DNA from: an uncultured Bacteroidales bacterium
GTDB taxonomy: Bacteria; Bacteroidota; Bacteroidia; Bacteroidales; FEN-979
NCBI GenBank assembly: GCA_903913885.1
Contig: CAIWMX010000040.1
Coordinates: 2,636-66,635, forward strand
Length of the DNA: 64,000 bases
Direction: 5' to 3'
In this document: one piece after another, positions 1 through 64,000 of the stretch
Position numbering within the stretch: the stretch's first letter is position 1
Layout: every line of letters begins with the position of its first letter
Notes under the pieces: model-generated
The model's input: only the letters and a program-made list of their open reading frames with translations
Told to the model about the DNA's origin: nothing
Databases searched by the model: none
Position numbers and translations under genes: made by a program

Positions 1-75
1 GCAAAAGGCGTTGAAAATGCATCCGCCTCCGACGGCGACCTGATGAAGGAGCTGATCTTCAAAATCCTCCACTGA
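1..75 (+). CDS. 3' end of an upstream gene cut by the window edge (product unknown)
   Basis: Frame 1 is open from base 1 to TGA at 73-75 (AKGVENASASDGDLMKELIFKILH*). It is too short to assign. Confidence 0.3.
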   Translation, partial: AKGVENASASDGDLMKELIFKILH

Positions 76-78
76 CCC

Positions 79-1875
79 TTATTCGACGCGGTAGTTGTAT
101 TCGGCTGAACGGTAGGTCTCCTCGATGATCCTGCTGTATTTCTCCACGATAAATTTCCGGCGGGGTTTCAGCGTTGGCGATATTTCACCGGTTTCGGTCG
201 ACCATACACTGTCGAGAAGCCTGAATTTCTTGATTTTGCTTGACTGGTCGAGGTCCAGGTTAAAGCGTTCGATCTCCTGCCTGATCCGGCGGATGATGTT
301 GGGGTTCTGCACTGCTTTTTCCCTCGAGCCAAAGGCGATGTGCTTCACCTCGCACCAGCTTTTCAGGTATTCAAAATTCGGCACGATCAGCGCTGCCGGG
401 AATTTCCGGTTCTCTCCCACCACCATGATGTGTTCGATGAAGGGCGACTCGTTGATGCGCTGCTCGATGGGTTGCGGGGCAATGTACTTGCCCCCGGATG
501 TTTTGAAGATCTCCTTTTTCCGGTCGGTGATCTTCAGGAACTTTCCATCCTCGATTACCCCGATATCGCCGGTATGAAACCATCCATCGGCATCGATGAC
601 TTCCGCCGTTTTCTCCGGCCGGTTCAGGTAACCCATCATGATGTTCGGTCCTTTGCAAAGGATCTCGCCGTCGTCGGCAATCTTCATCTGGTTGCCGGCA
701 AGCAGGGGGCCTACCGTCCCGAATTTCATGCCACCGGGTTCAAAACGGAAACAAGTAACGCCGGGCGACGTCTCAGTGAGCCCATAGGCTTCAATGATGG
801 GTATTTTTGCTGCCCAGAATACACGTGCAAGACGCGGGTGGAGGGAGGCACTGCCCGATACGATGAATTTAAGCTCGCCGCCCAAAGCAGCCCGCCATTT
901 GCTGAACACCAGCAGGTTGGCGATGAAGAGTTTTATGTCATAAAAGAAACCACGTTCATGGTTCAGCTCAAACTTGTGCCCCTGCCGCAAAGCCCAGAAG
1001 AACAGTACCTTCATGGGCAGGGGCAGGCTCCTTCCTTTGGATACGATCCGGTTGTAAATTTTTTCGAACACCCGGGGAACTGCGGCAAATCCATGCGGCT
1101 TAACCTCACGCAGGTAATCGGCGAGTTCATCAATGTCCTGTATATAATAAATCGAAACGCCGAATGACTGGTAGGTATACCCGGCGGTGCGTTCGTACAC
1201 ATGGCATAGCGGCAGGAAACTGACCACGCGGTCGTGCATCTTCAGGGGGGGAATTTCGGCCAGCGCCTGGTAATTGGTAACAAAATTGTTGTGCGACGAC
1301 ATCACTCCCTTGGGGCGGCCAGTGGTGCCTGAGGTATAGATCACCGTGGCCATGTCACCCGGCAGAATCGTTCGTTTGATCGCTTCAAGTTCGTAGGGTT
1401 CCGGGTAGTTTCTACCCAGTTCCACGATCTCTTTCCAGTTCCTGATCCCCTCAACAGGCTCGATCGAAAAAACGGCCTTCAACCTCTTAAGTTCAGGAAG
1501 TACATTTTTGATTCGCTGATAAATTTCAGCATCGGAAAAAACCAGGTACTCGATGTCTGCGTCATTAAAAATGTAGCGATAATTTTCTTCGCTGATCGTG
1601 GGATAGATAGGAACCTGTACCGCCCCGACCTGCAGGATCCCCATATCGAAAAAGTTCCATTCCGGGCAATTGACCATCAGGGTGGCGATCCTTGTTCCCC
1701 TGGTGATGCCCAGAGCAAGCAGGCCCAGGCTCACCCATTGACTGTAGTTGACATAATCTTCTGCCGAATAATGCATCCACACCCCCTCCTTTTTCACATT
1801 GAACAGGTCAGGGACGGAGCTGTACTCATCTTTGAACAACTCCAGCAGGTCAAATATCCGGGTAATGGGCTTCAT
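79..1875 (-). CDS. long-chain fatty acid--CoA ligase (AMP-dependent synthetase, FadD/FACL family), paralog 1
   Basis: 598-aa ORF with AMP-binding motifs YTSGTTGRPKGV, EAYGLTETSP, WFHTGDIG and C-terminal TPTLKPRRK. Confidence 0.9.
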   Translation of the reverse strand: MKPITRIFDLLELFKDEYSSVPDLFNVKKEGVWMHYSAEDYVNYSQWVSLGLLALGITRGTRIATLMVNCPEWNFFDMGILQVGAVQVPIYPTISEENYRYIFNDADIEYLVFSDAEIYQRIKNVLPELKRLKAVFSIEPVEGIRNWKEIVELGRNYPEPYELEAIKRTILPGDMATVIYTSGTTGRPKGVMSSHNNFVTNYQALAEIPPLKMHDRVVSFLPLCHVYERTAGYTYQSFGVSIYYIQDIDELADYLREVKPHGFAAVPRVFEKIYNRIVSKGRSLPLPMKVLFFWALRQGHKFELNHERGFFYDIKLFIANLLVFSKWRAALGGELKFIVSGSASLHPRLARVFWAAKIPIIEAYGLTETSPGVTCFRFEPGGMKFGTVGPLLAGNQMKIADDGEILCKGPNIMMGYLNRPEKTAEVIDADGWFHTGDIGVIEDGKFLKITDRKKEIFKTSGGKYIAPQPIEQRINESPFIEHIMVVGENRKFPAALIVPNFEYLKSWCEVKHIAFGSREKAVQNPNIIRRIRQEIERFNLDLDQSSKIKKFRLLDSVWSTETGEISPTLKPRRKFIVEKYSRIIEETYRSAEYNYRVE

Positions 1876-1901
1876 CCGGTTAAAACGAAATTTCGGTTTG
1901 T

Positions 1902-3668
1902 TTATACAAAGAGTTTCGCAATTTTATCCTCATATTTCTGGGCTATGACGTTTCTCTTCAGTTTCATTGTCGGGGTTATCTCCCCGGTGTCGAAGGTCCA
2001 TTCGGTATCCATGAGGTCCCAACTTTTAATTTTTTCAGTATCTCCCAGGCATTTGTTATACTTGTTGACCTCGGTTTGAAAACGCTTCCTGATGCGCGGG
2101 AGGTTGATCATCTCCGCATTGGTGGTGTAAGGAATCTCCTTAACGGTGCAGTAGGACCTGAGAAAAATGAAATCGGGGACAATGAGCGCTCCGGCAAACT
2201 TCTGGTGTTCGCCCACCACCACCATCTGGTCGATGAACAGCGATTCCTTGAAGGTGTCTTCGATGGGTTGCGGGCTGATATACTTTCCAAAAGAGGTTTT
2301 AAAAAGCTCCTTTTTACGGCCGGTGATCTTCAGATGCCCTTCAGGCTCAAACCGCCCCAGGTCGCCGGTGTGAAACCAGCCGTCGGAATCAATGGCACTG
2401 GCAGTCATCTCCGGCTCCTTGTAATAGCCCTTCATCACGTTGGGGCCCTTGCAGAGGATCTCGCCATCCTCCGCGATCTTCACCTCCACACCCTTCAGGA
2501 GCCTCCCGACGGTTGCAAATTTGGTCCCGTTTTCGGTCAGGTCGTTTACGGCAATAACAGGGGATGTTTCGGTAAGACCGTATCCCTCCAGGACATTGAT
2601 TCCTGCACAGGTGAACATCCTGGCCAACCTGGGTTGCAGTGCGGCCCCCCCGGAAACAACCAGGAGGTGTTTACCCCCCAGGGCAGCCCGCCATTTCGAA
2701 TAGACCAGCTTATCGTACAGTTTCCGTTTCAACTCATAAAACCACCCATTGGCGCCGTCGAGTTCATAACGCAGGGCCAGGTGCATGGCCCAGAAAAAGA
2801 ACCAGCGTTTTGCACCTGTCAGTTTATGCCCGGTCGAAAAGAGTTTATCGTAAATCTTCTCGAGCAACCGGGGCACCGTTGAGAGGATATCCGGCTGGAC
2901 CTCTTTCATGTTGTCGGTAATGGTCCCCAGGTTTTCGGCGTAATAAATGGAAAATCCAAGGTAATGATACAGGTAGTTCAGCATCCGTTCATAAACATGG
3001 CACAGGGGAAGGTAACTCACGGCCTTTGCCTCCTCGCCAAATGGCGGGATGTAAGCGCATACTTTGAAATTTGAAATGATGTTGTTGTGCGTCAGCATTA
3101 CGCCCTTTGGATTGCCAGTAGTTCCGGAAGTATAAATGATCGTGGCAACATCTTCAGGCATTACCGAGGCTTTCCGCGCATCGAGCAAGCTGGTGTTGGT
3201 ATTCTGTTTACCAAGCTCGATCAGGTCATTGAGATGTTTATGCTCATCATGGGCCTTGTAGGTAAAAACCCCGTTGATATGTGCAATCTCCGGCAGGATG
3301 TGCTGGATCTTGCGCAACAGCTCCTGCCCTGAAATGAACACATATTTGACCTCCGCGTGGTTGAGGATGTATTTGTAATCCGATTCACTGATGGTGGCGT
3401 ATATGGGAACATGAACCGCCCCCACCTGGAGGATGGCCATGTCGACGAAATTCCATTCGGCCCGGTTCGAACTGATCTGCGCTATCTTATCACCCGGCTG
3501 AACACCCATGGCCAGGAAACCAAAGCTGATGTTATCCACGATTTCACGGTACTGGCGGATGCTGTATTTTACCCACTCTCCGTTTTCCTTGGATGCGACA
3601 ACATCGGGTTTGGGTTTGAAGGCAGCCTCATGATAGGGCAACAGATCGAAAATGCGGGTTACTTCCAT
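1902..3668 (-). CDS. long-chain fatty acid--CoA ligase (AMP-dependent synthetase), paralog 2
   Basis: 588-aa ORF colinear with the neighbour (YTSGTTGNPKGV, EGYGLTETSP, WFHTGDLG, TPTMKLKRN). By eye roughly half of the positions are identical to paralog 1. Confidence 0.9.
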   Translation of the reverse strand: MEVTRIFDLLPYHEAAFKPKPDVVASKENGEWVKYSIRQYREIVDNISFGFLAMGVQPGDKIAQISSNRAEWNFVDMAILQVGAVHVPIYATISESDYKYILNHAEVKYVFISGQELLRKIQHILPEIAHINGVFTYKAHDEHKHLNDLIELGKQNTNTSLLDARKASVMPEDVATIIYTSGTTGNPKGVMLTHNNIISNFKVCAYIPPFGEEAKAVSYLPLCHVYERMLNYLYHYLGFSIYYAENLGTITDNMKEVQPDILSTVPRLLEKIYDKLFSTGHKLTGAKRWFFFWAMHLALRYELDGANGWFYELKRKLYDKLVYSKWRAALGGKHLLVVSGGAALQPRLARMFTCAGINVLEGYGLTETSPVIAVNDLTENGTKFATVGRLLKGVEVKIAEDGEILCKGPNVMKGYYKEPEMTASAIDSDGWFHTGDLGRFEPEGHLKITGRKKELFKTSFGKYISPQPIEDTFKESLFIDQMVVVGEHQKFAGALIVPDFIFLRSYCTVKEIPYTTNAEMINLPRIRKRFQTEVNKYNKCLGDTEKIKSWDLMDTEWTFDTGEITPTMKLKRNVIAQKYEDKIAKLFV

Positions 3669-3789
3669 AACAATCGGGGTTAACTTAATTGAAAATCAGA
3701 AAATGTGTGCAATGATAATGAAAAAAAATTACATGCGGTTTCATGGAACTCCGGGTTGAGAAAATCCCCCGGGGTTCCACGGGATTTGC

Positions 3790-3797
3790 TATTTTTG
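3790..3797 (+). promoter_or_regulatory. Bacteroidetes-type -7 promoter box (TAnnTTTG)
   Basis: tatttttg lies 19 nt upstream of the ATG at 3816. Confidence 0.45.
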
Positions 3798-3815
3798 GTT
3801 GTTTATTGTCAAACC

Positions 3816-4844
3816 ATGCCATACAGCCAATTCTATAAGGATAAAACAATCCTGGTCACCGGAGGTGCAGGTGCCATAGGCCGGAATCTCGTGGAGAAGT
3901 TAGCCCGGTTGCGAGCCGGTAAAATCATCATCCTGGATAACTTATCCTCCTCCTGCATCTGGAATATCCCCGATTATCAGAACGTCCTGTTTTTCAACGG
4001 GGATATCCGGGATGAGAACGATCTGAAACGGGTTTTCCATCATCGTCCGACCGTGGTTTTTCACCTGGCTGCCTTTTTTGCCAACCAGAATTCTGTTGAT
4101 TATCCCCTGGTTAGCGAGGATGTCAACAGCCGGGGTATGCTGAAGTTGCTTGAGTATTGCGTGATTTCCGGAAATATTGAAAGGTTTGTCTATACAAATA
4201 CTGAAGGCGGGGCTTACGGAAGCGATTGCACGATGCCCTATCGCGAGGAAGAGACCTCCCTGAGGCTGGGTTCACCCTACTACGTCTCAAAAATGGCCGG
4301 TGAAGCCTACTGCTGGTTTTATCATAACCACTACAGCCTGCCGGTTAGCGTTGTCAGGCTTTTTAACTCCTATGGCCCCGGCGAGGTGCCCGGGCAGTAC
4401 AGGAATGTTATTCCGAATTTTATATGGTGGGCGATGAAAGGACAACCCCTCCCCCTTACTGGTAACAAAACCATTTCCCGTGATTTCGTTTTTGTGAACG
4501 ATATCGTCGAAGGGATTCTGAGATCCGGATTTTTCCCCGAAGCGACCGGCACGCCCATCAACATTGCGACCGGGCAGGAAACCTTCATTTACGAACTTGC
4601 CGAACTGATCAACCTGAAAACCTCGAACCCGGCCGGCACACGGATCCTGCAGCAACGGAAATGGGACACCCGCGAAAAAATCATCGGGAACAATGAAAAA
4701 TGCCGTCGGATCCTGCAATTCGCCCCGGCAGCCATGCTTGATACCGGGCTTGATCTGACGATCGCATGGTTCCACAAAAACCGGGAAAACATCGACAGAA
4801 ACGCCGCATTCTTCCCCGGCCTGAACCCCGCACTCGATGTTTAA
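3816..4844 (+). CDS. NAD-dependent epimerase/dehydratase (extended SDR, nucleotide-sugar modifying)
   Basis: Rossmann motif VTGGAGAIGRNL and catalytic YxxxK (SPYYVSKMAGE). The internal ATG at 3816 is preferred over the ORF-track start 3705 because the conserved fold starts right after it and a -7 box precedes it. Confidence 0.85.
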   Translation: MPYSQFYKDKTILVTGGAGAIGRNLVEKLARLRAGKIIILDNLSSSCIWNIPDYQNVLFFNGDIRDENDLKRVFHHRPTVVFHLAAFFANQNSVDYPLVSEDVNSRGMLKLLEYCVISGNIERFVYTNTEGGAYGSDCTMPYREEETSLRLGSPYYVSKMAGEAYCWFYHNHYSLPVSVVRLFNSYGPGEVPGQYRNVIPNFIWWAMKGQPLPLTGNKTISRDFVFVNDIVEGILRSGFFPEATGTPINIATGQETFIYELAELINLKTSNPAGTRILQQRKWDTREKIIGNNEKCRRILQFAPAAMLDTGLDLTIAWFHKNRENIDRNAAFFPGLNPALDV

Positions 4845-4862
4845 CAATTTCGGGGCACACTG

Positions 4863-5987
4863 ATGATCATTGCTGTAAATACCCGGCTGCTGCTGAAGAA
4901 CAGGCTGGAAGGGATCGGGCGATTTTCCTTTGAAATCCTCAGGCGCATCACCATGGGCCACCCCGAACACACCTTCATCTTTTTCTTCGACCGGCCCTGG
5001 GACCCTCAGTTCATCTTTTCGGAGAATATCATACCGGTTGTCCTTTTCCCGCAGTCACGTCACCCTTTTTTGTGGTACTGGTATTTTGAATTTTCGGTTA
5101 CGGCGGCACTGAAAAAGTACAAAGCCGACATCTTCATCACCACCGACGGCTGGCTCTCAACCCGCACCCCCGTGAAAACCCTCCAGGTGCTGCACGACCT
5201 GCATTATGAAAATCACCCGGAGTTCCTGCCCTGGCTCGTAAGAAAATACTACCGCTATTTTTTCCCAAAGTTTGTCCGTAAAGCAACCCGGATCGTCACC
5301 GTGTCCGATTTCTGTAAAAATGAGATCGCTTCCCGGTACCGCCTCGACAGAAACCTGATCGATGTGGTGTATAACAGCACACGGGAAGAATATGGCCCGC
5401 TTACGCCCGATGAAATTGACGACACCCGGCAACAATATTCAGGCGGGGTGCCCTATTTCCTCTTTATCGGGCCGGTCCACCCGCGGAAAAACCTGGTGAA
5501 CGCAGTCAGCGCGTTCGTCAAATATAAAAAGGAATCAGGCGACAAAGCAAAACTGTTGGTGACAGGCGCTGCCATGTGGCGGAATTTCGGCGGAATGGTA
5601 ACGGTCAGCGAACCGGGCATCCTGCAGGATATCATGTTCACCGGCTACCTGCAGGATGAGGAGCTCCGGAAAGTCACCGGGGCCGCTCTTTCCCTGCTCT
5701 ATGTGTCATTTTACGAAGGGTTTGGCATACCGGTGCTGGAGGCGATGAGCTGCAACGTGCCCGTCATTGCCTCCAACCGGTCAGCCATCCCCGAAGTGGC
5801 CGGTGATGCCGCCCTGCTGGTTGATCCGGGCTCGGTGGAAGAAATTGCCGATGCCATGGCCGTCATCCGCCGGGATGATGACCTGCGGAGATCCCTGGTT
5901 CTGAAAGGAGCACGGAATCTGAAACGGTTTTCCTGGGATGTGTCGGCAGCTGCTTTCTGGAAAAGCGTCGTCCAAACGCTGGCGTGA
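4863..5987 (+). CDS. glycosyltransferase family 4 (GT-B, GT1/GT4 type)
   Basis: 374-aa ORF with C-terminal EGFGIPVLEAMSCNVPVIAS...EVAGDAALLVDP (E-x7-E type motif). Confidence 0.85.
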   Translation: MIIAVNTRLLLKNRLEGIGRFSFEILRRITMGHPEHTFIFFFDRPWDPQFIFSENIIPVVLFPQSRHPFLWYWYFEFSVTAALKKYKADIFITTDGWLSTRTPVKTLQVLHDLHYENHPEFLPWLVRKYYRYFFPKFVRKATRIVTVSDFCKNEIASRYRLDRNLIDVVYNSTREEYGPLTPDEIDDTRQQYSGGVPYFLFIGPVHPRKNLVNAVSAFVKYKKESGDKAKLLVTGAAMWRNFGGMVTVSEPGILQDIMFTGYLQDEELRKVTGAALSLLYVSFYEGFGIPVLEAMSCNVPVIASNRSAIPEVAGDAALLVDPGSVEEIADAMAVIRRDDDLRRSLVLKGARNLKRFSWDVSAAAFWKSVVQTLA

Positions 5988-7100
5988 TCAGACCAGCCTG
6001 CTCAGGCAATCCACAATTTTCTTTGCTGCATGCGCATCCCCGTATGGGTTGATCATCGTTGTCCGCTCCCTGCCCATGAAATGTCTGAACGCATCCAGGA
6101 TCTTCTCCCTGTTCATCCCGGTGAGGACCGAATAGCCCAGGTCGACCGATTCGCTGCGTTCAGTAACATCGCGGATAACGATCACGGGGATGTTAAATCC
6201 CGGGGCCTCTTCCTGTACCCCTCCCGAATCGGTGATGATCAGCCGGGTGGTTTCATACAACCTGTACATCTCTATCAGCCCCAGGGGCGGAATCACCCTG
6301 ACATTCGGATGATTCCCGAACAACTCACTTTGCAGTTCGTGCTGAATAAACGGGGTTTTATGAGAAATCCATGTAAAGTTCAGCGAGGGATATTCCTCCG
6401 CCAGCGTTTTCACCGTTTCAACAAGGATATGAAAATTGCCGTTCTGGTTTTCCCTGCGGTGGCAGGTGATCATGACGTTTGTGGCCGTAGCAGGGAAACC
6501 GGTGTCCTGCATGGGATCCCGGGGCTGTAAATCCAGAGGTTTCAGGTACTCAATCACATCGGCGATGGTGTTCCCGGTGATAACGATCCGCTCTTCAGTA
6601 ATGCCTTCCCGGAGCAGGTTTTCAGCTGCAACAGCGGTCGGGACGAAGTGCATGGCAGTGGTAAGCGAGATCATCCTGCGGAAATATTCTTCGGGAAAAG
6701 GATTCTCCATGTTGTGGGTCCTCAGCCCGGCTTCGATATGCGCAAAGGGGATTTCATTGAAGAAAGCGCTCATGGCGGCGCATGCACAGCTGGAGGTGTC
6801 GCCCTGCCCGATGATCATTTTGATCGTGTGTGTTTTCCGCAGATCATCGATGGCCTCCTGCAGCCCTGCCAGGATGCCGGCATAGGAGCGGCTAAGGGAA
6901 TTATGGTGGTTTTTTTCCTCCAGGGAGATATCTGGAGAAAAGTTGAACGTTAAAAGCAGGTCCCTGGTCATTTCGTGGTGTTGCCCCGTGAAAACATAGA
7001 CAAACTGCGTTTCCAGATTTTGCTTTTTAATTTCAACCATGACCGGAAGCAATTTGATAAATTCAGGACGGGTCCCGAAAATGACGAGATTTTTATCCAT
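5988..7100 (-). CDS. wecB: UDP-N-acetylglucosamine 2-epimerase (non-hydrolysing)
   Basis: N-terminus IFGTRPEFIKLLPV...TGQHHEM and overall length (370 aa) are typical of the WecB/MnaA family. Confidence 0.88.
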   Translation of the reverse strand: MDKNLVIFGTRPEFIKLLPVMVEIKKQNLETQFVYVFTGQHHEMTRDLLLTFNFSPDISLEEKNHHNSLSRSYAGILAGLQEAIDDLRKTHTIKMIIGQGDTSSCACAAMSAFFNEIPFAHIEAGLRTHNMENPFPEEYFRRMISLTTAMHFVPTAVAAENLLREGITEERIVITGNTIADVIEYLKPLDLQPRDPMQDTGFPATATNVMITCHRRENQNGNFHILVETVKTLAEEYPSLNFTWISHKTPFIQHELQSELFGNHPNVRVIPPLGLIEMYRLYETTRLIITDSGGVQEEAPGFNIPVIVIRDVTERSESVDLGYSVLTGMNREKILDAFRHFMGRERTTMINPYGDAHAAKKIVDCLSRLV

Positions 7101-8310
7101 TGGTTCCTGTTATCTGCTTGTAAAATTCAACCATTTTTTTTGCCGTGATTTCTGAATGATAACATGATTCACTGAGTTTCCTTGCATTGTCGCCGAATTC
7201 CCGGCACAGTTCGGGCGATTGGCAGCACCTGATCAGCTGGCCGGCAAAATCCTCCGGGGTGTCGGCGATCAGGATGTTTTTTCCATGCTCATATTCAATG
7301 CCCTGCGCCCCGATCGAGGTGGAAATGATGGTTTTTCCAAGGGCCAGCCCCTCGATGATCTTCGCCCTGATCCCGCTTCCCGACCACAGCGGCACCATCA
7401 TGATCTGCTTCTCCTCCTGGTATTGAAGCGGTGTATGAATGGCCCCGAGCACTTCAACCTGCTCCGACCTGTATTTATAAACCCACGCTGGCATGTCGTT
7501 GCCGGCGATGGAGAGTTTCATGGGCATCCCCTGCTGCACCAGGATCGGGTAGACAAAGTTAAAAAACCATTCAATGGCCTCGGCATTGGGCAGCCAGTTC
7601 ATCGATCCGAGGTGATAAACCACCGGGGGACCGTGGTATTGCCTTTGAAAATCATAGCCGCGGAGAAGGCAGTAATCGTATCCCATGGGGATGATCCTGA
7701 CGGGTGTTTTCGTGGAGAAAGATGTAAAAAGAGCGGCATCTTCCTTCGTCAGTGCCATGATTCCGTCAAGCCTGCCGGCAATGCCCTGTTCAAACTTTTT
7801 AAGCCGTGACGTGGCAATCCCGAGGAAACACTTTTTGAACGGGTTCCCGACCCCTTCCAGGTATCTCTCCCAGATGACGTATTCAACATTCTGCGGCCGC
7901 AGGATGATCTTCGCCCCGGTTGATTCCCTGATGGTGTCGATATAATTGCAGAGATAGAGATGTTCGAGCTGCACGATGTCATAATGCCCGGAGGAAAGGA
8001 CAGACCTAAGTTTTGCAGAAAAATCCGTGGATATGAACCGGCGCGTAAAATAGGATTCGCTGCCGAAAAGGTTAATCAGGATGGATAAAGGGTTGATCCG
8101 TGTATCGACGGTGACGCATTCAAAACCGGTGAGCCTTTTGTAATCTTCGGGCAGGGTGGCGGCATCGATAAAATTGCGGGTCGGGTTGATCGCCAGGGTT
8201 TTTACTTCGATATGATTTGCCATCAGCCCCAGGGTGGTATAATGCATCACCTGGGCGCCCCCGTCGGCAGGGGGGTACGGCATCTTATGACAAACCTGCA
8301 GAACTTTCAA
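7093..8310 (-). CDS. glycosyltransferase family 4
   Basis: 405-aa ORF starting MKVLQVCHKMPYPPADGGAQV, with a GT-B C-terminal half (SGSGIRAKIIEGLALGKTIIST). It overlaps wecB by 8 nt, which suggests an operon. Confidence 0.8.
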   Translation of the reverse strand: MKVLQVCHKMPYPPADGGAQVMHYTTLGLMANHIEVKTLAINPTRNFIDAATLPEDYKRLTGFECVTVDTRINPLSILINLFGSESYFTRRFISTDFSAKLRSVLSSGHYDIVQLEHLYLCNYIDTIRESTGAKIILRPQNVEYVIWERYLEGVGNPFKKCFLGIATSRLKKFEQGIAGRLDGIMALTKEDAALFTSFSTKTPVRIIPMGYDYCLLRGYDFQRQYHGPPVVYHLGSMNWLPNAEAIEWFFNFVYPILVQQGMPMKLSIAGNDMPAWVYKYRSEQVEVLGAIHTPLQYQEEKQIMMVPLWSGSGIRAKIIEGLALGKTIISTSIGAQGIEYEHGKNILIADTPEDFAGQLIRCCQSPELCREFGDNARKLSESCYHSEITAKKMVEFYKQITGTNG

Positions 8311-8881
8311 CGCCCTTGTCTTTAAGGATCAGCCCGGCCAGCTGGATTGCCGCCGTTTGGCACCCCTTTTCATTCAGGTGAACCCCGTCGAAAAAATCAT
8401 CGTCCTCAAACCCGAATTCAAAGGTTCTCAGGCTATTCGCTGCTGCCAGTTCCTTGATGCATTGGTTGAACTCGCTTACCCGGTCGTTCATGGCGTAGTT
8501 GTAGGGGTAAAACACCTGGCGCGTAAACCGGGGGATCTTCAGCAGGAGGATGTTGTTGCCGACAGAAAGCAGTCTCAGCTTAACGATCAGCTGCCGGTAA
8601 GCAATCATGAAATTCTCTGTGCTGACGCCATTTTTGATATCGTTGGTGCCGATCATCACGGTGATGATGCTCGGGTAGCAGTTTCTGAAATTATCCAGGT
8701 TCGGATCGATCGACCTGACCAGGTCAATGGTGGTGTAGCCGTTAACCGCATGATTGATCACATGCCAGCTTTTTTCCAGTTTTTTTCCGAGGATATCGCC
8801 GCAGAGCTCCGGGTAACCCAGGTAGCTCCTGGCACCAAAAGTAATGCTGTCGCCGAAAGACAGTAATGTTTCCCAGTTCAT
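8285..8881 (-). CDS. SGNH/GDSL hydrolase family protein (possible glycan O-acetyl esterase/transferase accessory)
   Basis: Block I FGDSITFG, block III GTND and block V DGVHLNEKG. It overlaps the downstream GT4 by 26 nt. Confidence 0.8.
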   Translation of the reverse strand: MNWETLLSFGDSITFGARSYLGYPELCGDILGKKLEKSWHVINHAVNGYTTIDLVRSIDPNLDNFRNCYPSIITVMIGTNDIKNGVSTENFMIAYRQLIVKLRLLSVGNNILLLKIPRFTRQVFYPYNYAMNDRVSEFNQCIKELAAANSLRTFEFGFEDDDFFDGVHLNEKGCQTAAIQLAGLILKDKGVESSAGLS

Positions 8882-8941
8882 CGTCAGCTGTGTTTCGACA
8901 AAGTTAACAAATATTGGCAGTTGATGGTTCGTTAAGTACAG

Positions 8942-9559
8942 CTATAGATTTGCAGAAAGTAATCTTGATTTTACCATTTTCCATTTACGCGTTTCGGGGT
9001 TCAGTTTGTATTTAGTTTCAGTCAACTGCCTGGCATTTGCATGGACCAAGGTTGTAAGCGTTCGATTTGCGTTATTGATACGAACAGGGAAATAAATCAT
9101 TTTTTCACTTAGGAATTTATCGAAAATGAATTCGCCATTGGCATCCCGAATATAAAACCGATACTCGGGCCCTCCATTTCCCCCGGAATTATTTTTTATG
9201 GCAAAATCATCTTTCCTGTCGAAATTAAAATCCGCTATAACAATATCTCCATAGTCATTATCCAGTGCAACTGAATCCTGATTAACATGGGTACTAAACG
9301 ACCTGACATTGCCGCAGTCGCTGAACGCATCACCAAAAATATATTCAGAACAGTATTGAATCTCCTGAATTAGCTTTGAAGACGATTTGACAAATATTGC
9401 AACCTTGATCACACACGAATCCATTTGAGGGTTCCTGTTAATTCTTTTGATTTCTATTTTGATATCAGATGTTTTTGAAAGTTCATGATGATTACATAGT
9501 TGTCCGTAAGACATTAAAAAGAAGCATGAGAGAAAATATACACATATGATTCTCACCAT
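8942..9559 (-). CDS. hypothetical secreted protein
   Basis: 205-aa ORF with an N-terminal hydrophobic signal (MVRIICVYFLSCFFLMSYGQ). No motif recognised. The gene is visibly AT-richer than its flanks. Confidence 0.55.
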   Translation of the reverse strand: MVRIICVYFLSCFFLMSYGQLCNHHELSKTSDIKIEIKRINRNPQMDSCVIKVAIFVKSSSKLIQEIQYCSEYIFGDAFSDCGNVRSFSTHVNQDSVALDNDYGDIVIADFNFDRKDDFAIKNNSGGNGGPEYRFYIRDANGEFIFDKFLSEKMIYFPVRINNANRTLTTLVHANARQLTETKYKLNPETRKWKMVKSRLLSANL

Positions 9560-9603
9560 TAGAGGCTGTTTAATTTTCGTTTTAAAATCCCGTCAGGGAT
9601 TTA

Positions 9604-9707
9604 ATATGGGTAGAAAAAAGGTTGAACTGCAAGGTATCGTCCCGTACGGGACGAAATTCCGTACAAAATGCTCTTCTTTTCTACCCATATTTTGTTCCTA
9701 CGGAACA
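9604..9707. repeat. hairpin/MITE-like intergenic element, copy 1 (core tcgtcccgtacgggacgaaat)
   Basis: Outer inverted repeat atatgggtagaaaa (9604-9617) / ttttctacccatat (9677-9690). Palindromic core at 9637-9657. Second small hairpin tgttcc-ta-cggaaca at 9693-9707. Confidence 0.7.
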
Positions 9708-9838
9708 AGTTTAGAAAAACCTATGAGGACCTATATTGCTCCAAAAAACAAGGTTCCAAAAATCCCTGAACCAATTTTCTTAATAACTGGTTTAGCATCT
9801 GGAACATCTAGTTCTTCTTTGCCGTTCTTCGTGTTGCA

Positions 9839-10597
9839 CTAAATTTTATGAAAATTCACTGCGCTGGCCTGCGCCGTGGGCATCAGCACCATGTCGTTCA
9901 CGTTCACATGGGCGGGAAGGGTGGTCACATAGTAAACGGCATCGGCAATATCTTCGGCCGAAAGCGGGGAAAACCCCTTGTAGACGTTTCCGGCCCGGGT
10001 TTCATCGCCCTTAAAGCGCACGAGCGAGAATTCGGTTTCGGCTGCCCCCGGGGCGATTTGCGTCACTTTGATGTTATGGGTAACCAGGTCGATCCGTGTT
10101 CCCTTGGTAATCGCGTCGACAGCAAATTTTGAACCGCAGTAAACATTGCCCATCGGGTAAACCTCTTTCCCGGCGACCGAACCGATGTTGATGATATGAC
10201 CCTGTTTGCGGGCCACCATGAGGGGCGAAACCATCCGGGTCATATATAGCAGGCCCTTGACGTTGGTATCGATCATCCGCTCCCAGTCGTCGACCACCCC
10301 TTCATGAACGGGGTTCATCCCCACGGCCAGCCCGGCGTTGTTGACCAGGACGTCGATCTCACGCCAGGGGCCGGTCAGCGATGCAACGGCTTGTTCAACC
10401 TCCGACAGGTTCCTGACGTCAAAACACAGCGGAAGGACTTCCACTCCGTAGGTTTTTCGCAGGTCATCGGCGAGTTCATCGAGCAGTTTTTGCCTGCGGC
10501 CGGTGATGATCAGGTTGTGCCCGTTTTGGGCAAATTTAGTGGCGATTGCCCTGCCAAAGCCGGAGGTGGTGCCGGTGATGAAGATGAGTTTGGTCAT
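9839..10597 (-). CDS. SDR family NAD(P)-dependent oxidoreductase (YdfG-like)
   Basis: ITGTTSGFGRAIA cofactor motif, NNAG, catalytic YCGSK; 252 aa. Confidence 0.88.
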   Translation of the reverse strand: MTKLIFITGTTSGFGRAIATKFAQNGHNLIITGRRQKLLDELADDLRKTYGVEVLPLCFDVRNLSEVEQAVASLTGPWREIDVLVNNAGLAVGMNPVHEGVVDDWERMIDTNVKGLLYMTRMVSPLMVARKQGHIINIGSVAGKEVYPMGNVYCGSKFAVDAITKGTRIDLVTHNIKVTQIAPGAAETEFSLVRFKGDETRAGNVYKGFSPLSAEDIADAVYYVTTLPAHVNVNDMVLMPTAQASAVNFHKI

Positions 10598-10612
10598 GGT
10601 TGGGATAAATTA

Positions 10613-10724
10613 AGGTAGCGAAATGGTGAGGTAGCGAGGTAGCGAAATGGTGAAATGGCAAAATGGTAAAATGGTAAAATGGCAAAATGGTAAAATGGCA
10701 AAATGGTAAAATGGTAAAATGGGG
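10613..10724. repeat. 8-bp tandem array (gaggtagc units, then aaaatggt/aaaatggc units)
   Basis: Direct reading: aggtagcgaaatggtgaggtagcgaggtagcgaaatggtgaaatgg followed by about 9 alternating aaaatggc/aaaatggt units. Confidence 0.9.
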
Positions 10725-10738
10725 AAACATTTAGCCGC

Positions 10739-10772
10739 TTTTTAATTTTTAATTTTAAATTTTTAATTTTTC
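10739..10772. repeat. AT-only 7-bp tandem array (ttaattt/taatttt) overlapping the purL stop
   Basis: ttttaatttttaattttaaatttttaattttt. The last purL codons (..EKLKI*) are read from this array. Confidence 0.8.
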
Positions 10773-13700
10773 CCTGATCCATTCCCGGGCGTTTACGAAC
10801 GCAGTTATCCAGGGAGTTACTTCGTCGGAGTGACGTTCACCGGGATAGTGGGGCCATTGCCAGGGCAGGACGGAATCTTCGAGGTGGGGCATGATGGCGA
10901 GGTGGCGGCCGTCGGCGGATGCGATGCAGGCGGCGTCGAACTGGGAGCCATTGGGGTTGCCGGGATAGCCGTGGTAGCTGAATTTTGCCGGAATATGGTA
11001 GTTGTGTTCCTCGTCGGGGAAGTTGAATTTTCCCTCGCCATGGGCGACCCAGATACCCAGTTTTGAGCCTGCCAGCGATTTCAGCATCACCGAGTTGTTT
11101 TCCATCACGTCGAGGCCGACGAAGGTGCATTCATATTTGTGGGAGTCGTTCCACGACATCCAGGGGTGCTTTTGGTGTTCAGGATAGATCAGGCCGAGGG
11201 CGACCATCAGCTGGCAGCCGTTGCACACGCCCAGGCTGAGGGTATCGTCGCGTTTGTAGAAGTTGTCGAGCGCCAGCCTGGCCTTGTCATTGTAAAGGAA
11301 TGCACCGGCCCAGCCTTTGGCCGAACCCAGCACGTCGGAGTTGGAGAAACCGCCAACGAAGGCGATCATGTTGACATCTTCGAGGTTTTCGCGTCCGGCG
11401 ATCAGGTCGGTCATGTGTACGTCCTTCACGTCGAAACCTGCAAGGTATAGCGCCCATGCCATGTCACGGTCGCGGTTCACGCCTTTTTCACGGATGATGG
11501 CAGCTTTCACGCCCGAAGGTTTCCTGCGTTTTGGATTGGTTCCGAACTGTCCGAAAGTTCCTTGAAAATGATCCGGAAATAAAAATTTCAGCGGTTGCTG
11601 CCTGTAGTTATTGTACCGTTCCAGCGCCAGTTTCTCACCCGACTGTTTCCGGTCGAAGAGATAAGATGTTTTGAACCATGTATCGCGCAGGGCATCGATG
11701 TCGAATAGATATTCCTGTTCTGCGTATTTAATTTTGACAGACCGGTTTTTGGTTATTTTTCCGATTGGGAAAACATCAAAATCAATAAAATCCGATTTTT
11801 TATTTTTAACTTTAAAGTTTACCGGGATTTCGCTACCTCGCCACCTCGCTACTTCGCTAACTCTTACTTGTACCACCACTCCCGGCTTCTCGCTGAACAG
11901 CACCCTGACGGGGTCCCCCACCCTGTCAGGGTCCCCCACCCTGTCAGGGTCCCCCACCCTGTCAGGGTCTCCCACCCTGTCAGGGTCCCCCACCCTGACG
12001 GGGTCCAGGTTATCCAGTTCCAGTGCGAGCCCGGTACCCGGAGTCGAGAATGTCATCTCGAGCAGCGTGGTGATCAAGCCCCCGGCAGCCACATCATGGC
12101 CTGCCAGAATGGCGCCCCGGCTGACAAGGTCCTGGAGGAATTCAAAAACGGCGGCAAAATAAGAGGCATCGGCCACATCGGGCACCTGATCTCCCAGCTG
12201 GCTGATGGACTGGGCAAAACTACTTCCGCCCAACTCAAAATCACACGTTGAAAAAGGAATGTATACCAGTACAGAATCCTCGTCCGGCACAAGGCACGGA
12301 CTCACCACCTTCTTCACATCCGACACCTCGCCAACGGCAGAAATGATCACCGTTCCCGGCGAATAAACAATTTTCCCGTCAGGGTATTTCTGGGTCATCG
12401 ACAGCGAATCCTTCCCAGTGGGAATGTTGATCCCCAGGGCGATGGCAAAATCGCTCACTGACTTCACGGCAGTATACAACCGGGCGTCTTCCCCGGGGTT
12501 CCTACAGGGCCACATCCAGTTGGCGCTCAGCGAAACGCCAGACAGACCGTGGGTAAGCGGCGCCCAGACCAGGTTCGACAACGCCCTTGCAATGGATAAG
12601 CGTGAACCGGCCGCGGGATCGATCAACCCCGCTACAGGCGCATGTCCCAGGGAAGTGGCAATGCCCTTTAGCCCCTGGTAGTCGAGCGCCGTAACGCCCA
12701 CGTTGTTCAGCGGGAGCTGGATGGCGCCGCACGTCTGCTGTTTGGCGATCTTCCCGCTTACGGCCCGGTCGACTTTGTTGGTCAGCCAATCCTTGCAGGC
12801 AACGGCTTCGAGCTGGAGAATCTGGTCAAGGTATTCAGAGACAAGGGTTTGATCGTATGCGAGTGACAAGTGACATGTGACATGTGACAAGTCAACCATG
12901 ATGGTTTTAGGCGGTTTTCCGAAGAAGTCGGCCAGTTTAAGGTCGATGGGATGTACCCCTTCCTTGTGATCTTCGAACACCAGCTGGTGATCGCCGGTGG
13001 TTTTTCCGACAAGATACATGGGTGCCCGCTCCCGTTCGGCGATCCCGCGCATCAGCGCGACATCGACATCGGCCAGGATCAGCCCCATGCGCTCCTGCGA
13101 TTCATTGCTCACGATCTCCTTTGCCGACAAAGTCGGATCTCCGATGGGCAGGCTGTCGATGTTTATGGTCCCGCCGGTTGCTTCCACCAGCTCCGACAAG
13201 GCATTGAGATGGCCGCCGGCTCCGTGGTCGTGGATGGAGACAATGGGGTTCTGCTCCATCTCCGTCATAGCCCTGATGGCGTTGAACACCCGCTTCTGCA
13301 TCTCGGGATTGGACCGTTGCACCGCGTTGAGTTCGATGGCATTGGCAAATTCGCCGGTAGCCACCGACGAAACGGCGCCGCCGCCCATCCCGATGCGGTA
13401 GTTGTCGCCCCCCAGCACCACGATCTGCTGTCCGGCTGCAGGTTCTTCCTTCAGGCTGTCGTGTTGTTTGGCGAACCCGATGCCTCCTGCCTGCATGATC
13501 ACCTTGTCGTACCCGTAAACCCGGTCCCCGGCGGCATGTTCGAAGGTAAGCAGCGATCCGCAGATCAGCGCCTGGCCGAACTTGTTGCCGAAATCGCTGG
13601 CGCCGTTGGAGGCCTTGATCAGGATCTCCTCCGGGGTCTTGTAGAGCCAGGGACGCGCTTCGACGCTTTTTTCCCACGAACGGGCGCCTTCGGTACGCGG

Positions 13701-14612
13701 GTATGAGGTCATGTAAACGGCCGTGCCGGCCATGGGAATGCTCCCCTTCCCTCCTGCCATGCGGTCGCGGATCTCGCCGCCGCTGCCGGTGGCTGCCCCG
13801 TTGAAGGGTTCTACGGTGGTCGGGAAATTATGGGTTTCCGCCTTCAGCGAGATGACGGAGTGAATGTCGCTGATCACGAAATAATCGGCCACATCCTGGC
13901 GCACGGGTGCGAACTGCTCGATGTCGGGCCCGAGGATGAAGGCGACGTTGTCCTTGTATGCCGAGACCAGGAAATCGGGATGTTCTTTGGCCGTTTTTTT
14001 GATCATGGCAAAGAGCGAATCATCCATCTCCTTCCCGTCGATGATGAAAGTGCCGTTGAAGATCTTATGCCGGCAATGTTCCGAATTAACCTGCGAAAAG
14101 CCAAACACCTCGCTGTCGGTGAGCCCCCGGCCAAGCTTGTGGCTCAACCCGATGAGGTATTCAATCTCCTCCCCGCTCAGCGCCAGCCCCTGCTGACTGT
14201 TATATCCTGCAATATCCTCAATAAACTGCACCGGCTCCGGATCATGCAGAATATGAAAAATCTCCTGGTCCAGCACCTCATACACATGCTGCAGCATCGG
14301 GTCAAACGGCTGCCTGTCCCCCTCAATTGTAAATCCTAAATCGTCAATCGTAGATCGAAAATCGTAAATCGAAAATTCCTCAATCCTTTTAATCCCGCCG
14401 ATTCCCATATTCTGCGTAATCTCCACCGCATTCGTGCTCCATGGTGTGACCATTTCACGGCGCGGGCCGATAAAGGTTCCCTGTAAAACAGGTTCGGCGA
14501 TGCATACCGCCTCGCCGAACAACCAAACCAGTTTCTGAACATCCTGCCCGCTGAGCCCCTGGCTGCTTTCAACAGCATAGTAACTTTCGGGATTTTTGAA
14601 AAATGTTATCAT
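10755..14612 (-). CDS. purL: phosphoribosylformylglycinamidine synthase, single-chain large type
   Basis: 1285-aa ORF with the N-terminal PurS-like region, two AIR-synthase-like repeats (ETHNFPTTVEPFNGAATGSGGEIRD, DHGAGGHLNALSE) and a C-terminal class-I glutamine amidotransferase (GVCNGCQ, HGEG). Confidence 0.97.
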   Translation of the reverse strand: MITFFKNPESYYAVESSQGLSGQDVQKLVWLFGEAVCIAEPVLQGTFIGPRREMVTPWSTNAVEITQNMGIGGIKRIEEFSIYDFRSTIDDLGFTIEGDRQPFDPMLQHVYEVLDQEIFHILHDPEPVQFIEDIAGYNSQQGLALSGEEIEYLIGLSHKLGRGLTDSEVFGFSQVNSEHCRHKIFNGTFIIDGKEMDDSLFAMIKKTAKEHPDFLVSAYKDNVAFILGPDIEQFAPVRQDVADYFVISDIHSVISLKAETHNFPTTVEPFNGAATGSGGEIRDRMAGGKGSIPMAGTAVYMTSYPRTEGARSWEKSVEARPWLYKTPEEILIKASNGASDFGNKFGQALICGSLLTFEHAAGDRVYGYDKVIMQAGGIGFAKQHDSLKEEPAAGQQIVVLGGDNYRIGMGGGAVSSVATGEFANAIELNAVQRSNPEMQKRVFNAIRAMTEMEQNPIVSIHDHGAGGHLNALSELVEATGGTINIDSLPIGDPTLSAKEIVSNESQERMGLILADVDVALMRGIAERERAPMYLVGKTTGDHQLVFEDHKEGVHPIDLKLADFFGKPPKTIMVDLSHVTCHLSLAYDQTLVSEYLDQILQLEAVACKDWLTNKVDRAVSGKIAKQQTCGAIQLPLNNVGVTALDYQGLKGIATSLGHAPVAGLIDPAAGSRLSIARALSNLVWAPLTHGLSGVSLSANWMWPCRNPGEDARLYTAVKSVSDFAIALGINIPTGKDSLSMTQKYPDGKIVYSPGTVIISAVGEVSDVKKVVSPCLVPDEDSVLVYIPFSTCDFELGGSSFAQSISQLGDQVPDVADASYFAAVFEFLQDLVSRGAILAGHDVAAGGLITTLLEMTFSTPGTGLALELDNLDPVRVGDPDRVGDPDRVGDPDRVGDPDRVGDPVRVLFSEKPGVVVQVRVSEVARWRGSEIPVNFKVKNKKSDFIDFDVFPIGKITKNRSVKIKYAEQEYLFDIDALRDTWFKTSYLFDRKQSGEKLALERYNNYRQQPLKFLFPDHFQGTFGQFGTNPKRRKPSGVKAAIIREKGVNRDRDMAWALYLAGFDVKDVHMTDLIAGRENLEDVNMIAFVGGFSNSDVLGSAKGWAGAFLYNDKARLALDNFYKRDDTLSLGVCNGCQLMVALGLIYPEHQKHPWMSWNDSHKYECTFVGLDVMENNSVMLKSLAGSKLGIWVAHGEGKFNFPDEEHNYHIPAKFSYHGYPGNPNGSQFDAACIASADGRHLAIMPHLEDSVLPWQWPHYPGERHSDEVTPWITAFVNAREWIREKLKI
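11831..11864. repeat. 8-bp tandem array inside the purL coding sequence
   Basis: cgctacctcg ccacctcg ctacttcg ctaactc, translated in purL as ..VSEVARWRGSE... It shares 15 nt (11827-11841) with the reverse complement of 10634-10648. Confidence 0.8.
11902..12006. repeat. 18-bp tandem array (approx 5.8 units) inside the purL coding sequence
   Basis: accctgtcagggtccccc repeated. Read in purL as DPVRVG-(DPDRVG)x4-DPVRV. Confidence 0.95.
12863..12891. repeat. 7-bp tandem array (gtgacaa/gtgacat x4) inside the purL coding sequence
   Basis: gtgacaagtgacatgtgacatgtgacaag, read in purL as ..LSHVTCHLSLA.. Confidence 0.8.
14330..14378. repeat. degenerate 7-bp tandem array (taaatcg-like x7) inside the purL 5' coding region
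   Basis: taaatcc taaatcg tcaatcg tagatcg aaaatcg taaatcg aaaattc, read in purL as ..YDFRSTIDDLGFT.. Confidence 0.7.
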
Positions 14613-14699
14613 AAGTTAACGGTCAAAGGTCTGAAAAAAGGAAAAAAGGCAATACGCAACAGACATTAGGCATTAGTCAGAAACTAAAAAGGTGCCCCT

Positions 14700-14766
14700 C
14701 ATTGTCTGCATTGTTTGCATTGTCTGCATTGTCTGCATTGTCTGCATTGCTTGCATTGTTTGCATT
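14700..14766. repeat. 9-bp tandem array (cattgtctg/cattgtttg, 7 units) between the trxB stop and the purL start
   Basis: Direct reading. Two unit variants alternate. The array ends 7 nt from the trxB stop codon. Confidence 0.92.
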
Positions 14767-14772
14767 CATTTA

Positions 14773-15708
14773 TCAGGCACCGAGAAACCTTTCAGCTTCG
14801 ATAGCTGCCATGCAGCCGGTACCGGCCGCGGTCACTGCCTGGCGGTAATGGTGGTCCTGCACGTCGCCGCACGCGAACACCCCGTCGATGCTGGTCTGGG
14901 TGGTGCCCGGTTTGGTTTTGATGTATGCCTGGTCGTCGAGTTCCACCTGTCCGGTGAAGATATCGGTGTTGGGTTTGTGGCCGATGGCGACAAAAAAGCC
15001 CATGAGTGCAAGGTCGCGCGCTTCTCCCGTCTTCACGTTGCGCACGCGCAGGCCGGTCACCCCGCTTTCATCGCCGAGCACCTCTTCAGGGGCGCTGTCC
15101 CAAATCATCTCGATATTTGGGGTGTTGAGCACCTTGTGCTGCATCGCCTTGGAGGCGCGCAGTTCACTGCGGCGGTGCACCATGTAAACCTTCCTGCAGA
15201 GCTTGGCAAGGTAGGTAGCCTCCTCGGCTGCCGTATCCCCACCGCCCACGATGGCCACATCCTGCCCGCGGTAAAAGAAGCCGTCGCACGTGGCGCATCC
15301 CGAAACGCCCATGCCCATGAATTTCTTCTCCGATTCGAGTCCCAGCCATTTGGCTGAGGCGCCGGTGGCGATGATCACCGATTCGGCGACGATGGTCCTT
15401 CCATCGTCGGCTTTGGCCGTGAACGGGCGTTTGGAGAAGTCGACCTCTGTCACCACGCCGCCGCGCACCTGGGTGCCAAACCGTTCAGCCTGTTCCTTAA
15501 ACTCTTCCATCATCTCAGGGCCGGTGATCCCTTTCGGGTAACCCGGGAAGTTCTCCACCTCGGTGGTGATGGTAAGTTGTCCGCCGGGCTGCATGCCCTG
15601 GTACATCACCGGTTTGAGGTCGGCCCTGGCAGCATAGATGGCAGCCGTATAACCCGCCGGGCCTGAGCCAATGATCAGGCAGCGGGCGGTTTCTGTATTT
15701 TCGCTCAT
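14773..15708 (-). CDS. trxB: thioredoxin-disulfide reductase
   Basis: 311 aa. FAD motif IIGSGPAGYTAA, redox-active CATCDG, NADPH motif VGGGDTAAEEA. Confidence 0.97.
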   Translation of the reverse strand: MSENTETARCLIIGSGPAGYTAAIYAARADLKPVMYQGMQPGGQLTITTEVENFPGYPKGITGPEMMEEFKEQAERFGTQVRGGVVTEVDFSKRPFTAKADDGRTIVAESVIIATGASAKWLGLESEKKFMGMGVSGCATCDGFFYRGQDVAIVGGGDTAAEEATYLAKLCRKVYMVHRRSELRASKAMQHKVLNTPNIEMIWDSAPEEVLGDESGVTGLRVRNVKTGEARDLALMGFFVAIGHKPNTDIFTGQVELDDQAYIKTKPGTTQTSIDGVFACGDVQDHHYRQAVTAAGTGCMAAIEAERFLGA

Positions 15709-15725
15709 AAAATAGTTTTATGCCA

Positions 15726-15733
15726 CAAAATTA
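15726..15733 (-). promoter_or_regulatory. Bacteroidetes-type -7 box for trxB
   Basis: The plus strand reads caaaatta, the reverse complement of TAATTTTG. It lies 18 nt upstream of the trxB ATG. Confidence 0.4.
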
Positions 15734-15791
15734 GGCAAAAAAAGGGAACCGGGCACCTTTGCCTCACCGGTTAAAGAATCTATTCACCGAT

Positions 15792-15824
15792 TTGTTGCAA
15801 AGATGAAAAAATTGCTTAAATTTG
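15792..15824 (+). promoter_or_regulatory. putative promoter of tRNA-Pro (-33 TTG / -7 TAnnTTTG)
   Basis: tttgttg at 15791-15797 and taaatttg at 15817-15824, with spacing of about 19 nt. The tRNA starts 35 nt downstream. Confidence 0.45.
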
Positions 15825-15858
15825 CAGCCTCAAACCGGAGAACGTTCCGGTGATCAAT

Positions 15859-15932
15859 CGGGGTGTGGCGCAGTTGGCTAGCGTACTTGCATGGGGTGCA
15901 AGGGGTCGGAAGTTCGAGTCTTCTCACCCCGA
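15859..15932 (+). tRNA. tRNA-Pro (anticodon GGG), CCA not encoded
   Basis: Hand-folded cloverleaf. Acceptor CGGGGTG/CACCCCG, D stem GCGC/GCGT, anticodon stem CTTGC/GCAAG with loop AT-GGG-GT (U33, G37). 5-nt variable loop, T arm GGAAG-TTCGAGT-CTTCT, discriminator A. 74 nt in total. Confidence 0.9.
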
Positions 15933-15941
15933 CTTGAAAAT

Positions 15942-15981
15942 AAACCACTTACAGAGATAACATCAAGTAAGTGGTTTTTTA
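15942..15981 (+). terminator. rho-independent terminator after tRNA-Pro
   Basis: Stem ccacttac (15945-15952) / gtaagtgg (15967-15974) followed by tttttt. Confidence 0.7.
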
Positions 15982-16064
15982 TTTGCATACAACTTCAATA
16001 TAACTTTTACCCTTTGATTTAACAGTAAGGAATTTTAGTATCGCCTTTCAAAGGTAAGCTCCGG

Positions 16065-16322
16065 CTACGAGCATCTTGCGCGCTTGATCAGGTTGTGCCA
16101 GTCGTGGAGTTGAAATCGATAATCAGTGTAGGAAAAAATGCCGAGTCCCTTGTTTGGATTGTCTCCGTAACATAAGATATCTGTGAGTTTTGGATCAAGC
16201 AGCCCGAATTTAAGTCGTTCAGGACATTCACACTCTTGGATGATGGCAATGTCAGGTTCAATCGCAAGACGGTGTGCCTTGCGGCGGAACGCCATGTTAC
16301 AGTTCCAGGTGATAAGCTTCAT
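16065..16322 (-). pseudogene. truncated endonuclease/exonuclease/phosphatase (EEP) family gene fragment
   Basis: The 85-aa ORF starts MKLITWNCNMAFRRKAHRLAIEPDIAIIQECE, the typical EEP N-terminus with catalytic N and E. It ends after about 75 conserved residues, whereas full-length family members are several-fold longer. Confidence 0.6.
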
Positions 16323-16404
16323 GCTTGCAGAAAATACAGCTAACTGTGTACGGATAAATAATAATCCAATGAATTAATGAGGGTATTATGACTGACATCC
16401 GACT

Positions 16405-17259
16405 TTAATCGATGTTCTTTAAAACCTTGTCAACATTTGTTATAAACGAAACCAAATATTTTGATATCATTTCTTGATCTGGTTGGGCAATATTCTGGAT
16501 GTCTTGACTTAATAATGGTGTTTTTAAAGTACCCCAAAGACTGTCATCGTATCTACCCCTGCCATCAACTAACTCTAACTTCGATTCAACTGCATGAGTT
16601 AATGCGTCAATATTTTGACTCAAATACTCATATTGTTTCCTCGTTATAAGACAAGTTAACCTTAAAAAATTTGATTTGCTGTTCCATATAAAACAGTCAT
16701 AATTAAGCTTAGGGGTTCTGAACACCACTTTCCCCTCCGCCCTTGAGAAATATATCTTTGCAGCTAATATGTCCCCAATCTCGGCACAGACAGTATCCTG
16801 CCATTTGACGTTGTTCTTAATGGGGGTAACGGTTTCACCTTTTGTGGGCTTGGTTTTATTAGGTTCTAAATACCGTTCATAATATTGCATCACATCAGCA
16901 TACTCTTCCTGGCTTTCGGTTTGGTAAGCAATGTCCAACGATTGACTATCAGAAGAATAGAGCAGATTCATTGAAGAAACTATCGCATAACGCTCATTGA
17001 TGTAAAGTTTTGTATGTAAGCCAGTTACCAAAACTGGATTATACCCTAATGATTTGACTTGCTCTAATGTGGTTTTCTGATCGGCTCGAATATAAAAATC
17101 CACAGGAATCTTCCGCTCCTTGAGATTATTAAAGCACTTTTGGATTTTCTTCCAGTTCGTGAAATCACAGTAAGGGGACACGATGATGACAAATTTATCT
17201 GCCTCATCTATCAATGTCATAATATCCCCAGAAATCTGGTTCGGCTTGATTAGCTTCAT
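16405..17259 (-). CDS. phospholipase D-family (Nuc/HKD) nuclease with uncharacterised C-terminal domain
   Basis: Single HKD-type motif HTKLYINERYAIVSSMN about 95 aa from the N-terminus, then about 170 aa with no recognisable motif. Start set at the ATG for MKLIKPNQ (17259) rather than the ORF-track start 17298. Confidence 0.7.
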   Translation of the reverse strand: MKLIKPNQISGDIMTLIDEADKFVIIVSPYCDFTNWKKIQKCFNNLKERKIPVDFYIRADQKTTLEQVKSLGYNPVLVTGLHTKLYINERYAIVSSMNLLYSSDSQSLDIAYQTESQEEYADVMQYYERYLEPNKTKPTKGETVTPIKNNVKWQDTVCAEIGDILAAKIYFSRAEGKVVFRTPKLNYDCFIWNSKSNFLRLTCLITRKQYEYLSQNIDALTHAVESKLELVDGRGRYDDSLWGTLKTPLLSQDIQNIAQPDQEMISKYLVSFITNVDKVLKNID

Positions 17260-17566
17260 AAAATAGGAACGGATAAAAGATTTTGTCAAAGGTATCAATA
17301 ACCTGAAAACCTTTGTGGAAATTACCGCCAGCTTCAGGAATCAATAATACTCCATACCGGGAATGTCTCAAAGCTGCTGTCCTTGATTGGACCGGAATAA
17401 TCAATGAAGGCATTTAATACCATACTAAACTTTGATATCTTTACACTGCCCTCAAAATGACTAAACTATTTCATACATGAGCTGCCAAAAATGAGTAAAA
17501 GAGAGACAAGCGTGAACATTGGAATACGCAAAACAAAAGTATTTATTACTGATAAAGTATATTAGT

Positions 17567-20203
17567 ATGCAGACACAATTTCAATATATCACTGATCTTG
17601 CCAGGCAATACAAGGAATATTCAGACCATCAGGATATTTTGTACCAGGCCGTTAATAACTTGCCGCAAAACATCATTGAAGATGTATTTAAGGAATACGG
17701 TGATCCGGAACGGGATTTTAAACCGGTTAACCTTGTGCGGGCGGAAGTTGCCCGCAGACTATTGCAAGGTGAGCCTGTTACTGAAGCACTTGTAAATGAA
17801 ATCAAAGAAAAAATAAGGATAAAGGACACTGCTTTTTTTAGCCATTACAATGAAAATTATCTTAAACAACTTACAGAATATGAGTTGTTTAAAAGGGATT
17901 TGTTTGCCAACTGGCAAAAACCATGGAGTATATTTCATACGTTTTTCTACAGGCTTGCATGGGGAAAGGAAAAAGAAACTGTTCAAACCTACCTGGAACA
18001 AATTGCCAGGGACCTATTGGTTCAACTTGATTTAAAGGATTACACGTTTCACAAAGTTGATTTCCAGGGGGCATCTAACTTCGGTAGTAGTCATTGCTGG
18101 ATCGCGTTATATCCCGTGACAAAAGAATCACATAAAGATAGTTATCAGTTTTTCCTAATGTTAAGTGCTGACCCGGAAGCAGGCATGGTTGCTGGTTTTT
18201 CGATCCGGGAGCCAAAGCCGAATAAATTAAAGAAAGTAAATTCTTATAATGAGTCACTGGAATATTTGAAAGAGCTAAAACATGAAATTGTCCAGCTGAA
18301 TAAGGAAAGCAGGAGCTATTTCAAGTTTGCCCCAGGCAGTCAGGCAAGCGAATGGAGGAAATTTCATGAGGAAGGTATTGCGGCAATAAGTTATAACAAT
18401 GTAAATCTGCAGGATCTAACACCCTTCAAATCACGAGAAGAAATAAATATTGCAGCCGGGTTGGAACCAGACAATTGGTCCAACAATACCTGGAACCTTT
18501 GGCTTTTTAAAAATGCCAATATTGGCGATGTGATTTTTGCCACAAAGGGGGTCAATACTTCCATTGGCATTGGAATCATCGAAGGCGGATACTATTATGA
18601 CGCATCAGAGAATGATTATCAGCACCGGCGGAAGATAAACTGGATAACCGATAAAGTATACCAGTATAAATCTGACACGTTAAAGACTTACAAAACACTG
18701 TTCCGGCCAGATACATTCAGTCCAACCAAGGTATGGGAATTTTTGCTTGGAGAATATGTCCGGTTATTCCCTGAGCTGGCTGACTTGTTTGAGAAACACA
18801 ACCTGAAATTCAAAACAACCTCGGCTGTGACCTCTACTGTTAATGAACCTGAAGAGGCATCAGATCCGGAAGCGGAAGAAAAAGAACCATTAAATTTCTG
18901 GTGGCTGAATGCCAATCCGAAAATCTGGCGAATCAGCGATAATAGCGAAGGGCAATGCCAATCCTATACAACACACAATGAAAAGGGGAATAAGCGCAGA
19001 ATCTATAAACACTTTGAAGAAGCCAGGCCGGGAGACCTGATCATCGGGTATGAAAGCACACCAACCAAGCAGATCAAAGCAATTTACGAAGTTACCAAAG
19101 GGATACATTTAGCAGAAGAAGGAGAAGAGATAGAATTTCAGTTAGTTGAAAAGCTTGAAATTCCAGTTCATTGGAACGACTTGAAAAACAATCCGGCCCT
19201 TCAGGACTGCGAGGTCTTTATTAACAATCAGGGGAGTCTTTTTAAACTCACCGAGCCGGAGTTTGATATCATTCGTGAGATTATTGATAACAAGAATATC
19301 ATCACCGAAATACTGTTGCAAAAAAGCAATATCAGGCAATACCGGTTTGCTGAAGATGCGGACAAACCCTTTATCAGCGAAACTGACTTTCTCCAAACCG
19401 TTGCACTCCTCAAACGGAAAAAGAACATTATCCTTCAGGGCCCGCCGGGGGTGGGGAAGACCTTCATTGCCCGTAAAATTGCCTATGAGATAATGCAGGA
19501 GGTGAACGACGTAAACATTGAGATGGTACAGTTTCACCAATCATACAGCTACGAAGATTTTATCCAGGGATTGCGTCCCACTCAAAAAGGGGGTTTTGAG
19601 CTGAAAGACGGCATCTTTTATTCATTTTGTCAGAAAGCCCTGGCACACCCTGATCGGCCATTCTTTTTTATCATTGATGAAATAAACAGGGGTAATCTAA
19701 GTAAGATTTTTGGGGAGTTGATGATGTTGATGGAGGCTGATAAGCGGCAGGAAAAATTTGCCCTGAAACTGACCTATGCAGAGGATGAAGAGGATCGTTT
19801 TTATGTGCCGGAAAACCTTTACATCATCGGCACCATGAACACGGCCGACCGTTCCCTGGCCATTGTGGACTATGCCCTTCGGCGTCGGTTCTCCTTCGTA
19901 ACCCTTCAACCAGACTATGGGGAAAATTTTCGTTCGTTCCTTACATCCAGGGGGCTTTCTGAAGCTATGACAGAACATATTTGTGCCTCCATCAGGAACG
20001 TTAACAACAAAATAAAGGATGATCCGAATCTTGGCGATGGGTTTCAGATTGGACACAGCTATTTTTGCACCTTCAAAACCGGAGAAGATGAACGAATATG
20101 GTGGAACGAAATTCTTGGGTTTGAGCTGAAACCCCTGCTGGAGGAAATTTGGTTTGATGACGCGAAAAGCGTTGATGAGACCTTCAACTTACTCTCCAGG
20201 TAG
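17567..20203 (+). CDS. mcrB: McrB-family AAA+ GTPase restriction subunit with extended multi-domain N-terminus
   Basis: The C-terminal 270 aa carry Walker A LQGPPGVGKTF, FFFIIDEINRGNLSKIFGELMMLME and IIGTMNTADRSLAIVDYALRRRFSF. From memory these are near-identical to E. coli McrB signature blocks. An ATG at 17567 is preferred over the TTG at 17519. Confidence 0.92.
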   Translation: MQTQFQYITDLARQYKEYSDHQDILYQAVNNLPQNIIEDVFKEYGDPERDFKPVNLVRAEVARRLLQGEPVTEALVNEIKEKIRIKDTAFFSHYNENYLKQLTEYELFKRDLFANWQKPWSIFHTFFYRLAWGKEKETVQTYLEQIARDLLVQLDLKDYTFHKVDFQGASNFGSSHCWIALYPVTKESHKDSYQFFLMLSADPEAGMVAGFSIREPKPNKLKKVNSYNESLEYLKELKHEIVQLNKESRSYFKFAPGSQASEWRKFHEEGIAAISYNNVNLQDLTPFKSREEINIAAGLEPDNWSNNTWNLWLFKNANIGDVIFATKGVNTSIGIGIIEGGYYYDASENDYQHRRKINWITDKVYQYKSDTLKTYKTLFRPDTFSPTKVWEFLLGEYVRLFPELADLFEKHNLKFKTTSAVTSTVNEPEEASDPEAEEKEPLNFWWLNANPKIWRISDNSEGQCQSYTTHNEKGNKRRIYKHFEEARPGDLIIGYESTPTKQIKAIYEVTKGIHLAEEGEEIEFQLVEKLEIPVHWNDLKNNPALQDCEVFINNQGSLFKLTEPEFDIIREIIDNKNIITEILLQKSNIRQYRFAEDADKPFISETDFLQTVALLKRKKNIILQGPPGVGKTFIARKIAYEIMQEVNDVNIEMVQFHQSYSYEDFIQGLRPTQKGGFELKDGIFYSFCQKALAHPDRPFFFIIDEINRGNLSKIFGELMMLMEADKRQEKFALKLTYAEDEEDRFYVPENLYIIGTMNTADRSLAIVDYALRRRFSFVTLQPDYGENFRSFLTSRGLSEAMTEHICASIRNVNNKIKDDPNLGDGFQIGHSYFCTFKTGEDERIWWNEILGFELKPLLEEIWFDDAKSVDETFNLLSR

Positions 20204-20206
20204 ACC

Positions 20207-21238
20207 ATGCAGATCCCTATCGAAAATATCTATTACCTGCTTTGCTACGCATGGAACAAGCTCGATGAGAAGGAGCGCGTAAACGTTTCCATAGATGACA
20301 AGACCGAACTCCTTGACCTGTTTGCCAAAATCCTGATCAATGCCACACGGTCCTTGCTGAAACGAGGGATTGACAAGAACTACATCGATCATACCGAAGA
20401 ACTGGCCGGGGTAAAGGGGAAACTCCAACTCAGCCAGACCCTGAAACGCAATTTACTCTTCAAGCAACGAACCATCTGCACCTTCGACCATTTTTCATCA
20501 AACATCCTTTCCAATAGGATCCTGGTGACAACCATCTACAGGCTGACGCGTACCAAAGATCTTGATAAAAAGTTAAAGACCGACCTCGTCGCCTTGCAGA
20601 GAATGCTGTCACACATTCAGCAGATTGAATTGACCGTAAACCTTTTCAAACAAATCCGGCTCAACAGGAATAATCGGTTTTATGGCTACATCATGAATGT
20701 ATGTCAGATTATCCTCGAAAACACACTTCCTACAGAGAAACCTGGTGTTTACAAATTCTCAGATTTTACCCGCGATGACCGCAAGATGAACCAGCTCTTT
20801 GAAGCGTTTATACGAAATTTTTACCGCATTGAACAGAAGAGGTTTCCTGCCGTGAAAAAAGAGACCATCCTATGGAAATTCGAAATCGAAGATACGGTAA
20901 GTCTTCATTATCTGCCACGAATGGAAACCGATATAACTCTGGAAAATGACAAGGAAAAGATCATCATCGATGCCAAGTTCTACAGGGAAACCATGGTTTT
21001 AAATTATAATAAAGAGAAGATAAAATCGGCCAACTTATACCAGCTGTTCAGTTACTTGTTAAATCAGGAGGATGGTACATCAAAAACACAGCAGGCGACC
21101 GGTATTTTACTTTATCCAACGATTGAAAATGAATACAACTTTCAGTTTCGATTTCAGCAACATCTAATTCAAATACGGACCATTAACCTAAATTCAAATT
21201 GGAGAAATATTTCAAAAACATTGTTGCAGATAATTTAA
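20207..21238 (+). CDS. mcrC: McrC-family restriction endonuclease subunit
   Basis: Starts 3 nt after the mcrB stop. N-terminus IENIYYLLCYAWNKL, and a C-terminal PD-(D/E)xK-like TDITLE...IIIDAKFY. Confidence 0.88.
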   Translation: MQIPIENIYYLLCYAWNKLDEKERVNVSIDDKTELLDLFAKILINATRSLLKRGIDKNYIDHTEELAGVKGKLQLSQTLKRNLLFKQRTICTFDHFSSNILSNRILVTTIYRLTRTKDLDKKLKTDLVALQRMLSHIQQIELTVNLFKQIRLNRNNRFYGYIMNVCQIILENTLPTEKPGVYKFSDFTRDDRKMNQLFEAFIRNFYRIEQKRFPAVKKETILWKFEIEDTVSLHYLPRMETDITLENDKEKIIIDAKFYRETMVLNYNKEKIKSANLYQLFSYLLNQEDGTSKTQQATGILLYPTIENEYNFQFRFQQHLIQIRTINLNSNWRNISKTLLQII

Positions 21239-21798
21239 ATCGTTGATAAGCATTATAGTAAATGATATTTTGCTGTTACCAATTAACCTGAAACCGTCTC
21301 AATCAGTTAAATTTTCATTTAATAAGATTTTATATGTTATGGTATAGTTCCATTTAACCATAATGAAAAATGTTTAACGACCACTATAATCTGTTTTGAC
21401 GTGTTATGTTTTTTATGAATTTGGATATAATGAAGTTTTAATAGTTGGACGATGGCCTTATCCTTCAGAATCAATAGATGCTCTTTCTTCACCATAACTA
21501 TGATTCAGAAATTATTATATTTTTACGAAGTATTTAGTGCCATACCAGGAAGTGACTTAAATTTGATTTTTCTGAAAGAAAAAAAACTTCCACAAGAAAC
21601 TTAGGAAATCGAGGACCATAGGATAAATTCAATTACTGGATTCTGGTTTTTGAAAATTGAACTGTATAGTTAAAAGACAATAAGATCAGTTCTTAAAGGT
21701 CAAAAAATAATTGTAAAAATTCGCTCTTCTGGAGTTGGTATCCAAAAGGCAATCGATTTTTTATACAAAAAAAATCGCAACCAATTTGATAAGAAACT

Positions 21799-22572
21799 AT
21801 GAAAGATGGACAACGACTTTGGACAAGAGAAGAACTGATCCTCGCTATAAATTTGTATTGTAAACTGCCATTTGGTAAACTTCACAGAACCAATCAGGAG
21901 ATACTAAAATTATCTCAGTTAATAGGCAGGACAGCAAGTTCCGTAACATACAAATTGGTTAATTTCGCAAGTTTAGACCCGAGTTTAAAAGCTCGGGGAA
22001 TTAAAGGTGCCTCAAATGCGAGTAAATTAGATAAGGAAATTTGGCATGAGTTTTATAACAATTGGGAGATTTTGCCATATGAAAGTGAAAAACTTAAAGC
22101 CTTTAAATACCACACATCAATTGAAAAAGAGTGTTTGATTGATGAAAACGAATTACCCAGAGAAGGGAAAGAGCGTGAACAAATTGTTAAAGCCCGGGTT
22201 AATCAATATTTTTTCAGACAGAGTATTCTTGCTTCATATAATTTCACTTGCTGTATCACCGGAATCAAGCAATCTGAACTCTTAATTGCCAGCCATATCA
22301 GACCTTGGGGATTGGATGAAAAAAACCGATTGAATCCAAGAAATGGAATTGCAATCAATGCACTTCATGATAAGGCTTTTGAAAACGGACTTTTAACAAT
22401 AACACCAGATTTTCAAATTAATATTTCCTCCATTTTGCTTAAACAAAATAATAACGAGATCATAAATAACTATTTTGTCAAATACCATGGTAGTAAAATG
22501 ACATTGCCTTCCCGATTTCTACCAGATACTGAATTCTTACATTATCATAATCTGGAACGATTTAAACCATAA
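21799..22572 (+). CDS. HNH endonuclease (HNH_2-type putative restriction endonuclease)
   Basis: 257 aa. C-terminal CCITG...LIASHIRPW...NGIAINALHDKAFENGLLTI matches the HNH_2 pattern (H-N-H with upstream Cys pair). The N-terminal approx 100 aa is helical and HTH-like. Confidence 0.75.
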   Translation: MKDGQRLWTREELILAINLYCKLPFGKLHRTNQEILKLSQLIGRTASSVTYKLVNFASLDPSLKARGIKGASNASKLDKEIWHEFYNNWEILPYESEKLKAFKYHTSIEKECLIDENELPREGKEREQIVKARVNQYFFRQSILASYNFTCCITGIKQSELLIASHIRPWGLDEKNRLNPRNGIAINALHDKAFENGLLTITPDFQINISSILLKQNNNEIINNYFVKYHGSKMTLPSRFLPDTEFLHYHNLERFKP

Positions 22573-22694
22573 TTCAGTAATTAAACATAATCCTATTTAA
22601 CCACTTATTAGAACCGTTTGATTGAAATATTGTAAAAGCCGACCTTTTTATCGCCCCGTAAGCATTAATTGAAGTTATTGCTATAGAAAGTTGC

Positions 22695-22702
22695 TATTTT
22701 TG
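22695..22702 (+). promoter_or_regulatory. Bacteroidetes-type -7 box
   Basis: tatttttg lies 14 nt upstream of the ATG at 22716. Confidence 0.4.
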
Positions 22703-22715
22703 TTTGATATCAACA

Positions 22716-23618
22716 ATGGTTATGGAAGACCAAATAAGACTTGCCGCTTTTAATTGGCTTAGAAATCAATCCGAAATTTATGAAGATGTTCTTCCACGGA
22801 GAATCCTGGAGTCGGGTTTCGAATTTCAAGGGGAGCGAGTAACGTTAATTGGGGCATCTGGCATTTGGAAACCACGACAATTTAAGAGCAGACCAATTTC
22901 AATTACAACAATATTGAATGGTCCATACCCGGATAAGATGTCGGATGGCTTCCTTTCATACAAGTATCGTGGAACCGATCCTAACCATAGGGACAATGTT
23001 GGGCTGAGGTTAGCGATGGAAACAAAAACACCATTGATTTACTTCGTCAATCTTTCACCAAGCAAGTATATGGCAAATTTCCCGGCCTATATTATCAATG
23101 AAAATCGTGCATTACATGAATTTACTGTTGCGCTGGATGAAGAAAAATACATTGGGGTTCCGATTGAAACGAACCAGGTAAACGAGCCTGCGGAGTTTTA
23201 TCGAAGGAAGTATATAACCACCTTAGTTGAGCAAAGAGCCCATCAACATTCATTTCGTTTACGGGTTTTCGCTGCGTACAAGTCGCAATGTTGTCTTTGT
23301 AAACTAAATCATACAGAACTACTTGACGCAGCACATATAATCCCGGATAATGAACCTAAAGGTGACCCAATCGTTCCCAATGGATTAACCTTATGTAAAA
23401 TTCATCATTCGGCGTTTGATGTTAATATCCTTGGAATTTCACCGGATTACAATATTCATATTCGTGAAGACATTCTTCAGGAGATTGATGGCCCGATGTT
23501 GAAACATGGCATCCAGTCTCTTGATAAACATAAAATAATCTTACCTGCAAGAAAACAGGACTATCCAGATAAGGAGCGTCTTGAAATGCGATTTGATAAA
23601 TTTCGAAAGGTCGGTTAA
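22716..23618 (+). CDS. HNH endonuclease with N-terminal SRA/PUA-like putative modified-base reader
   Basis: C-terminal CCLC...LLDAAHIIP...NGLTLCKIHHSAFD (HNH_2). The N-terminal GASGIWKP..ISI..GPYPDK..DGFLSYKYRGTDPNHRDNVGLRLAMETKTPLIYF is colinear with SRA-domain landmarks (my own pattern match). ATG at 22716 is preferred over TTG at 22704. Confidence 0.7.
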   Translation: MVMEDQIRLAAFNWLRNQSEIYEDVLPRRILESGFEFQGERVTLIGASGIWKPRQFKSRPISITTILNGPYPDKMSDGFLSYKYRGTDPNHRDNVGLRLAMETKTPLIYFVNLSPSKYMANFPAYIINENRALHEFTVALDEEKYIGVPIETNQVNEPAEFYRRKYITTLVEQRAHQHSFRLRVFAAYKSQCCLCKLNHTELLDAAHIIPDNEPKGDPIVPNGLTLCKIHHSAFDVNILGISPDYNIHIREDILQEIDGPMLKHGIQSLDKHKIILPARKQDYPDKERLEMRFDKFRKVG

Positions 23619-23641
23619 TATTCAGATTCCCCCCATTTTCC

Positions 23642-23649
23642 TATTTTTG
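23642..23649 (+). promoter_or_regulatory. Bacteroidetes-type -7 box
   Basis: tatttttg lies 21 nt upstream of the ATG at 23670. Confidence 0.45.
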
Positions 23650-23669
23650 CCTCACCCAAACCCACCCCC

Positions 23670-24386
23670 ATGTCAAAACACGAGGAGAAAGAGATCACCG
23701 GCGACGAGATCAAAAAGGAGTTCCAGGTTGAACGGATGATCCTGTTCAGCGACGCGGTATTCGCCATCGTCATCACCCTGATGGCCATCGAGATCAGGCT
23801 GCCCGAAACGGGCGGCAAGGAGGGCGCGCTGCCGCTGGCGCAGGCCCTGGAGCACCTGCTGCCCGTCATCGTTTCCTACTGCATCAGCTTTGTGTTTATC
23901 GGGGCCATCTGGTACCAGCACCTGCGGATGTTCAGCCTGCTGAAGGATTACGACCGCGGGTTGATCGTGCGCAACCTGGTGCTGCTCTTCTTCGTAAGCC
24001 TCTTCCCCTTCAGCTCCTCCGTGATCACGCACGAACAGGGAGGCATGACCGCCATGTTCTTCTACCTGGGTATCATCCTGCTTTCCGTCGCCGCACAATA
24101 TTTTTTGTACCGCTACATCCTGGTGGAGCGTCCCGGGCTCCGCATCAGCACCGGGATCGCGAAACATATGCAGGAACTGCGGAAACAAAAGATATCCCTG
24201 GTCAGCTTCGCCTCCACCTACGTGCTGATCACCCTCACCTCGCTGCTGATCACCAAACCGGAACTGAAACCGATGTCCGTCATGTGGATGGCCGTGTTCC
24301 CCTTCGTATACCGCTGGATGGCCGCGAAAAAGGCAAAACATGCCAAAGCCGGTGGGCCGGAAAATGGCGGGAAGCAAGCTGAATAA
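23670..24386 (+). CDS. TMEM175/DUF1211 family potassium channel
   Basis: Signature ERMILFSDAVFAIVITLMAIEIRLP near the N-terminus, about 6 hydrophobic helices, 238 aa. Confidence 0.82.
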   Translation: MSKHEEKEITGDEIKKEFQVERMILFSDAVFAIVITLMAIEIRLPETGGKEGALPLAQALEHLLPVIVSYCISFVFIGAIWYQHLRMFSLLKDYDRGLIVRNLVLLFFVSLFPFSSSVITHEQGGMTAMFFYLGIILLSVAAQYFLYRYILVERPGLRISTGIAKHMQELRKQKISLVSFASTYVLITLTSLLITKPELKPMSVMWMAVFPFVYRWMAAKKAKHAKAGGPENGGKQAE

Positions 24387-24404
24387 AATGGCTGCCTCAA
24401 CCCC

Positions 24405-24725
24405 CGGCCCCCTCGCCAGAATACCTCACCCCCCTGACCCCCTCTCCGCCCGGAGAGGGGGAGGAAAGTTGTTGAATCATTTATCAGTTTGAAGCAAAAT
24501 ACCTGCAAACCTCACCAATCCGAGAATCCACGGCACCAACATTTGATTCCATGAAAATAAACAATTCTCCCCCTCTCCGGGCGGAGAGGGGGTCAGGGGG
24601 GTGAGGTATGCCAGAGCGAGACGCCACTCGGAGAGGGGATCAGGGGGGGGAGGTATGCCAGAGCGAGACGCCGCCCGGAGAGGGGGTCAGGGGGGTAATT
24701 TATGCCAGAGCGGAGTCAGGACGTG
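24405..24725. repeat. GC-rich hairpin repeat cluster (ccctctcc-loop-ggagaggg + tcaggggggtgagg), inverted plus tandem copies
   Basis: An inverted copy at about 24412-24465 and three forward copies with about 47-bp period at about 24568-24725 (ggtatgccagagcgagacgcc...cggagagggggtcagggggg). They flank a roughly 100-bp unique spacer. Confidence 0.85.
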
Positions 24726-24870
24726 ATGTATTCCGGCCTGGCTCCTTCAATCACAGTGATCTGTCAGATTTTTTTGCTGATTCCGAAATCCATCCCTATC
24801 TTTACCTGTAAATTCAATAACACAACCTGCACGGCGAAAGTTCGGCGTTGGTTCATAAAACAGCCTTGTT

Positions 24871-25860
24871 ATGAAAACCCGGATCCTGCTCATCTTTTGC
24901 ATCGTATCAGCCGTCACGGCCAGCCTGATTGATGGCTGCAAAAAGTCAGACACTACAACACCAACCGTTCCCAACATCGTCATGGAGACCATCCAGGTTT
25001 CGGGCGTCACCGATGTTTCGGCCACCTGCGGCGGGCTTATTGCCAGCGACGGCGGCTCTACCATCACAGCCCGGGGCGTTTGCTGGGGAACGGGAACCAC
25101 CCCGACGGTGGCCGACACCAAAACGCTGGATGGCGCCGGCGCAGGCAGTTTTATCAGCACCATGCCGGGACTTACCCCCAACACGACCTATTTCGTGCGC
25201 GCCTACGCCACCAACAGCCTGGGCACCGCCTATGGCAGCACGATGTCGTTCAAAACCAAATACGGCACCGTAACCGACTTCGACGGCAATGTGTACCACA
25301 CCATCGGGATCGGCAACCAGCTCTGGCTGGTCGAAAACCTGCTGGTAACCCATTACTGCAACGGCGACCCGGTAAACAATGTCGTCGATGATTACGAATG
25401 GAGCATCCAGACGGAAGGGGCCTGGTGCGACTACTTCAACATCGTCTCCGATTTCGGAAGGCTCTATAATTTCTATGCCGTAGCCGACGCGCGCAAACTC
25501 TGCCCCTCCGGCTGGCATGTGCCTGCAGATGCCGACTGGGCCACCCTGATGACATTCCTGGGCGGCGATGCGGTTGCCGGCGGCAAGATGAAAGACCTGT
25601 TATCCTGGGCGAGCCCGAACACCGGCGCCACGAATGAAAGCGGCTTCACGGCGCAACCGGCCGGGATGCGGTTTGACCTTTCGGGCAGCTGGACGTTTTT
25701 CGGCATGAATTACACGAATTCCCTGTGGAGCTCAAGCGCAGTAACTGCGGATACGGCCCTGGCCCGCACCCTGAACTACAACCACGCCGATGTGTTGAAA
25801 TACAGGGACGTTAAAACCGCCGGCGAGTCGGTGCGCTGCATCAAGACCCAGGCACGGTAA
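24871..25860 (+). CDS. FISUMP (Fibrobacter succinogenes major paralogous) domain lipoprotein
   Basis: Lipoprotein signal ..ASLIDGC. The C-terminal half reads TDFDGNVYHTIGIGNQLWLVENL...GRLYNF...CPSGWHVPADADW...AGGKMK...VRCIK, typical of TIGR02145-type domains. Confidence 0.85.
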   Translation: MKTRILLIFCIVSAVTASLIDGCKKSDTTTPTVPNIVMETIQVSGVTDVSATCGGLIASDGGSTITARGVCWGTGTTPTVADTKTLDGAGAGSFISTMPGLTPNTTYFVRAYATNSLGTAYGSTMSFKTKYGTVTDFDGNVYHTIGIGNQLWLVENLLVTHYCNGDPVNNVVDDYEWSIQTEGAWCDYFNIVSDFGRLYNFYAVADARKLCPSGWHVPADADWATLMTFLGGDAVAGGKMKDLLSWASPNTGATNESGFTAQPAGMRFDLSGSWTFFGMNYTNSLWSSSAVTADTALARTLNYNHADVLKYRDVKTAGESVRCIKTQAR

Positions 25861-25880
25861 AACCGGTTTTCTCAAAAGAG

Positions 25881-27929
25881 CTAGCGTTTATGGGCCAACA
25901 AGTTCGACAGGGCCTCTTTTGTCTTTCCCGGTAGCGATATTCCGGCCCGTTCGATGTCGGCGATATCCCCCAGCGGGATGTTCTTCTGCTGTGCCGTTTG
26001 CCGAGCGAAGTCAAGGTTTCGTGAAGCCTGGTCGAAGTCGCCGTTCATCACGAAAGCCGCGGCAAGGCCAAGGAAGGCCTCGAGGCTGCCATTGTCGATG
26101 CGCAGGCAGTGCCTGAAATTGTCGATGGCCTTGGCGGTTTGCCCGCCCTCCAGTTGGCAGTTCCCAAGCACGGTGTACAGTTCGGGCCGGTACGGATCGA
26201 GCCTGATGCCCTTTTCGGCATACAGGGCGCAGGAATCAAATTTCATTTCACTCATCAGCATGATGCTCAGCCCGGTGCAGGCGGTCACATTTTCGGGTTC
26301 AATTTCAAGGACTTTTTTAAAATCCGCAACAGCCTGCCCGGCCTGCCCCATGTTGCCATAGGTGACGCCCCGGTTGAATAGCGCCTTCGCGTTCTTCGGA
26401 TCGAGCCTCACCGCCTCCGAAAAATCGGCGACCGCCTTTTCCGGCTGGCCCGTAAAGCCGTAAACCATGCCGCGGTCGGCGTATACCCCGGCTGATGCCG
26501 GACCGATGGCCAGGGCCGTGGTGTAATCTTCGATTGCCGGCCTCCACTCCTGACGGAGCGTGTAGGATATCCCCCGATTCACGTATGGCTCAAAACTCCG
26601 TCCGGGATACTGGTCAATCACATTGCTCCAAAGCGACACGCCATCTTCCCAAACGTGGCTGCGTGAAAAGGTCACAGGCACGCAAACAAGAGCGAGAAGC
26701 GACAGCACGGAGAGGACCACGATCCTTTTTCTTTCGTCTTTTTTCACCAGCGATTGGGCACACCACACCACGATGAAGATCAGCCCGAAGTAAGGGATGT
26801 AGGAATACCTGTCGGAAAAAAAGGTTATCCCCACGGCAAAGATCTGCAGCAGGAAGAAAATGTTGACGAGGAAGAACATCATGCCGAAGGCAATCACCCT
26901 GCCCTTCTTTGCCGACCGGTACACCGCGAAGATAAGGGCCAAAAGCAATACCGGGTTAATAAACCGTATCCATACCATGGTGAAGCCTGTCATCACCGGG
27001 TAGGGATAGATGGCGCTCTGGGCATAGGGAACCACGAATTTGACCAGGTAGCCGCTGAAGGCATACAGCGCATAAAAAACCCGGTCGGAAAGCGACAACA
27101 TTTTGTCGGCCTGCAAAAACTCGGGCAGCTTCAGCCCGACCCTGTAGAGAATCAGTATTCCCGCCAGTCCGAAGATCAGGGAGAGCACGAAATAGGGTAT
27201 CTTCTCCGTAATGAGCTTCACCCGGAAAGGCCGTTGCAGCAGGAAATCGATAAGGAGCAGGGTCAGCGGCAGGGTAACAGCTTCAATTTTTGAGAGTAGC
27301 GATCCAAGGAATAACAGGATACTGTAAAGCAGGAGCCTGGAATTACGGACAGGACCGGTGACATAGCGGATGTACATGATGATGGAAGCCATGTAGAACA
27401 CGCCATAAAGCACATCTTTCCGTTCGGTGATCCAGGCTACCGATTCAACGCGCATGGGATGGATCCCGAAGAGCAGCGCGCCGAATACCGCATACACCAG
27501 GTCGATCCCAAGCATCTGCAGGATCCTGAAAACGAGCAGCGTGCACAGGATGTGCAGGAGCAGGTTCGTTACATGGAACGGCAGCGGGTTCTCGCCAAAG
27601 AGCCGGTATTCGATGGCGAAGGTAAGCAACGGCAGCGGGACATAACTGCCGTTCACGGGCCGGGTGAACATCTGGCGCACATGCTCCCCGGTGGGTTCCT
27701 TCACCAGCGGGTTGGCTGTCACATATTTTTCGTCATCCCAGGTTGGCATGAACCCGCCTTTGAGCGCGGGGAAAAAGGAGATAAACGTGACAACCGCAAT
27801 CACGAGGCCATAATAGAATGTCCTGGAGGTGAAAAATTGTCTCCAGTTTTCAGGCAGGACTGTCAGCATTTCAGGAGATTTTTCAACCGGCACCCGTGTT
27901 TGTGCGGCTGGGATGTTGCTCTTTGCCAT
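25881..27929 (-). CDS. polytopic membrane protein with C-terminal TPR repeats (TMTC/PMT-like GT-C glycosyltransferase candidate)
   Basis: About 10-12 hydrophobic segments followed by about 7 TPR-like repeats (AIEDYTTALAIGP.., AVADFSEAVRLDPKNAKALFNRG..). Start set at MAKSNIPAAQ (27929) instead of the ORF-track start 28088. Confidence 0.7.
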   Translation of the reverse strand: MAKSNIPAAQTRVPVEKSPEMLTVLPENWRQFFTSRTFYYGLVIAVVTFISFFPALKGGFMPTWDDEKYVTANPLVKEPTGEHVRQMFTRPVNGSYVPLPLLTFAIEYRLFGENPLPFHVTNLLLHILCTLLVFRILQMLGIDLVYAVFGALLFGIHPMRVESVAWITERKDVLYGVFYMASIIMYIRYVTGPVRNSRLLLYSILLFLGSLLSKIEAVTLPLTLLLIDFLLQRPFRVKLITEKIPYFVLSLIFGLAGILILYRVGLKLPEFLQADKMLSLSDRVFYALYAFSGYLVKFVVPYAQSAIYPYPVMTGFTMVWIRFINPVLLLALIFAVYRSAKKGRVIAFGMMFFLVNIFFLLQIFAVGITFFSDRYSYIPYFGLIFIVVWCAQSLVKKDERKRIVVLSVLSLLALVCVPVTFSRSHVWEDGVSLWSNVIDQYPGRSFEPYVNRGISYTLRQEWRPAIEDYTTALAIGPASAGVYADRGMVYGFTGQPEKAVADFSEAVRLDPKNAKALFNRGVTYGNMGQAGQAVADFKKVLEIEPENVTACTGLSIMLMSEMKFDSCALYAEKGIRLDPYRPELYTVLGNCQLEGGQTAKAIDNFRHCLRIDNGSLEAFLGLAAAFVMNGDFDQASRNLDFARQTAQQKNIPLGDIADIERAGISLPGKTKEALSNLLAHKR

Positions 27930-28148
27930 GGTTACTGTTATTGCTTTGAACGGGGTAAAAATATAAAAATTTGACCTGTTATCATGGTACCTGATAAAAT
28001 TAACCAGATTGGAATTCTGATTGATCACGGTCATATCCGGAAATCTGCAAATAACCTGGAAAATACCCGGTGCAGATATTGTTACCATAAAGAGGATAAA
28101 GAATTTAATCTAGGTTTCTGGGCGAATTACAAATATCCCGGCAAAGCT

Positions 28149-28266
28149 GGCCCCATAGGGGCCATATGTTGGTAGCATGGTCCCGGGTAATACAATCTCG
28201 TCCCGTACGGGACGAAATGAGGGTCATGCCATCCAATATTCTACCAACATATGATGCCTCCGGCAT
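28149..28266. repeat. hairpin/MITE-like intergenic element, copy 2 (core tcgtcccgtacgggacgaaat)
   Basis: Core at 28198-28218 is identical over 21 nt to 9637-9657. Outer inverted repeat catatgttggtag (28163-28175) / ctaccaacatatg (28241-28253). Small flanking hairpins ggcccc-ata-ggggcc and atgcc-tcc-ggcat. Confidence 0.75.
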
Positions 28267-28391
28267 AAAGTCCCCGGACTCGAGCAAAAAATTGCTGTTA
28301 TCAAACGACCATTCTAAAAATGGAACTCCGTAACAGGCAAAAAAAATGGCCTCCGCGATAACGGAAGCCATCTCGTTACAACAAATCGTTG

Positions 28392-29444
28392 TTAGATCTT
28401 TACAATTTTGTTGACCACAACCTGCTTGTCGAAGGTGAAGCGGATGTAATAGACACCCGGGGCAAGAACATGTGTAAGGGCATCGAGTTCGCCGGTATGA
28501 AGACCTTCGGTCTGGATCTGGTTTTTAACAAGACGCACGCTGTATTTGCCCGACATGTCATACACGTCGATGGAAACCGGCAGCTGTTTTCTCAGGAAAT
28601 AGTTGTAGGTAAGTTTTTCGCGGAAAGGGTTCGGGAACACGATCACCGAAACATCGGAGGTTTCAACCTGGCTTCCCGGGGTAGTCGCACCGGCGGTGGT
28701 GTTGCCGTCGTTATGCTGTGTGGTATTGGTGTAAGCCGTTTTAGTGATCTCAGGAGCTCCGCCGCTATAGCGGTTTTCAACGATACCGATATTCATCACC
28801 GGGTACCTGAAACCGGGGGCGTACCAGAAATATTTAACGATGTTGATCTCGGTGGTGCCGCATTTGTTGATCTGCAGTCCTTTTTTCACGGATTTAACCC
28901 GCAGAACGTTTTTAATGACCATATCCGGCATGATGAGGGTGCCATAGGCATCGGCTGTTACCGTGTTGGTTCCGCTGAAATCGATCCGGTAATCGCCGTT
29001 AAAAAAGGCAACGCCGGTAAAAGGATCGGTGAACTGGTCGCCGTATGAAAACGGGTATTTCATTTTTATCACAGGATCAGAATAATTCAGGGTCATCTTT
29101 TTCTCCGTGTTGACATAACCGCGTTCTTCGAGCATATTCACGTTTGAATTCATGAAATAGTCGTAACCGTTGTCTTTAAGGAGCACATTGTATTCGGAAA
29201 CCCCGGCAGTTTTCAGGTTGGAGGCGGGCTGCAGCACACTCGGCAGGCTTTTCCCGGAATACTGCACTTTTGAGAAATCCCAGATCTGGTTGGGGCCGTC
29301 GTTTCCCGGCTCAACGAACTGAATCTCCCGGTAGGCGGACGAATCGCCTGCCGCCAGGCTGTTATTCCTGTATGTCAGGGTGTTCTGGGCGAACATCCCC
29401 AGCGACATCAATAATAAGATAGAGGTAAAGCGTATATTTTTCAT
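28392..29444 (-). CDS. T9SS type-A C-terminal sorting domain-containing secreted protein
   Basis: Signal peptide MKNIRFTSILLLMSLGMFAQ. C-terminus VFPNPFREKLTYNY...VSIDVYDMSGK...LAPGVYYIRF. Confidence 0.8.
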   Translation of the reverse strand: MKNIRFTSILLLMSLGMFAQNTLTYRNNSLAAGDSSAYREIQFVEPGNDGPNQIWDFSKVQYSGKSLPSVLQPASNLKTAGVSEYNVLLKDNGYDYFMNSNVNMLEERGYVNTEKKMTLNYSDPVIKMKYPFSYGDQFTDPFTGVAFFNGDYRIDFSGTNTVTADAYGTLIMPDMVIKNVLRVKSVKKGLQINKCGTTEINIVKYFWYAPGFRYPVMNIGIVENRYSGGAPEITKTAYTNTTQHNDGNTTAGATTPGSQVETSDVSVIVFPNPFREKLTYNYFLRKQLPVSIDVYDMSGKYSVRLVKNQIQTEGLHTGELDALTHVLAPGVYYIRFTFDKQVVVNKIVKI

Positions 29445-29603
29445 AGGATATCATTTTTTTACAAAAATAGCTATTTTTTCATGGGCTGGAATTTTAATTT
29501 GTTAAATTTTTGCTAAAAGTGGCTTAACAATTTCATTCACCGGACTCCCTGTGGTGCCGGTGATTTTGGTATCTTTACCGCAATTTAACGAAACCTCTTT
29601 GAT

Positions 29604-30440
29604 ATGAAATATATAGGAGCACATGTAAGCGCATCCGGTGGTGTTGAAAACGCACCGGTAAATGCGCATGAGATCGGGGCAAAAGCCTTCGCCCTGTTCA
29701 CGAAGAACCAACGCCAGTGGAAATCGGCGCCGCTTGCCAAGAGCAGCATCGTCCTTTTTAAGGAGAACTGCGAAAAATTCGGCTTTAAGCCCTTGCATAT
29801 ACTTCCTCACGACAGCTACCTGATCAACCTGGGCCACCCCGAGCAGGAAGGGCTGGATAAATCGCGGGAGGCATTCCTTGATGAGATGAGCCGGTGCGAA
29901 GAGCTTGGCCTCGACCGGCTGAACTTCCACCCGGGAGGATCGCTGGCGAAGATCAGTGACGAGGAGTGCCTGAAGCGTATTGCCGAATCAATCAACATCA
30001 CGCTTGACCAAACCAGGGGTGTGATCGCGGTGATCGAGAATACGGCCGGCCAGGGCAGCAACCTGGGGTTCAAATTTGAGCAGATCGGGTTTATCATCAG
30101 CCTGGTGGAAGACAAGAGCCGGGTGGGTGTCTGCATTGATACCTGCCACTCCTTTGCCGCAGGGTATGATCTCACATCCGATGAGGCGTTTACCGCCACC
30201 TTCAGGAATTTCGAAGAGGCCATTGGTTTTCAATACCTGAAGGGCATGCACATCAACGATTCGAAGAAGGGGTTGGGAAGCCGGGTCGACCGCCACGACA
30301 GCCTTGGAAAAGGCACGCTGGGACTCGAGGTATTCAGGAGGCTGATGCACGACCCCCGGTTCGACGATATTCCCCTGATCCTCGAAACCCCCGATGAAAC
30401 CATCTGGAAGGAGGAAATCCAGCTGTTATACAGCCTCTAA
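29604..30440 (+). CDS. nfo: deoxyribonuclease IV (endonuclease IV)
   Basis: 278 aa. [32 protein letters not shown] and HINDSK match the Nfo metal-binding blocks. Confidence 0.95.
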
Positions 30441-31499
30441 GCGCTCAAGCAAAGCTTCCGACAGTTTCCATAACTGCCTGCAGTTCGCCTGATCGGCCGC
30501 CTTTTCATCCACCTCTTTCCTGCTCATCAGGAAAAGGTAGTCGAAGGATTTTCCCTCCTCATCGGGGGAGGCAGCCAGGTAGCTCACCGGGACAGCCGCT
30601 TTGGCCGGCGACCTGAAGAAGATACCGAACACCAGCCTGAGCAGCGGTGTGAAAACCTTCGGGGCTTCACGTGCAATGTTTGAATTGACAGGCCCGGGAC
30701 AAAGGGCGAACACAGATGCACTGACCATTGCACCCGTATTTATCCGGCGCGACAGTTCCACGGCAAAGGTGGTGAGCAGCAGTTTGTAATATCCGTAAAG
30801 TTCTATGGACTTCCCGATCTGGTAATCGCGGTATTTCCCAAAATCGTTCCATTCAAATTTTTCAGGATTGCGGTGGCTTTCGGATGCCACGAAAATGATC
30901 CGCGGAATAACAGGATTCAACCCGTCAGCAACAGCTGCGGTCTGGTTCTGCTGAACCTGCGGCTGGCAAGTGATTTCGCGGTTTGCAAAACAATGGTTTT
31001 CAATAAGCAACTTCAAAAAAATGAATTTCGAGAAGTAATTCACCATAAACATCTCTTCCAGCCCCTGCGGTGTCTTCCGGCTTTGTTTGGGAACGATCCC
31101 GGCATTGCACACCAGGATGTCGATTCCGCCTCCTCCCCCGCTTCCCGTGCCGGTAGTTTTACGGATATTCTCTACCAACTGCCTGATCGAGCGGGTATCG
31201 GCGAAGTCAACCTGCAGCATATGAACATCCTGGTTCCCTGAAAGCTTTTTCACCAGCTCGCCCTTTTCGGGGATGCCGCTGCGGCAGGCCATGATCAGAC
31301 TGGCTCCTCTTTTTGCCATATCAACCGCCACGGCAAACCCCAGGCCTGAACTTGCCCCGTCGACCAGCACGGTCTTGCCGTCGAGACGGTCTGACGGTTT
31401 CAGTTCTCCCGCCGGTTCATGTTTGCGGAAGAGGTCGCTTATCCCTGTGAGGGTTGCCGACACGGGGTTGTTGTATTTTTTCTGCTTTTTATCTGCCAT
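30426..31499 (-). CDS. SDR family oxidoreductase (long form, 357 aa)
   Basis: [13 protein letters not shown] cofactor motif and LVCNAG. There is an unusual Gly-run insertion [10 protein letters not shown] before the NAG block. It overlaps the upstream sulfotransferase gene by 11 nt. Confidence 0.75.
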
Positions 31500-32808
31500 A
31501 ATGGTTGTTGAATATTTCCTGGTAACGGGTGGTGTGTTGGTCGATATCGGCTTCGGTCAGTCCAAAATCTGCCAGCGCGTAATGGTGCATCCCGTTTTTA
31601 CGGTGCGGGTGTTCCAGTTCATGCTGCCTGAATTTTTCAGCCAGTTCCGGCGTCATGCCCCCGTTCTGCTTATAGATCAGGGATAACGCATCTACGGAAT
31701 CGCTGAGAAGGTCCTTGTAAAAGATATCGGTAAACCTGGACTCATTCCCGTCCTTCAACCGGTATTCCAGCGCCTGTTCAAGCATGTAGCCCGTTTTGCG
31801 CACCCAGTGTGCGGCAACCTGCCGCTCGTCGACCTCGTTGCTGAAGATCCTCCGGTTGCAGGTAACCATGCTCAGGAACGATGGCACCGATTCATACAGG
31901 CTCCGGTGGGGCCACACGAAATGCACCTCCCCAAAGTTTTTTTCTATCAAACCCGGGAATTCGAGATGGTGCGGGGTTTTCAGGATCCACCGTTTGGCCG
32001 GTTTTATCCACTGAAGGAATTTCAGCAGCTTCGCGGCGTAGGCATAGGCGGGCGACTGGTCGGTGTTTTCGAGCCACGACGAATAGGAAGGCACATGCAT
32101 CATGGCTTCCGGCGTGGTGCTCAGGAAGCTGACGTCGAGCATGAGGATGTCCTCTTCCGGCTGCATGGCGTCGATGGGATGGATCGCAAAAAACCCGGGC
32201 GACATGAGTTTCAGGGCCTTCACGGAGATGCTGGCGACGGAGGGGCGTTTGTCGCGGGGGTGGGGGTATGGTTGTTGTAAATGGTGATCGGGTGACAGGG
32301 TGATAGGGTGACAGGGTGACAGGTCATACAGGTCCAGGTTCATCGGCATGGGGTTGATCACCTCCCAACTGGGGATGACGCGGTGGTCGGGGTCGACGGC
32401 AAGCAGGCGCTGGAGCTTGGTGGTGCCGGTTCGCTGCAGCCCGACGATGATCCAGGCGGGGCAAAGCTCCTGCTCAAGGATCTCCGGGTGCTTTTTGAAG
32501 AAATACTCGGCCCGGAGCCGGATACCGAGCAGACTGACAAACCGTTCGCCTGTGATGAACCGCCCGATCGGATGTAGATTCGCCTCCTCATTCACGGCTT
32601 GTAACAGTCTGTCGAGCGGCTCATCCATGAAATCCTTCCCCAGGTCAGTCAGCCCGGTGCTCTTCCTGGCTGCGCGAATCAGTCCGTCTTTGTCCAGGCT
32701 GATGCGTGTGCCTGCGGCATAGGTTCCCTGCCAGATGCGGTTGATCGCGCTGAACCATGCCGGGCTTTGGCTGAATTGCTTAATGGTGGTGGGGTTAGAG
32801 GAGGTCAT
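31489..32808 (-). CDS. sulfotransferase family protein
   Basis: 5'-PSB-like loop IVGLQRTGTTKLQRLL; 439 aa. Contains an in-frame microsatellite-derived insert. Confidence 0.75.
   Translation of the reverse strand: MTSSNPTTIKQFSQSPAWFSAINRIWQGTYAAGTRISLDKDGLIRAARKSTGLTDLGKDFMDEPLDRLLQAVNEEANLHPIGRFITGERFVSLLGIRLRAEYFFKKHPEILEQELCPAWIIVGLQRTGTTKLQRLLAVDPDHRVIPSWEVINPMPMNLDLYDLSPCHPITLSPDHHLQQPYPHPRDKRPSVASISVKALKLMSPGFFAIHPIDAMQPEEDILMLDVSFLSTTPEAMMHVPSYSSWLENTDQSPAYAYAAKLLKFLQWIKPAKRWILKTPHHLEFPGLIEKNFGEVHFVWPHRSLYESVPSFLSMVTCNRRIFSNEVDERQVAAHWVRKTGYMLEQALEYRLKDGNESRFTDIFYKDLLSDSVDALSLIYKQNGGMTPELAEKFRQHELEHPHRKNGMHHYALADFGLTEADIDQHTTRYQEIFNNHYGR
32283..32322. repeat. 8-bp tandem array (ggtgacag-like x5) inside the sulfotransferase coding sequence
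   Basis: ggtgatcg ggtgacag ggtgatag ggtgacag ggtgacag, read in the gene as ..DLSPCHPITLSPDHH.. Confidence 0.85.
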
Positions 32809-32836
32809 CGGGGGTTATGGGGTTTGGTGGGCGGGT

Positions 32837-32908
32837 GGACAGGCGGACAGGCGGACAGGTGGACAGGCGGACAGGCGGACAGGTGGACAGGCGGACAGGT
32901 GGACATGG
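32837..32908. repeat. 8-bp tandem array (ggacaggc/ggacaggt, 9 units), intergenic
   Basis: Direct reading. The last-base unit pattern is C C T C C T C T, then a degenerate unit. Confidence 0.92.
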
Positions 32909-32930
32909 GCACAGATGAACAGAAATTAGT

Positions 32931-32961
32931 AATTTTTAATTTTTAATTTTTAATTTTTAAT
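32931..32961. repeat. AT-only 7-bp tandem array (aattttt x4) abutting a stop codon
   Basis: aatttttaatttttaatttttaatttttaa ends at the stop of the 32961-34139 gene. Confidence 0.85.
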
Positions 32962-34139
32962 TATTTCTCCTCCCTTTTCACTTCGCAACAAGGCTCGACT
33001 ACTGCCCTGTCCCCTGCTTTGATCCTGTACCACCTCCACAACATGGTGCCTTCGTTGTGGCCGCAGGTGTTGATCCAATTAGGTGTTCCCGGGTCGGTGT
33101 GGGCGACGACGACCTTTACGGAGCCGTCGGGTTCATATATGGCAGTGGCTTTATTGATGCAGATGGTGAAATAACGGTAATCGAGCGATTCCATCCAGTA
33201 GTTGTTGAGCTGGAAGTTCCATGAATCGCAGTCAGGCGGTTTAACCGTGATCACGAGCGATTCATTGTCCGCCAGTTTCCAGTAACTGTGGTAATAAATA
33301 ATGCTGGCATCGCCCCCTGCCGCATTTGACACCTCAGGGTCAAACAGGGGGAGTTTGTTGGTATGTTTCTGAAATCCGTTGGCCCACCTGGCAAAGAGTA
33401 AAGAAGCCCCTGCCACGAACATCGACGCGGTTTTCAGTCCTTCGTCGATCATGGCAGGCGTTATAGGTTCGGGTGCTGTGCGGCCATCGAGGTTTTCAAT
33501 AGTGATTTCCGACGGTGTCTCAGTAAAACGGTCCAGGAAGGTCTGTCGAACCATCACCATCGAGGTTGCTGGTTCAGTTTTCAGCCAGTTTTTGCCGGTG
33601 GGCGTGGGGCCCAGGATAATCTCAAAGCTGCCGTCATCGTCAATGACCAGGTCGGTGTGTTCAAGCACGCCACAGGGCGACATTCCCCCGGTGGTGCCAT
33701 AATTGCCGTTTTGAGTAAAAAACCCTATGTAGTGCACCGAATTCCGTTTCCCGCGGATGCGATAGCTGTATTTCCCGCTGATCTGGGCATTGAAGTAATA
33801 GTTGTCAGGGTTATCTGCCCCCATTTTCACTGTTTCATGAGCCAGCCGGCGCAATACCGGGAATGCCGGGTCGCAGTACTCCACGAATGCCTCCAGTCCG
33901 CCGCGCGTGAGCCGGGTGAGGTAACGCAGCCCTTCGGCCTGGTTGAAAGCGTCCCGCGGTGTGCCCGGGTACATGAGCGAGGCGCCGGCCGATTTCAGGT
34001 TATCGCAAAATTCATCCCATGATTTACCGATTACCACGCGCTGCGCATGGATGTCGTCTTCCGTTTTCCCCCGGAGTTTTAAACCGAATTGACGGAAGGC
34101 CTTCAGCATGCCCAAAAAGAGAAACAAGAGCTTTCTCAT
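32961..34139 (-). CDS. hypothetical protein, DUF1214-like (assignment tentative)
   Basis: 392-aa ORF. Blocks such as GADNPDNYYF, GKNWLKT and PNWINTCGHNEGTMLWRW resemble DUF1214-type proteins as I remember them. No catalytic motif recognised. Confidence 0.5.
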   Translation of the reverse strand: MRKLLFLFLGMLKAFRQFGLKLRGKTEDDIHAQRVVIGKSWDEFCDNLKSAGASLMYPGTPRDAFNQAEGLRYLTRLTRGGLEAFVEYCDPAFPVLRRLAHETVKMGADNPDNYYFNAQISGKYSYRIRGKRNSVHYIGFFTQNGNYGTTGGMSPCGVLEHTDLVIDDDGSFEIILGPTPTGKNWLKTEPATSMVMVRQTFLDRFTETPSEITIENLDGRTAPEPITPAMIDEGLKTASMFVAGASLLFARWANGFQKHTNKLPLFDPEVSNAAGGDASIIYYHSYWKLADNESLVITVKPPDCDSWNFQLNNYWMESLDYRYFTICINKATAIYEPDGSVKVVVAHTDPGTPNWINTCGHNEGTMLWRWYRIKAGDRAVVEPCCEVKREEK

Positions 34140-34188
34140 GTTGAATATTATTACCTATTATTGCAGAATCGGCAAAGATAGAAAAATC

Positions 34189-34992
34189 ATGGCATCACTT
34201 TTGGAACAATATGGAAAATGGGCCCTCGTGGCAGGCGCTGCCGAAGGGATCGGCGCAGGTTTCACCAGGTCGCTTGCAGCCGCCGGGTTTAACATTATTC
34301 TCGCTGACCGGGATGAAAAAGCGATGCATGACCTTGCCCTGGAAATTAAACGGGATTATCATACGGAATCGGTGGAGCTGCACCTCGACCTGGCTGCAGC
34401 CGATGCCGAAGCGCAATGCATGAAGGCTGCTTCGGCCGCCGACTGCCGACTATTGGTCTATGTTGCTGCGTACAGCAAGGTTCGCCGTTTTACCGACCTC
34501 GACCGCCGCGACCTCGATGGGTTCCTGTCGGTCAACATGAGGACGCTGCTCTACCTGGTCCACAGTTTTTCGAACCGGCTGATCGCTGCAGGCAAACCCG
34601 GTGGTATTGTGCTGGTGTCATCGCTGGCCGGCCTGTTCGGCCCGCAGTATGTCGCAACCTACGCGGCCACCAAATCGTTCAGCATCCGGCTGGCTGAAGC
34701 ACTTCACGACGAGCTGAAGTCCAATGGCATCGACATCACGGTGTGCTGCTCGGGCACCGTTTCGACGCCGACCTACCGGGAAAGCAATCCCAGTTTCGAT
34801 AAAATGAAACCATCCTTTATGACACCGGAAGCAGTTGCCGGGTATGCACTGAGCCAGCTAGGGGTAAAAACCATCTGCATCCCCGGCCTGGTTAACCGCC
34901 TGCAATATTTCTTCCTGATGAACCTGATCCCCCGTTCGCTGGCAAGACAGCTGGTCAACAACGCGATGAAAAAAATGTATGGGTCGATATAA
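34189..34992 (+). CDS. SDR family oxidoreductase
   Basis: LVAGAAEGIGAGF and YAATKSF (YxxxK). ATG at 34189 is preferred over the ORF-track start 34108, which would overlap the divergent gene. Confidence 0.82.
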   Translation: MASLLEQYGKWALVAGAAEGIGAGFTRSLAAAGFNIILADRDEKAMHDLALEIKRDYHTESVELHLDLAAADAEAQCMKAASAADCRLLVYVAAYSKVRRFTDLDRRDLDGFLSVNMRTLLYLVHSFSNRLIAAGKPGGIVLVSSLAGLFGPQYVATYAATKSFSIRLAEALHDELKSNGIDITVCCSGTVSTPTYRESNPSFDKMKPSFMTPEAVAGYALSQLGVKTICIPGLVNRLQYFFLMNLIPRSLARQLVNNAMKKMYGSI

Positions 34993-35010
34993 ATTTACCA
35001 GATAATTTCG

Positions 35011-35018
35011 TATATTTG
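35011..35018 (+). promoter_or_regulatory. Bacteroidetes-type -7 box
   Basis: tatatttg lies 28 nt upstream of the ATG at 35046. Confidence 0.4.
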
Positions 35019-35045
35019 TGGGGAATATCAGGTTATAAACACAAT

Positions 35046-36422
35046 ATGATACGGCGAAATATCCTCACCGACCTTTTAAACCACCTCCCGGCACCTGAAA
35101 TCACCGTGATCACCGGCCCGCGCCAGGTCGGTAAAACCACGCTGATGCAGCAGATGGCCGGCCATCTTGCCGGCAAGGGCCTGCCGGTTATTTTCCTGCA
35201 CCTCGACAACGAAGCCGACGCCCTGGTCATGGCAACCCAGGCATCCCTGCTTAACCTGATCGGAACGCCGTCCGCGAACGGAAAAACCTATGTATTCATC
35301 GATGAAATCCAGCTGAAGGAAAACGCTGGTTTGTTCATGAAGGGTTTGTATGATATGGACCTCCCGGTAAAATTCATCCTTTCCGGTTCCGGTTCCCTTG
35401 AACTGCGGGCAAGTATCCAGGAATCGATGGCCGGCCGAAAGCGCATGTTCGAAGTGATGCCGGTCAGTTTCTTTGAATTTGCCGATTTCCGCACGGGATA
35501 CAACCATTCCGCCTACCTCGATTCATTCCTGATGAACGATCTTCCCGGCGCGCTCGCCCTGCTCAACGAATACCTCAACTTCGGCGGGTACCCGCGGGTG
35601 ATCATGGCCTCATCGCTTCATGAGAAGATGGATGTCATCAACGAAATTTACCAGTCGTATATGACACGCGACATCGACACGCTGCTGAAGGGCCACGGCC
35701 CTGAAGTGTATGGCCGGATGATGTGCCTGCTTGCCGCCCAAACCGGCGGGATGATCAACCTTTCGATGCTTTCCAACGAAACCAGGGCTGCGCTGCCAAC
35801 GATCCAAAAGTACCTGTGGTTCGCCGAACGCACTTTCTTCCTTAAGATGATCCCCCCGTTGCATGGCAATAAGATCAAGGAGATCACCAAATCGCCGGTG
35901 GTCTACTTCGTTGATCACGGGATGCGAAACTTCGCGATCAGGATGTTCGGCAACATCCATAACCACCGCGATCATGGCTTTGTTTTTCAAAACCTGGTCT
36001 GCACGTTGCTTCTCGATACACTCCAGCGTCATATCTACGACCTGCATTTCTGGCGCACCACCAACAAGGCTGAAGTCGATTTCGTGATCGAACGGTATGA
36101 AAATCCTTTACCTGTCGAAGTAAAATATTCCTCGCTGAAAAAGCCAGAAATAACGCGTTCGCTGCGCAGCTTCATCGATCATTACCATCCCACCGATGGC
36201 TGGGTGATCAACCTCACCTATTCAGGCGAACTGGTGATTGATAATACCACAGTACATTTCATCCCGTTTTTCAGGCTTCGTCCCTTCCTGGAAGCCATAC
36301 GCACAGAACCCGAGCGGCTTTTCCGGGTTTCGGAGCAGGAGGTCATCTACCGGCTGATGCAACCCCCAACAGCTGGGAGGCTGCATAAGAAGAACCTTTA
36401 TAGCAAGGGCGAAAGGAATTAA
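35046..36422 (+). CDS. AAA family ATPase with DUF4143-type C-terminal domain (COG1373-like)
   Basis: Walker A ITGPRQVGKTTL, Walker B VFIDEIQ, C-terminal FWRT..KAEVDFV. Confidence 0.8.
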   Translation: MIRRNILTDLLNHLPAPEITVITGPRQVGKTTLMQQMAGHLAGKGLPVIFLHLDNEADALVMATQASLLNLIGTPSANGKTYVFIDEIQLKENAGLFMKGLYDMDLPVKFILSGSGSLELRASIQESMAGRKRMFEVMPVSFFEFADFRTGYNHSAYLDSFLMNDLPGALALLNEYLNFGGYPRVIMASSLHEKMDVINEIYQSYMTRDIDTLLKGHGPEVYGRMMCLLAAQTGGMINLSMLSNETRAALPTIQKYLWFAERTFFLKMIPPLHGNKIKEITKSPVVYFVDHGMRNFAIRMFGNIHNHRDHGFVFQNLVCTLLLDTLQRHIYDLHFWRTTNKAEVDFVIERYENPLPVEVKYSSLKKPEITRSLRSFIDHYHPTDGWVINLTYSGELVIDNTTVHFIPFFRLRPFLEAIRTEPERLFRVSEQEVIYRLMQPPTAGRLHKKNLYSKGERN

Positions 36423-36547
36423 CCTGTCGGTCAACAGGCTGATTAGCCCATGTCTGACTGAAAAAACCCTTGACTTTCCTGCCCCGGTTCCTTATCTTTA
36501 CTATGTTTTTCATTCCTTCCTTATTCACAAATAAAACCATATCCATC

Positions 36548-37993
36548 ATGAACCCATTCAAAAAACTGGCCATCCTGCTGTTATTGACAGCGCTGGCCGG
36601 CGCTCTCACGCCCTGGCACGGGCAGTCGGCGCCACCCGGCAACAAGCGCTACACGCTGTACGCCCCGCTTAACTTCAACGGCACCCCTGTCGAATGCAAC
36701 AGCTATCTCACCTGGCAGAAACCCCAGCTGCCCGGGGGAGGCACCCCTGCCGGACTGGCAGGGTACAACATATACAGGGACGGCAGCCTGGTTAAGGGCA
36801 TCAGCAGCGGGGAAACGCTCTATTGGTATGATTATTCGCTGGCAACTGGGACCTATTCATACACCATCACAGCCAGTTACGACCTGGCAGCGTATGGTTC
36901 GCCTGGCCAGTTCGGTGAATCGCCGCCATCCGGGCCGGTCAGCATAATTATGAATTGCGACTTCCCTTTCCCATTTTACGAATCATGGGACATGGGCAAT
37001 TTCAGTGGCTATTCCTGGCAGTTTCATCCATCGCAGTTAAACTGGGTTGTCGCCACAAACCAGGGAAACCCCGCGCCCACCGCAATGTTCAACGGCAGTC
37101 CCGGCGTAACGAATTATGAGTCAAGGCTCGAGAGTTTCAGTTTGTACGGGAAACCCTATTTGTGTGCAAACATGTTCCTGGAGTTCGACTATAAACTTGC
37201 GGATTTTACAACCAGTGGTACGGAAAAACTGGAGGCGGAATATTTTATCGATAACACCTGGTACCCGGTGTTCGAAATCACGAATGTGGGATCAACCGGC
37301 TGGGTTCATCAGAAGATCGATATTTCACAAACTGTGGGGAAACAGTTTAAAGTCGGGTTCAGGGCTTCCGGCCTCAACAGCGGCAACATCGCCAGCTGGT
37401 CGGTTGATAACATCCGTGCATATGCTTTATGCAAGGGCCCTGCCGGATGCGGTTATTCCAAATCAGGAAACACGGTGCACCTTTTCTGGCAGCATCCCGA
37501 CTGCGACAGCCTGCAGGGGGTGATGGGGTACAATGTTTACAGGAGGGATCTTCCCGGGGTTACCTACACCAAACTCAATGCTCCCCTTGTCACAGGTTAC
37601 TATTTCGACGATGTTATTCCCATAGGGTTTCCATATACGCAGTTTAAATATTTGATCGAAGCGATGCACTTTGACCTGCTAACCAACTCTTTTCTCTGCG
37701 GTGCGTTTTGCGACACGCTTGATGTTGACCTTACCCAGGGAATTCCCACAAAAGTCAAGCCACAAACTACTGTCTTTCCGAATCCTGCGAACGACTATAT
37801 TACGGTTCAGAGTAATGTCCCGCTGGGCCTGTGTGAACTGCTTACCGCATCAGGACAAATTGTGGGTTCCTGGACAGGTGGGAAAAAGATAACCCTGACC
37901 ATTCCCGTATCGGCGCTTTCGCCGGGGATTTACATGATCAGGGTTCGCAATGGTTCAGAATCGTTTACCAGGAAGATAGCCGTTATGCATTAA
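36548..37993 (+). CDS. T9SS type-A C-terminal sorting domain-containing secreted protein
   Basis: Signal peptide MNPFKKLAILLLLTALAGA. C-terminus VFPNPANDYITVQS...LSPGIYMIRV. Confidence 0.8.
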   Translation: MNPFKKLAILLLLTALAGALTPWHGQSAPPGNKRYTLYAPLNFNGTPVECNSYLTWQKPQLPGGGTPAGLAGYNIYRDGSLVKGISSGETLYWYDYSLATGTYSYTITASYDLAAYGSPGQFGESPPSGPVSIIMNCDFPFPFYESWDMGNFSGYSWQFHPSQLNWVVATNQGNPAPTAMFNGSPGVTNYESRLESFSLYGKPYLCANMFLEFDYKLADFTTSGTEKLEAEYFIDNTWYPVFEITNVGSTGWVHQKIDISQTVGKQFKVGFRASGLNSGNIASWSVDNIRAYALCKGPAGCGYSKSGNTVHLFWQHPDCDSLQGVMGYNVYRRDLPGVTYTKLNAPLVTGYYFDDVIPIGFPYTQFKYLIEAMHFDLLTNSFLCGAFCDTLDVDLTQGIPTKVKPQTTVFPNPANDYITVQSNVPLGLCELLTASGQIVGSWTGGKKITLTIPVSALSPGIYMIRVRNGSESFTRKIAVMH

Positions 37994-38026
37994 AAAAAAT
38001 GAATATTGAATATGGAACATTCTGGA

Positions 38027-38072
38027 ACCCCTCCCGCCCCTCCCCTTGAAGGGGAGGGTCAGGGGAGAGGTC
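38027..38072. repeat. single copy of the GC-rich hairpin repeat family seen at 24405-24725
   Basis: cccctccccttgaaggggagggtcaggggagaggtc. It has the same hairpin plus tcagggg..gagg tail architecture and sits between two convergent genes. Confidence 0.7.
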
Positions 38073-38132
38073 ATTTACTGCCAGCGACCTTCATTTAAAC
38101 TTCAAAATTCGTTGCTCAATATTCGATATTCA

Positions 38133-39479
38133 TTACCTCTCTTCGAGCGGGATATAGTTCCTTGGCGGCTCAACGGTTTTATACGCCGGCCGTATGATGC
38201 GGCGTCCGCTGATCATCTCTTCAAGCCGGTGGGCGCACCATCCGCTGATGCGGGAGATGGCGAACAACGGGGTGTAGAGTTCTTTTGGGATCTTCAGGCA
38301 CTCATATACAAAGCCGGAATAGAAGTCAACGTTGGGGGAGATCAGCTTATCCTGGGTTCCTTTGAATTCATAGAAGATCTCGGGCCCGATACGCTCGATC
38401 GATTCGTAGAGCGCCATTTCATCCTGGCGGCCTTTTTCGATGGAGAGCAGGCGGGCTTTTTCCTTCAGCAAAATGGCCCTCGGATCGGAAACAGTGTACA
38501 CGGCATGCCCGAATCCGTAGATTTTCCCTGATTTATCGTGAACCTCCTTGCGCGTGATTTTGCGAAGGTATTCTGCCACCTCGTCATCGTTGGCCCAGTT
38601 TTTTACGTTGGCCTTGATATTTTCCATCATCTCGATCACCTGGATGTTGGCCCCGCCGTGCAATGGTCCCTTGAGGGAGCCGATGGCTGCCACGATGGCC
38701 GAATAGGTGTCGGTGCCGCTCGAACTGACCACGCGCGTGGTAAAGGTTGAATTATTCCCCCCGCTGTGTTCTGCGTGAAGCACAAGCGACAGGTCAAGCA
38801 ACTCAGCCTCCAGGGAGGTATAGTCGTTGCCCTTGAGCATATACAGGAAGTTCTCTGCTGTGCTCAGCTTCTTGTCGGGATAGCGCACGGTGAGTGTATC
38901 GTAATAGATCAGGTGGCGCATCGAATGGTACGAATAGACCGCGATGGTCGAGATCTTGGCGATCAGGCTGATCGATTGCCTCAGGATATTCTCGATGGTA
39001 GTGTCATCTGCCTTTTCATCGAGGGTGTAAAGCGCCAGGATCGACCGAGCCAGCATGTTCATGATATCCTTGCCTTTCATGGTGAGGATCATGTCGCGGT
39101 TGAAATTCTCAGGCAGGGCGCGTTGTTCGGCCAGGCCGGCAGAAAACCGGTCAAGCTCATCTTTCAGCGGAAGGCGGCCGAATAGCAGCAAAAACACGGT
39201 TTCGTCAAAGCCGGGGCGTTTTGCCGCCTGGCACCCGCGAACGAGGTCTTTGATATCAATACCACGGTAAATCAGTTTGCCGTCGATGGCTTCCAGCTTA
39301 CCGTCGATCTTATCATATCCAACCACACTACCCACACGCGTGAGGCCGACGAGCACGCCGGTATGGTCAGCGTTGCGCAATCCGCGCTTTACATCGAACT
39401 GTTTAAACAGGGTTTCATCAATTTTGCAGGAGTCTTCAGACAGTACTGCAAGGTCTTTCAGGAAATCGTCTATGATCAT
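38133..39479 (-). CDS. gltA: citrate synthase
   Basis: 448 aa. LHAEHSGGNNSTFT, GPLHGGAN and GFGHAVY active-site blocks. Confidence 0.93.
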   Translation of the reverse strand: MIIDDFLKDLAVLSEDSCKIDETLFKQFDVKRGLRNADHTGVLVGLTRVGSVVGYDKIDGKLEAIDGKLIYRGIDIKDLVRGCQAAKRPGFDETVFLLLFGRLPLKDELDRFSAGLAEQRALPENFNRDMILTMKGKDIMNMLARSILALYTLDEKADDTTIENILRQSISLIAKISTIAVYSYHSMRHLIYYDTLTVRYPDKKLSTAENFLYMLKGNDYTSLEAELLDLSLVLHAEHSGGNNSTFTTRVVSSSGTDTYSAIVAAIGSLKGPLHGGANIQVIEMMENIKANVKNWANDDEVAEYLRKITRKEVHDKSGKIYGFGHAVYTVSDPRAILLKEKARLLSIEKGRQDEMALYESIERIGPEIFYEFKGTQDKLISPNVDFYSGFVYECLKIPKELYTPLFAISRISGWCAHRLEEMISGRRIIRPAYKTVEPPRNYIPLEER

Positions 39480-39487
39480 ACGCTTAT

Positions 39488-41749
39488 CTATTTTAGGGTT
39501 TTCATGTAATTTAAGGCGCTTCCCGACTTGAACCAGTGGATCTGCAGGTCGCTGTAACTATGGTTAATTGAAATTTCTTCGCTGCTGCCGTCGGCATGGC
39601 GAAGTCTTAAGGTCAGCTGTTTCCCGGGGCTCAGGGTGCCAAGCCCTTCCAGGTCAAACACATCATCTTCCCTGATTTTGTTGTAATCGGCAGAATCCGC
39701 GAAGGTGAGCGCGAGCATTCCCTGCTTTTTAAGGTTGGTTTCATGGATGCGCGCAAACGATTTCACGAGCACAGCCCGAACGCCGAGGTGGCGTGGTTCC
39801 ATGGCCGCATGTTCGCGTGAAGAACCTTCACCGTAATTTTCATCGCCAACGATCATCGTGGGAATTCCCTGTGCCTTGTAAAACCGCGCGGTTTTCGACA
39901 CTTCGCCGTATTCTCCTGTATCCGGGTTCTTCACCGCGTTGGTTTTCTCGTTGAAGAAGTTAACCGCCCCCATCAGCAGGTTGTTGGAGATGTTGTCGAG
40001 GTGTCCGCGGAATTTCAGCCAGGGACCGGCCATAGAAATATGGTCGGTGGTGCATTTTCCCTTTGCCTTGATAAGCAGCTTCATCCCGGTGATATCTTTG
40101 CCGTCCCATGCATCAAAAGGCTCAAGCAGCTGCAACCGGTCGGAAAGCGGGTTTACACTTACCTTTATTTCCGAAGAATTGGCCGGAGGTGCCAGGTACC
40201 CGGGATCTTTGACGTCGAAGCCGTTGACGGGAAGTTCCCAGCCGCTCGGTTCGTCCAGTTTCACCTGCTGTCCGGATTCATTGACCAGAAAGTCGGTGAG
40301 TGGATTGAATGTGAGGCTGCCGGCCAGCGTCAGGGCGGTAACGATCTCAGGCGAGGAGATAAAGCTGTGCGTGCCTGCATTGCCGTCGTTCCGTTTGGCG
40401 AAATTCCGGTTGAATGAATTCAGGATGGAATTTTTCCGGTCGGGATTGTCAATTTTCCGCGACCACTGACCGATGCACGGTCCGCAGGCATTGGCCATGA
40501 CCACACCGCCGATGCTGTTGAACACGTCGAGCAATCCGTCGCGTTCGCAGGTATAACGAATTTGTTCCGAACCGGGTGTGACCACGAATTCTGCTTTTAC
40601 CTTCAGGTGCTTTTCACCCGCTTGCTTTGCAACAGAAGCCGCCCTCGAGATATCCTCATACGAAGAGTTGGTGCAGGAACCGATCAGGCCGACTTCAAGC
40701 GTTTCAGGATAACTGTTCTCCTTTACAAATGCCTTGAATTCAGAGATCGGGTGTGCCACATCCGGTGAGAAAGGCCCGTTGATGTAGGGCTCCACCTCCG
40801 AGAGGTTGATCCGGATGAACTGGTCGTAATATGCAGCAGGGTCCTGACAAACCTCTGCATCCGGCGCAAGATAAGCGGCATAGCGATCAGCCAGCGCCGA
40901 TACTTCACTGCGCCCGGTGGCGTCGAGATACGCCTTCATTTTCTGGTCGTAGCTGAAAACCGAACAGGTTGCCCCAATTTCGGCCCCCATGTTGCAGATG
41001 GTCCCTTTTCCAGTACAGGAAAGCGAGTCAGCACCTTCGCCGAAATACTCCACGATAAAACCAGTGCCGCCCTTGACGGTAAGGATCCCGGCAAGCTTGA
41101 GGATAACATCCTTGGCCGAAGCCCATCCACTCAGTTTCCCGGTGAGTTCGACGCCAAGCACTTTAGGCATTTTCAACTCGAGCGGCATGCCCGACATCAC
41201 ATCCACGGCATCGGCGCCGCCAACGCCTATGGCAACCATGCCCAGCCCACCGGCATTAGGCGTGTGCGAATCGGTACCGATCATCATCCCGCCCGGGAAT
41301 GCATAATTTTCAAAGATCACCTGGTGTATGATCCCGGCTCCCGGTTTCCAGAACCCGATGCCATATTTTGCCGATACTGTTTCAAGAAAATCATATACTT
41401 CCTTGTTCTGTACCATGGCTGTAGCCAGATCACTCTTAACCCCAAGCTGGGCCTGGATCAGATGATCGCAATGCACGGTTGAGGGAACGGCAGCACTTGC
41501 CCGGCCAGCTGTCATAAACTGAAGCAGCGCCATCTGGGCTGTAGCATCCTGCATGGCCACCCGATCAGGCAGGAAATTGACATAATCGACACCCCTGGCG
41601 TATGGATTTGACGTGTGGGTGTCGAACAAGTGACCATAAAGTATCTTTTCCGTAAGCGTAAGTGGCTTGTTCAGCAGGGTCTTCGCCAGGACGACACCCT
41701 GTGAAATTTTTTCGTAAGTGTTTTGTATTAAATTGATATTCAATAACAT
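39488..41749 (-). CDS. aconitate hydratase (mitochondrial-type, approx 750 aa)
   Basis: [21 protein letters not shown] and CGPCIGQW Fe-S ligand blocks. Its size and layout match the monomeric mitochondrial-like aconitase described for Bacteroides. Confidence 0.93.
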
Positions 41750-41866
41750 AATAAAATTATATTTAACGTAGACTAAATGAGATTTTTAGAAGTTTAGATG
41801 TAAATGCTATTATTGGAAATAACGTGTTAAATTTATGAAAAATTTCATCCCCAAACCAATTTTACA

Positions 41867-44800
41867 ATGCCACAATTAGAATCTCTGCTTGAAGAATGGA
41901 AAATCGTTAAAAAAAAGGATAAAAGCAGCCATCTCCAGGCACTGAAAATTATTGAAACGACAGAAAAGATTTTCGCATCAGGCATTGAGGGCACAGTGCG
42001 GAATTCGTTCTGGTTCGAATTTCTCGATCTGACCCGGAAATCCCTTTTCCTTAGCGCACTTGACACCCCTGTAGAACGGTCGAGATGGGCCGATGTTGTA
42101 TTCAGAATCATTCAGCATACGAATTACGACCTTCGCGACCTGATGGAGCAGCGTGTTGCGGAGCATCCCAACCATATTTTATTCAAGGACATGTCGTCGG
42201 CTGTCGCAATTGACTGGACATACGATCAGATATACCGCCATCTCCGGGAAATTGCCAGCCTGTTTTACAAATCGGTAGCGACGGCACCCAGGGTCGCCAT
42301 TTACAATGAAAACTGCCTGGAAGGGGCCTGTACCGACCTGGCCTGCCTGATGTTCGATATTTATGACACGCCGCTCAGTCCGCATTTCAAGGCGGACATC
42401 CTGCTGCCGATTTTCAATGAACTCAAAATCAACATTGCCCTGGCCGACACCGACGAACGATTATCCGTCCTGCTTAAGATCAGGGAACAGGCTGAAATTA
42501 AATTCATAATCTTTTCCCTGCAGCCGGTCAATGCCAAAACGCGTGATGTCAGGTACCTCGTTGAAGAGAGCAAGAAGATCTCCCGGTGGGATATGGATGT
42601 AATCCTTGCAAGGCAACCGGTGAGAATAAACAACCAGGTCGCCACCACCATGTTCACCTCGGGCAGTACGGGGCTCCCCAAGGGAGTTTCCTTTTCCATA
42701 TATAATATTGTATCAAAACGGTTCGCCCGCGCCGCTGCCGTGCCGGAAGCGGGAGATGAAGTATTCCTCTGCTACCTGCCTTTATTTCATACGTTTGGAA
42801 GATACCTGGAACTGACTGGTTCCATCTTCTGGAGCGGGACTTACATTTTTGCCGGGAACACCTCTTCGGAAACCCTGCGTTCGCTCTTCCCGAAGATGCA
42901 CCCGACAGGATTTATCAGCATTCCGTTACGCTGGCAGGAACTTTATGAACATTGCCAGGAGGTAATCAGCAACGTTGAAAGCCAGGAACTCAGGGAGCAG
43001 GCGGTTCGCGATGTCGTAGGCTCCCGGTTGCATTGGGGGTTATCGGCCGCAGGTTACCTCGACCCGGCAGTATTCCGTTTTTTTAATCAATATGGTATAC
43101 ACCTCAACAGTGGTTTCGGGATGACGGAAGCCACCGGCGGCATCACCATGACACCTCCGGGCAAATACAAGGAGTTTTCAGTGGGGGTTCCCCTACCGGG
43201 CGTTCAAACCAGGCTCACCCCCGACTCGGAACTTGAAATAAGTGGCCATTACATAGGTGCTTACTTAGAAACAGCCGCCCCGGGCGAGGTAATCCCATAC
43301 CCTGTTTCACCTGCGGCCGATCGGTGGCTTTCGACAGGGGATGTGTTCAAACAAGCCGCTGACGGCTATTTTGAGATTGTTGACCGGGTGAAGGATATTT
43401 ACAAGAATAATCGCGGCCAGACTGTTGCGCCGCAGGTCATCGAAAAGAAATTCAACAAAGTGCCTGGTATCAAAAACGTGTTCCTCGTCGGCGATAACAG
43501 GCCTTACAATGTACTGCTTATTGTCCCGGACCATACGGATCCCCTGTTTAATTCTCTTGAGGCACAAAACCTGTCGGAATATTATCACCAGATCGTGATG
43601 GCCGCAAATACCGATGTGGCGCCCTATGAGCGGGTCATCAACTTCACGGTGCTCGACCGTGACTTCAGCCCGGAGAAAGGTGAACTGACCCCGAAGAACT
43701 CGTACAACCGGAAAGCAATCGAAACAAATTTCAAGGAGGTTGTTGAAACCCTTTACCAGAGTAACAGTATCAATATAGCAGCAAAAGATTTCTCGATCAT
43801 CATCCCGAAATGGTTTTTCCGCGACCTGGGCATCCTTGAGACCGACATACGGTATGAACGACAGCAACTGGTCAATCGCCGCAACGGATCAAAGCTGAGT
43901 TTCAGCAGGCTTAAAGGGAACTGGTACCGGATCGGGCACCTCAAGTACCACATCGAATCAAACCAGATCGACCTCGGTACCTTGACCCGGCAACCCAAGA
44001 TATGGATCGGGAACCCGGCCCTGATCGCCTTCTGCCCCGTCAAGGAGGGCTGGGATCTCTCCATGGGCGCCTTTTCCTCCAGCATATCCATCGCCGGGTT
44101 CAGGCAACTCGACGAAAAAGCCTTCCCGGTCATCAAAACCATACGCGACCAGCAGCTGATCCAGGCGAACTACCTGCTTTTCCGCACCTATTTCCGCGGA
44201 TTCGAGGAGGCATACAAGGCTACCGACGAACTCGGAAAAATCCTCATCAGCGCTGAACCCAGGCTGGCCATCGCCATCAGGCACAGGCTCGAAGCGCTTG
44301 CCACGCATCCCGAGGAGGAGATCAGGTGCCTTGCCTATCGCCTGATCCTGCTGAAAGCGCCAAAGCCGGAAGAGATTCAGTTCATGCCTACCTTCATCGA
44401 ATCGGGCCTCTCCTTTCTCAACGAAAATTCGATTCGCGAGATAGCATCCGGCAATTTCGGGAAACACAGGCTGGATGCCCTGAAACAGCGGCTTTACTGG
44501 TACCGGACCCACCTCAGCTGGCCAGCCTCAAAACGTCACCGGCGGGCCTTTGAAGACGTGCTGGGACTGCTTTACAATTTCGCAGTGCTGCACCTTGAAT
44601 ATTACGTCCCTGTGCGGGCTGAGCTTTCAAGATGGATCCTTCACAGGGAGGACCCCTATCTCTCAAAAAAAGCAGAGGCCTATTTCTACAAGCTTGCCGC
44701 AGTTTTCGAAAAGGAGATTGACAGCAAATCAACACGCAGTACCATTTCCGACTGGAAATCAAAACTGGTCTTTGAGCACGGAATATCAGATCTTGAAAAA

Positions 44801-46462
44801 CAACGTGTTACCAAAATATTCCAATCCACGACGTTCCTGAAGGAGAGTATCATCCTCACCTTCAGCGAACCCGATTTCAAGCTCAGCGACGTGCCGGATA
44901 AAGGGATCTGGATATTACGATTGCTGGCTTTCAAGGAGTTCAAGCATTACAGGCTGTCCATCAATACGAATGCAGGCAAGCATTTTGACCTGCATATGGT
45001 GATGAGCGAAAACCCGCAATTCAAGCCAAATCCCGACACTTTCTACTGGCTGGCCTCCCTTGCCGGGTTCCCATACGGCCCCGCCGTCGCGCCGATCCTG
45101 GGCAGCAGCAGGCCAAACCTTGGCGTGCTTACCACGCAATACATCGGCGGGTTATCAGCCTGGGACAAGATCCGTGAATTATCTGAAATTCATCGTTCTT
45201 CGGGATATGTCGGTGGCAATGCCTGGAAAAAAATATTTATCAGGTCGTTTGCGGTCACCTTTAAAGCCTGGCACCACAGCGGGCGCCAGATTGTGCCGGG
45301 AGCGATATCGCCTGCCAACGTAGCCATCCCGGAGATGGATTTCAAGGGAAGCGCAGTCGTTTTGTCGCTGGCCGGGTGGTCGGTGTACAAAAACACCCTC
45401 TCCCTGGTTTATCCCATGGTGCAGGATTATTATGCCAAAATATCCTCGATCTACCCACTGTGCCATAAGCTGCTTGATATCAACTGGATCTTCGACGCAT
45501 GCATCGAAGCGCTCGGAAAGGAAGAAGCCACGCTGTTCCTGGAGCAGTTGCAGCATGACCTGAAAGCAAAGCCGGTAACCTGCTTTGATGCGACGGATCT
45601 CCAGGCGCACCTCGACCATTACCTGGCTGTGACCATCAAACGATATTACCTGCCAGTTTCACTCTACAGCGCCGTCGACCAATTTCAGGACTGGTACAAG
45701 ATCAACCCGCTTACCACGGCTGCAGCCAAGGAACAAACACTCATCGAACTGATGGAATTGTACAAGATCCACCAGTACGCAGAACTGGCCCGGTACTTCT
45801 TTTACCGGCACACCTACTTTGCAGATGCCGCGGAGGAGATTCACGAAGCCTTCGACCGGCTGCTTGAGAAAATGGAAGGAAATCCCGACGGGCTAGCCAT
45901 CCAGCTGGTTGAACTCTCAGACCTGCAATCAGCCTTGCACGATAACGACGACCGCAACATCTTCAGCAGGATGGTGTTTCCCAGGTTACAGGGGGAACAG
46001 GGGATCGATTTCATGAAAATCGGTGAAAACAGGAAAGAGCATCTCGTGGTAAGGTTCCCCATCCAGGATAAATCGGGCAGGCACTACATCCTGCGCGAGC
46101 CGATCGAAGCCCGCGAAACCGGGCAGCTCTACCAGCTTTTCTTCCGTGAAAACTATCCCAAGGACATTTCAGACCATGATCATCAGTATGTACTGACCGA
46201 TGAAAACGAAAAGATCGTCGGCGGAATCACCTTCAGGCACATTGAAGATCACAACATTTTACTCGACGGGATCGTGGTAACCTCCTCACTCCAGGGCAAT
46301 GGCATTGCATCCGGGATGATCGAAAAATTCTTTGCCAGCATGGCGGCCCGGGGTGCGGAGTTCGTAAAAGCACATTTCCTGTTCGGCAATTATTACCTGA
46401 AACATTTCTTTGAAGTGGACAAGAAATGGGGGGCGTTGATCAAAACCCTGAAAAAGTTGTAA
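41867..46462 (+). CDS. 1531-aa multidomain protein: N-terminal AMP-dependent synthetase/ligase, approx 750-aa unknown middle region, C-terminal GNAT acetyltransferase
   Basis: AMP-binding motifs MFTSGSTGLPKGVSFS, GFGMTEATGG, LSTGDVF..DGYFEIVDRVKD within about aa 90-640. GNAT motif A LQGNGIASGMIEKF within the last approx 130 aa. One uninterrupted ORF. Confidence 0.8.
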   Translation: MPQLESLLEEWKIVKKKDKSSHLQALKIIETTEKIFASGIEGTVRNSFWFEFLDLTRKSLFLSALDTPVERSRWADVVFRIIQHTNYDLRDLMEQRVAEHPNHILFKDMSSAVAIDWTYDQIYRHLREIASLFYKSVATAPRVAIYNENCLEGACTDLACLMFDIYDTPLSPHFKADILLPIFNELKINIALADTDERLSVLLKIREQAEIKFIIFSLQPVNAKTRDVRYLVEESKKISRWDMDVILARQPVRINNQVATTMFTSGSTGLPKGVSFSIYNIVSKRFARAAAVPEAGDEVFLCYLPLFHTFGRYLELTGSIFWSGTYIFAGNTSSETLRSLFPKMHPTGFISIPLRWQELYEHCQEVISNVESQELREQAVRDVVGSRLHWGLSAAGYLDPAVFRFFNQYGIHLNSGFGMTEATGGITMTPPGKYKEFSVGVPLPGVQTRLTPDSELEISGHYIGAYLETAAPGEVIPYPVSPAADRWLSTGDVFKQAADGYFEIVDRVKDIYKNNRGQTVAPQVIEKKFNKVPGIKNVFLVGDNRPYNVLLIVPDHTDPLFNSLEAQNLSEYYHQIVMAANTDVAPYERVINFTVLDRDFSPEKGELTPKNSYNRKAIETNFKEVVETLYQSNSINIAAKDFSIIIPKWFFRDLGILETDIRYERQQLVNRRNGSKLSFSRLKGNWYRIGHLKYHIESNQIDLGTLTRQPKIWIGNPALIAFCPVKEGWDLSMGAFSSSISIAGFRQLDEKAFPVIKTIRDQQLIQANYLLFRTYFRGFEEAYKATDELGKILISAEPRLAIAIRHRLEALATHPEEEIRCLAYRLILLKAPKPEEIQFMPTFIESGLSFLNENSIREIASGNFGKHRLDALKQRLYWYRTHLSWPASKRHRRAFEDVLGLLYNFAVLHLEYYVPVRAELSRWILHREDPYLSKKAEAYFYKLAAVFEKEIDSKSTRSTISDWKSKLVFEHGISDLEKQRVTKIFQSTTFLKESIILTFSEPDFKLSDVPDKGIWILRLLAFKEFKHYRLSINTNAGKHFDLHMVMSENPQFKPNPDTFYWLASLAGFPYGPAVAPILGSSRPNLGVLTTQYIGGLSAWDKIRELSEIHRSSGYVGGNAWKKIFIRSFAVTFKAWHHSGRQIVPGAISPANVAIPEMDFKGSAVVLSLAGWSVYKNTLSLVYPMVQDYYAKISSIYPLCHKLLDINWIFDACIEALGKEEATLFLEQLQHDLKAKPVTCFDATDLQAHLDHYLAVTIKRYYLPVSLYSAVDQFQDWYKINPLTTAAAKEQTLIELMELYKIHQYAELARYFFYRHTYFADAAEEIHEAFDRLLEKMEGNPDGLAIQLVELSDLQSALHDNDDRNIFSRMVFPRLQGEQGIDFMKIGENRKEHLVVRFPIQDKSGRHYILREPIEARETGQLYQLFFRENYPKDISDHDHQYVLTDENEKIVGGITFRHIEDHNILLDGIVVTSSLQGNGIASGMIEKFFASMAARGAEFVKAHFLFGNYYLKHFFEVDKKWGALIKTLKKL

Positions 46463-46479
46463 TTTTGCGCAGGGATTAC

Positions 46480-46563
46480 GAAGGACGAAGGACGAAGGAT
46501 GTGGGACGTGGGACGAAGGATGAAGGACGAAGGACGTGGGACGAAGGACGTGGGACGTGGGGA
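46480..46563. repeat. 7-bp tandem array (gaaggac/gtgggac, 12 units) between the large fusion gene and icd
   Basis: Direct reading. Two unit types are interleaved (A A A' B B A' A A B A B B'). Confidence 0.92.
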
Positions 46564-46627
46564 AAGTTGAATTTAGGGTTTGGAATTTTGAGTTTTTGAT
46601 ATTTTTTTTTAATTAAACAATAATTTT

Positions 46628-47893
46628 ATGACTGGAGAAAAGATTACGTTAATAAATGACAAAATTTCAGTTCCGGATTTCCCGGTGATCCCTTTTATTG
46701 AAGGCGACGGTACCGGACCCGACATCTGGAGTGCCAGCGTACGCGTTATAGACGCCGCTGTTGAAAAAGCCTACCAGGGAAAACGTAAAATTGTGTGGAG
46801 AGAAGTGCTGGCCGGCGAGAAAGCTTTCGTCCAGACCGGGGAATGGCTGCCACAGGAAACGCTTGATGTGATCAGGGAATACCTGGTGGCCATCAAGGGA
46901 CCGCTCACCACGCCGGTTGGCGGGGGGATTCGTTCTCTGAACGTAGCCCTGCGGCAGATTCTCGACCTGTATACCTGCGTCAGGCCGGTTCGTTATTTCC
47001 AGGGAGTTCCCTCCCCTGTCAAGCGTCCGGAGACCACCGACATGGTCATTTTCCGTGAGAATTCAGAAGACATCTATGCCGGCATCGAATGGATGCAGGG
47101 CACCCCTGAAGTTGAAAAGGTCATCCGTTTCCTGATCGATGAAATGGGTGTAAAAAAAATTCGTTTCCCTGAGTCATCCTCCATCGGGATCAAACCGGTA
47201 TCGAAAGAGGGTACTGAACGCCTTGTGAGGGCAGCGATCCTTTATGCCATTGAGCATAAAAAACCTTCCGTAACGCTGGTTCACAAAGGGAACATCATGA
47301 AATTCACCGAAGGGCAATTCAAACAGTGGGGCTATGAACTTGCCGAACGTGAATTCGGCGACAATGTCTTCACCTGGCTTCAGTACGACAAAGTGAAGGC
47401 CAAAGACGGCGAAGCGGCTGCGGAAGTACTCCAGAAAGAAGCCATATCACAGGGTAAGATCATTGTCAAGGATGTAATTGCCGATGCTTTCCTACAGCAG
47501 ATCCTGACCCGCCCGGCTGAATATTCAGTAATCGCCACACTCAACCTCAACGGTGATTACATCTCTGATGCGTTGGCAGCAATTGTCGGTGGTATTGGAA
47601 TCGCACCGGGCGCCAACATCAACTACATAACGGGCCACGCCGTTTTTGAAGCGACCCATGGCACAGCTCCCAAATATGCGGGGAAAGACCAGGTGAACCC
47701 GGGGTCGGTCATCCTGTCGGGTGTGATGATGCTGGAATATATGGGCTGGATGGAAGCCGCTTCAATGATCGTTAAAGGTCTTGAAGGGGCCATCCGGAAC
47801 AAACGGGTAACCTACGATTTCGAAAGGCTGATGGAAGGTGCGACAAAACTTAAATGTTCTGAATTCGGTACGGAAATCATCGCCAACATGTAA
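46628..47893 (+). CDS. icd: NADP-dependent isocitrate dehydrogenase (homodimeric prokaryotic type)
   Basis: 421 aa. [45 protein letters not shown]. Confidence 0.95.
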
Positions 47894-47947
47894 AGTTTCC
47901 AGGGTGACCGCAAAACGCTCCGCCCTGAAAAACAACCAACAATCATC

Positions 47948-47988
47948 AAAAAAAACGGGGCGGCCAAAATGGTCGCCCCTGATTTTTT
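47948..47988. terminator. bidirectional rho-independent terminator between icd and the PorP/SprF gene
   Basis: 9-bp stem ggggcggcc (47957-47965) / ggtcgcccc (47971-47979), loop aaaat. It is flanked by an A-run upstream and a T-run downstream. Confidence 0.7.
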
Positions 47989-47992
47989 GTTC

Positions 47993-49099
47993 CTAGTAGA
48001 ATGACGGACATTCCATCGGACCTCCGCCCCTGCGGCCAGCGCCACCGGGCAAATATCCTCCGCCACCACCACCGCCAAAGATCGAAAGTTTATCAAATTC
48101 CAGGATCAGGCTGATTTCATGCGCGCCACCGGTACCCTGCAGTGCTCCAGAAACCTGGAGATCATAACTGTACATGAATTTGAGGTTCATATCTTCATAA
48201 AAGGAGTACCGATATCCGGCAACCAGTGCAACGGCACTGTTCACAACGCCGGTCATGGTTGATTTGTACCAGCCACCTACGTAGATATTGTATTTCAGCA
48301 AGTTGAGGCCAATCTGCAGGGAATTCAGGTTTGCCTGGCTCTGATAGATCCCGCCAAGGTTGAATTTCAACGGGTCGTCGCCGCCACGACTCATGGCAGA
48401 AGAAGAACTGCCACCGGGGCCGGAAACGACAATAAGATCAAACTGTCCAACCCACTTGCGTGGATACTGCGAAGAACCAGATGAAAGGAAACTCACATCC
48501 GGTTGGAAGATATGGTCAACCCCCAATCCGATATTTCCACTTATATTTCCCTGCGGATTGATGAATTGCAATACGCCTCCTACGCCAAAGTCAGGCACAA
48601 CGCGTTTGTTGGCATCCGGGGGGACAAATGACGACTGGTAAATATTTCCGTATTTGCCACTCAGCTGATCAGCAAAAACAAGGTCGCCCCAGTTTACTGT
48701 ACGCTGCATGATACCAGCTTTGATCCCCAGCTGGCTTACCATGAAACTGGTAAGCGGGATACGAACGCCAATAGTGAGTGCTGCGCCAAAGTTCTTGATC
48801 AATCCTGCACCAGGGGTATCCTGGTTGATCATGATCCCAACTCCTCCTGAGCCCGGCAGATTCCGGTCGCCCAGGTCGGCAGAAAAATAGTATGACTTAA
48901 AGGGATTTGGCAAACTGGGCCATTGATCGCGAAACAGGAAACGGGCACGTAATCCGCTGTTGATCCCAGTGTATGCCGGGTTATAGTATATCGGCGTGCT
49001 GAAATACTGAGAGTAATTCATGTCCTGGGCATAAGTGCCGGGAGCAATTCCAAGCATACTCAGTATTACAAGGATCGGGAATATAAATCGTTTTTTCAT
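47993..49099 (-). CDS. PorP/SprF family type IX secretion system membrane protein
   Basis: Signal peptide, then QDMNYSQYFSTPIYYNPAYTG...RARFLFRDQWPS, typical of the PorP/SprF N-terminus. It lies immediately downstream of a type-B CTD gene. Confidence 0.85.
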   Translation of the reverse strand: MKKRFIFPILVILSMLGIAPGTYAQDMNYSQYFSTPIYYNPAYTGINSGLRARFLFRDQWPSLPNPFKSYYFSADLGDRNLPGSGGVGIMINQDTPGAGLIKNFGAALTIGVRIPLTSFMVSQLGIKAGIMQRTVNWGDLVFADQLSGKYGNIYQSSFVPPDANKRVVPDFGVGGVLQFINPQGNISGNIGLGVDHIFQPDVSFLSSGSSQYPRKWVGQFDLIVVSGPGGSSSSAMSRGGDDPLKFNLGGIYQSQANLNSLQIGLNLLKYNIYVGGWYKSTMTGVVNSAVALVAGYRYSFYEDMNLKFMYSYDLQVSGALQGTGGAHEISLILEFDKLSIFGGGGGGGYLPGGAGRRGGGPMECPSFY

Positions 49100-49117
49100 T
49101 TAGAAAGTTGTTAGCGA

Positions 49118-52100
49118 TTATCGGATTAAAGTCACTGTACCCATGGTCTTGCCGGAATTTGCACCACCATTATCAGAACCGTTCCAGGGAGATTCATCCA
49201 CAAAAAGGGCATTAATTCTCCACATATAGTTGCCCTGCGGCATCAGGTTACCTTCAAATGTGCCGTCCCATCCTTCGGTCGGAACACCCTTGTCGTCAAG
49301 TTTGGTCGATTCCCACATCAGGTGGCCCCAGTTGTCAAATACTGTGACATGATATTGCTTGAGGTTCACCCCGATTGGCTGGAATAACCTGATTCCAAGG
49401 CTGGTACTTGCAGGAGCAAATGCGTTGGGCACAAAGAGCCCCTTGAACAACAGCTTATATTCATAGAATGTGGTATCGGTGCAGTCAAACTCGTTATGAG
49501 AGATCAACTTGATAACGTAGGATCCATCTTCTGTGAACGTGGCCACAGGATTTGTTTCCGTTGATGCCTTGCCGTTCCCGAACTCCCAGTTGTAGGTATT
49601 CGTTCCGCCAGTCAGGTTATTCAGTTTGACCTGGCCCTGTTTGCCGTCATACCCATTAACGATGGTAAATGAACTGACGGGTGTGATATTGACCCTCACC
49701 GCTGAATCAACCGTATCGATACAACCGTAGTGGTCTTTTACAATCATGCGGACAGTCCACAGCCCGGTGGTATCGTACTTGTAACTCGGATCCTTGATGG
49801 TGGCCGAATCCCTGAGTGTGGTCGGGTCGCCAAAGAACCAGCGCCATTTTGCAATGGTTGTGTCGGAAACAAGTGATTTATCTGTAAAGAAGGTCGGATC
49901 ACCCTTGCAGGCCGTCGTATTCTCAAAATGTGCGGCAGGCAATCCGAAAACCCGTGTCGGCTTGGTCAGCGAATCCTTACAGCCATATTTATTCATAACC
50001 ACCAGTTTGACATTGTAAATGCCGGCGGTATCAAACATATGCGACGGGTTCTTGCGGAGAGCCGTATCGTTTGCCTTCGGGCTGAAAGTCCAGTTCCACG
50101 TGATGTTCTTTTCTCCCCATGTTTTTGAAGTGTCCCTGAAAAGCGATATCTGTTTCAGACAGGTAGGAACATTGGAGAAATAGGTCTTTGGTGTCGGATG
50201 GATCTTCACCGAAGTTGACATGCTGTCGACAATGGTTGCCCCGTCAATCAACGCCTGGATGGCCAGGTTGACATGGTAGGTTCCGGTATCGCTAAAGGTG
50301 TGGTAGATGGGTGTTTTATGCTTGGAATAGGTTGTATCCTTGCCATCGCCCCAAGTCCAGTGCCACTGGGTAATCTTGGAAACAGGCAATGAACTGTCGG
50401 CAAAAGCGATCTTGTATCTTGCACAGAGCGTATCTTTATTCGTATAGACAGCCTGGATGCAAGCGAAACGCCGCACACTTCTTGTAATACTGTCGATACA
50501 GCCATGCGTGTTTGTGATGACCAGCTGTACCGGATAAACGCCAGGGGTAACATAGAGGTGGGCAGTATCTCCCGGTCCCGGGGCAAGGATGGTCGTGGAT
50601 GTACCATCTCCCCAATTCCACAGCCAGCTGGCAATGGATCCCGATCCCGAATACTGCGTGGAATCGAAGACGTGGACAGAACTGTCGCATGGCGTGGAAA
50701 CGAACCTGTACAAAGGCTTAGGCGCTGCATATACCTGAATCTCCTGGTAAACGCTGTCGGCGCAGTTATCTGAATTATAGGCCTTCATCCTTACAGCATA
50801 TATCCCGGGTCCGGTGAAAATATGGGATGGACGGTACAAGTATGATTTATTGTTGGGTCCGGAAGCAGGGTCGCCAAAGTTCCAGGATACGGAATAGAGT
50901 GAATCGCCCAGGGCCTTGTTTACAGGATAGAAATGGGTCGGATATCCCTGGCAAACAGTATCATGCGTGAAGGTGAATCTGAACCCGGGCTTCACATGAA
51001 CGCTGTCGACGATGGTATCGATGCATCCATAGGTATCAGTCACGATCAGGGTAACCAAATAAGTAGTATCGGTTACCGGGAAGGTAAATGACGGGTTCTG
51101 GATATTTGAGGTGTAACCTGGTGTAAATATCCATTCACGGGTTGTTATGGCCGACCCGGTTGCTGTTGACTGATCCTGAAAGTCCACTTTGCCTTTGGGG
51201 CAGTTGAATGAGAGGTACGAGAACGCGCTGACCGGTTTCGGACGCGATATTACAGGTATGGTAACTGAATCGGAACAGTTGAACAGGTTCTTCACCGTCA
51301 GCTTGACCTGGAATGTTCCGGAAGTTGTAAACACGTGAATCGGGTTTTTAATGGTAGCCGGAGGAGTTCCGTCGCCGAAATCCCACAACCAGCTCTGTAT
51401 ACTGCTGCCAGGCACGGTTGAAAGGTCGGTGAATTGTGTTCCTGCATTAATACATGCCGGGTCGTACTGGAACATGGCCGTTGGCTTAGGATTCACATTG
51501 ATCTGCAGGGTGGTGTCCTTGGTGCACTGGTGCGAGTTTGTCACAGTCAGTTTGACGTTGTATGTTCCCTGGGTATTATAGATATGTGTCGGGTTCGGAA
51601 GCGTGGAGGTATTGTTTGCCCCGCTTGATGGATCACCGAAGTCCCAGTCCCAGGAAACGATTGTTCCTGAAGCCGTGGTTGAAGCATCGGTGAACTGGGT
51701 TGGGCTGGCCATACAAGCTGTGTCAGCCGAGAAAATGGCAGCAGGCGCAGGGTTAACCGTGATTGTTTTACCGCCTACAATACTGTCAAGACAGCCATTG
51801 GCATTCGTTACCACCAGCCTGACAATGAACGGGCCGCCTACGGTGAATGCATGCGTCGGGTTTTGGGTGGTCGACGTATTGTTGACACCTGAAGCCGGGT
51901 CGCCGAAATTCCAATGCCATATGGTGATGGCAGGTCCGCCATTGGTTTGCGAAAGATCGGTAAACTGTAGCGAGATACCGGCACATGGTGTCGGACCAGT
52001 AGAGAAATTGGCTATAGGATGGAAGCCGACTTGTACAAGGTTAACTTTCTCGTTCGTACAATTGTCGGAAGTTGTAATGGTAAGTTTTACACTGTAATTA

Positions 52101-55100
52101 CCACCATTGGTAAATTTATGCCTGACATTCTGGCTCGCCGGGAAGTTCACCGTAATAACGGGTGTGCCGTCGCCAAAATCCCATTCCCATTTCTTGATAT
52201 ACCCGTGAGGCGTGGTCGACAGATCGTTGAACTGAACAGAGTCTCCCGCACAGTTTGGTGAAGAGAAACTGAACGATGAAACGGGTTTGCCAAGAACCAG
52301 AACCTGTTTGGTGGTATCTTTCATACAACCAAGTGCCGTGGTAACTGTCAGTTTAACCGTATAGGTATTGGCCGTGGCATAAAGGTGCGTCGGGCTGATG
52401 CCGGTACTGGTGATGCCATCGCCAAAATCCCACAGGTGCGCAACTGCGCTGGCACTCGACTGGTCGGTGAAGGTAGTCATACTGCCCTGGCATACCGTGT
52501 CGGCTTTAAAGTTGGAAGTCGGCCTGGCGTTGATTGCAATTGTTTGGATCAGGGTATCCTTACAACCGTTCCCGTTGGTTACGATCAGCCTTACAGCATA
52601 TGAAGGAGGACTGGCGGCTGAGAACTGGTGAATTGGATTTTGTACAGTAGCTGTGTTGTTCATACCTGATGCTGCATCTCCGAAATTCCAGTTCCATGTC
52701 TGTATGCTTCCACCGCCGTTGGTTTGCGACAGGTCGGTAAACTGAACCGGCTGGTTGTCGCAGAGGGTGCTGGAATACGAGAAGTTGACAATAGGCCTGG
52801 GAACGCTGGTAACGACTTTTGAAACAACGCCGATACACCCGGTCGTAGTGGTTACCGTGAGGGTTACTGTGTGCGAGGTGGAATTTCCAACGAAAGTATG
52901 GGTTACACTCGGGTTGGCAGGGAACGTGATGGTAGCATTCTGGCCGTCGCCAAAATCCCATACCCAGGTTTGTATTGAAGCTGAATAGCCGGTGGGTACA
53001 TATGCCTGGTTATAAAAATTCACTGGCGTACCAACACAACTTGCCGGGGAGAACGAGAAATCAGAAATTGGTTTCGGGTTAACAAGTACCTGTTTCGTGA
53101 CGGTATGGATACACCCGTTTGAATTGGTTACTGTAAGCGTAACACTGAAATTTCCATAGGTGGCATAGTTGTGTTGCGGTGACTGGGCGGTCGATGTGCC
53201 TCCGTCTCCGAAGTTCCACGCATAGGAAACAATGGTAGTTGCTCCCGGGGTGGAAGAGCCGTCGGTAAAGGTGGTCGGACTGCCTTCGCATGCGCTTGAG
53301 AAGGTGAAGTTGGCCGTGGGCAGCGCGTTCACCGTTACGGTGGTCGAGTATGTATTGACACATCCGTTTGAACTTGTAATGGTCAGGGTAACAACAAACG
53401 AACCTACCGTGGTGAATGAATGACTTGGGTTCTGCAAAGTAGAGTTGTTGCTGGCTCCCGACAGCGGGTCGCTAAAGTTCCAGGCCCATGTCTGAATGAT
53501 GCCACCACCGTTCGTCTGCGACAAGTCTGTAAACAATACCGACTGACCTATGCAGGTGGTATTCGAATAAGAGAAGTTGGCGATGGGCGACGGAATGCTT
53601 GTGACTGTTTTCGTAATGGAGTCAATACATCCATTTGTCGTCCTTACCTTCAGTTTTACTGCATGCGAGACCGCTGTGCCGGCAAACGTATGCGTGATAT
53701 TCGGGTTGCCCGGGAAGTTAATCGTTACAAGGGCTGAACCATCGCTGAAATCCCAGATCCACTGGTCAATGTACGATGAAAATCCTGTAGGTACGAATGA
53801 CTGGTTATAGAAGTTTACAGGGTTACCCACGCAACTTGCCGGTGAATAGGTGAAATCGGGAACCGGCAGGGGGTTAACCAAAACGAGTTTAGTAATGGTG
53901 TGGATACACCCGTTCGAATTGACCACCGTAAGTGTCACTGAATAGGTTCCGAAAGAGCCGTAAGTATGTGTTGGTGACTGGAGATTAGATGATTGACCGT
54001 CGCCAAAATCCCACGAATCGGAAACGATCGAGGTACCACCAGGGGTGGTGGAAGTATTGGTAAAGATTGTCGCGGTGCCTGCACATGCGGCAGTATTGGT
54101 GAAATTCGCTGCAGGTAGTGCGTTGATGACCACCGTAGTAGAATAGGTGTTGACACAACCGTTGGAGCTGGTGATGGTCAGGGTCACGAGGAATGAACCT
54201 GCACTGGTAAATGCATGGCTGGGGTTTTGCAAGGTTGAGTTGTTGCTGGCTCCCGACACCGGGTCGCTGAAACTCCATGCCCAGTTCTGGATGCTGCCGC
54301 CACCGTTGGTTTGCGACAGGTCGGTAAAGTTTACCAACTGCCCGAGACAGGTAGTGGTTGAGTATGTGAAATTTGCAATGGGCGATGGAATACTGGTAAC
54401 TGTCTTCGAGATGGAGTCAACACAGCCATTGGTGGTGGTTACCTTCAGTTTGACAATATGAGAAATCGCAGTTCCGGCGAAGGTATGTGTCATGTTTGGA
54501 TTACCCGGAAAATTAACTGTAACCAAAGCTGTTCCGTCGCCAAAATCCCAAACCCACTGGTTTATGTAGGATGAGAATCCAGACGGAACAAACGACTGGT
54601 TGGTGAAAGTTACAGGGTTCCCAATGCAACTTGCGGGGGAATAGGTAAAATCAGGCACAGGTTTGGGATATACTACAACCTGTTTGCTGATGGAATGGAT
54701 ACATCCGTTCGAGTTGACAATGGTTAATGTAACGGTATATGTACCATAGGACGCATAGGTATGAACCGGTGACTGAAGGTTGGATGTTCCACCGTCGCCG
54801 AAATTCCAGTCGTATGAGATGATAGATGGTGCATTGGCCGTTGAAGCGTCGGTGAAGACCGTAGAGTTGTTTTCACATGCAGTGGTGTTGGTAAAATTGG
54901 CAACCGGCAGGCTGTTGATGGTGACTTGTACAGTATCGGCCCTGGTACAACCGTTGGTACTCATAATGTTCAGGACAACCGTAAAGGTCCCTGCAGCAGT
55001 AAACGAGTGATTCGGATTTTGCAGGGTGGAGGTATTGTTGGCGCCCGATAACGGATCGCCGAAATTCCAGTTCCAGGTTTGGATGCTGCCGCCGCCATTG

Positions 55101-58100
55101 GTCTGTGAGAGGTCGGTAAATGCGACAATCTGGCCGAGACAGGTGGTATTGGAGTAGCTGAAGTTGGCTATGGGCGACGGGATGCTGTTCACCGTTTTTG
55201 TAATGGAATCGGTACATCCGGTTGTTGTTGTAACGATCAGTTTTACAACGTGCGATGTTGCGGTTCCGGCAAAGGTGTAAGTAACGTCAGGGGAGGTCGG
55301 GAAGTTGATGGTCTGGCGGGCCGAACCATCACCGAAATCCCATACCCATTTATTGACATAGCCTGAGAATCCTGCAGGAATGAATGACATATCCGTAAAA
55401 GTAACCGGGTTCCCGATACATCCCGATGGGGAGAACGTGAACTGGGCCACCGGGTTAGGATGTACTGTTACCTGCTTGGTGACAGTGCTCATACAACCAT
55501 TCAGGTTGATGATATTCAGCGTGACATTGTAAATTCCATAAGTTGCATAAGTATGCAGCGGCGACTGAAGGGTTGAAGTTCCTCCATCACCAAATGTCCA
55601 TGAATAGGAAGTAATGGCAGCGGCGTTAGCCGTTGAATTATCGGTAAACTGGGTGGAAGATCCGGCGCAGGTGGTTGTAGCCGTAAAATCAGCCACCGGA
55701 AGTTTGTTAATTACAATGGGAATGGTGTCGTAGCTGTAACATCCGTTGGCGTTGGTAACCTTGAGAATCACATTGTATGTGCCATCCAGTGCGAAGGTAT
55801 GCGACGGGCTGGGTGATGTGGAGGTATTATTCAAACCTGATCCGGGGTCTCTGAAATCCCATAACCATCCGACGATATTTCCACCGCCGTTGGTTTGCGA
55901 AAGATCATGAAATTGTACAACCTGGGTGGCACAGGTAGCAGTGCCTGGCAGAACTTCAAAGGCTGCAGTAGGTGAAGGAATAAGGTTTACTACGTGGACA
56001 ATTGAATCCTTGCATCCGTAGTTGGACGTCACGGTAAGCCTGACAGGGAATGAATAAACGCCGGTTGGGAAAATATGCGTTACATTGGCTGAAGCAGGTA
56101 AGTGTATGGTTGTGGAGGTACCATCGCCCCAGGTCCACACCCAGGTGCTGTCGTAGCCGGGGAAGCCGGCAGGCACATACGACTGGTCGGTGAACTGAAC
56201 AGGCAGTCCGTCGCAGGTAGGCGAAGCGAATGAGAAGCCGGGAACCGGCTGCGGCATGATATTGACGGTTTTAGTTATAGAATTGGTACAACCGTTCAAA
56301 TCGGTAACGGTAAGCCTGGATGTGTAGGTGCCGGCGGCGCCATAAAGGTGGGCTGCTGATATCGGATTTCCTGAATGGGCAGTGGCATCGCCAAAGTCCC
56401 AATCCCAGGTAGCAATATTCGCAGGGGTCATCACGACGAGGTTGGCATTGAAATTTACAACCTGGTCGAGGCAGCTGTTTTGGGTCATCGTGTAGTCAAC
56501 CGGCACCGGTGCATGTATCCACACATCTTTTGACAGGGTATCTGTACAGTTGTTCACATTGTCGGTTACCCGCAACAAAACGTGATAATGTGTATTTGAA
56601 TTGGTGAATACGTGCGAGGGATTCTGCAGTACAGAAGTCTGGTTGATGCCGGAACCAGGATCTTTAAAGTCCCAGAACCAGTCAATGATATTCCCTGAGG
56701 TAGAGAACGAAAGATCGGTGAAAAAGACGGCCTGGTCTGCACAGGCATAGGTATTCGGGAAAGCGGCGTTGTTTGAAAACGTAAAATTGGCCGTAGGCAG
56801 CGGATAAACAACGACCTGGATGCTGAACGACTCAAAGAAATTAGTAATATAAGTTACGGTGCGGGTCACTGTGTAGGTGCCGGCCGCGGTATACGGATGG
56901 GTGGCAAAGATAGGGAATGCCAGGGGAGGCAGGTAGGTTACAACAACCCCGTCGCCGAAATCCCATACTTCCTTAACGATGTTGCCACCTGGAACCTGGG
57001 GTGTAAAATGCATGGTATCTGCCACGCATTTGGGGGAATCTGTGGTAAAGAAAGCCGATTGGGTGCCCAGGATAATAATCTGTTTCTGAATGCTGTTTGA
57101 ACATCCGTTTACGTAATCGGTCGCTGTAAGGGTGACCTGGAAATTTCCGGGGCCCTGATATACATGCGAAGGATTCACACCATAACCGTGGGTTCCGTCG
57201 CCATAATCCCACACGAGGTTGTTCCCGACATTGCCGCTGATGATGGTTTCATTAAACAGGATCTCCCAGTTCTGTGTTCCGTTCTGATAGGTAAAGTCAA
57301 CAACAGGTTTCGGGTTGACCACCAAAGGCGGACTGATCGTATAGGTATTGATGCATCCGTCGGTATTGGTAACGGCCAGACTCACCGAATAGGACCCGAG
57401 CGCGCTGAACATATGGGTTGGGTTGGGGTCGGGTGAACTGTTTGACCCTGACAGCGGATCCCCGAAGTTCCAGAGGAAGTTGGTAATCTGGGTACCACCG
57501 TTCAGTGTACTGGTGTTGGTAAAGGCAACAGCTTCGCCAAGGCAGGCGTTCCCAACGAGGAAACTGGCCATCGGACCGGGGTTCACTGAAACCGGTTTGA
57601 TAAAATATTCTGAAACGCAATTGTTCGAGTTGGTCACCCTCAGTTTTGCACTGTAGGTGCCAAGGGCCAGGTACTGGTGCGATATTAACTCGGCAGGGTT
57701 GGTGCTGACATAGGAAGTACCATCCCCGTAGATCCACTCCAGTTGGGTGATGGTGCCAACCGGGGTAACGGATGTATTGGTGAAAAATGACGGGCTGCCG
57801 ATACAGGCAACGGTATTGGTGAAGGATGCGGAAGGAACGGTATTATCAATAGTAATGTCTTTGGTAAAAGTAGATGTACAGTATGGTGTGTTGACAACGG
57901 TAACTTTTACGTGGTGAACGCCGAATGTACTGAACACATGGGATACCGTTGGAACGGTTCCGGTGTTGACAATGTTGCTTGATCCGGAGGAAGGATCATC
58001 GAAATCCCATTCATAATAGCGGATATGAATGTTGGGATCGGGGTTGGTTACGGGTTTGGGTAATGAAGCTGAGGCATCGAACGCTATCGGGTTGTAAAGG

Positions 58101-58816
58101 CAGTTGTTTGGCTGCGGTTGTGCTGTGTTGGTAAAGGTGGCGACCGGTTTGAACAGGTCGGGGTTTACATAAACGTAATCGGTGATCATGTCAGACTGAC
58201 CGGCTGAATTGGTAACTGTGAGCACGACAGTATAAGTAACGCCTGCTGTGGTCGGGAAGGTATGTTGTAAAACGCCGTAGGCGACTCCAATTCCGGTTAC
58301 AACAGGTGATCCGTCGCCGAAATTCCAGCTATAGGTAACAGAAGGATCGGCAGAAACGGAAACATTTCCCGTGAAATTCACAATATTGTAATAGCAACCG
58401 CCAGTGGGGTCAAATTCATAATAAAAATAGGCATGGAGCAACGGCTGTACCGTTATGGTTTTCGAAGTCACTTTGCCCACGCATCCCGTAAACGTCGGAT
58501 CGTTGTTCCATTCAGTAAGTTGAATGGTATAGGTCCCTACGGAGAGCCATTTAACCTGGAGCTGGTTTTGGTTGGTGGCGCCAACAATGGTTCTTCCGGC
58601 CACGGGAGTCACAACCCATTGATACGAATGGGTCGGGGTTCCGGTGGTGGCCGGCGTTGAATAAACGTAATTGACCAGGGAGGCATTCTGATCGCAGGCA
58701 ATGTCAGCGCCCGTAATGGTTGGCTGTGTGTCCGGACAGTCCTGTGCCCATAACATGGGTGTTGCTGCAACAAGCAAGAAGGACAGGAGAATGCAGCGGA
58801 ATAATCGATGGAACAT
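49118..58816 (-). CDS. giant PKD-repeat cell-surface protein with type-B T9SS (gliding-motility-associated) C-terminal domain
   Basis: 3232-aa ORF with a signal peptide and roughly three dozen PKD-like modules carrying W.FGDG / NP.H.F motifs. C-terminus FVPNAFAP...VTVFDNWGHLMWES...WDGTFEGNLMPQGNYMW...GTVTLIR. Confidence 0.9.
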   Translation of the reverse strand: MFHRLFRCILLSFLLVAATPMLWAQDCPDTQPTITGADIACDQNASLVNYVYSTPATTGTPTHSYQWVVTPVAGRTIVGATNQNQLQVKWLSVGTYTIQLTEWNNDPTFTGCVGKVTSKTITVQPLLHAYFYYEFDPTGGCYYNIVNFTGNVSVSADPSVTYSWNFGDGSPVVTGIGVAYGVLQHTFPTTAGVTYTVVLTVTNSAGQSDMITDYVYVNPDLFKPVATFTNTAQPQPNNCLYNPIAFDASASLPKPVTNPDPNIHIRYYEWDFDDPSSGSSNIVNTGTVPTVSHVFSTFGVHHVKVTVVNTPYCTSTFTKDITIDNTVPSASFTNTVACIGSPSFFTNTSVTPVGTITQLEWIYGDGTSYVSTNPAELISHQYLALGTYSAKLRVTNSNNCVSEYFIKPVSVNPGPMASFLVGNACLGEAVAFTNTSTLNGGTQITNFLWNFGDPLSGSNSSPDPNPTHMFSALGSYSVSLAVTNTDGCINTYTISPPLVVNPKPVVDFTYQNGTQNWEILFNETIISGNVGNNLVWDYGDGTHGYGVNPSHVYQGPGNFQVTLTATDYVNGCSNSIQKQIIILGTQSAFFTTDSPKCVADTMHFTPQVPGGNIVKEVWDFGDGVVVTYLPPLAFPIFATHPYTAAGTYTVTRTVTYITNFFESFSIQVVVYPLPTANFTFSNNAAFPNTYACADQAVFFTDLSFSTSGNIIDWFWDFKDPGSGINQTSVLQNPSHVFTNSNTHYHVLLRVTDNVNNCTDTLSKDVWIHAPVPVDYTMTQNSCLDQVVNFNANLVVMTPANIATWDWDFGDATAHSGNPISAAHLYGAAGTYTSRLTVTDLNGCTNSITKTVNIMPQPVPGFSFASPTCDGLPVQFTDQSYVPAGFPGYDSTWVWTWGDGTSTTIHLPASANVTHIFPTGVYSFPVRLTVTSNYGCKDSIVHVVNLIPSPTAAFEVLPGTATCATQVVQFHDLSQTNGGGNIVGWLWDFRDPGSGLNNTSTSPSPSHTFALDGTYNVILKVTNANGCYSYDTIPIVINKLPVADFTATTTCAGSSTQFTDNSTANAAAITSYSWTFGDGGTSTLQSPLHTYATYGIYNVTLNIINLNGCMSTVTKQVTVHPNPVAQFTFSPSGCIGNPVTFTDMSFIPAGFSGYVNKWVWDFGDGSARQTINFPTSPDVTYTFAGTATSHVVKLIVTTTTGCTDSITKTVNSIPSPIANFSYSNTTCLGQIVAFTDLSQTNGGGSIQTWNWNFGDPLSGANNTSTLQNPNHSFTAAGTFTVVLNIMSTNGCTRADTVQVTINSLPVANFTNTTACENNSTVFTDASTANAPSIISYDWNFGDGGTSNLQSPVHTYASYGTYTVTLTIVNSNGCIHSISKQVVVYPKPVPDFTYSPASCIGNPVTFTNQSFVPSGFSSYINQWVWDFGDGTALVTVNFPGNPNMTHTFAGTAISHIVKLKVTTTNGCVDSISKTVTSIPSPIANFTYSTTTCLGQLVNFTDLSQTNGGGSIQNWAWSFSDPVSGASNNSTLQNPSHAFTSAGSFLVTLTITSSNGCVNTYSTTVVINALPAANFTNTAACAGTATIFTNTSTTPGGTSIVSDSWDFGDGQSSNLQSPTHTYGSFGTYSVTLTVVNSNGCIHTITKLVLVNPLPVPDFTYSPASCVGNPVNFYNQSFVPTGFSSYIDQWIWDFSDGSALVTINFPGNPNITHTFAGTAVSHAVKLKVRTTNGCIDSITKTVTSIPSPIANFSYSNTTCIGQSVLFTDLSQTNGGGIIQTWAWNFSDPLSGASNNSTLQNPSHSFTTVGSFVVTLTITSSNGCVNTYSTTVTVNALPTANFTFSSACEGSPTTFTDGSSTPGATTIVSYAWNFGDGGTSTAQSPQHNYATYGNFSVTLTVTNSNGCIHTVTKQVLVNPKPISDFSFSPASCVGTPVNFYNQAYVPTGYSASIQTWVWDFGDGQNATITFPANPSVTHTFVGNSTSHTVTLTVTTTTGCIGVVSKVVTSVPRPIVNFSYSSTLCDNQPVQFTDLSQTNGGGSIQTWNWNFGDAASGMNNTATVQNPIHQFSAASPPSYAVRLIVTNGNGCKDTLIQTIAINARPTSNFKADTVCQGSMTTFTDQSSASAVAHLWDFGDGITSTGISPTHLYATANTYTVKLTVTTALGCMKDTTKQVLVLGKPVSSFSFSSPNCAGDSVQFNDLSTTPHGYIKKWEWDFGDGTPVITVNFPASQNVRHKFTNGGNYSVKLTITTSDNCTNEKVNLVQVGFHPIANFSTGPTPCAGISLQFTDLSQTNGGPAITIWHWNFGDPASGVNNTSTTQNPTHAFTVGGPFIVRLVVTNANGCLDSIVGGKTITVNPAPAAIFSADTACMASPTQFTDASTTASGTIVSWDWDFGDPSSGANNTSTLPNPTHIYNTQGTYNVKLTVTNSHQCTKDTTLQINVNPKPTAMFQYDPACINAGTQFTDLSTVPGSSIQSWLWDFGDGTPPATIKNPIHVFTTSGTFQVKLTVKNLFNCSDSVTIPVISRPKPVSAFSYLSFNCPKGKVDFQDQSTATGSAITTREWIFTPGYTSNIQNPSFTFPVTDTTYLVTLIVTDTYGCIDTIVDSVHVKPGFRFTFTHDTVCQGYPTHFYPVNKALGDSLYSVSWNFGDPASGPNNKSYLYRPSHIFTGPGIYAVRMKAYNSDNCADSVYQEIQVYAAPKPLYRFVSTPCDSSVHVFDSTQYSGSGSIASWLWNWGDGTSTTILAPGPGDTAHLYVTPGVYPVQLVITNTHGCIDSITRSVRRFACIQAVYTNKDTLCARYKIAFADSSLPVSKITQWHWTWGDGKDTTYSKHKTPIYHTFSDTGTYHVNLAIQALIDGATIVDSMSTSVKIHPTPKTYFSNVPTCLKQISLFRDTSKTWGEKNITWNWTFSPKANDTALRKNPSHMFDTAGIYNVKLVVMNKYGCKDSLTKPTRVFGLPAAHFENTTACKGDPTFFTDKSLVSDTTIAKWRWFFGDPTTLRDSATIKDPSYKYDTTGLWTVRMIVKDHYGCIDTVDSAVRVNITPVSSFTIVNGYDGKQGQVKLNNLTGGTNTYNWEFGNGKASTETNPVATFTEDGSYVIKLISHNEFDCTDTTFYEYKLLFKGLFVPNAFAPASTSLGIRLFQPIGVNLKQYHVTVFDNWGHLMWESTKLDDKGVPTEGWDGTFEGNLMPQGNYMWRINALFVDESPWNGSDNGGANSGKTMGTVTLIR
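51400..56300. repeat. tandem approx 790-bp (three-PKD-module) super-repeat, approx 6 copies, inside the giant gene
   Basis: The segment encoding DLSQTNGG recurs at about 51944, 52721, 53510, 54306, 55100 and 55892, a spacing of 777-796 bp. The protein copies are colinear over about 260 aa. Confidence 0.8.
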
Positions 58817-59056
58817 AAGTTTGGAATTTGTAGACGGTTACGCTCTGTTGTTTTATACTCAAATGTACGACAAAAGTTTCACTCAAAAGGTTGCCTGTAA
58901 GGTCAAAATCCTGTGGATATAATTTCTACAGAATCTCTGAATCAACAAAATTAACAAATTATTAATAAATATCGACATCAACAGACAACCCTAACACAAA
59001 TATTTTTGTCAGAATATAAAAGAGTTGAAATAATTTTGTTTTTGCTTGAATCCTTG

Positions 59057-59064
59057 TATTTTTG
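59057..59064 (+). promoter_or_regulatory. Bacteroidetes-type -7 box
   Basis: tatttttg lies 21 nt upstream of the ATG at 59085. Confidence 0.4.
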
Positions 59065-59084
59065 CACTTACCAATCCAAATCTC

Positions 59085-59402
59085 ATGAAAAAGTTAGCCA
59101 TTGCCCTCTCAGTCCTCGTTGTAGCCTCATTTTCAATCCTTTCGGGTTGTGTGAAAAAAACGACAGAAGATCCCTGCAGCGGGAAAGGTGTTTTAAATGT
59201 CGAAAATAAACTTGATTCCGCAATATCGGTTAAAGTTGTGCAGACCCACAACACCATGACCGTTGAGAAGAACTACACGCTCCCTTTTTTATTAGCTGGA
59301 AATCAACCTTATAAATTAACAATCGATGGTCCCCAATACCATCTGGATACCACTTTCATGGTTCTTTTCTGCGATAATAAATTGTTTGTGGTTACAAAGT
59401 AA
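59085..59402 (+). CDS. small hypothetical lipoprotein
   Basis: MKKLAIALSVLVVASFSILSGC lipobox, 105 aa. The internal ATG is preferred over the ORF-track start 59046. Confidence 0.55.
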   Translation: MKKLAIALSVLVVASFSILSGCVKKTTEDPCSGKGVLNVENKLDSAISVKVVQTHNTMTVEKNYTLPFLLAGNQPYKLTIDGPQYHLDTTFMVLFCDNKLFVVTK

Positions 59403-59407
59403 GCCGC

Positions 59408-60979
59408 TTATTTTTCAAAACTGAGTTTGCTGAAATAAAACACAAGACGCTTGTTATTTGAGGGAATTACAATATTTTTTATTTCCTGGTAACCATACGT
59501 GATAAAATAGTTTCCATACCAGGGAACTATTTTGCTTTTTGTCTCGGAAATAATTTTATCATCCGGGTATAAAAGATCGATGGGGGCAAAATCGGGTTTT
59601 TCCACCACGGTATTTTCATGAATGATCTTGGTTCCGGCCATTCCATCGGTGATATAACAAAGTGCAAGATCATCTCCGGCCGGGAATACAACGACTTTCT
59701 GCGACAGGTCCATTGAAACGACGTTCCTTATCTCGAACGTGTTGTCCCACAGCAATTTCCCGTCTTTGTCGAACCCTGTAACGAGGGTATTGAAAAACCG
59801 GTATCCGTCAAAAACTGAGAAACTGTTCGTATATGGCCGGCCGTAATAGTCAAAATCGGTAAAACTTTCGGTATGATACTGGGGGGCATAAATTTCAGCC
59901 GCTAAAATATACTGGTCATGCCAAGTGAAAACATCATGCAACAGGAGCGAAAAATCAACCGAATATTCATCAAGCGGCTTGTTTTTCTTCAGTGCTTTCT
60001 TTTTGAGGCTGATCATATCATGTTCATTCAGCAATGCGGTCGCACTGCCCATTTCAAGAAAGTTATAATAGGTAACTGATTGCTGAACCCCGTTCCTGAT
60101 AAGGCTTGCGAAGAACCCGGCAGATTCATCCGTCACTTTGTTCTTTTGTCCGGGTGTTGTTACCTCCTGTCCGTAGCTTCCCAGGATAAGTTCCGACCCT
60201 GATTGTCCTGTTAAGTATTTCACATGGGTCAGGTTGTGGTTAATATCCTGGGTACCGACCGGCACTTCGCGTTTTATTGCCCCAATCGTATCGTAACGGA
60301 CAAGATAATGCTCGAGTAATTTTTTTGAAATCTGGCGGCTCACGACCGTTAAAACCGTATGAGAGGCTGAATCGGGTTGCATCCACCTGACCGAGATCTG
60401 GTTTCCCTGTCCAAGGGGGTAAGTACGTACAACGCCTGAAACCAGTTTCATATTAAGCAGTTTCCCTGCCTGGCCTTTGACGTTAAAGGCCAGCCAGCCC
60501 ATGCCCTCCCTGATTCCAAAACCGACCACCTCGGCATCCGCCTGGATTTTAGCGAAGTTGAGAATCATGGTGCCTTTACTGAAGCCGATGCGAAGAATTT
60601 CAAAGTCATTTTCGGTCCCCCGTGATTTTCCCGTATGTACAAAAAGCAAGGCAAGGGTATCGGCCGTAAACTGATGGAACCTGAAATCAAGTTCATTTAG
60701 AACGGGAACACTCTTAACCCATACCAACTGCAGGTTTGTATCGTAGAGGGAAAAGTACCATTTTACCCTTGCGTCATCGGCCATTTCCTGGCTCCTGAAA
60801 AAGACTATCATTCCCCTTGCGCCGCAGGGAATGATCCGGTACGTTTCATTGACCGACCGGGCAGGGATTTCAATTCGTAGCGGTTTATCGCTGATTTCTT
60901 TACCGGTGGTTCCCTGCGCCATTAATGAAAATGCAGGCAGCCCTGACAGGATTAACAGCATATACAGGATTCGTCGCAT
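59408..60979 (-). CDS. hypothetical secreted protein
   Basis: Long ORF with signal peptide MRRILYMLLILSGLPAFSLMAQ. No motif recognised. Start placed at the internal ATG by ORF-track arithmetic (the track start at 61003 is non-ATG). Confidence 0.55.
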   Translation of the reverse strand: MRRILYMLLILSGLPAFSLMAQGTTGKEISDKPLRIEIPARSVNETYRIIPCGARGMIVFFRSQEMADDARVKWYFSLYDTNLQLVWVKSVPVLNELDFRFHQFTADTLALLFVHTGKSRGTENDFEILRIGFSKGTMILNFAKIQADAEVVGFGIREGMGWLAFNVKGQAGKLLNMKLVSGVVRTYPLGQGNQISVRWMQPDSASHTVLTVVSRQISKKLLEHYLVRYDTIGAIKREVPVGTQDINHNLTHVKYLTGQSGSELILGSYGQEVTTPGQKNKVTDESAGFFASLIRNGVQQSVTYYNFLEMGSATALLNEHDMISLKKKALKKNKPLDEYSVDFSLLLHDVFTWHDQYILAAEIYAPQYHTESFTDFDYYGRPYTNSFSVFDGYRFFNTLVTGFDKDGKLLWDNTFEIRNVVSMDLSQKVVVFPAGDDLALCYITDGMAGTKIIHENTVVEKPDFAPIDLLYPDDKIISETKSKIVPWYGNYFITYGYQEIKNIVIPSNNKRLVFYFSKLSFEK

Positions 60980-61010
60980 GGCAGCATTACTTGAGTGGGA
61001 CAAAAGTAGT

Positions 61011-61045
61011 TAAAAAAAAAGGTTGCCCGCAAGAGGCAACCTTTT
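61011..61045 (-). terminator. rho-independent terminator downstream of the 61064-62674 gene
   Basis: Stem ggttgcc / ggcaacc with a 7-nt loop. The plus-strand A-run at about 61011-61020 gives a T-run on the minus strand. Confidence 0.6.
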
Positions 61046-61063
61046 CTTTGACAAGGCAACAAT

Positions 61064-62674
61064 TTACTGAACGATCAGTTTCTTTACCTCGGTTGTTTTA
61101 GTAGCAGGCGAATAAACCTGTACAAAATAAATCCCAGCCGGCATTGAGCTGATATTCATCGAATAGCGTTGCAGGTCTGTAGAAGTCTCCAGGACAACGG
61201 CGCCAAGCATCGAAAGTACTTTTACTTCCTTACGATTGTTATCGCTGAATATGAGCGAGCATTTCCCGGAAGCGGGGTTGGGGCTCACCGAAAAGCTGTT
61301 TTCCCTGGCGGTATGATCATTCACACCCTGGATAAGGTCGCCTGTAATTACGATGTCATCCAGTTCCCAAGTTGATGCGGCAGTGGCATCGGAGGTATAT
61401 TTAAACCCGATATACACATGTGTACCGCTGGTACCGCTCACATTCACATTGCCTGAAGGTGCCCATACGAAATTCCCGGCTGACCATGCAGGAGCCAAAG
61501 CAGTCCATGTAAAATCACCCGGGTTTGTCACCCCGTCATAATCGTTTGAAATAAGGCATTCCAATGGCGCTCCTGTGTATTTGTAGGCTGAAACAAAGGA
61601 AAGGGCCTCATTGTTGTAGAGGTTGAAGTTCATGGCAGGAGAAATAAGCCAGTCTTCGTTTACATTGTTCGCACCGCCAGCATAACCACTCATGCTGGTA
61701 AACGGGTTGCCGGCTAAGTGGATGGAATCAATGCTCCAGACCTGTGCGCCAGTTACGTTTTTAACAATCCAGTTTGAAAATGTTTTGTTGGTAAAATGGA
61801 TGCTGTCGATAATCGTGGTCGGAGGTGTGGTAGCTGAAGCCGAGGGGGCTGTTCCATCGGTTTTGTAGTTGATGAGTGCACCGGAGTTGGTATAGGGAAA
61901 GATTTTAAAGTAGTATTTTTTATTCGAAGGCAGACTGCCAAAGGCAGCATGCTGAACGCCCTTAAGAATGTTAAGCGCACCATGCCCATCGGCAAGGTTT
62001 GGATCATCCGATACCGGGGTTCCGTCGACAGGGGCCGTAATGTTGTTCTGATCGCTGGCCAGGATGAGGTAGGCAATCGGCAGCTGAGCTCCTGTAGCAT
62101 CCGTCCAGGTAAGGGAGATATTGAATGGTGACGGAGTGGCTGTAAAGGCAGTGGGGTAATTGGTGGGTTCAGGTACAGGACCACCGCTATATGCTGTCCA
62201 GACCACGTTATCCACAGTTACCTGGCCCGAATTTAAACTGTCAGCCTGTTGTAAAAGAATCGTGAAGTCCCCGGGTGCATTAACAGTGATTGGACCTGAA
62301 TGGTTCAAGGCTCCCTGGGTTGTACTGACCACATTGCCAACAAGAAGGCCATTAACAAGAATATTCAGGTTAACGTGGGTTGTAAAAGGTTGTTTATAAT
62401 CGAACTGCAACGTACCGCACCCATTGTGCAACGTGCCTGTCAGTATCTTTGACATCGGATTTCTGGCCTTGCCCAGGGTGGGTGACGGGGCGGTTATAAC
62501 TGAATCGCCGCGGCATTGTTTGTAGGTCCATGTAGAGCCGTCCAATCCTAAAAAGGTACCGTCATGATAGGCATTTGCAGTTTCGGGATAATTGGTAAAA
62601 GGTTCGTTACCCTGCCCAAATGCCCATACACAAGCGGTCAGGAAAATTATCAGCGTTAGTAATTGTTTTTTCAT
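61064..62674 (-). CDS. T9SS type-A CTD secreted protein with choice-of-anchor-J-like and Fn3-like regions
   Basis: Signal peptide, NEDWLISPAMNF block, and C-terminus VSPNPASGKCSLIF...MPAGIYFVQV. Confidence 0.75.
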   Translation of the reverse strand: MKKQLLTLIIFLTACVWAFGQGNEPFTNYPETANAYHDGTFLGLDGSTWTYKQCRGDSVITAPSPTLGKARNPMSKILTGTLHNGCGTLQFDYKQPFTTHVNLNILVNGLLVGNVVSTTQGALNHSGPITVNAPGDFTILLQQADSLNSGQVTVDNVVWTAYSGGPVPEPTNYPTAFTATPSPFNISLTWTDATGAQLPIAYLILASDQNNITAPVDGTPVSDDPNLADGHGALNILKGVQHAAFGSLPSNKKYYFKIFPYTNSGALINYKTDGTAPSASATTPPTTIIDSIHFTNKTFSNWIVKNVTGAQVWSIDSIHLAGNPFTSMSGYAGGANNVNEDWLISPAMNFNLYNNEALSFVSAYKYTGAPLECLISNDYDGVTNPGDFTWTALAPAWSAGNFVWAPSGNVNVSGTSGTHVYIGFKYTSDATAASTWELDDIVITGDLIQGVNDHTARENSFSVSPNPASGKCSLIFSDNNRKEVKVLSMLGAVVLETSTDLQRYSMNISSMPAGIYFVQVYSPATKTTEVKKLIVQ

Positions 62675-62696
62675 CTTTGTTTGGATTAATAAATGA

Positions 62697-64000
62697 TTAT
62701 TGGTTGATTAGTTTTTGCGTATTTATAAGGCCTGATTTCTCATCTGTCACCTGGATAAAATAGAGCCCTTTTGAGAGATCAGGCAGATTCAGATTGAGGG
62801 TGTGCGCACTGCTTTTAGCGGAATACACGGTTGTTCCGGTGCCGGATAAAACTGCAATGTCATAGGAAGAGTTCCCCGCGAAGGTCAGTTTAAAGCACCC
62901 GGCTGTGGTTGGATTCGGGCTGACAGAAAAGTTGCTCTTCCCGTTCAGTCCGGCGATTCCGCTCGGACCCACCTGGATGAACAACGGTTTATACTTTTTA
63001 CTGGTACCGGCATTGTTGGTCACGGTCAGTGTTACATCATAACTGCCCAGCACATGGTAGGATACCGGGGGAGGATTTTGTCCGTTGAACGTATCAGGCA
63101 CCCCCCTTTCAAATTCCCAGAACCAGGTTGCGGCGTTGGAAGACGATGCATCTGTAAAGGTGACTGACTGCCCTATCACGATGGTTGAATCGCTTGCATG
63201 GAAGTTGGCTACAGGCATGTAGGAACATCCGGCCAGCGGTGATGCAAACAAAGAATCGCCAAGGGCTGTTTTAGACTGGTATTCAATGGCATGGCGCCAG
63301 TTGGATGCCAATGCATTGTTTGAATTCGGGTCGCAGAGTTCCAGTGACGGACCTTTGCCGTTTGCCAGGGTATCCCAGGGCAGGGTCGGTAAATAGTAGA
63401 CAGAATCGAGCACATACCCGTAAAGGTCTTTCAGTACGATGGCTTCTCCCTGGTTGGTAAGCGCCCCTCCTGCGTTCCATTGCAGGGAAGGAACATTGTA
63501 GGCATTGGTGATGTAAGCCGAACTTTTTGCCACCATTACATAACCCTGCGGGTTGAGCGTCATCGACGGGAAGGTAAAATCAACACCCTTGCTGAAATAA
63601 AAGCCCTGCATGTTCACCGGTTGGGCACCGTTGTTATACAATTCAATAAACTCGAGAGAATCGGTGCCAATAATCGGCGACCGGTAATTGATCTCGGTAA
63701 TGACGATGGGTGCATTAGTAGGCCCGGTAACATGAATATAGTTATTCTTGCAGGTTGTTGCTGTTCCCCACTGATTTGTAGCGGTCAGGCAAACGGTATA
63801 ATCGCCCGTGTAGTTATAGGTAATGCCGGTTGGGTTCATAAGGGTCGAAGTATTGGGGATGCCTCCGTTAAAAGACCATGCCCAGGTATCAGGGCAATAT
63901 TTGGTTGAGTCGAAGAAATTGATTGACTGCCCTATTGAAATATTCACACTGCTGGCAGAAAAATTGGGCAGCGGTGGCATAATTTCGCATAGTGTGCTGA
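62697..64000 (-). CDS. T9SS type-A CTD secreted protein with PKD modules and a lamin-tail-like domain (5' end outside the window)
   Basis: The frame stays open upstream of the first Met to the window edge. VITEINYRS...SLEFIELYNNG resembles LTD domains. Two PKD-like modules. C-terminus VSPNPTTAGCFKLTF...LSKGLYFIQV. Confidence 0.75.
   Translation of the reverse strand, partial: STLCEIMPPLPNFSASSVNISIGQSINFFDSTKYCPDTWAWSFNGGIPNTSTLMNPTGITYNYTGDYTVCLTATNQWGTATTCKNNYIHVTGPTNAPIVITEINYRSPIIGTDSLEFIELYNNGAQPVNMQGFYFSKGVDFTFPSMTLNPQGYVMVAKSSAYITNAYNVPSLQWNAGGALTNQGEAIVLKDLYGYVLDSVYYLPTLPWDTLANGKGPSLELCDPNSNNALASNWRHAIEYQSKTALGDSLFASPLAGCSYMPVANFHASDSTIVIGQSVTFTDASSSNAATWFWEFERGVPDTFNGQNPPPVSYHVLGSYDVTLTVTNNAGTSKKYKPLFIQVGPSGIAGLNGKSNFSVSPNPTTAGCFKLTFAGNSSYDIAVLSGTGTTVYSAKSSAHTLNLNLPDLSKGLYFIQVTDEKSGLINTQKLINQ

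What the first reader, a model, noticed from the sequence alone, without database searches (positions are those of the whole stretch)
41867..46462. 1531-aa AMP-ligase / unknown 750-aa region / GNAT fusion inserted between aconitase and icd
Seen: there is one uninterrupted ORF. The N-terminal approx 640 aa have the acyl/aryl-CoA ligase motifs (TSGSTGLPKG, GMTEATGG, TGD..DGYFEIVDRVKD). The last approx 130 aa have a GNAT motif A (LQGNGIASGM). About 750 aa in between (approx 43800-46000) contain nothing I recognise. Established: GNAT acetyltransferases such as Pat switch off AMP-forming acyl-CoA synthetases by acetylating their catalytic lysine, and Pat itself carries a synthetase-like domain. Inference: this protein could couple acyl activation to N-acyl transfer in cis, giving an N-acyl amino acid, lipid or protein acylation. 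Alternatively it could be a self-regulating synthetase. Its position among the genes that make 2-oxoglutarate from acetyl-CoA hints at an acetyl-CoA or organic-acid-linked role. This is my best candidate for an uncharacterised enzyme system in the core part of the window.
Basis: partly seen in the sequence, partly recalled or inferred. Interest (0 to 1): 0.65.

Follow-up and report, generated by a model that had tools for sequence, protein, structure and literature searches.

The report
Giant acyl-CoA ligase–pseudokinase–acetyltransferase fusion
A real, widely conserved but never-studied 1531-residue bacterial protein joins an acid-activating enzyme, a peptide-binding-type helical scaffold, a dead kinase and a histone-acetyltransferase-like domain, and it repeatedly sits next to citric-acid-cycle genes, so it most likely controls them by protein acylation.

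Summary
Window 41867-46462 (+) is one uninterrupted 1531-aa ORF between aconitase and icd. It has an intact AMP-forming (ACSL/CAR-like) adenylation domain and a C-terminal GNAT. It is not a misassembly: about 300 cluster representatives from independent assemblies share the same ~1500-1700-aa architecture, down to ~21% identity. They come from Bacteroidota, a Chlorobiota-labelled MAG, Calditrichota, Acidobacteriota and others.

The "unknown" 750 aa resolve in a confident AlphaFold model (pLDDT 91, pTM 0.85). They form a very conserved β-domain with no PDB match, an ARM/HEAT-like solenoid, and a protein-kinase-like domain. In this clade the kinase-like domain lacks the catalytic Asp but keeps the Asn and the DFG-type Asp. 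A distant subfamily keeps a canonical D-x4-N loop.

The GNAT is closest, in both sequence and fold, to GCN5, PatZ and MsPat, which are protein lysine acetyltransferases. Adjacency to TCA genes recurs in different arrangements and with non-orthologous citrate synthase and aconitase types.

Best reading (confidence about 0.4): a new Pat-like lysine acyltransferase with a built-in, probably active acyl-CoA synthetase, acting at the acetyl-CoA/citrate node. No member has been characterised. The substrate, the acceptor and the role of the pseudokinase are all inferred.

The parts
41867..46462 (+). Whole gene ('BIG'), 1531 aa, one ORF.
   Evidence: Full-length collinear homologs.
41867..42145 (+). 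N-terminal extension (aa 1-93) before the adenylation core. It has no family match and was not modelled.
   Evidence: the Pfam match starts at residue 94. The alignment shows it is present but variable in homologs.
42146..43234 (+). Adenylation core of the ANL superfamily (Pfam AMP-binding, aa 94-456; the core continues to about aa 505). It carries motifs A3 TSGSTGLPKG, A5 GFGMTEATGG and A7 TGD.
   Evidence: 155 bits. (best PDB sequence matches are carboxylic acid reductase A-domains, luciferases and FadD enzymes). (motifs essentially invariant in 68 diverse family members).
43412..43762 (+). C-terminal subdomain of the adenylation domain (AMP-binding_C_3, aa 516-632), with the A8 hinge DRVKDIYKNNRGQTVAP just upstream (aa 506-522) and an atypical A10 loop TPKNSYNRK (K610, R615, K616).
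43772..44101 (+). β-rich domain (aa 636-745). It is among the best-conserved parts of the middle region and holds three of its five family-wide invariant residues: G690, Y694 and N716 are invariant, and P647, W649, P710 and W713 are nearly so. No similar solved structure was found.
   Evidence: pLDDT >90. (conservation). (no PDB hit at E<=0.001; all 50 hits listed are helical-repeat proteins).
44150..44863 (+). α-helical solenoid (aa 762-999), ARM/HEAT-like.
   Evidence: (designed armadillo repeat proteins and importin-α, E about 0.03, probability up to 0.98: weak). (faint HEAT_2 hit in the distant homolog P0248).
44906..45976 (+). Protein-kinase-like bilobal domain (aa 1014-1370). It is a pseudokinase in this protein: Ala1146 sits at the catalytic-Asp position, and there is no β3 Lys/αC Glu pair. 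Asn1151 and Asp1158 (the DFG-type position) are retained.
   Evidence: Vps34, mTOR, PRPK/Bud32 with TM 0.60, CDC7, Eph kinases, JAK2 JH2. (motif analysis; a distant subfamily keeps D-P-S-P-x-N).
46007..46447 (+). GCN5-like GNAT acyltransferase domain (aa 1381-1527). Motif A is Q1476-x-x-G1479-x-A1481, and an acidic residue, D1467, lies on strand β4.
   Evidence: (tGCN5 TM 0.62, PatZ, MsPat). (best PDB sequence match is Tetrahymena GCN5; family profile E=1e-8). (conservation).
39488..41749 (-). Aconitase (mitochondrial type). It is divergently transcribed from BIG across a 117-bp gap.
   Evidence: In one search, the gap is 88-147 bp in most loci of the >=58%-identity clade that carry aconitase (up to 290 bp in a few).
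38133..39479 (-). Citrate synthase (PRK14032 type), downstream of aconitase.
46628..47893 (+). NADP-isocitrate dehydrogenase, 165 bp downstream of BIG on the same strand. No terminator-like site lies between the two genes. A strong terminator follows icd at 47957-47979.

Best explanation
BIG is a single-chain 'activate-and-transfer' acyltransferase. In effect it is a new type of Pat-like bacterial protein lysine acyltransferase.

The N-terminal ACSL/CAR-type adenylation domain is probably catalytically active. It converts a carboxylic acid larger than acetate, plus ATP and CoA, into an acyl-CoA, or at least reports on the availability of the acid, ATP and CoA. The C-terminal GCN5-like GNAT then uses acyl-CoA to acylate lysine(s) on a protein. 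That protein is held by the rigid β-domain/ARM-HEAT/pseudokinase body. The pseudokinase has lost phosphotransfer but keeps its two Mg/nucleotide-ligand positions, so it probably serves as a nucleotide- or ligand-sensing and docking module.

The likely targets are the enzymes at the acetyl-CoA to citrate to 2-oxoglutarate node (citrate synthase, aconitase, isocitrate dehydrogenase), possibly together with the protein's own adenylation domain.

What is shown: the domain architecture, the conservation of the catalytic motifs, the GCN5/Pat-like nature of the GNAT, and the recurrent linkage to TCA genes. What is inferred: the activity of each domain, the protein nature of the acceptor, the identity of the targets, and any channelling between the two catalytic ends.
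For: (1) All ANL core motifs (A3, A5, A7, A8) are essentially invariant in 68 family members whose middle regions fall to ~20% identity. That level of constraint is expected for a working enzyme. It contrasts with Pat's dead synthetase-like domain (PMC8556138).

(2) The GNAT's best PDB match by sequence is the Tetrahymena GCN5 histone acetyltransferase: E=0.005 with the single sequence and E=1e-8 with the family profile, with human KAT2A and PCAF also listed. By fold, the best GNAT matches are tGCN5 (TM 0.62), E. coli PatZ and the M. smegmatis cAMP-regulated Pat.

(3) GNAT motif A and an acidic residue at position 1467 on β4 (D or E in 65 of 69) are conserved family-wide.

(4) The middle region is a confidently modelled, single rigid body (pLDDT 91, pTM 0.85). 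It consists of an ARM/HEAT-like solenoid and a kinase-like domain, both of which are typical protein- or peptide-docking modules.

(5) The context recurs. In the >=58%-identity clade nearly every locus with enough flank reads CS-ACN<>BIG-ICD. In ~48% relatives, citrate synthase is divergent (L044, L116) or convergent (L101), with fumarase downstream. In the 44%-identical L123, the genes Mdh-Mdh-malate racemase-CS-AcnB-BIG lie on one strand. The CS (PRK09569 type) and aconitase (AcnB) there belong to different families from the window's. De novo clustering of neighbours finds citrate synthase as the only neighbour family present in all three identity bins.

(6) There is precedent. A GNAT (Rv2170) acetylates and inhibits M. 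tuberculosis ICDH, and acetylation modulates E. coli ICDH and citrate synthase (PMC11254643).
Against: No family member has been characterised, so no activity has been demonstrated.

Many distant members, including those from Acidobacteriota, Calditrichota and the ~1600-aa subfamily, have no TCA neighbour within 8-10 kb.

GNAT fold and sequence similarity to GCN5 does not prove a protein acceptor.

The A10 loop lacks the canonical G-K. K610 is displaced by two residues relative to the CAR lysine in the alignment, so the adenylation and thioester chemistry could be atypical.

The similarity of the solenoid to ARM repeats is weak (E about 0.03).

The most conserved part, the β-domain, has no assigned role.

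The model coordinates could not be inspected, so the geometry between the GNAT site and the platform is unknown. The adenylation domain was not modelled together with the rest of the protein.
Confidence: 0.4

Rival explanations
1. Small-molecule N-acyl synthase. The adenylation domain makes a (fatty) acyl-CoA, and the GNAT transfers the acyl group to an amino acid, polyamine or lipid head-group, giving an N-acyl amino acid or aminolipid. The middle region binds the acceptor or a membrane.
For: The Rosetta-stone logic of fusing an acyl-CoA maker to an acyl-CoA user applies. The adenylation domain is of the long-chain ACSL/FadD/CAR type. It has Gly where acetate-specific Acs has the pocket-closing Trp in A5 (GFGMTE; the Trp rule comes from my own knowledge of Acs). 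Neighbours that supply 2-oxoglutarate and glutamate could supply an amine acceptor: icd in the window, and glutamine synthetase next to the gene in L028.
Against: The GNAT is closest to protein lysine acetyltransferases, not to N-acyl amino acid synthases or aminoglycoside or amino-acid acetyltransferases. About 600 aa of solenoid and pseudokinase is hard to explain for binding a small acceptor. No lipid-biosynthesis, transporter or membrane genes are conserved nearby. No transmembrane or secretion feature was noticed.
Confidence: 0.2
2. Self-regulating acyl-CoA synthetase. The physiological output is the acyl-CoA itself, feeding citrate or methylcitrate synthase. The GNAT acts in cis as a built-in Pat that acylates a lysine of the A10 loop (K610 or K616) when acyl-CoA accumulates. 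The pseudokinase and solenoid add further sensory input.
For: The adenylation motifs are invariant. K610 (66 of 68) and K616 (57 of 68) are conserved in the A10 loop. The gene is adjacent to citrate synthase, which consumes acyl-CoA, and to Mdh, CS and AcnB in L123. The Acs/Pat and AcsA/AcuA circuits are well established (PMC8556138; abstracts of PMC11255334 and PMC13121692).
Against: The Pat recognition motif PX4GK is absent (TPKNSYNRK). The domain is not Acs-like: it is of the ACSL/CAR type, with Gly at the Acs Trp position. An 780-aa insert is excessive for cis-regulation. Many members are not near CS. This rival overlaps with the best explanation and could be true at the same time.
Confidence: 0.2
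3. Regulatory scaffold with a non-catalytic adenylation domain. As in Pat, the synthetase-like domain only binds a ligand (ATP, AMP, acyl-CoA or an acid) and allosterically gates the GNAT. No acyl-CoA is made.
For: Type I and II Pat enzymes use a synthetase-like domain purely as an acetyl-CoA sensor (PMC8556138). The A10 catalytic lysine is not in its canonical register.
Against: Pat's domain has lost its catalytic His. Here every catalytic motif that could be tested is invariant over deep divergence, which is unusual for a purely ligand-binding pseudoenzyme.
Confidence: 0.12
4. Artefact: a chimeric misassembly or a read-through of adjacent genes.
For: None was found.
Against: Hundreds of independent assemblies encode the same collinear ~1530-aa protein. 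There is no stop codon or frame change. The interdomain model is confident (pTM 0.85).
Confidence: 0.01

Closest known systems
Type I protein acetyltransferases Pat/PatZ/YfiQ (Salmonella, E. coli)
   Same: Both are large single-chain enzymes with an acyl-CoA-synthetase-related domain at the N-terminus and a C-terminal GNAT. PatZ is among the best structural matches of the GNAT. Both have a functional theme of acetyl-CoA and central metabolism.
   Different: Pat's N-domain is of the NDP-forming (succinyl-CoA-synthetase-like) type and is catalytically dead (PMC8556138). BIG's is AMP-forming (ANL) with all core motifs intact. Pat has no β-domain, solenoid or kinase-like insert. BIG gives no Pfam hit to Pat's N-terminal domains.
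GCN5/PCAF histone acetyltransferase catalytic domain
   Same: It is the best sequence match (profile E=1e-8) and among the best fold matches (TM 0.57-0.63) to the C-terminal domain. Motif A is shared.
   Different: The GCN5 general base Glu122 aligns with Leu1465. The conserved acidic residue in BIG is two positions later on the strand, at D1467. BIG has no bromodomain or other chromatin context, and it is bacterial.
Long-chain acyl-CoA synthetases (ACSL/FadD15/FadD11 type) and carboxylic acid reductase A-domains
   Same: These are the best sequence matches to aa 85-633. The AMP-binding_C_3 subdomain and the ACSL-style signature (WL.TGD...DR.KD.YK...G..VAP) are shared.
   Different: All NCBIfam scores are far below the family cut-offs (128 against 476 and lower). 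The A10 loop is atypical. The domain is followed by 900 further residues instead of ending there or carrying a carrier protein and reductase.
Protein-kinase-like superfamily: PI3K/PIKK (helical plus kinase), Bud32/PRPK, pseudokinases such as JAK2 JH2
   Same: The bilobal fold is shared, and a helical solenoid precedes the kinase-like domain as in Vps34 and mTOR. The catalytic-loop Asn and the DFG-type Asp are retained. A distant subfamily has a PKA-like D-P-S-P-x-N loop.
   Different: There is no sequence-level similarity. In the window protein the catalytic Asp, the β3 Lys and the αC Glu are all missing. The Asn-to-Asp spacing is 7 residues, against about 13 in canonical kinases. Global TM scores to PI3K and mTOR are low (0.13-0.29).
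AceK (isocitrate dehydrogenase kinase/phosphatase) and GNAT Rv2170 as regulators of ICDH
   Same: Both are precedents for a kinase-fold protein and for a GNAT that control isocitrate dehydrogenase post-translationally (PMC11254643; AceK's kinase-like fold is from my own knowledge). BIG lies directly upstream of icd.
   Different: AceK does not appear among the 50 best structural matches listed. The similarity here is one of concept only.

Membership tests
ANL superfamily (AMP-forming adenylating enzymes) | Pfam AMP-binding match above the gathering score | tested here: met
   155.1 bits against a cut-off of 29.9, and AMP-binding_C_3 at 44.6 bits against 20.8.
ANL superfamily (AMP-forming adenylating enzymes) | Core motifs A3 (T/S)SG(S/T)TGxPKG, A5 GxTE, A7 TGD, and the A8 hinge DRxKD...G | tested here: met
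   All are present, and they are 58-68 of 68 conserved across the family.
ANL superfamily (AMP-forming adenylating enzymes) | A10 catalytic lysine in the PxxxxGK register | tested here: inconclusive
   The loop reads TPKNSYNRK. K610 (66 of 68) lies two residues upstream of the CAR lysine in the HMMER alignment. R615 is invariant. There is no G-K. No structural model of this domain was made.
Specific long-chain-fatty-acid--CoA ligase families (NCBIfam PRK06187, FadD11, etc.) | Score above the curated family cut-off | tested here: not met
   The best score is 128 bits against a cut-off of 476. All 77 hits fall far below their cut-offs. The protein is therefore an ANL enzyme of the ACSL/CAR type but belongs to no named equivalog.
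GNAT superfamily | Pfam Acetyltransf_1 match above the gathering score, plus the GNAT fold | tested here: met
   35.4 bits against 20.7. Foldseek probability 1.0 to many GNATs, with TM up to 0.69.
GNAT superfamily | Acyl-CoA pyrophosphate-binding motif A, (Q/R)xxGx(G/A) | tested here: met
   Q1476-G-N-G1479-I-A1481. Family-wide counts are R/Q/K at 1476 in 58 of 69, G1479 in 65 of 69, and A/G/S at 1481 in 66 of 69.
GNAT superfamily | A general-base acidic residue in the active site | tested here: inconclusive
   D1467 on β4 is D or E in 65 of 69. It aligns two residues after GCN5 Glu122. The geometry could not be checked because no coordinates were available.
Type I/II Pat protein acetyltransferases | NDP-forming acyl-CoA-synthetase-like regulatory domain | tested here: not met
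   There is no Pfam hit of that kind. The N-terminal domain is AMP-forming. The definition is taken from PMC8556138.
Type I/II Pat protein acetyltransferases | Acetylates the PX4GK lysine of AMP-forming synthetases | not testable with these tools
   This needs biochemistry. BIG's own A10 loop lacks PX4GK.
Protein-kinase-like superfamily | Bilobal kinase fold | tested here: met
   Foldseek matches include PRPK at TM 0.60 over 235 columns, Vps34 at E=4e-5, and CDC7, Eph and JAK2 JH2 at probability 1.0. The model has pLDDT 91.
Protein-kinase-like superfamily | Catalytic Asp of the D-x4-N loop, the β3 Lys and the αC Glu (an active kinase) | tested here: not met
   Ala1146 occupies the Asp position. 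Arg1029 sits on a neighbouring N-lobe strand, and no β3 Lys or αC Glu is present. Asp is present at that position in 13 of 69 family members, including the ~1600-aa subfamily with D-P-S-P-x-N.
Protein-kinase-like superfamily | Metal-ligand Asn (catalytic loop) and Asp (DFG) | tested here: met
   N1151 in 63 of 69 and D1158 in 61 of 69.
PI3K/PIKK kinases | DRHxxN catalytic loop and global helical-plus-kinase superposition | tested here: not met
   There is no DRH motif. TM to Vps34 and mTOR is only 0.13-0.29, despite being the best E-values. The resemblance in domain order is a lead, not membership.
ARM/HEAT repeat proteins | Significant structural match to repeat solenoids | tested here: inconclusive
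   The best E-value is 0.028, with TM 0.2-0.4, to designed ARM proteins and importin-α. One faint HEAT_2 Pfam hit occurs in a distant homolog.
Anti-phage defence systems (PADLOC) | Match to any defence-system model | tested here: not met
   No families were matched.

The most novel reading that the evidence does not exclude
BIG is a 'metabolite-to-acylome transducer'. One polypeptide takes a free organic or fatty acid, activates it to the CoA thioester, and writes it directly as a lysine acyl mark on citrate synthase, aconitase or isocitrate dehydrogenase. The targets are docked on a PI3K-like solenoid/pseudokinase platform that also reads nucleotide status. In the sister subfamily that keeps a canonical D-x4-N kinase loop, the same chassis would be a dual writer, acting as both kinase and acyltransferase. 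This would be a sixth, mechanistically distinct class of bacterial protein acyltransferase. It would also be the first case in which acyl-CoA is generated on demand for a regulatory protein modification.
Probability: 0.15. Interest if true: 0.85.

Novelty: new variant of a known kind. Interest (0 to 1): 0.68.

Why it matters
Bacterial lysine acylation is known to tune central metabolism, but only five architectural types of GNAT protein acetyltransferase are recognised. None of them contains an AMP-forming synthetase or a kinase-fold domain (PMC8556138).

This family spans several phyla and is annotated only as 'AMP-binding protein' or 'GNAT family N-acetyltransferase'. It is repeatedly linked to the entry steps of the TCA cycle. 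If it acts as proposed, it would show how many environmental anaerobes (Bacteroidota, a Chlorobiota-labelled lineage, Calditrichota, Acidobacteriota) couple organic-acid and energy status to flux towards 2-oxoglutarate. It would also provide a self-contained enzyme for site-directed protein acylation from free acids.

The middle region adds two further points of interest. It contains a highly conserved β-domain with no structural relative. It also offers a clear example of a bacterial kinase-to-pseudokinase transition within one family.

Tried and rejected
- Pfam on the 817-aa middle segment at E<=10 gave nothing. NCBIfam gave only sub-threshold ANL hits.
- PDB sequence searches with the single protein and with a 16-sequence family profile hit only the ANL and GNAT parts. 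No kinase was hit.
- A second AlphaFold model, restricted to aa 636-1005, was made to expose the β-domain to Foldseek. Only weak ARM-repeat hits to the helical part came back, and nothing matched the β-domain.
- Five literature searches (AMP-binding/GNAT fusion, pseudokinase/GNAT/acyl-CoA synthetase, and others) found no description of this architecture.
- Small ORFs upstream of the gene in the Acidobacteriota locus (127 aa) and in L042 (137 aa) were tested as a possible conserved partner. They are unrelated.
- Other neighbour families were examined: PAS histidine kinases, SpoIIE phosphatase, peroxiredoxin, UbiD, RecO, SDR and sulfotransferase. They are lineage-restricted or are common gene families, so they were not taken as partners.
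- The Iso_dh next to the gene in L045 turned out to be homoisocitrate/isopropylmalate-dehydrogenase-like and sits in a LeuCD/HMGL/CoA-transferase cluster. It counts only weakly towards the TCA link.
- Defence-system membership was rejected.
- Proteins of 750-1140 aa in the representative search were considered as 'A-domain-less' variants. They are truncated ORFs.
- The model coordinates are not exposed to the scripting machine, so active-site geometry and interdomain distances could not be measured.

Full report
**Observation.** Window 41867-46462 (+) is a single ATG-initiated ORF of 1531 codons. Pfam places AMP-binding at aa 94-456 (155 bits), AMP-binding_C_3 at 516-632 and a GNAT (Acetyltransf_1) at 1427-1515. 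The 817 residues in between give no Pfam hit even at E<=10.

The flanking genes are as described. Citrate synthase (38133-39479) and a mitochondrial-type aconitase (39488-41749) lie on the minus strand, diverging from the gene across 117 bp. NADP-isocitrate dehydrogenase (46628-47893) lies 165 bp downstream on the same strand. No terminator-like site falls between the two genes, and a strong one follows icd. T9SS genes further downstream mark the organism as Bacteroidota. In Bacteroides fragilis the three TCA genes are contiguous, BF638R_3567-3569 (PMC11304471). 'Inserted between aconitase and icd' is therefore a fair description.

**Is the gene real?** Yes. A database search returns more than 100 full-length proteins of ~1529 aa at 57-85% identity over 100% of the query, from many independent assemblies. 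A search of 1.8 billion cluster representatives with the middle region alone finds 307 relatives. In the best 150 listed, the region always sits at about residues 640-1420 of a 1500-1700-aa protein, down to ~21% identity. The shorter hits that were inspected are ORFs truncated inside the adenylation domain. Distant members scanned with Pfam have the same AMP-binding, AMP-binding_C_3, gap, GNAT layout.

Source labels include Bacteroidales, Prolixibacteraceae, Draconibacterium, Chlorobiota, Calditrichota, Acidobacteriota and a 'Pseudomonadota' MAG. All are MAGs or metagenomes, and the only names given are generic. Composition shows no discontinuity across the gene. Misassembly is excluded.

**What the middle region is.** An AlphaFold2 model of aa 636-1531, built on a 69-sequence alignment, is confident: pLDDT 91 and pTM 0.85. 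This implies one rigid multi-domain body. It contains four parts:
- a β-rich domain (aa 636-745);
- an α-solenoid (aa 762-999);
- a bilobal α/β domain (aa 1014-1370);
- the GNAT (aa 1381-1527).

Foldseek against the PDB matches the bilobal domain to protein-kinase-like folds. These include the Vps34 helical-plus-kinase construct (E=4e-5), mTOR, PRPK/Bud32 (TM 0.60 over 235 columns), CDC7, Eph kinases and the JAK2 JH2 pseudokinase.

A second model of aa 636-1005 (pLDDT 94.6) matches only ARM/HEAT repeat proteins, and weakly (E about 0.03). Nothing matches the β-domain. Yet the β-domain is among the best-conserved parts of the middle region: it holds three of the five family-wide invariant residues (G690, Y694 and N716, all invariant in 69 sequences).

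Mapping kinase motifs onto the model and the alignment gives this picture. The catalytic-loop Asn (N1151, 63 of 69) and the DFG-type Asp (D1158, 61 of 69) are conserved. The catalytic Asp position is Ala1146 in the window protein and is variable in most of the family. There is no β3 Lys/αC Glu pair. A distant ~1600-aa subfamily instead reads ...A-D-P-S-P-x-N...H-D-Y, with a Glu-rich αC, which is a canonical D-x4-N kinase loop. The domain therefore derives from a genuine kinase and is a pseudokinase in the window's clade. The PI3K-like domain order (β-domain, helical, kinase-like) is noted as a lead only, because global TM scores are low and the DRH motif is absent.

**The two catalytic ends.** The adenylation domain's best relatives are carboxylic acid reductase A-domains, FadD-type and long-chain acyl-CoA ligases, and luciferases. 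No curated NCBIfam family reaches its cut-off.

Motifs A3, A5, A7 and A8 are essentially invariant in 68 diverse members. This argues for a working adenylating enzyme, unlike the catalytically dead NDP-forming synthetase-like domain of Pat (PMC8556138). The A10 loop is atypical (TPKNSYNRK). K610 is conserved but lies two residues out of register with the CAR lysine, R615 is invariant, and the PX4GK motif recognised by Pat enzymes is absent. From my own knowledge of Acs, the Gly in GFGMTE occupies the position of the Trp that closes the acetate pocket, so a substrate larger than acetate is expected.

The GNAT has an intact motif A and a conserved acidic residue at 1467 (D or E in 65 of 69). Its best PDB sequence match is the Tetrahymena GCN5 histone acetyltransferase: E=0.005 with the single sequence and 1e-8 with the family profile, well ahead of any other GNAT. 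By fold, the best GNAT matches are GCN5, E. coli PatZ and the M. smegmatis cAMP-dependent Pat. In short, it looks like a protein lysine acetyltransferase.

**Genomic context.** Among 125 loci from genome and metagenome scans, almost every locus of the >=58%-identity clade with enough flank has CS(-)-ACN(-)<>BIG(+)-ICD(+), with tightly conserved spacing. That alone could be inherited synteny. However, the linkage reappears in other arrangements:
- In ~48% relatives, citrate synthase is divergent at -191 or -331 bp (L044, L116) or convergent at +88 bp (L101, L102), with fumarase subunits downstream (L044, L105).
- In the 44%-identical L122 and L123, CS, aconitase and BIG lie on one strand. In L123 the full run is two malate dehydrogenases, a malate-racemase-like LarA, citrate synthase, AcnB and BIG, followed by a histidine kinase and a σ54 regulator.

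The citrate synthase there (PRK09569 type) and the aconitase (AcnB) belong to different families from those in the window (PRK14032 type; mitochondrial-type aconitase). The association therefore survives non-orthologous replacement of the partner. De novo clustering of all neighbours finds citrate synthase as the only family present in all three identity bins.

Against this, many distant members stand alone. Others sit next to different central-metabolism genes: glutamine synthetase in L028, lipoamide dehydrogenase in L033 and lipoate-protein ligase in L126. The Iso_dh next to the gene in L045 is homoisocitrate/IPM-dehydrogenase-like and is weaker evidence.

**Mechanism.** The best-supported reading is a new Pat-like protein lysine acyltransferase with a built-in acyl-CoA synthetase. 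In this reading the ANL domain generates an acyl-CoA, or senses the acid, ATP and CoA. The GCN5-like GNAT transfers the acyl group to lysines of a protein docked on the solenoid/pseudokinase body. The targets lie at the acetyl-CoA/citrate/2-oxoglutarate node. Precedents are GNAT Rv2170 inhibiting M. tuberculosis ICDH, and acetylation tuning E. coli ICDH and citrate synthase (PMC11254643).

I put this at about 0.4. The architecture, motif conservation, GNAT affinity and context are shown. The activities, the acceptor and any channelling are inferred.

The rivals are:
- a small-molecule N-acyl synthase (0.2), disfavoured by the GCN5-like GNAT and the large docking-type insert;
- a self-regulating synthetase that supplies acyl-CoA to citrate synthase and acylates its own A10 lysine (0.2), compatible with the context but lacking PX4GK and not explaining the insert; it could coexist with the main model;
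- a sensor-only adenylation domain (0.12), disfavoured by the motif invariance;
- an artefact (0.01), refuted.

**Comparison with known systems, and novelty.** The five recognised types of bacterial GNAT protein acetyltransferase use NDP-forming synthetase-like, cAMP-binding, ACT or NADP-binding regulatory domains, or none at all (PMC8556138). None has an AMP-forming synthetase, a solenoid or a kinase-fold domain. Five literature searches found no description of this architecture. No Pfam, NCBIfam or PADLOC model covers the middle region.

Each domain belongs to a known superfamily, so I rate the protein a new variant of a known kind rather than categorically new. Even so, the combination, its breadth across phyla, the orphan β-domain, the kinase-to-pseudokinase transition within the family, and the robust TCA linkage make it a worthwhile experimental target (interest 0.68).

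**Limits.** The adenylation domain, and its position relative to the rest of the protein, were therefore not modelled. Taxon labels come from MAG records.

Noticed in passing
window 46478-46561 (intergenic, between the BIG stop codon and the icd start codon): There is an array of about 12 tandem heptamers, GAAGGAC/GTGGGAC (TRF period 7, 9-10 copies, with a 28-nt super-period). It lies just upstream of an AT-rich promoter-like stretch before icd. It occurs only once in the window (9 overlapping pattern matches against 0 expected) and is absent from all 128 related loci. It is therefore private to this genome and could be a contingency-type simple-sequence repeat in the icd leader or promoter.
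   Followed up: partly
window 47993-49099 (-) and 49118-58816 (-): A PorP/SprF-family T9SS membrane protein lies next to a 3232-aa protein that consists of about 34 PKD repeats with a CHU_C type IX secretion signal. This looks like a giant secreted adhesin together with its PorP-like partner. The pair is syntenic with BIG-icd in most close relatives, and the repeat number varies.
   Followed up: partly
window 41750-41866 (117-bp aconitase<>BIG divergent intergenic region): The spacing between the divergent start codons is 88-147 bp in most loci of the >=58%-identity clade that carry aconitase, and 115-119 bp in most of the closest ones (66-85% identity). A few loci reach 290 bp. This suggests a shared bidirectional promoter or regulatory region for aconitase/citrate synthase and BIG/icd. 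The sequence itself was not analysed.
   Followed up: no
L123 452-16152 (metagenome contig Ga0180433_10001504): One strand carries two malate dehydrogenase paralogs, a nickel-pincer malate-racemase-like LarA homolog, citrate (Si)-synthase, AcnB and the BIG homolog, followed by an AtoS/AtoC-like histidine kinase and σ54 response regulator. This may be a D/L-malate-to-isocitrate module with its own two-component control.
   Followed up: partly
family alignment A2, positions equivalent to window aa 1144-1160 (proteins P0209, P0210, P0213, P0221, P0235 and others): A deep-branching ~1600-aa subfamily keeps a PKA-like catalytic loop (A-D-P-S-P-x-N), an H-D-Y in place of DFG, and acidic αC residues. 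Most other members have lost the catalytic Asp. This is a kinase-to-pseudokinase transition inside a single fixed architecture.
   Followed up: partly
window 35016-36422 (+) and 36470-37993 (+): An AAA_14/DUF4143 ATPase gene and a gene for a protein with a T9SS C-terminal sorting domain lie upstream of citrate synthase. Both are also syntenic in several relatives.
   Followed up: no
L015 (record labelled 'Alphaproteobacteria bacterium' MAG, SACF01000011.1): This locus matches the window proteins at the same identities and near-identical coordinates as L016 from a Bacteroidales MAG, including the T9SS PorP gene. The Alphaproteobacteria label is probably a binning error.
   Followed up: no
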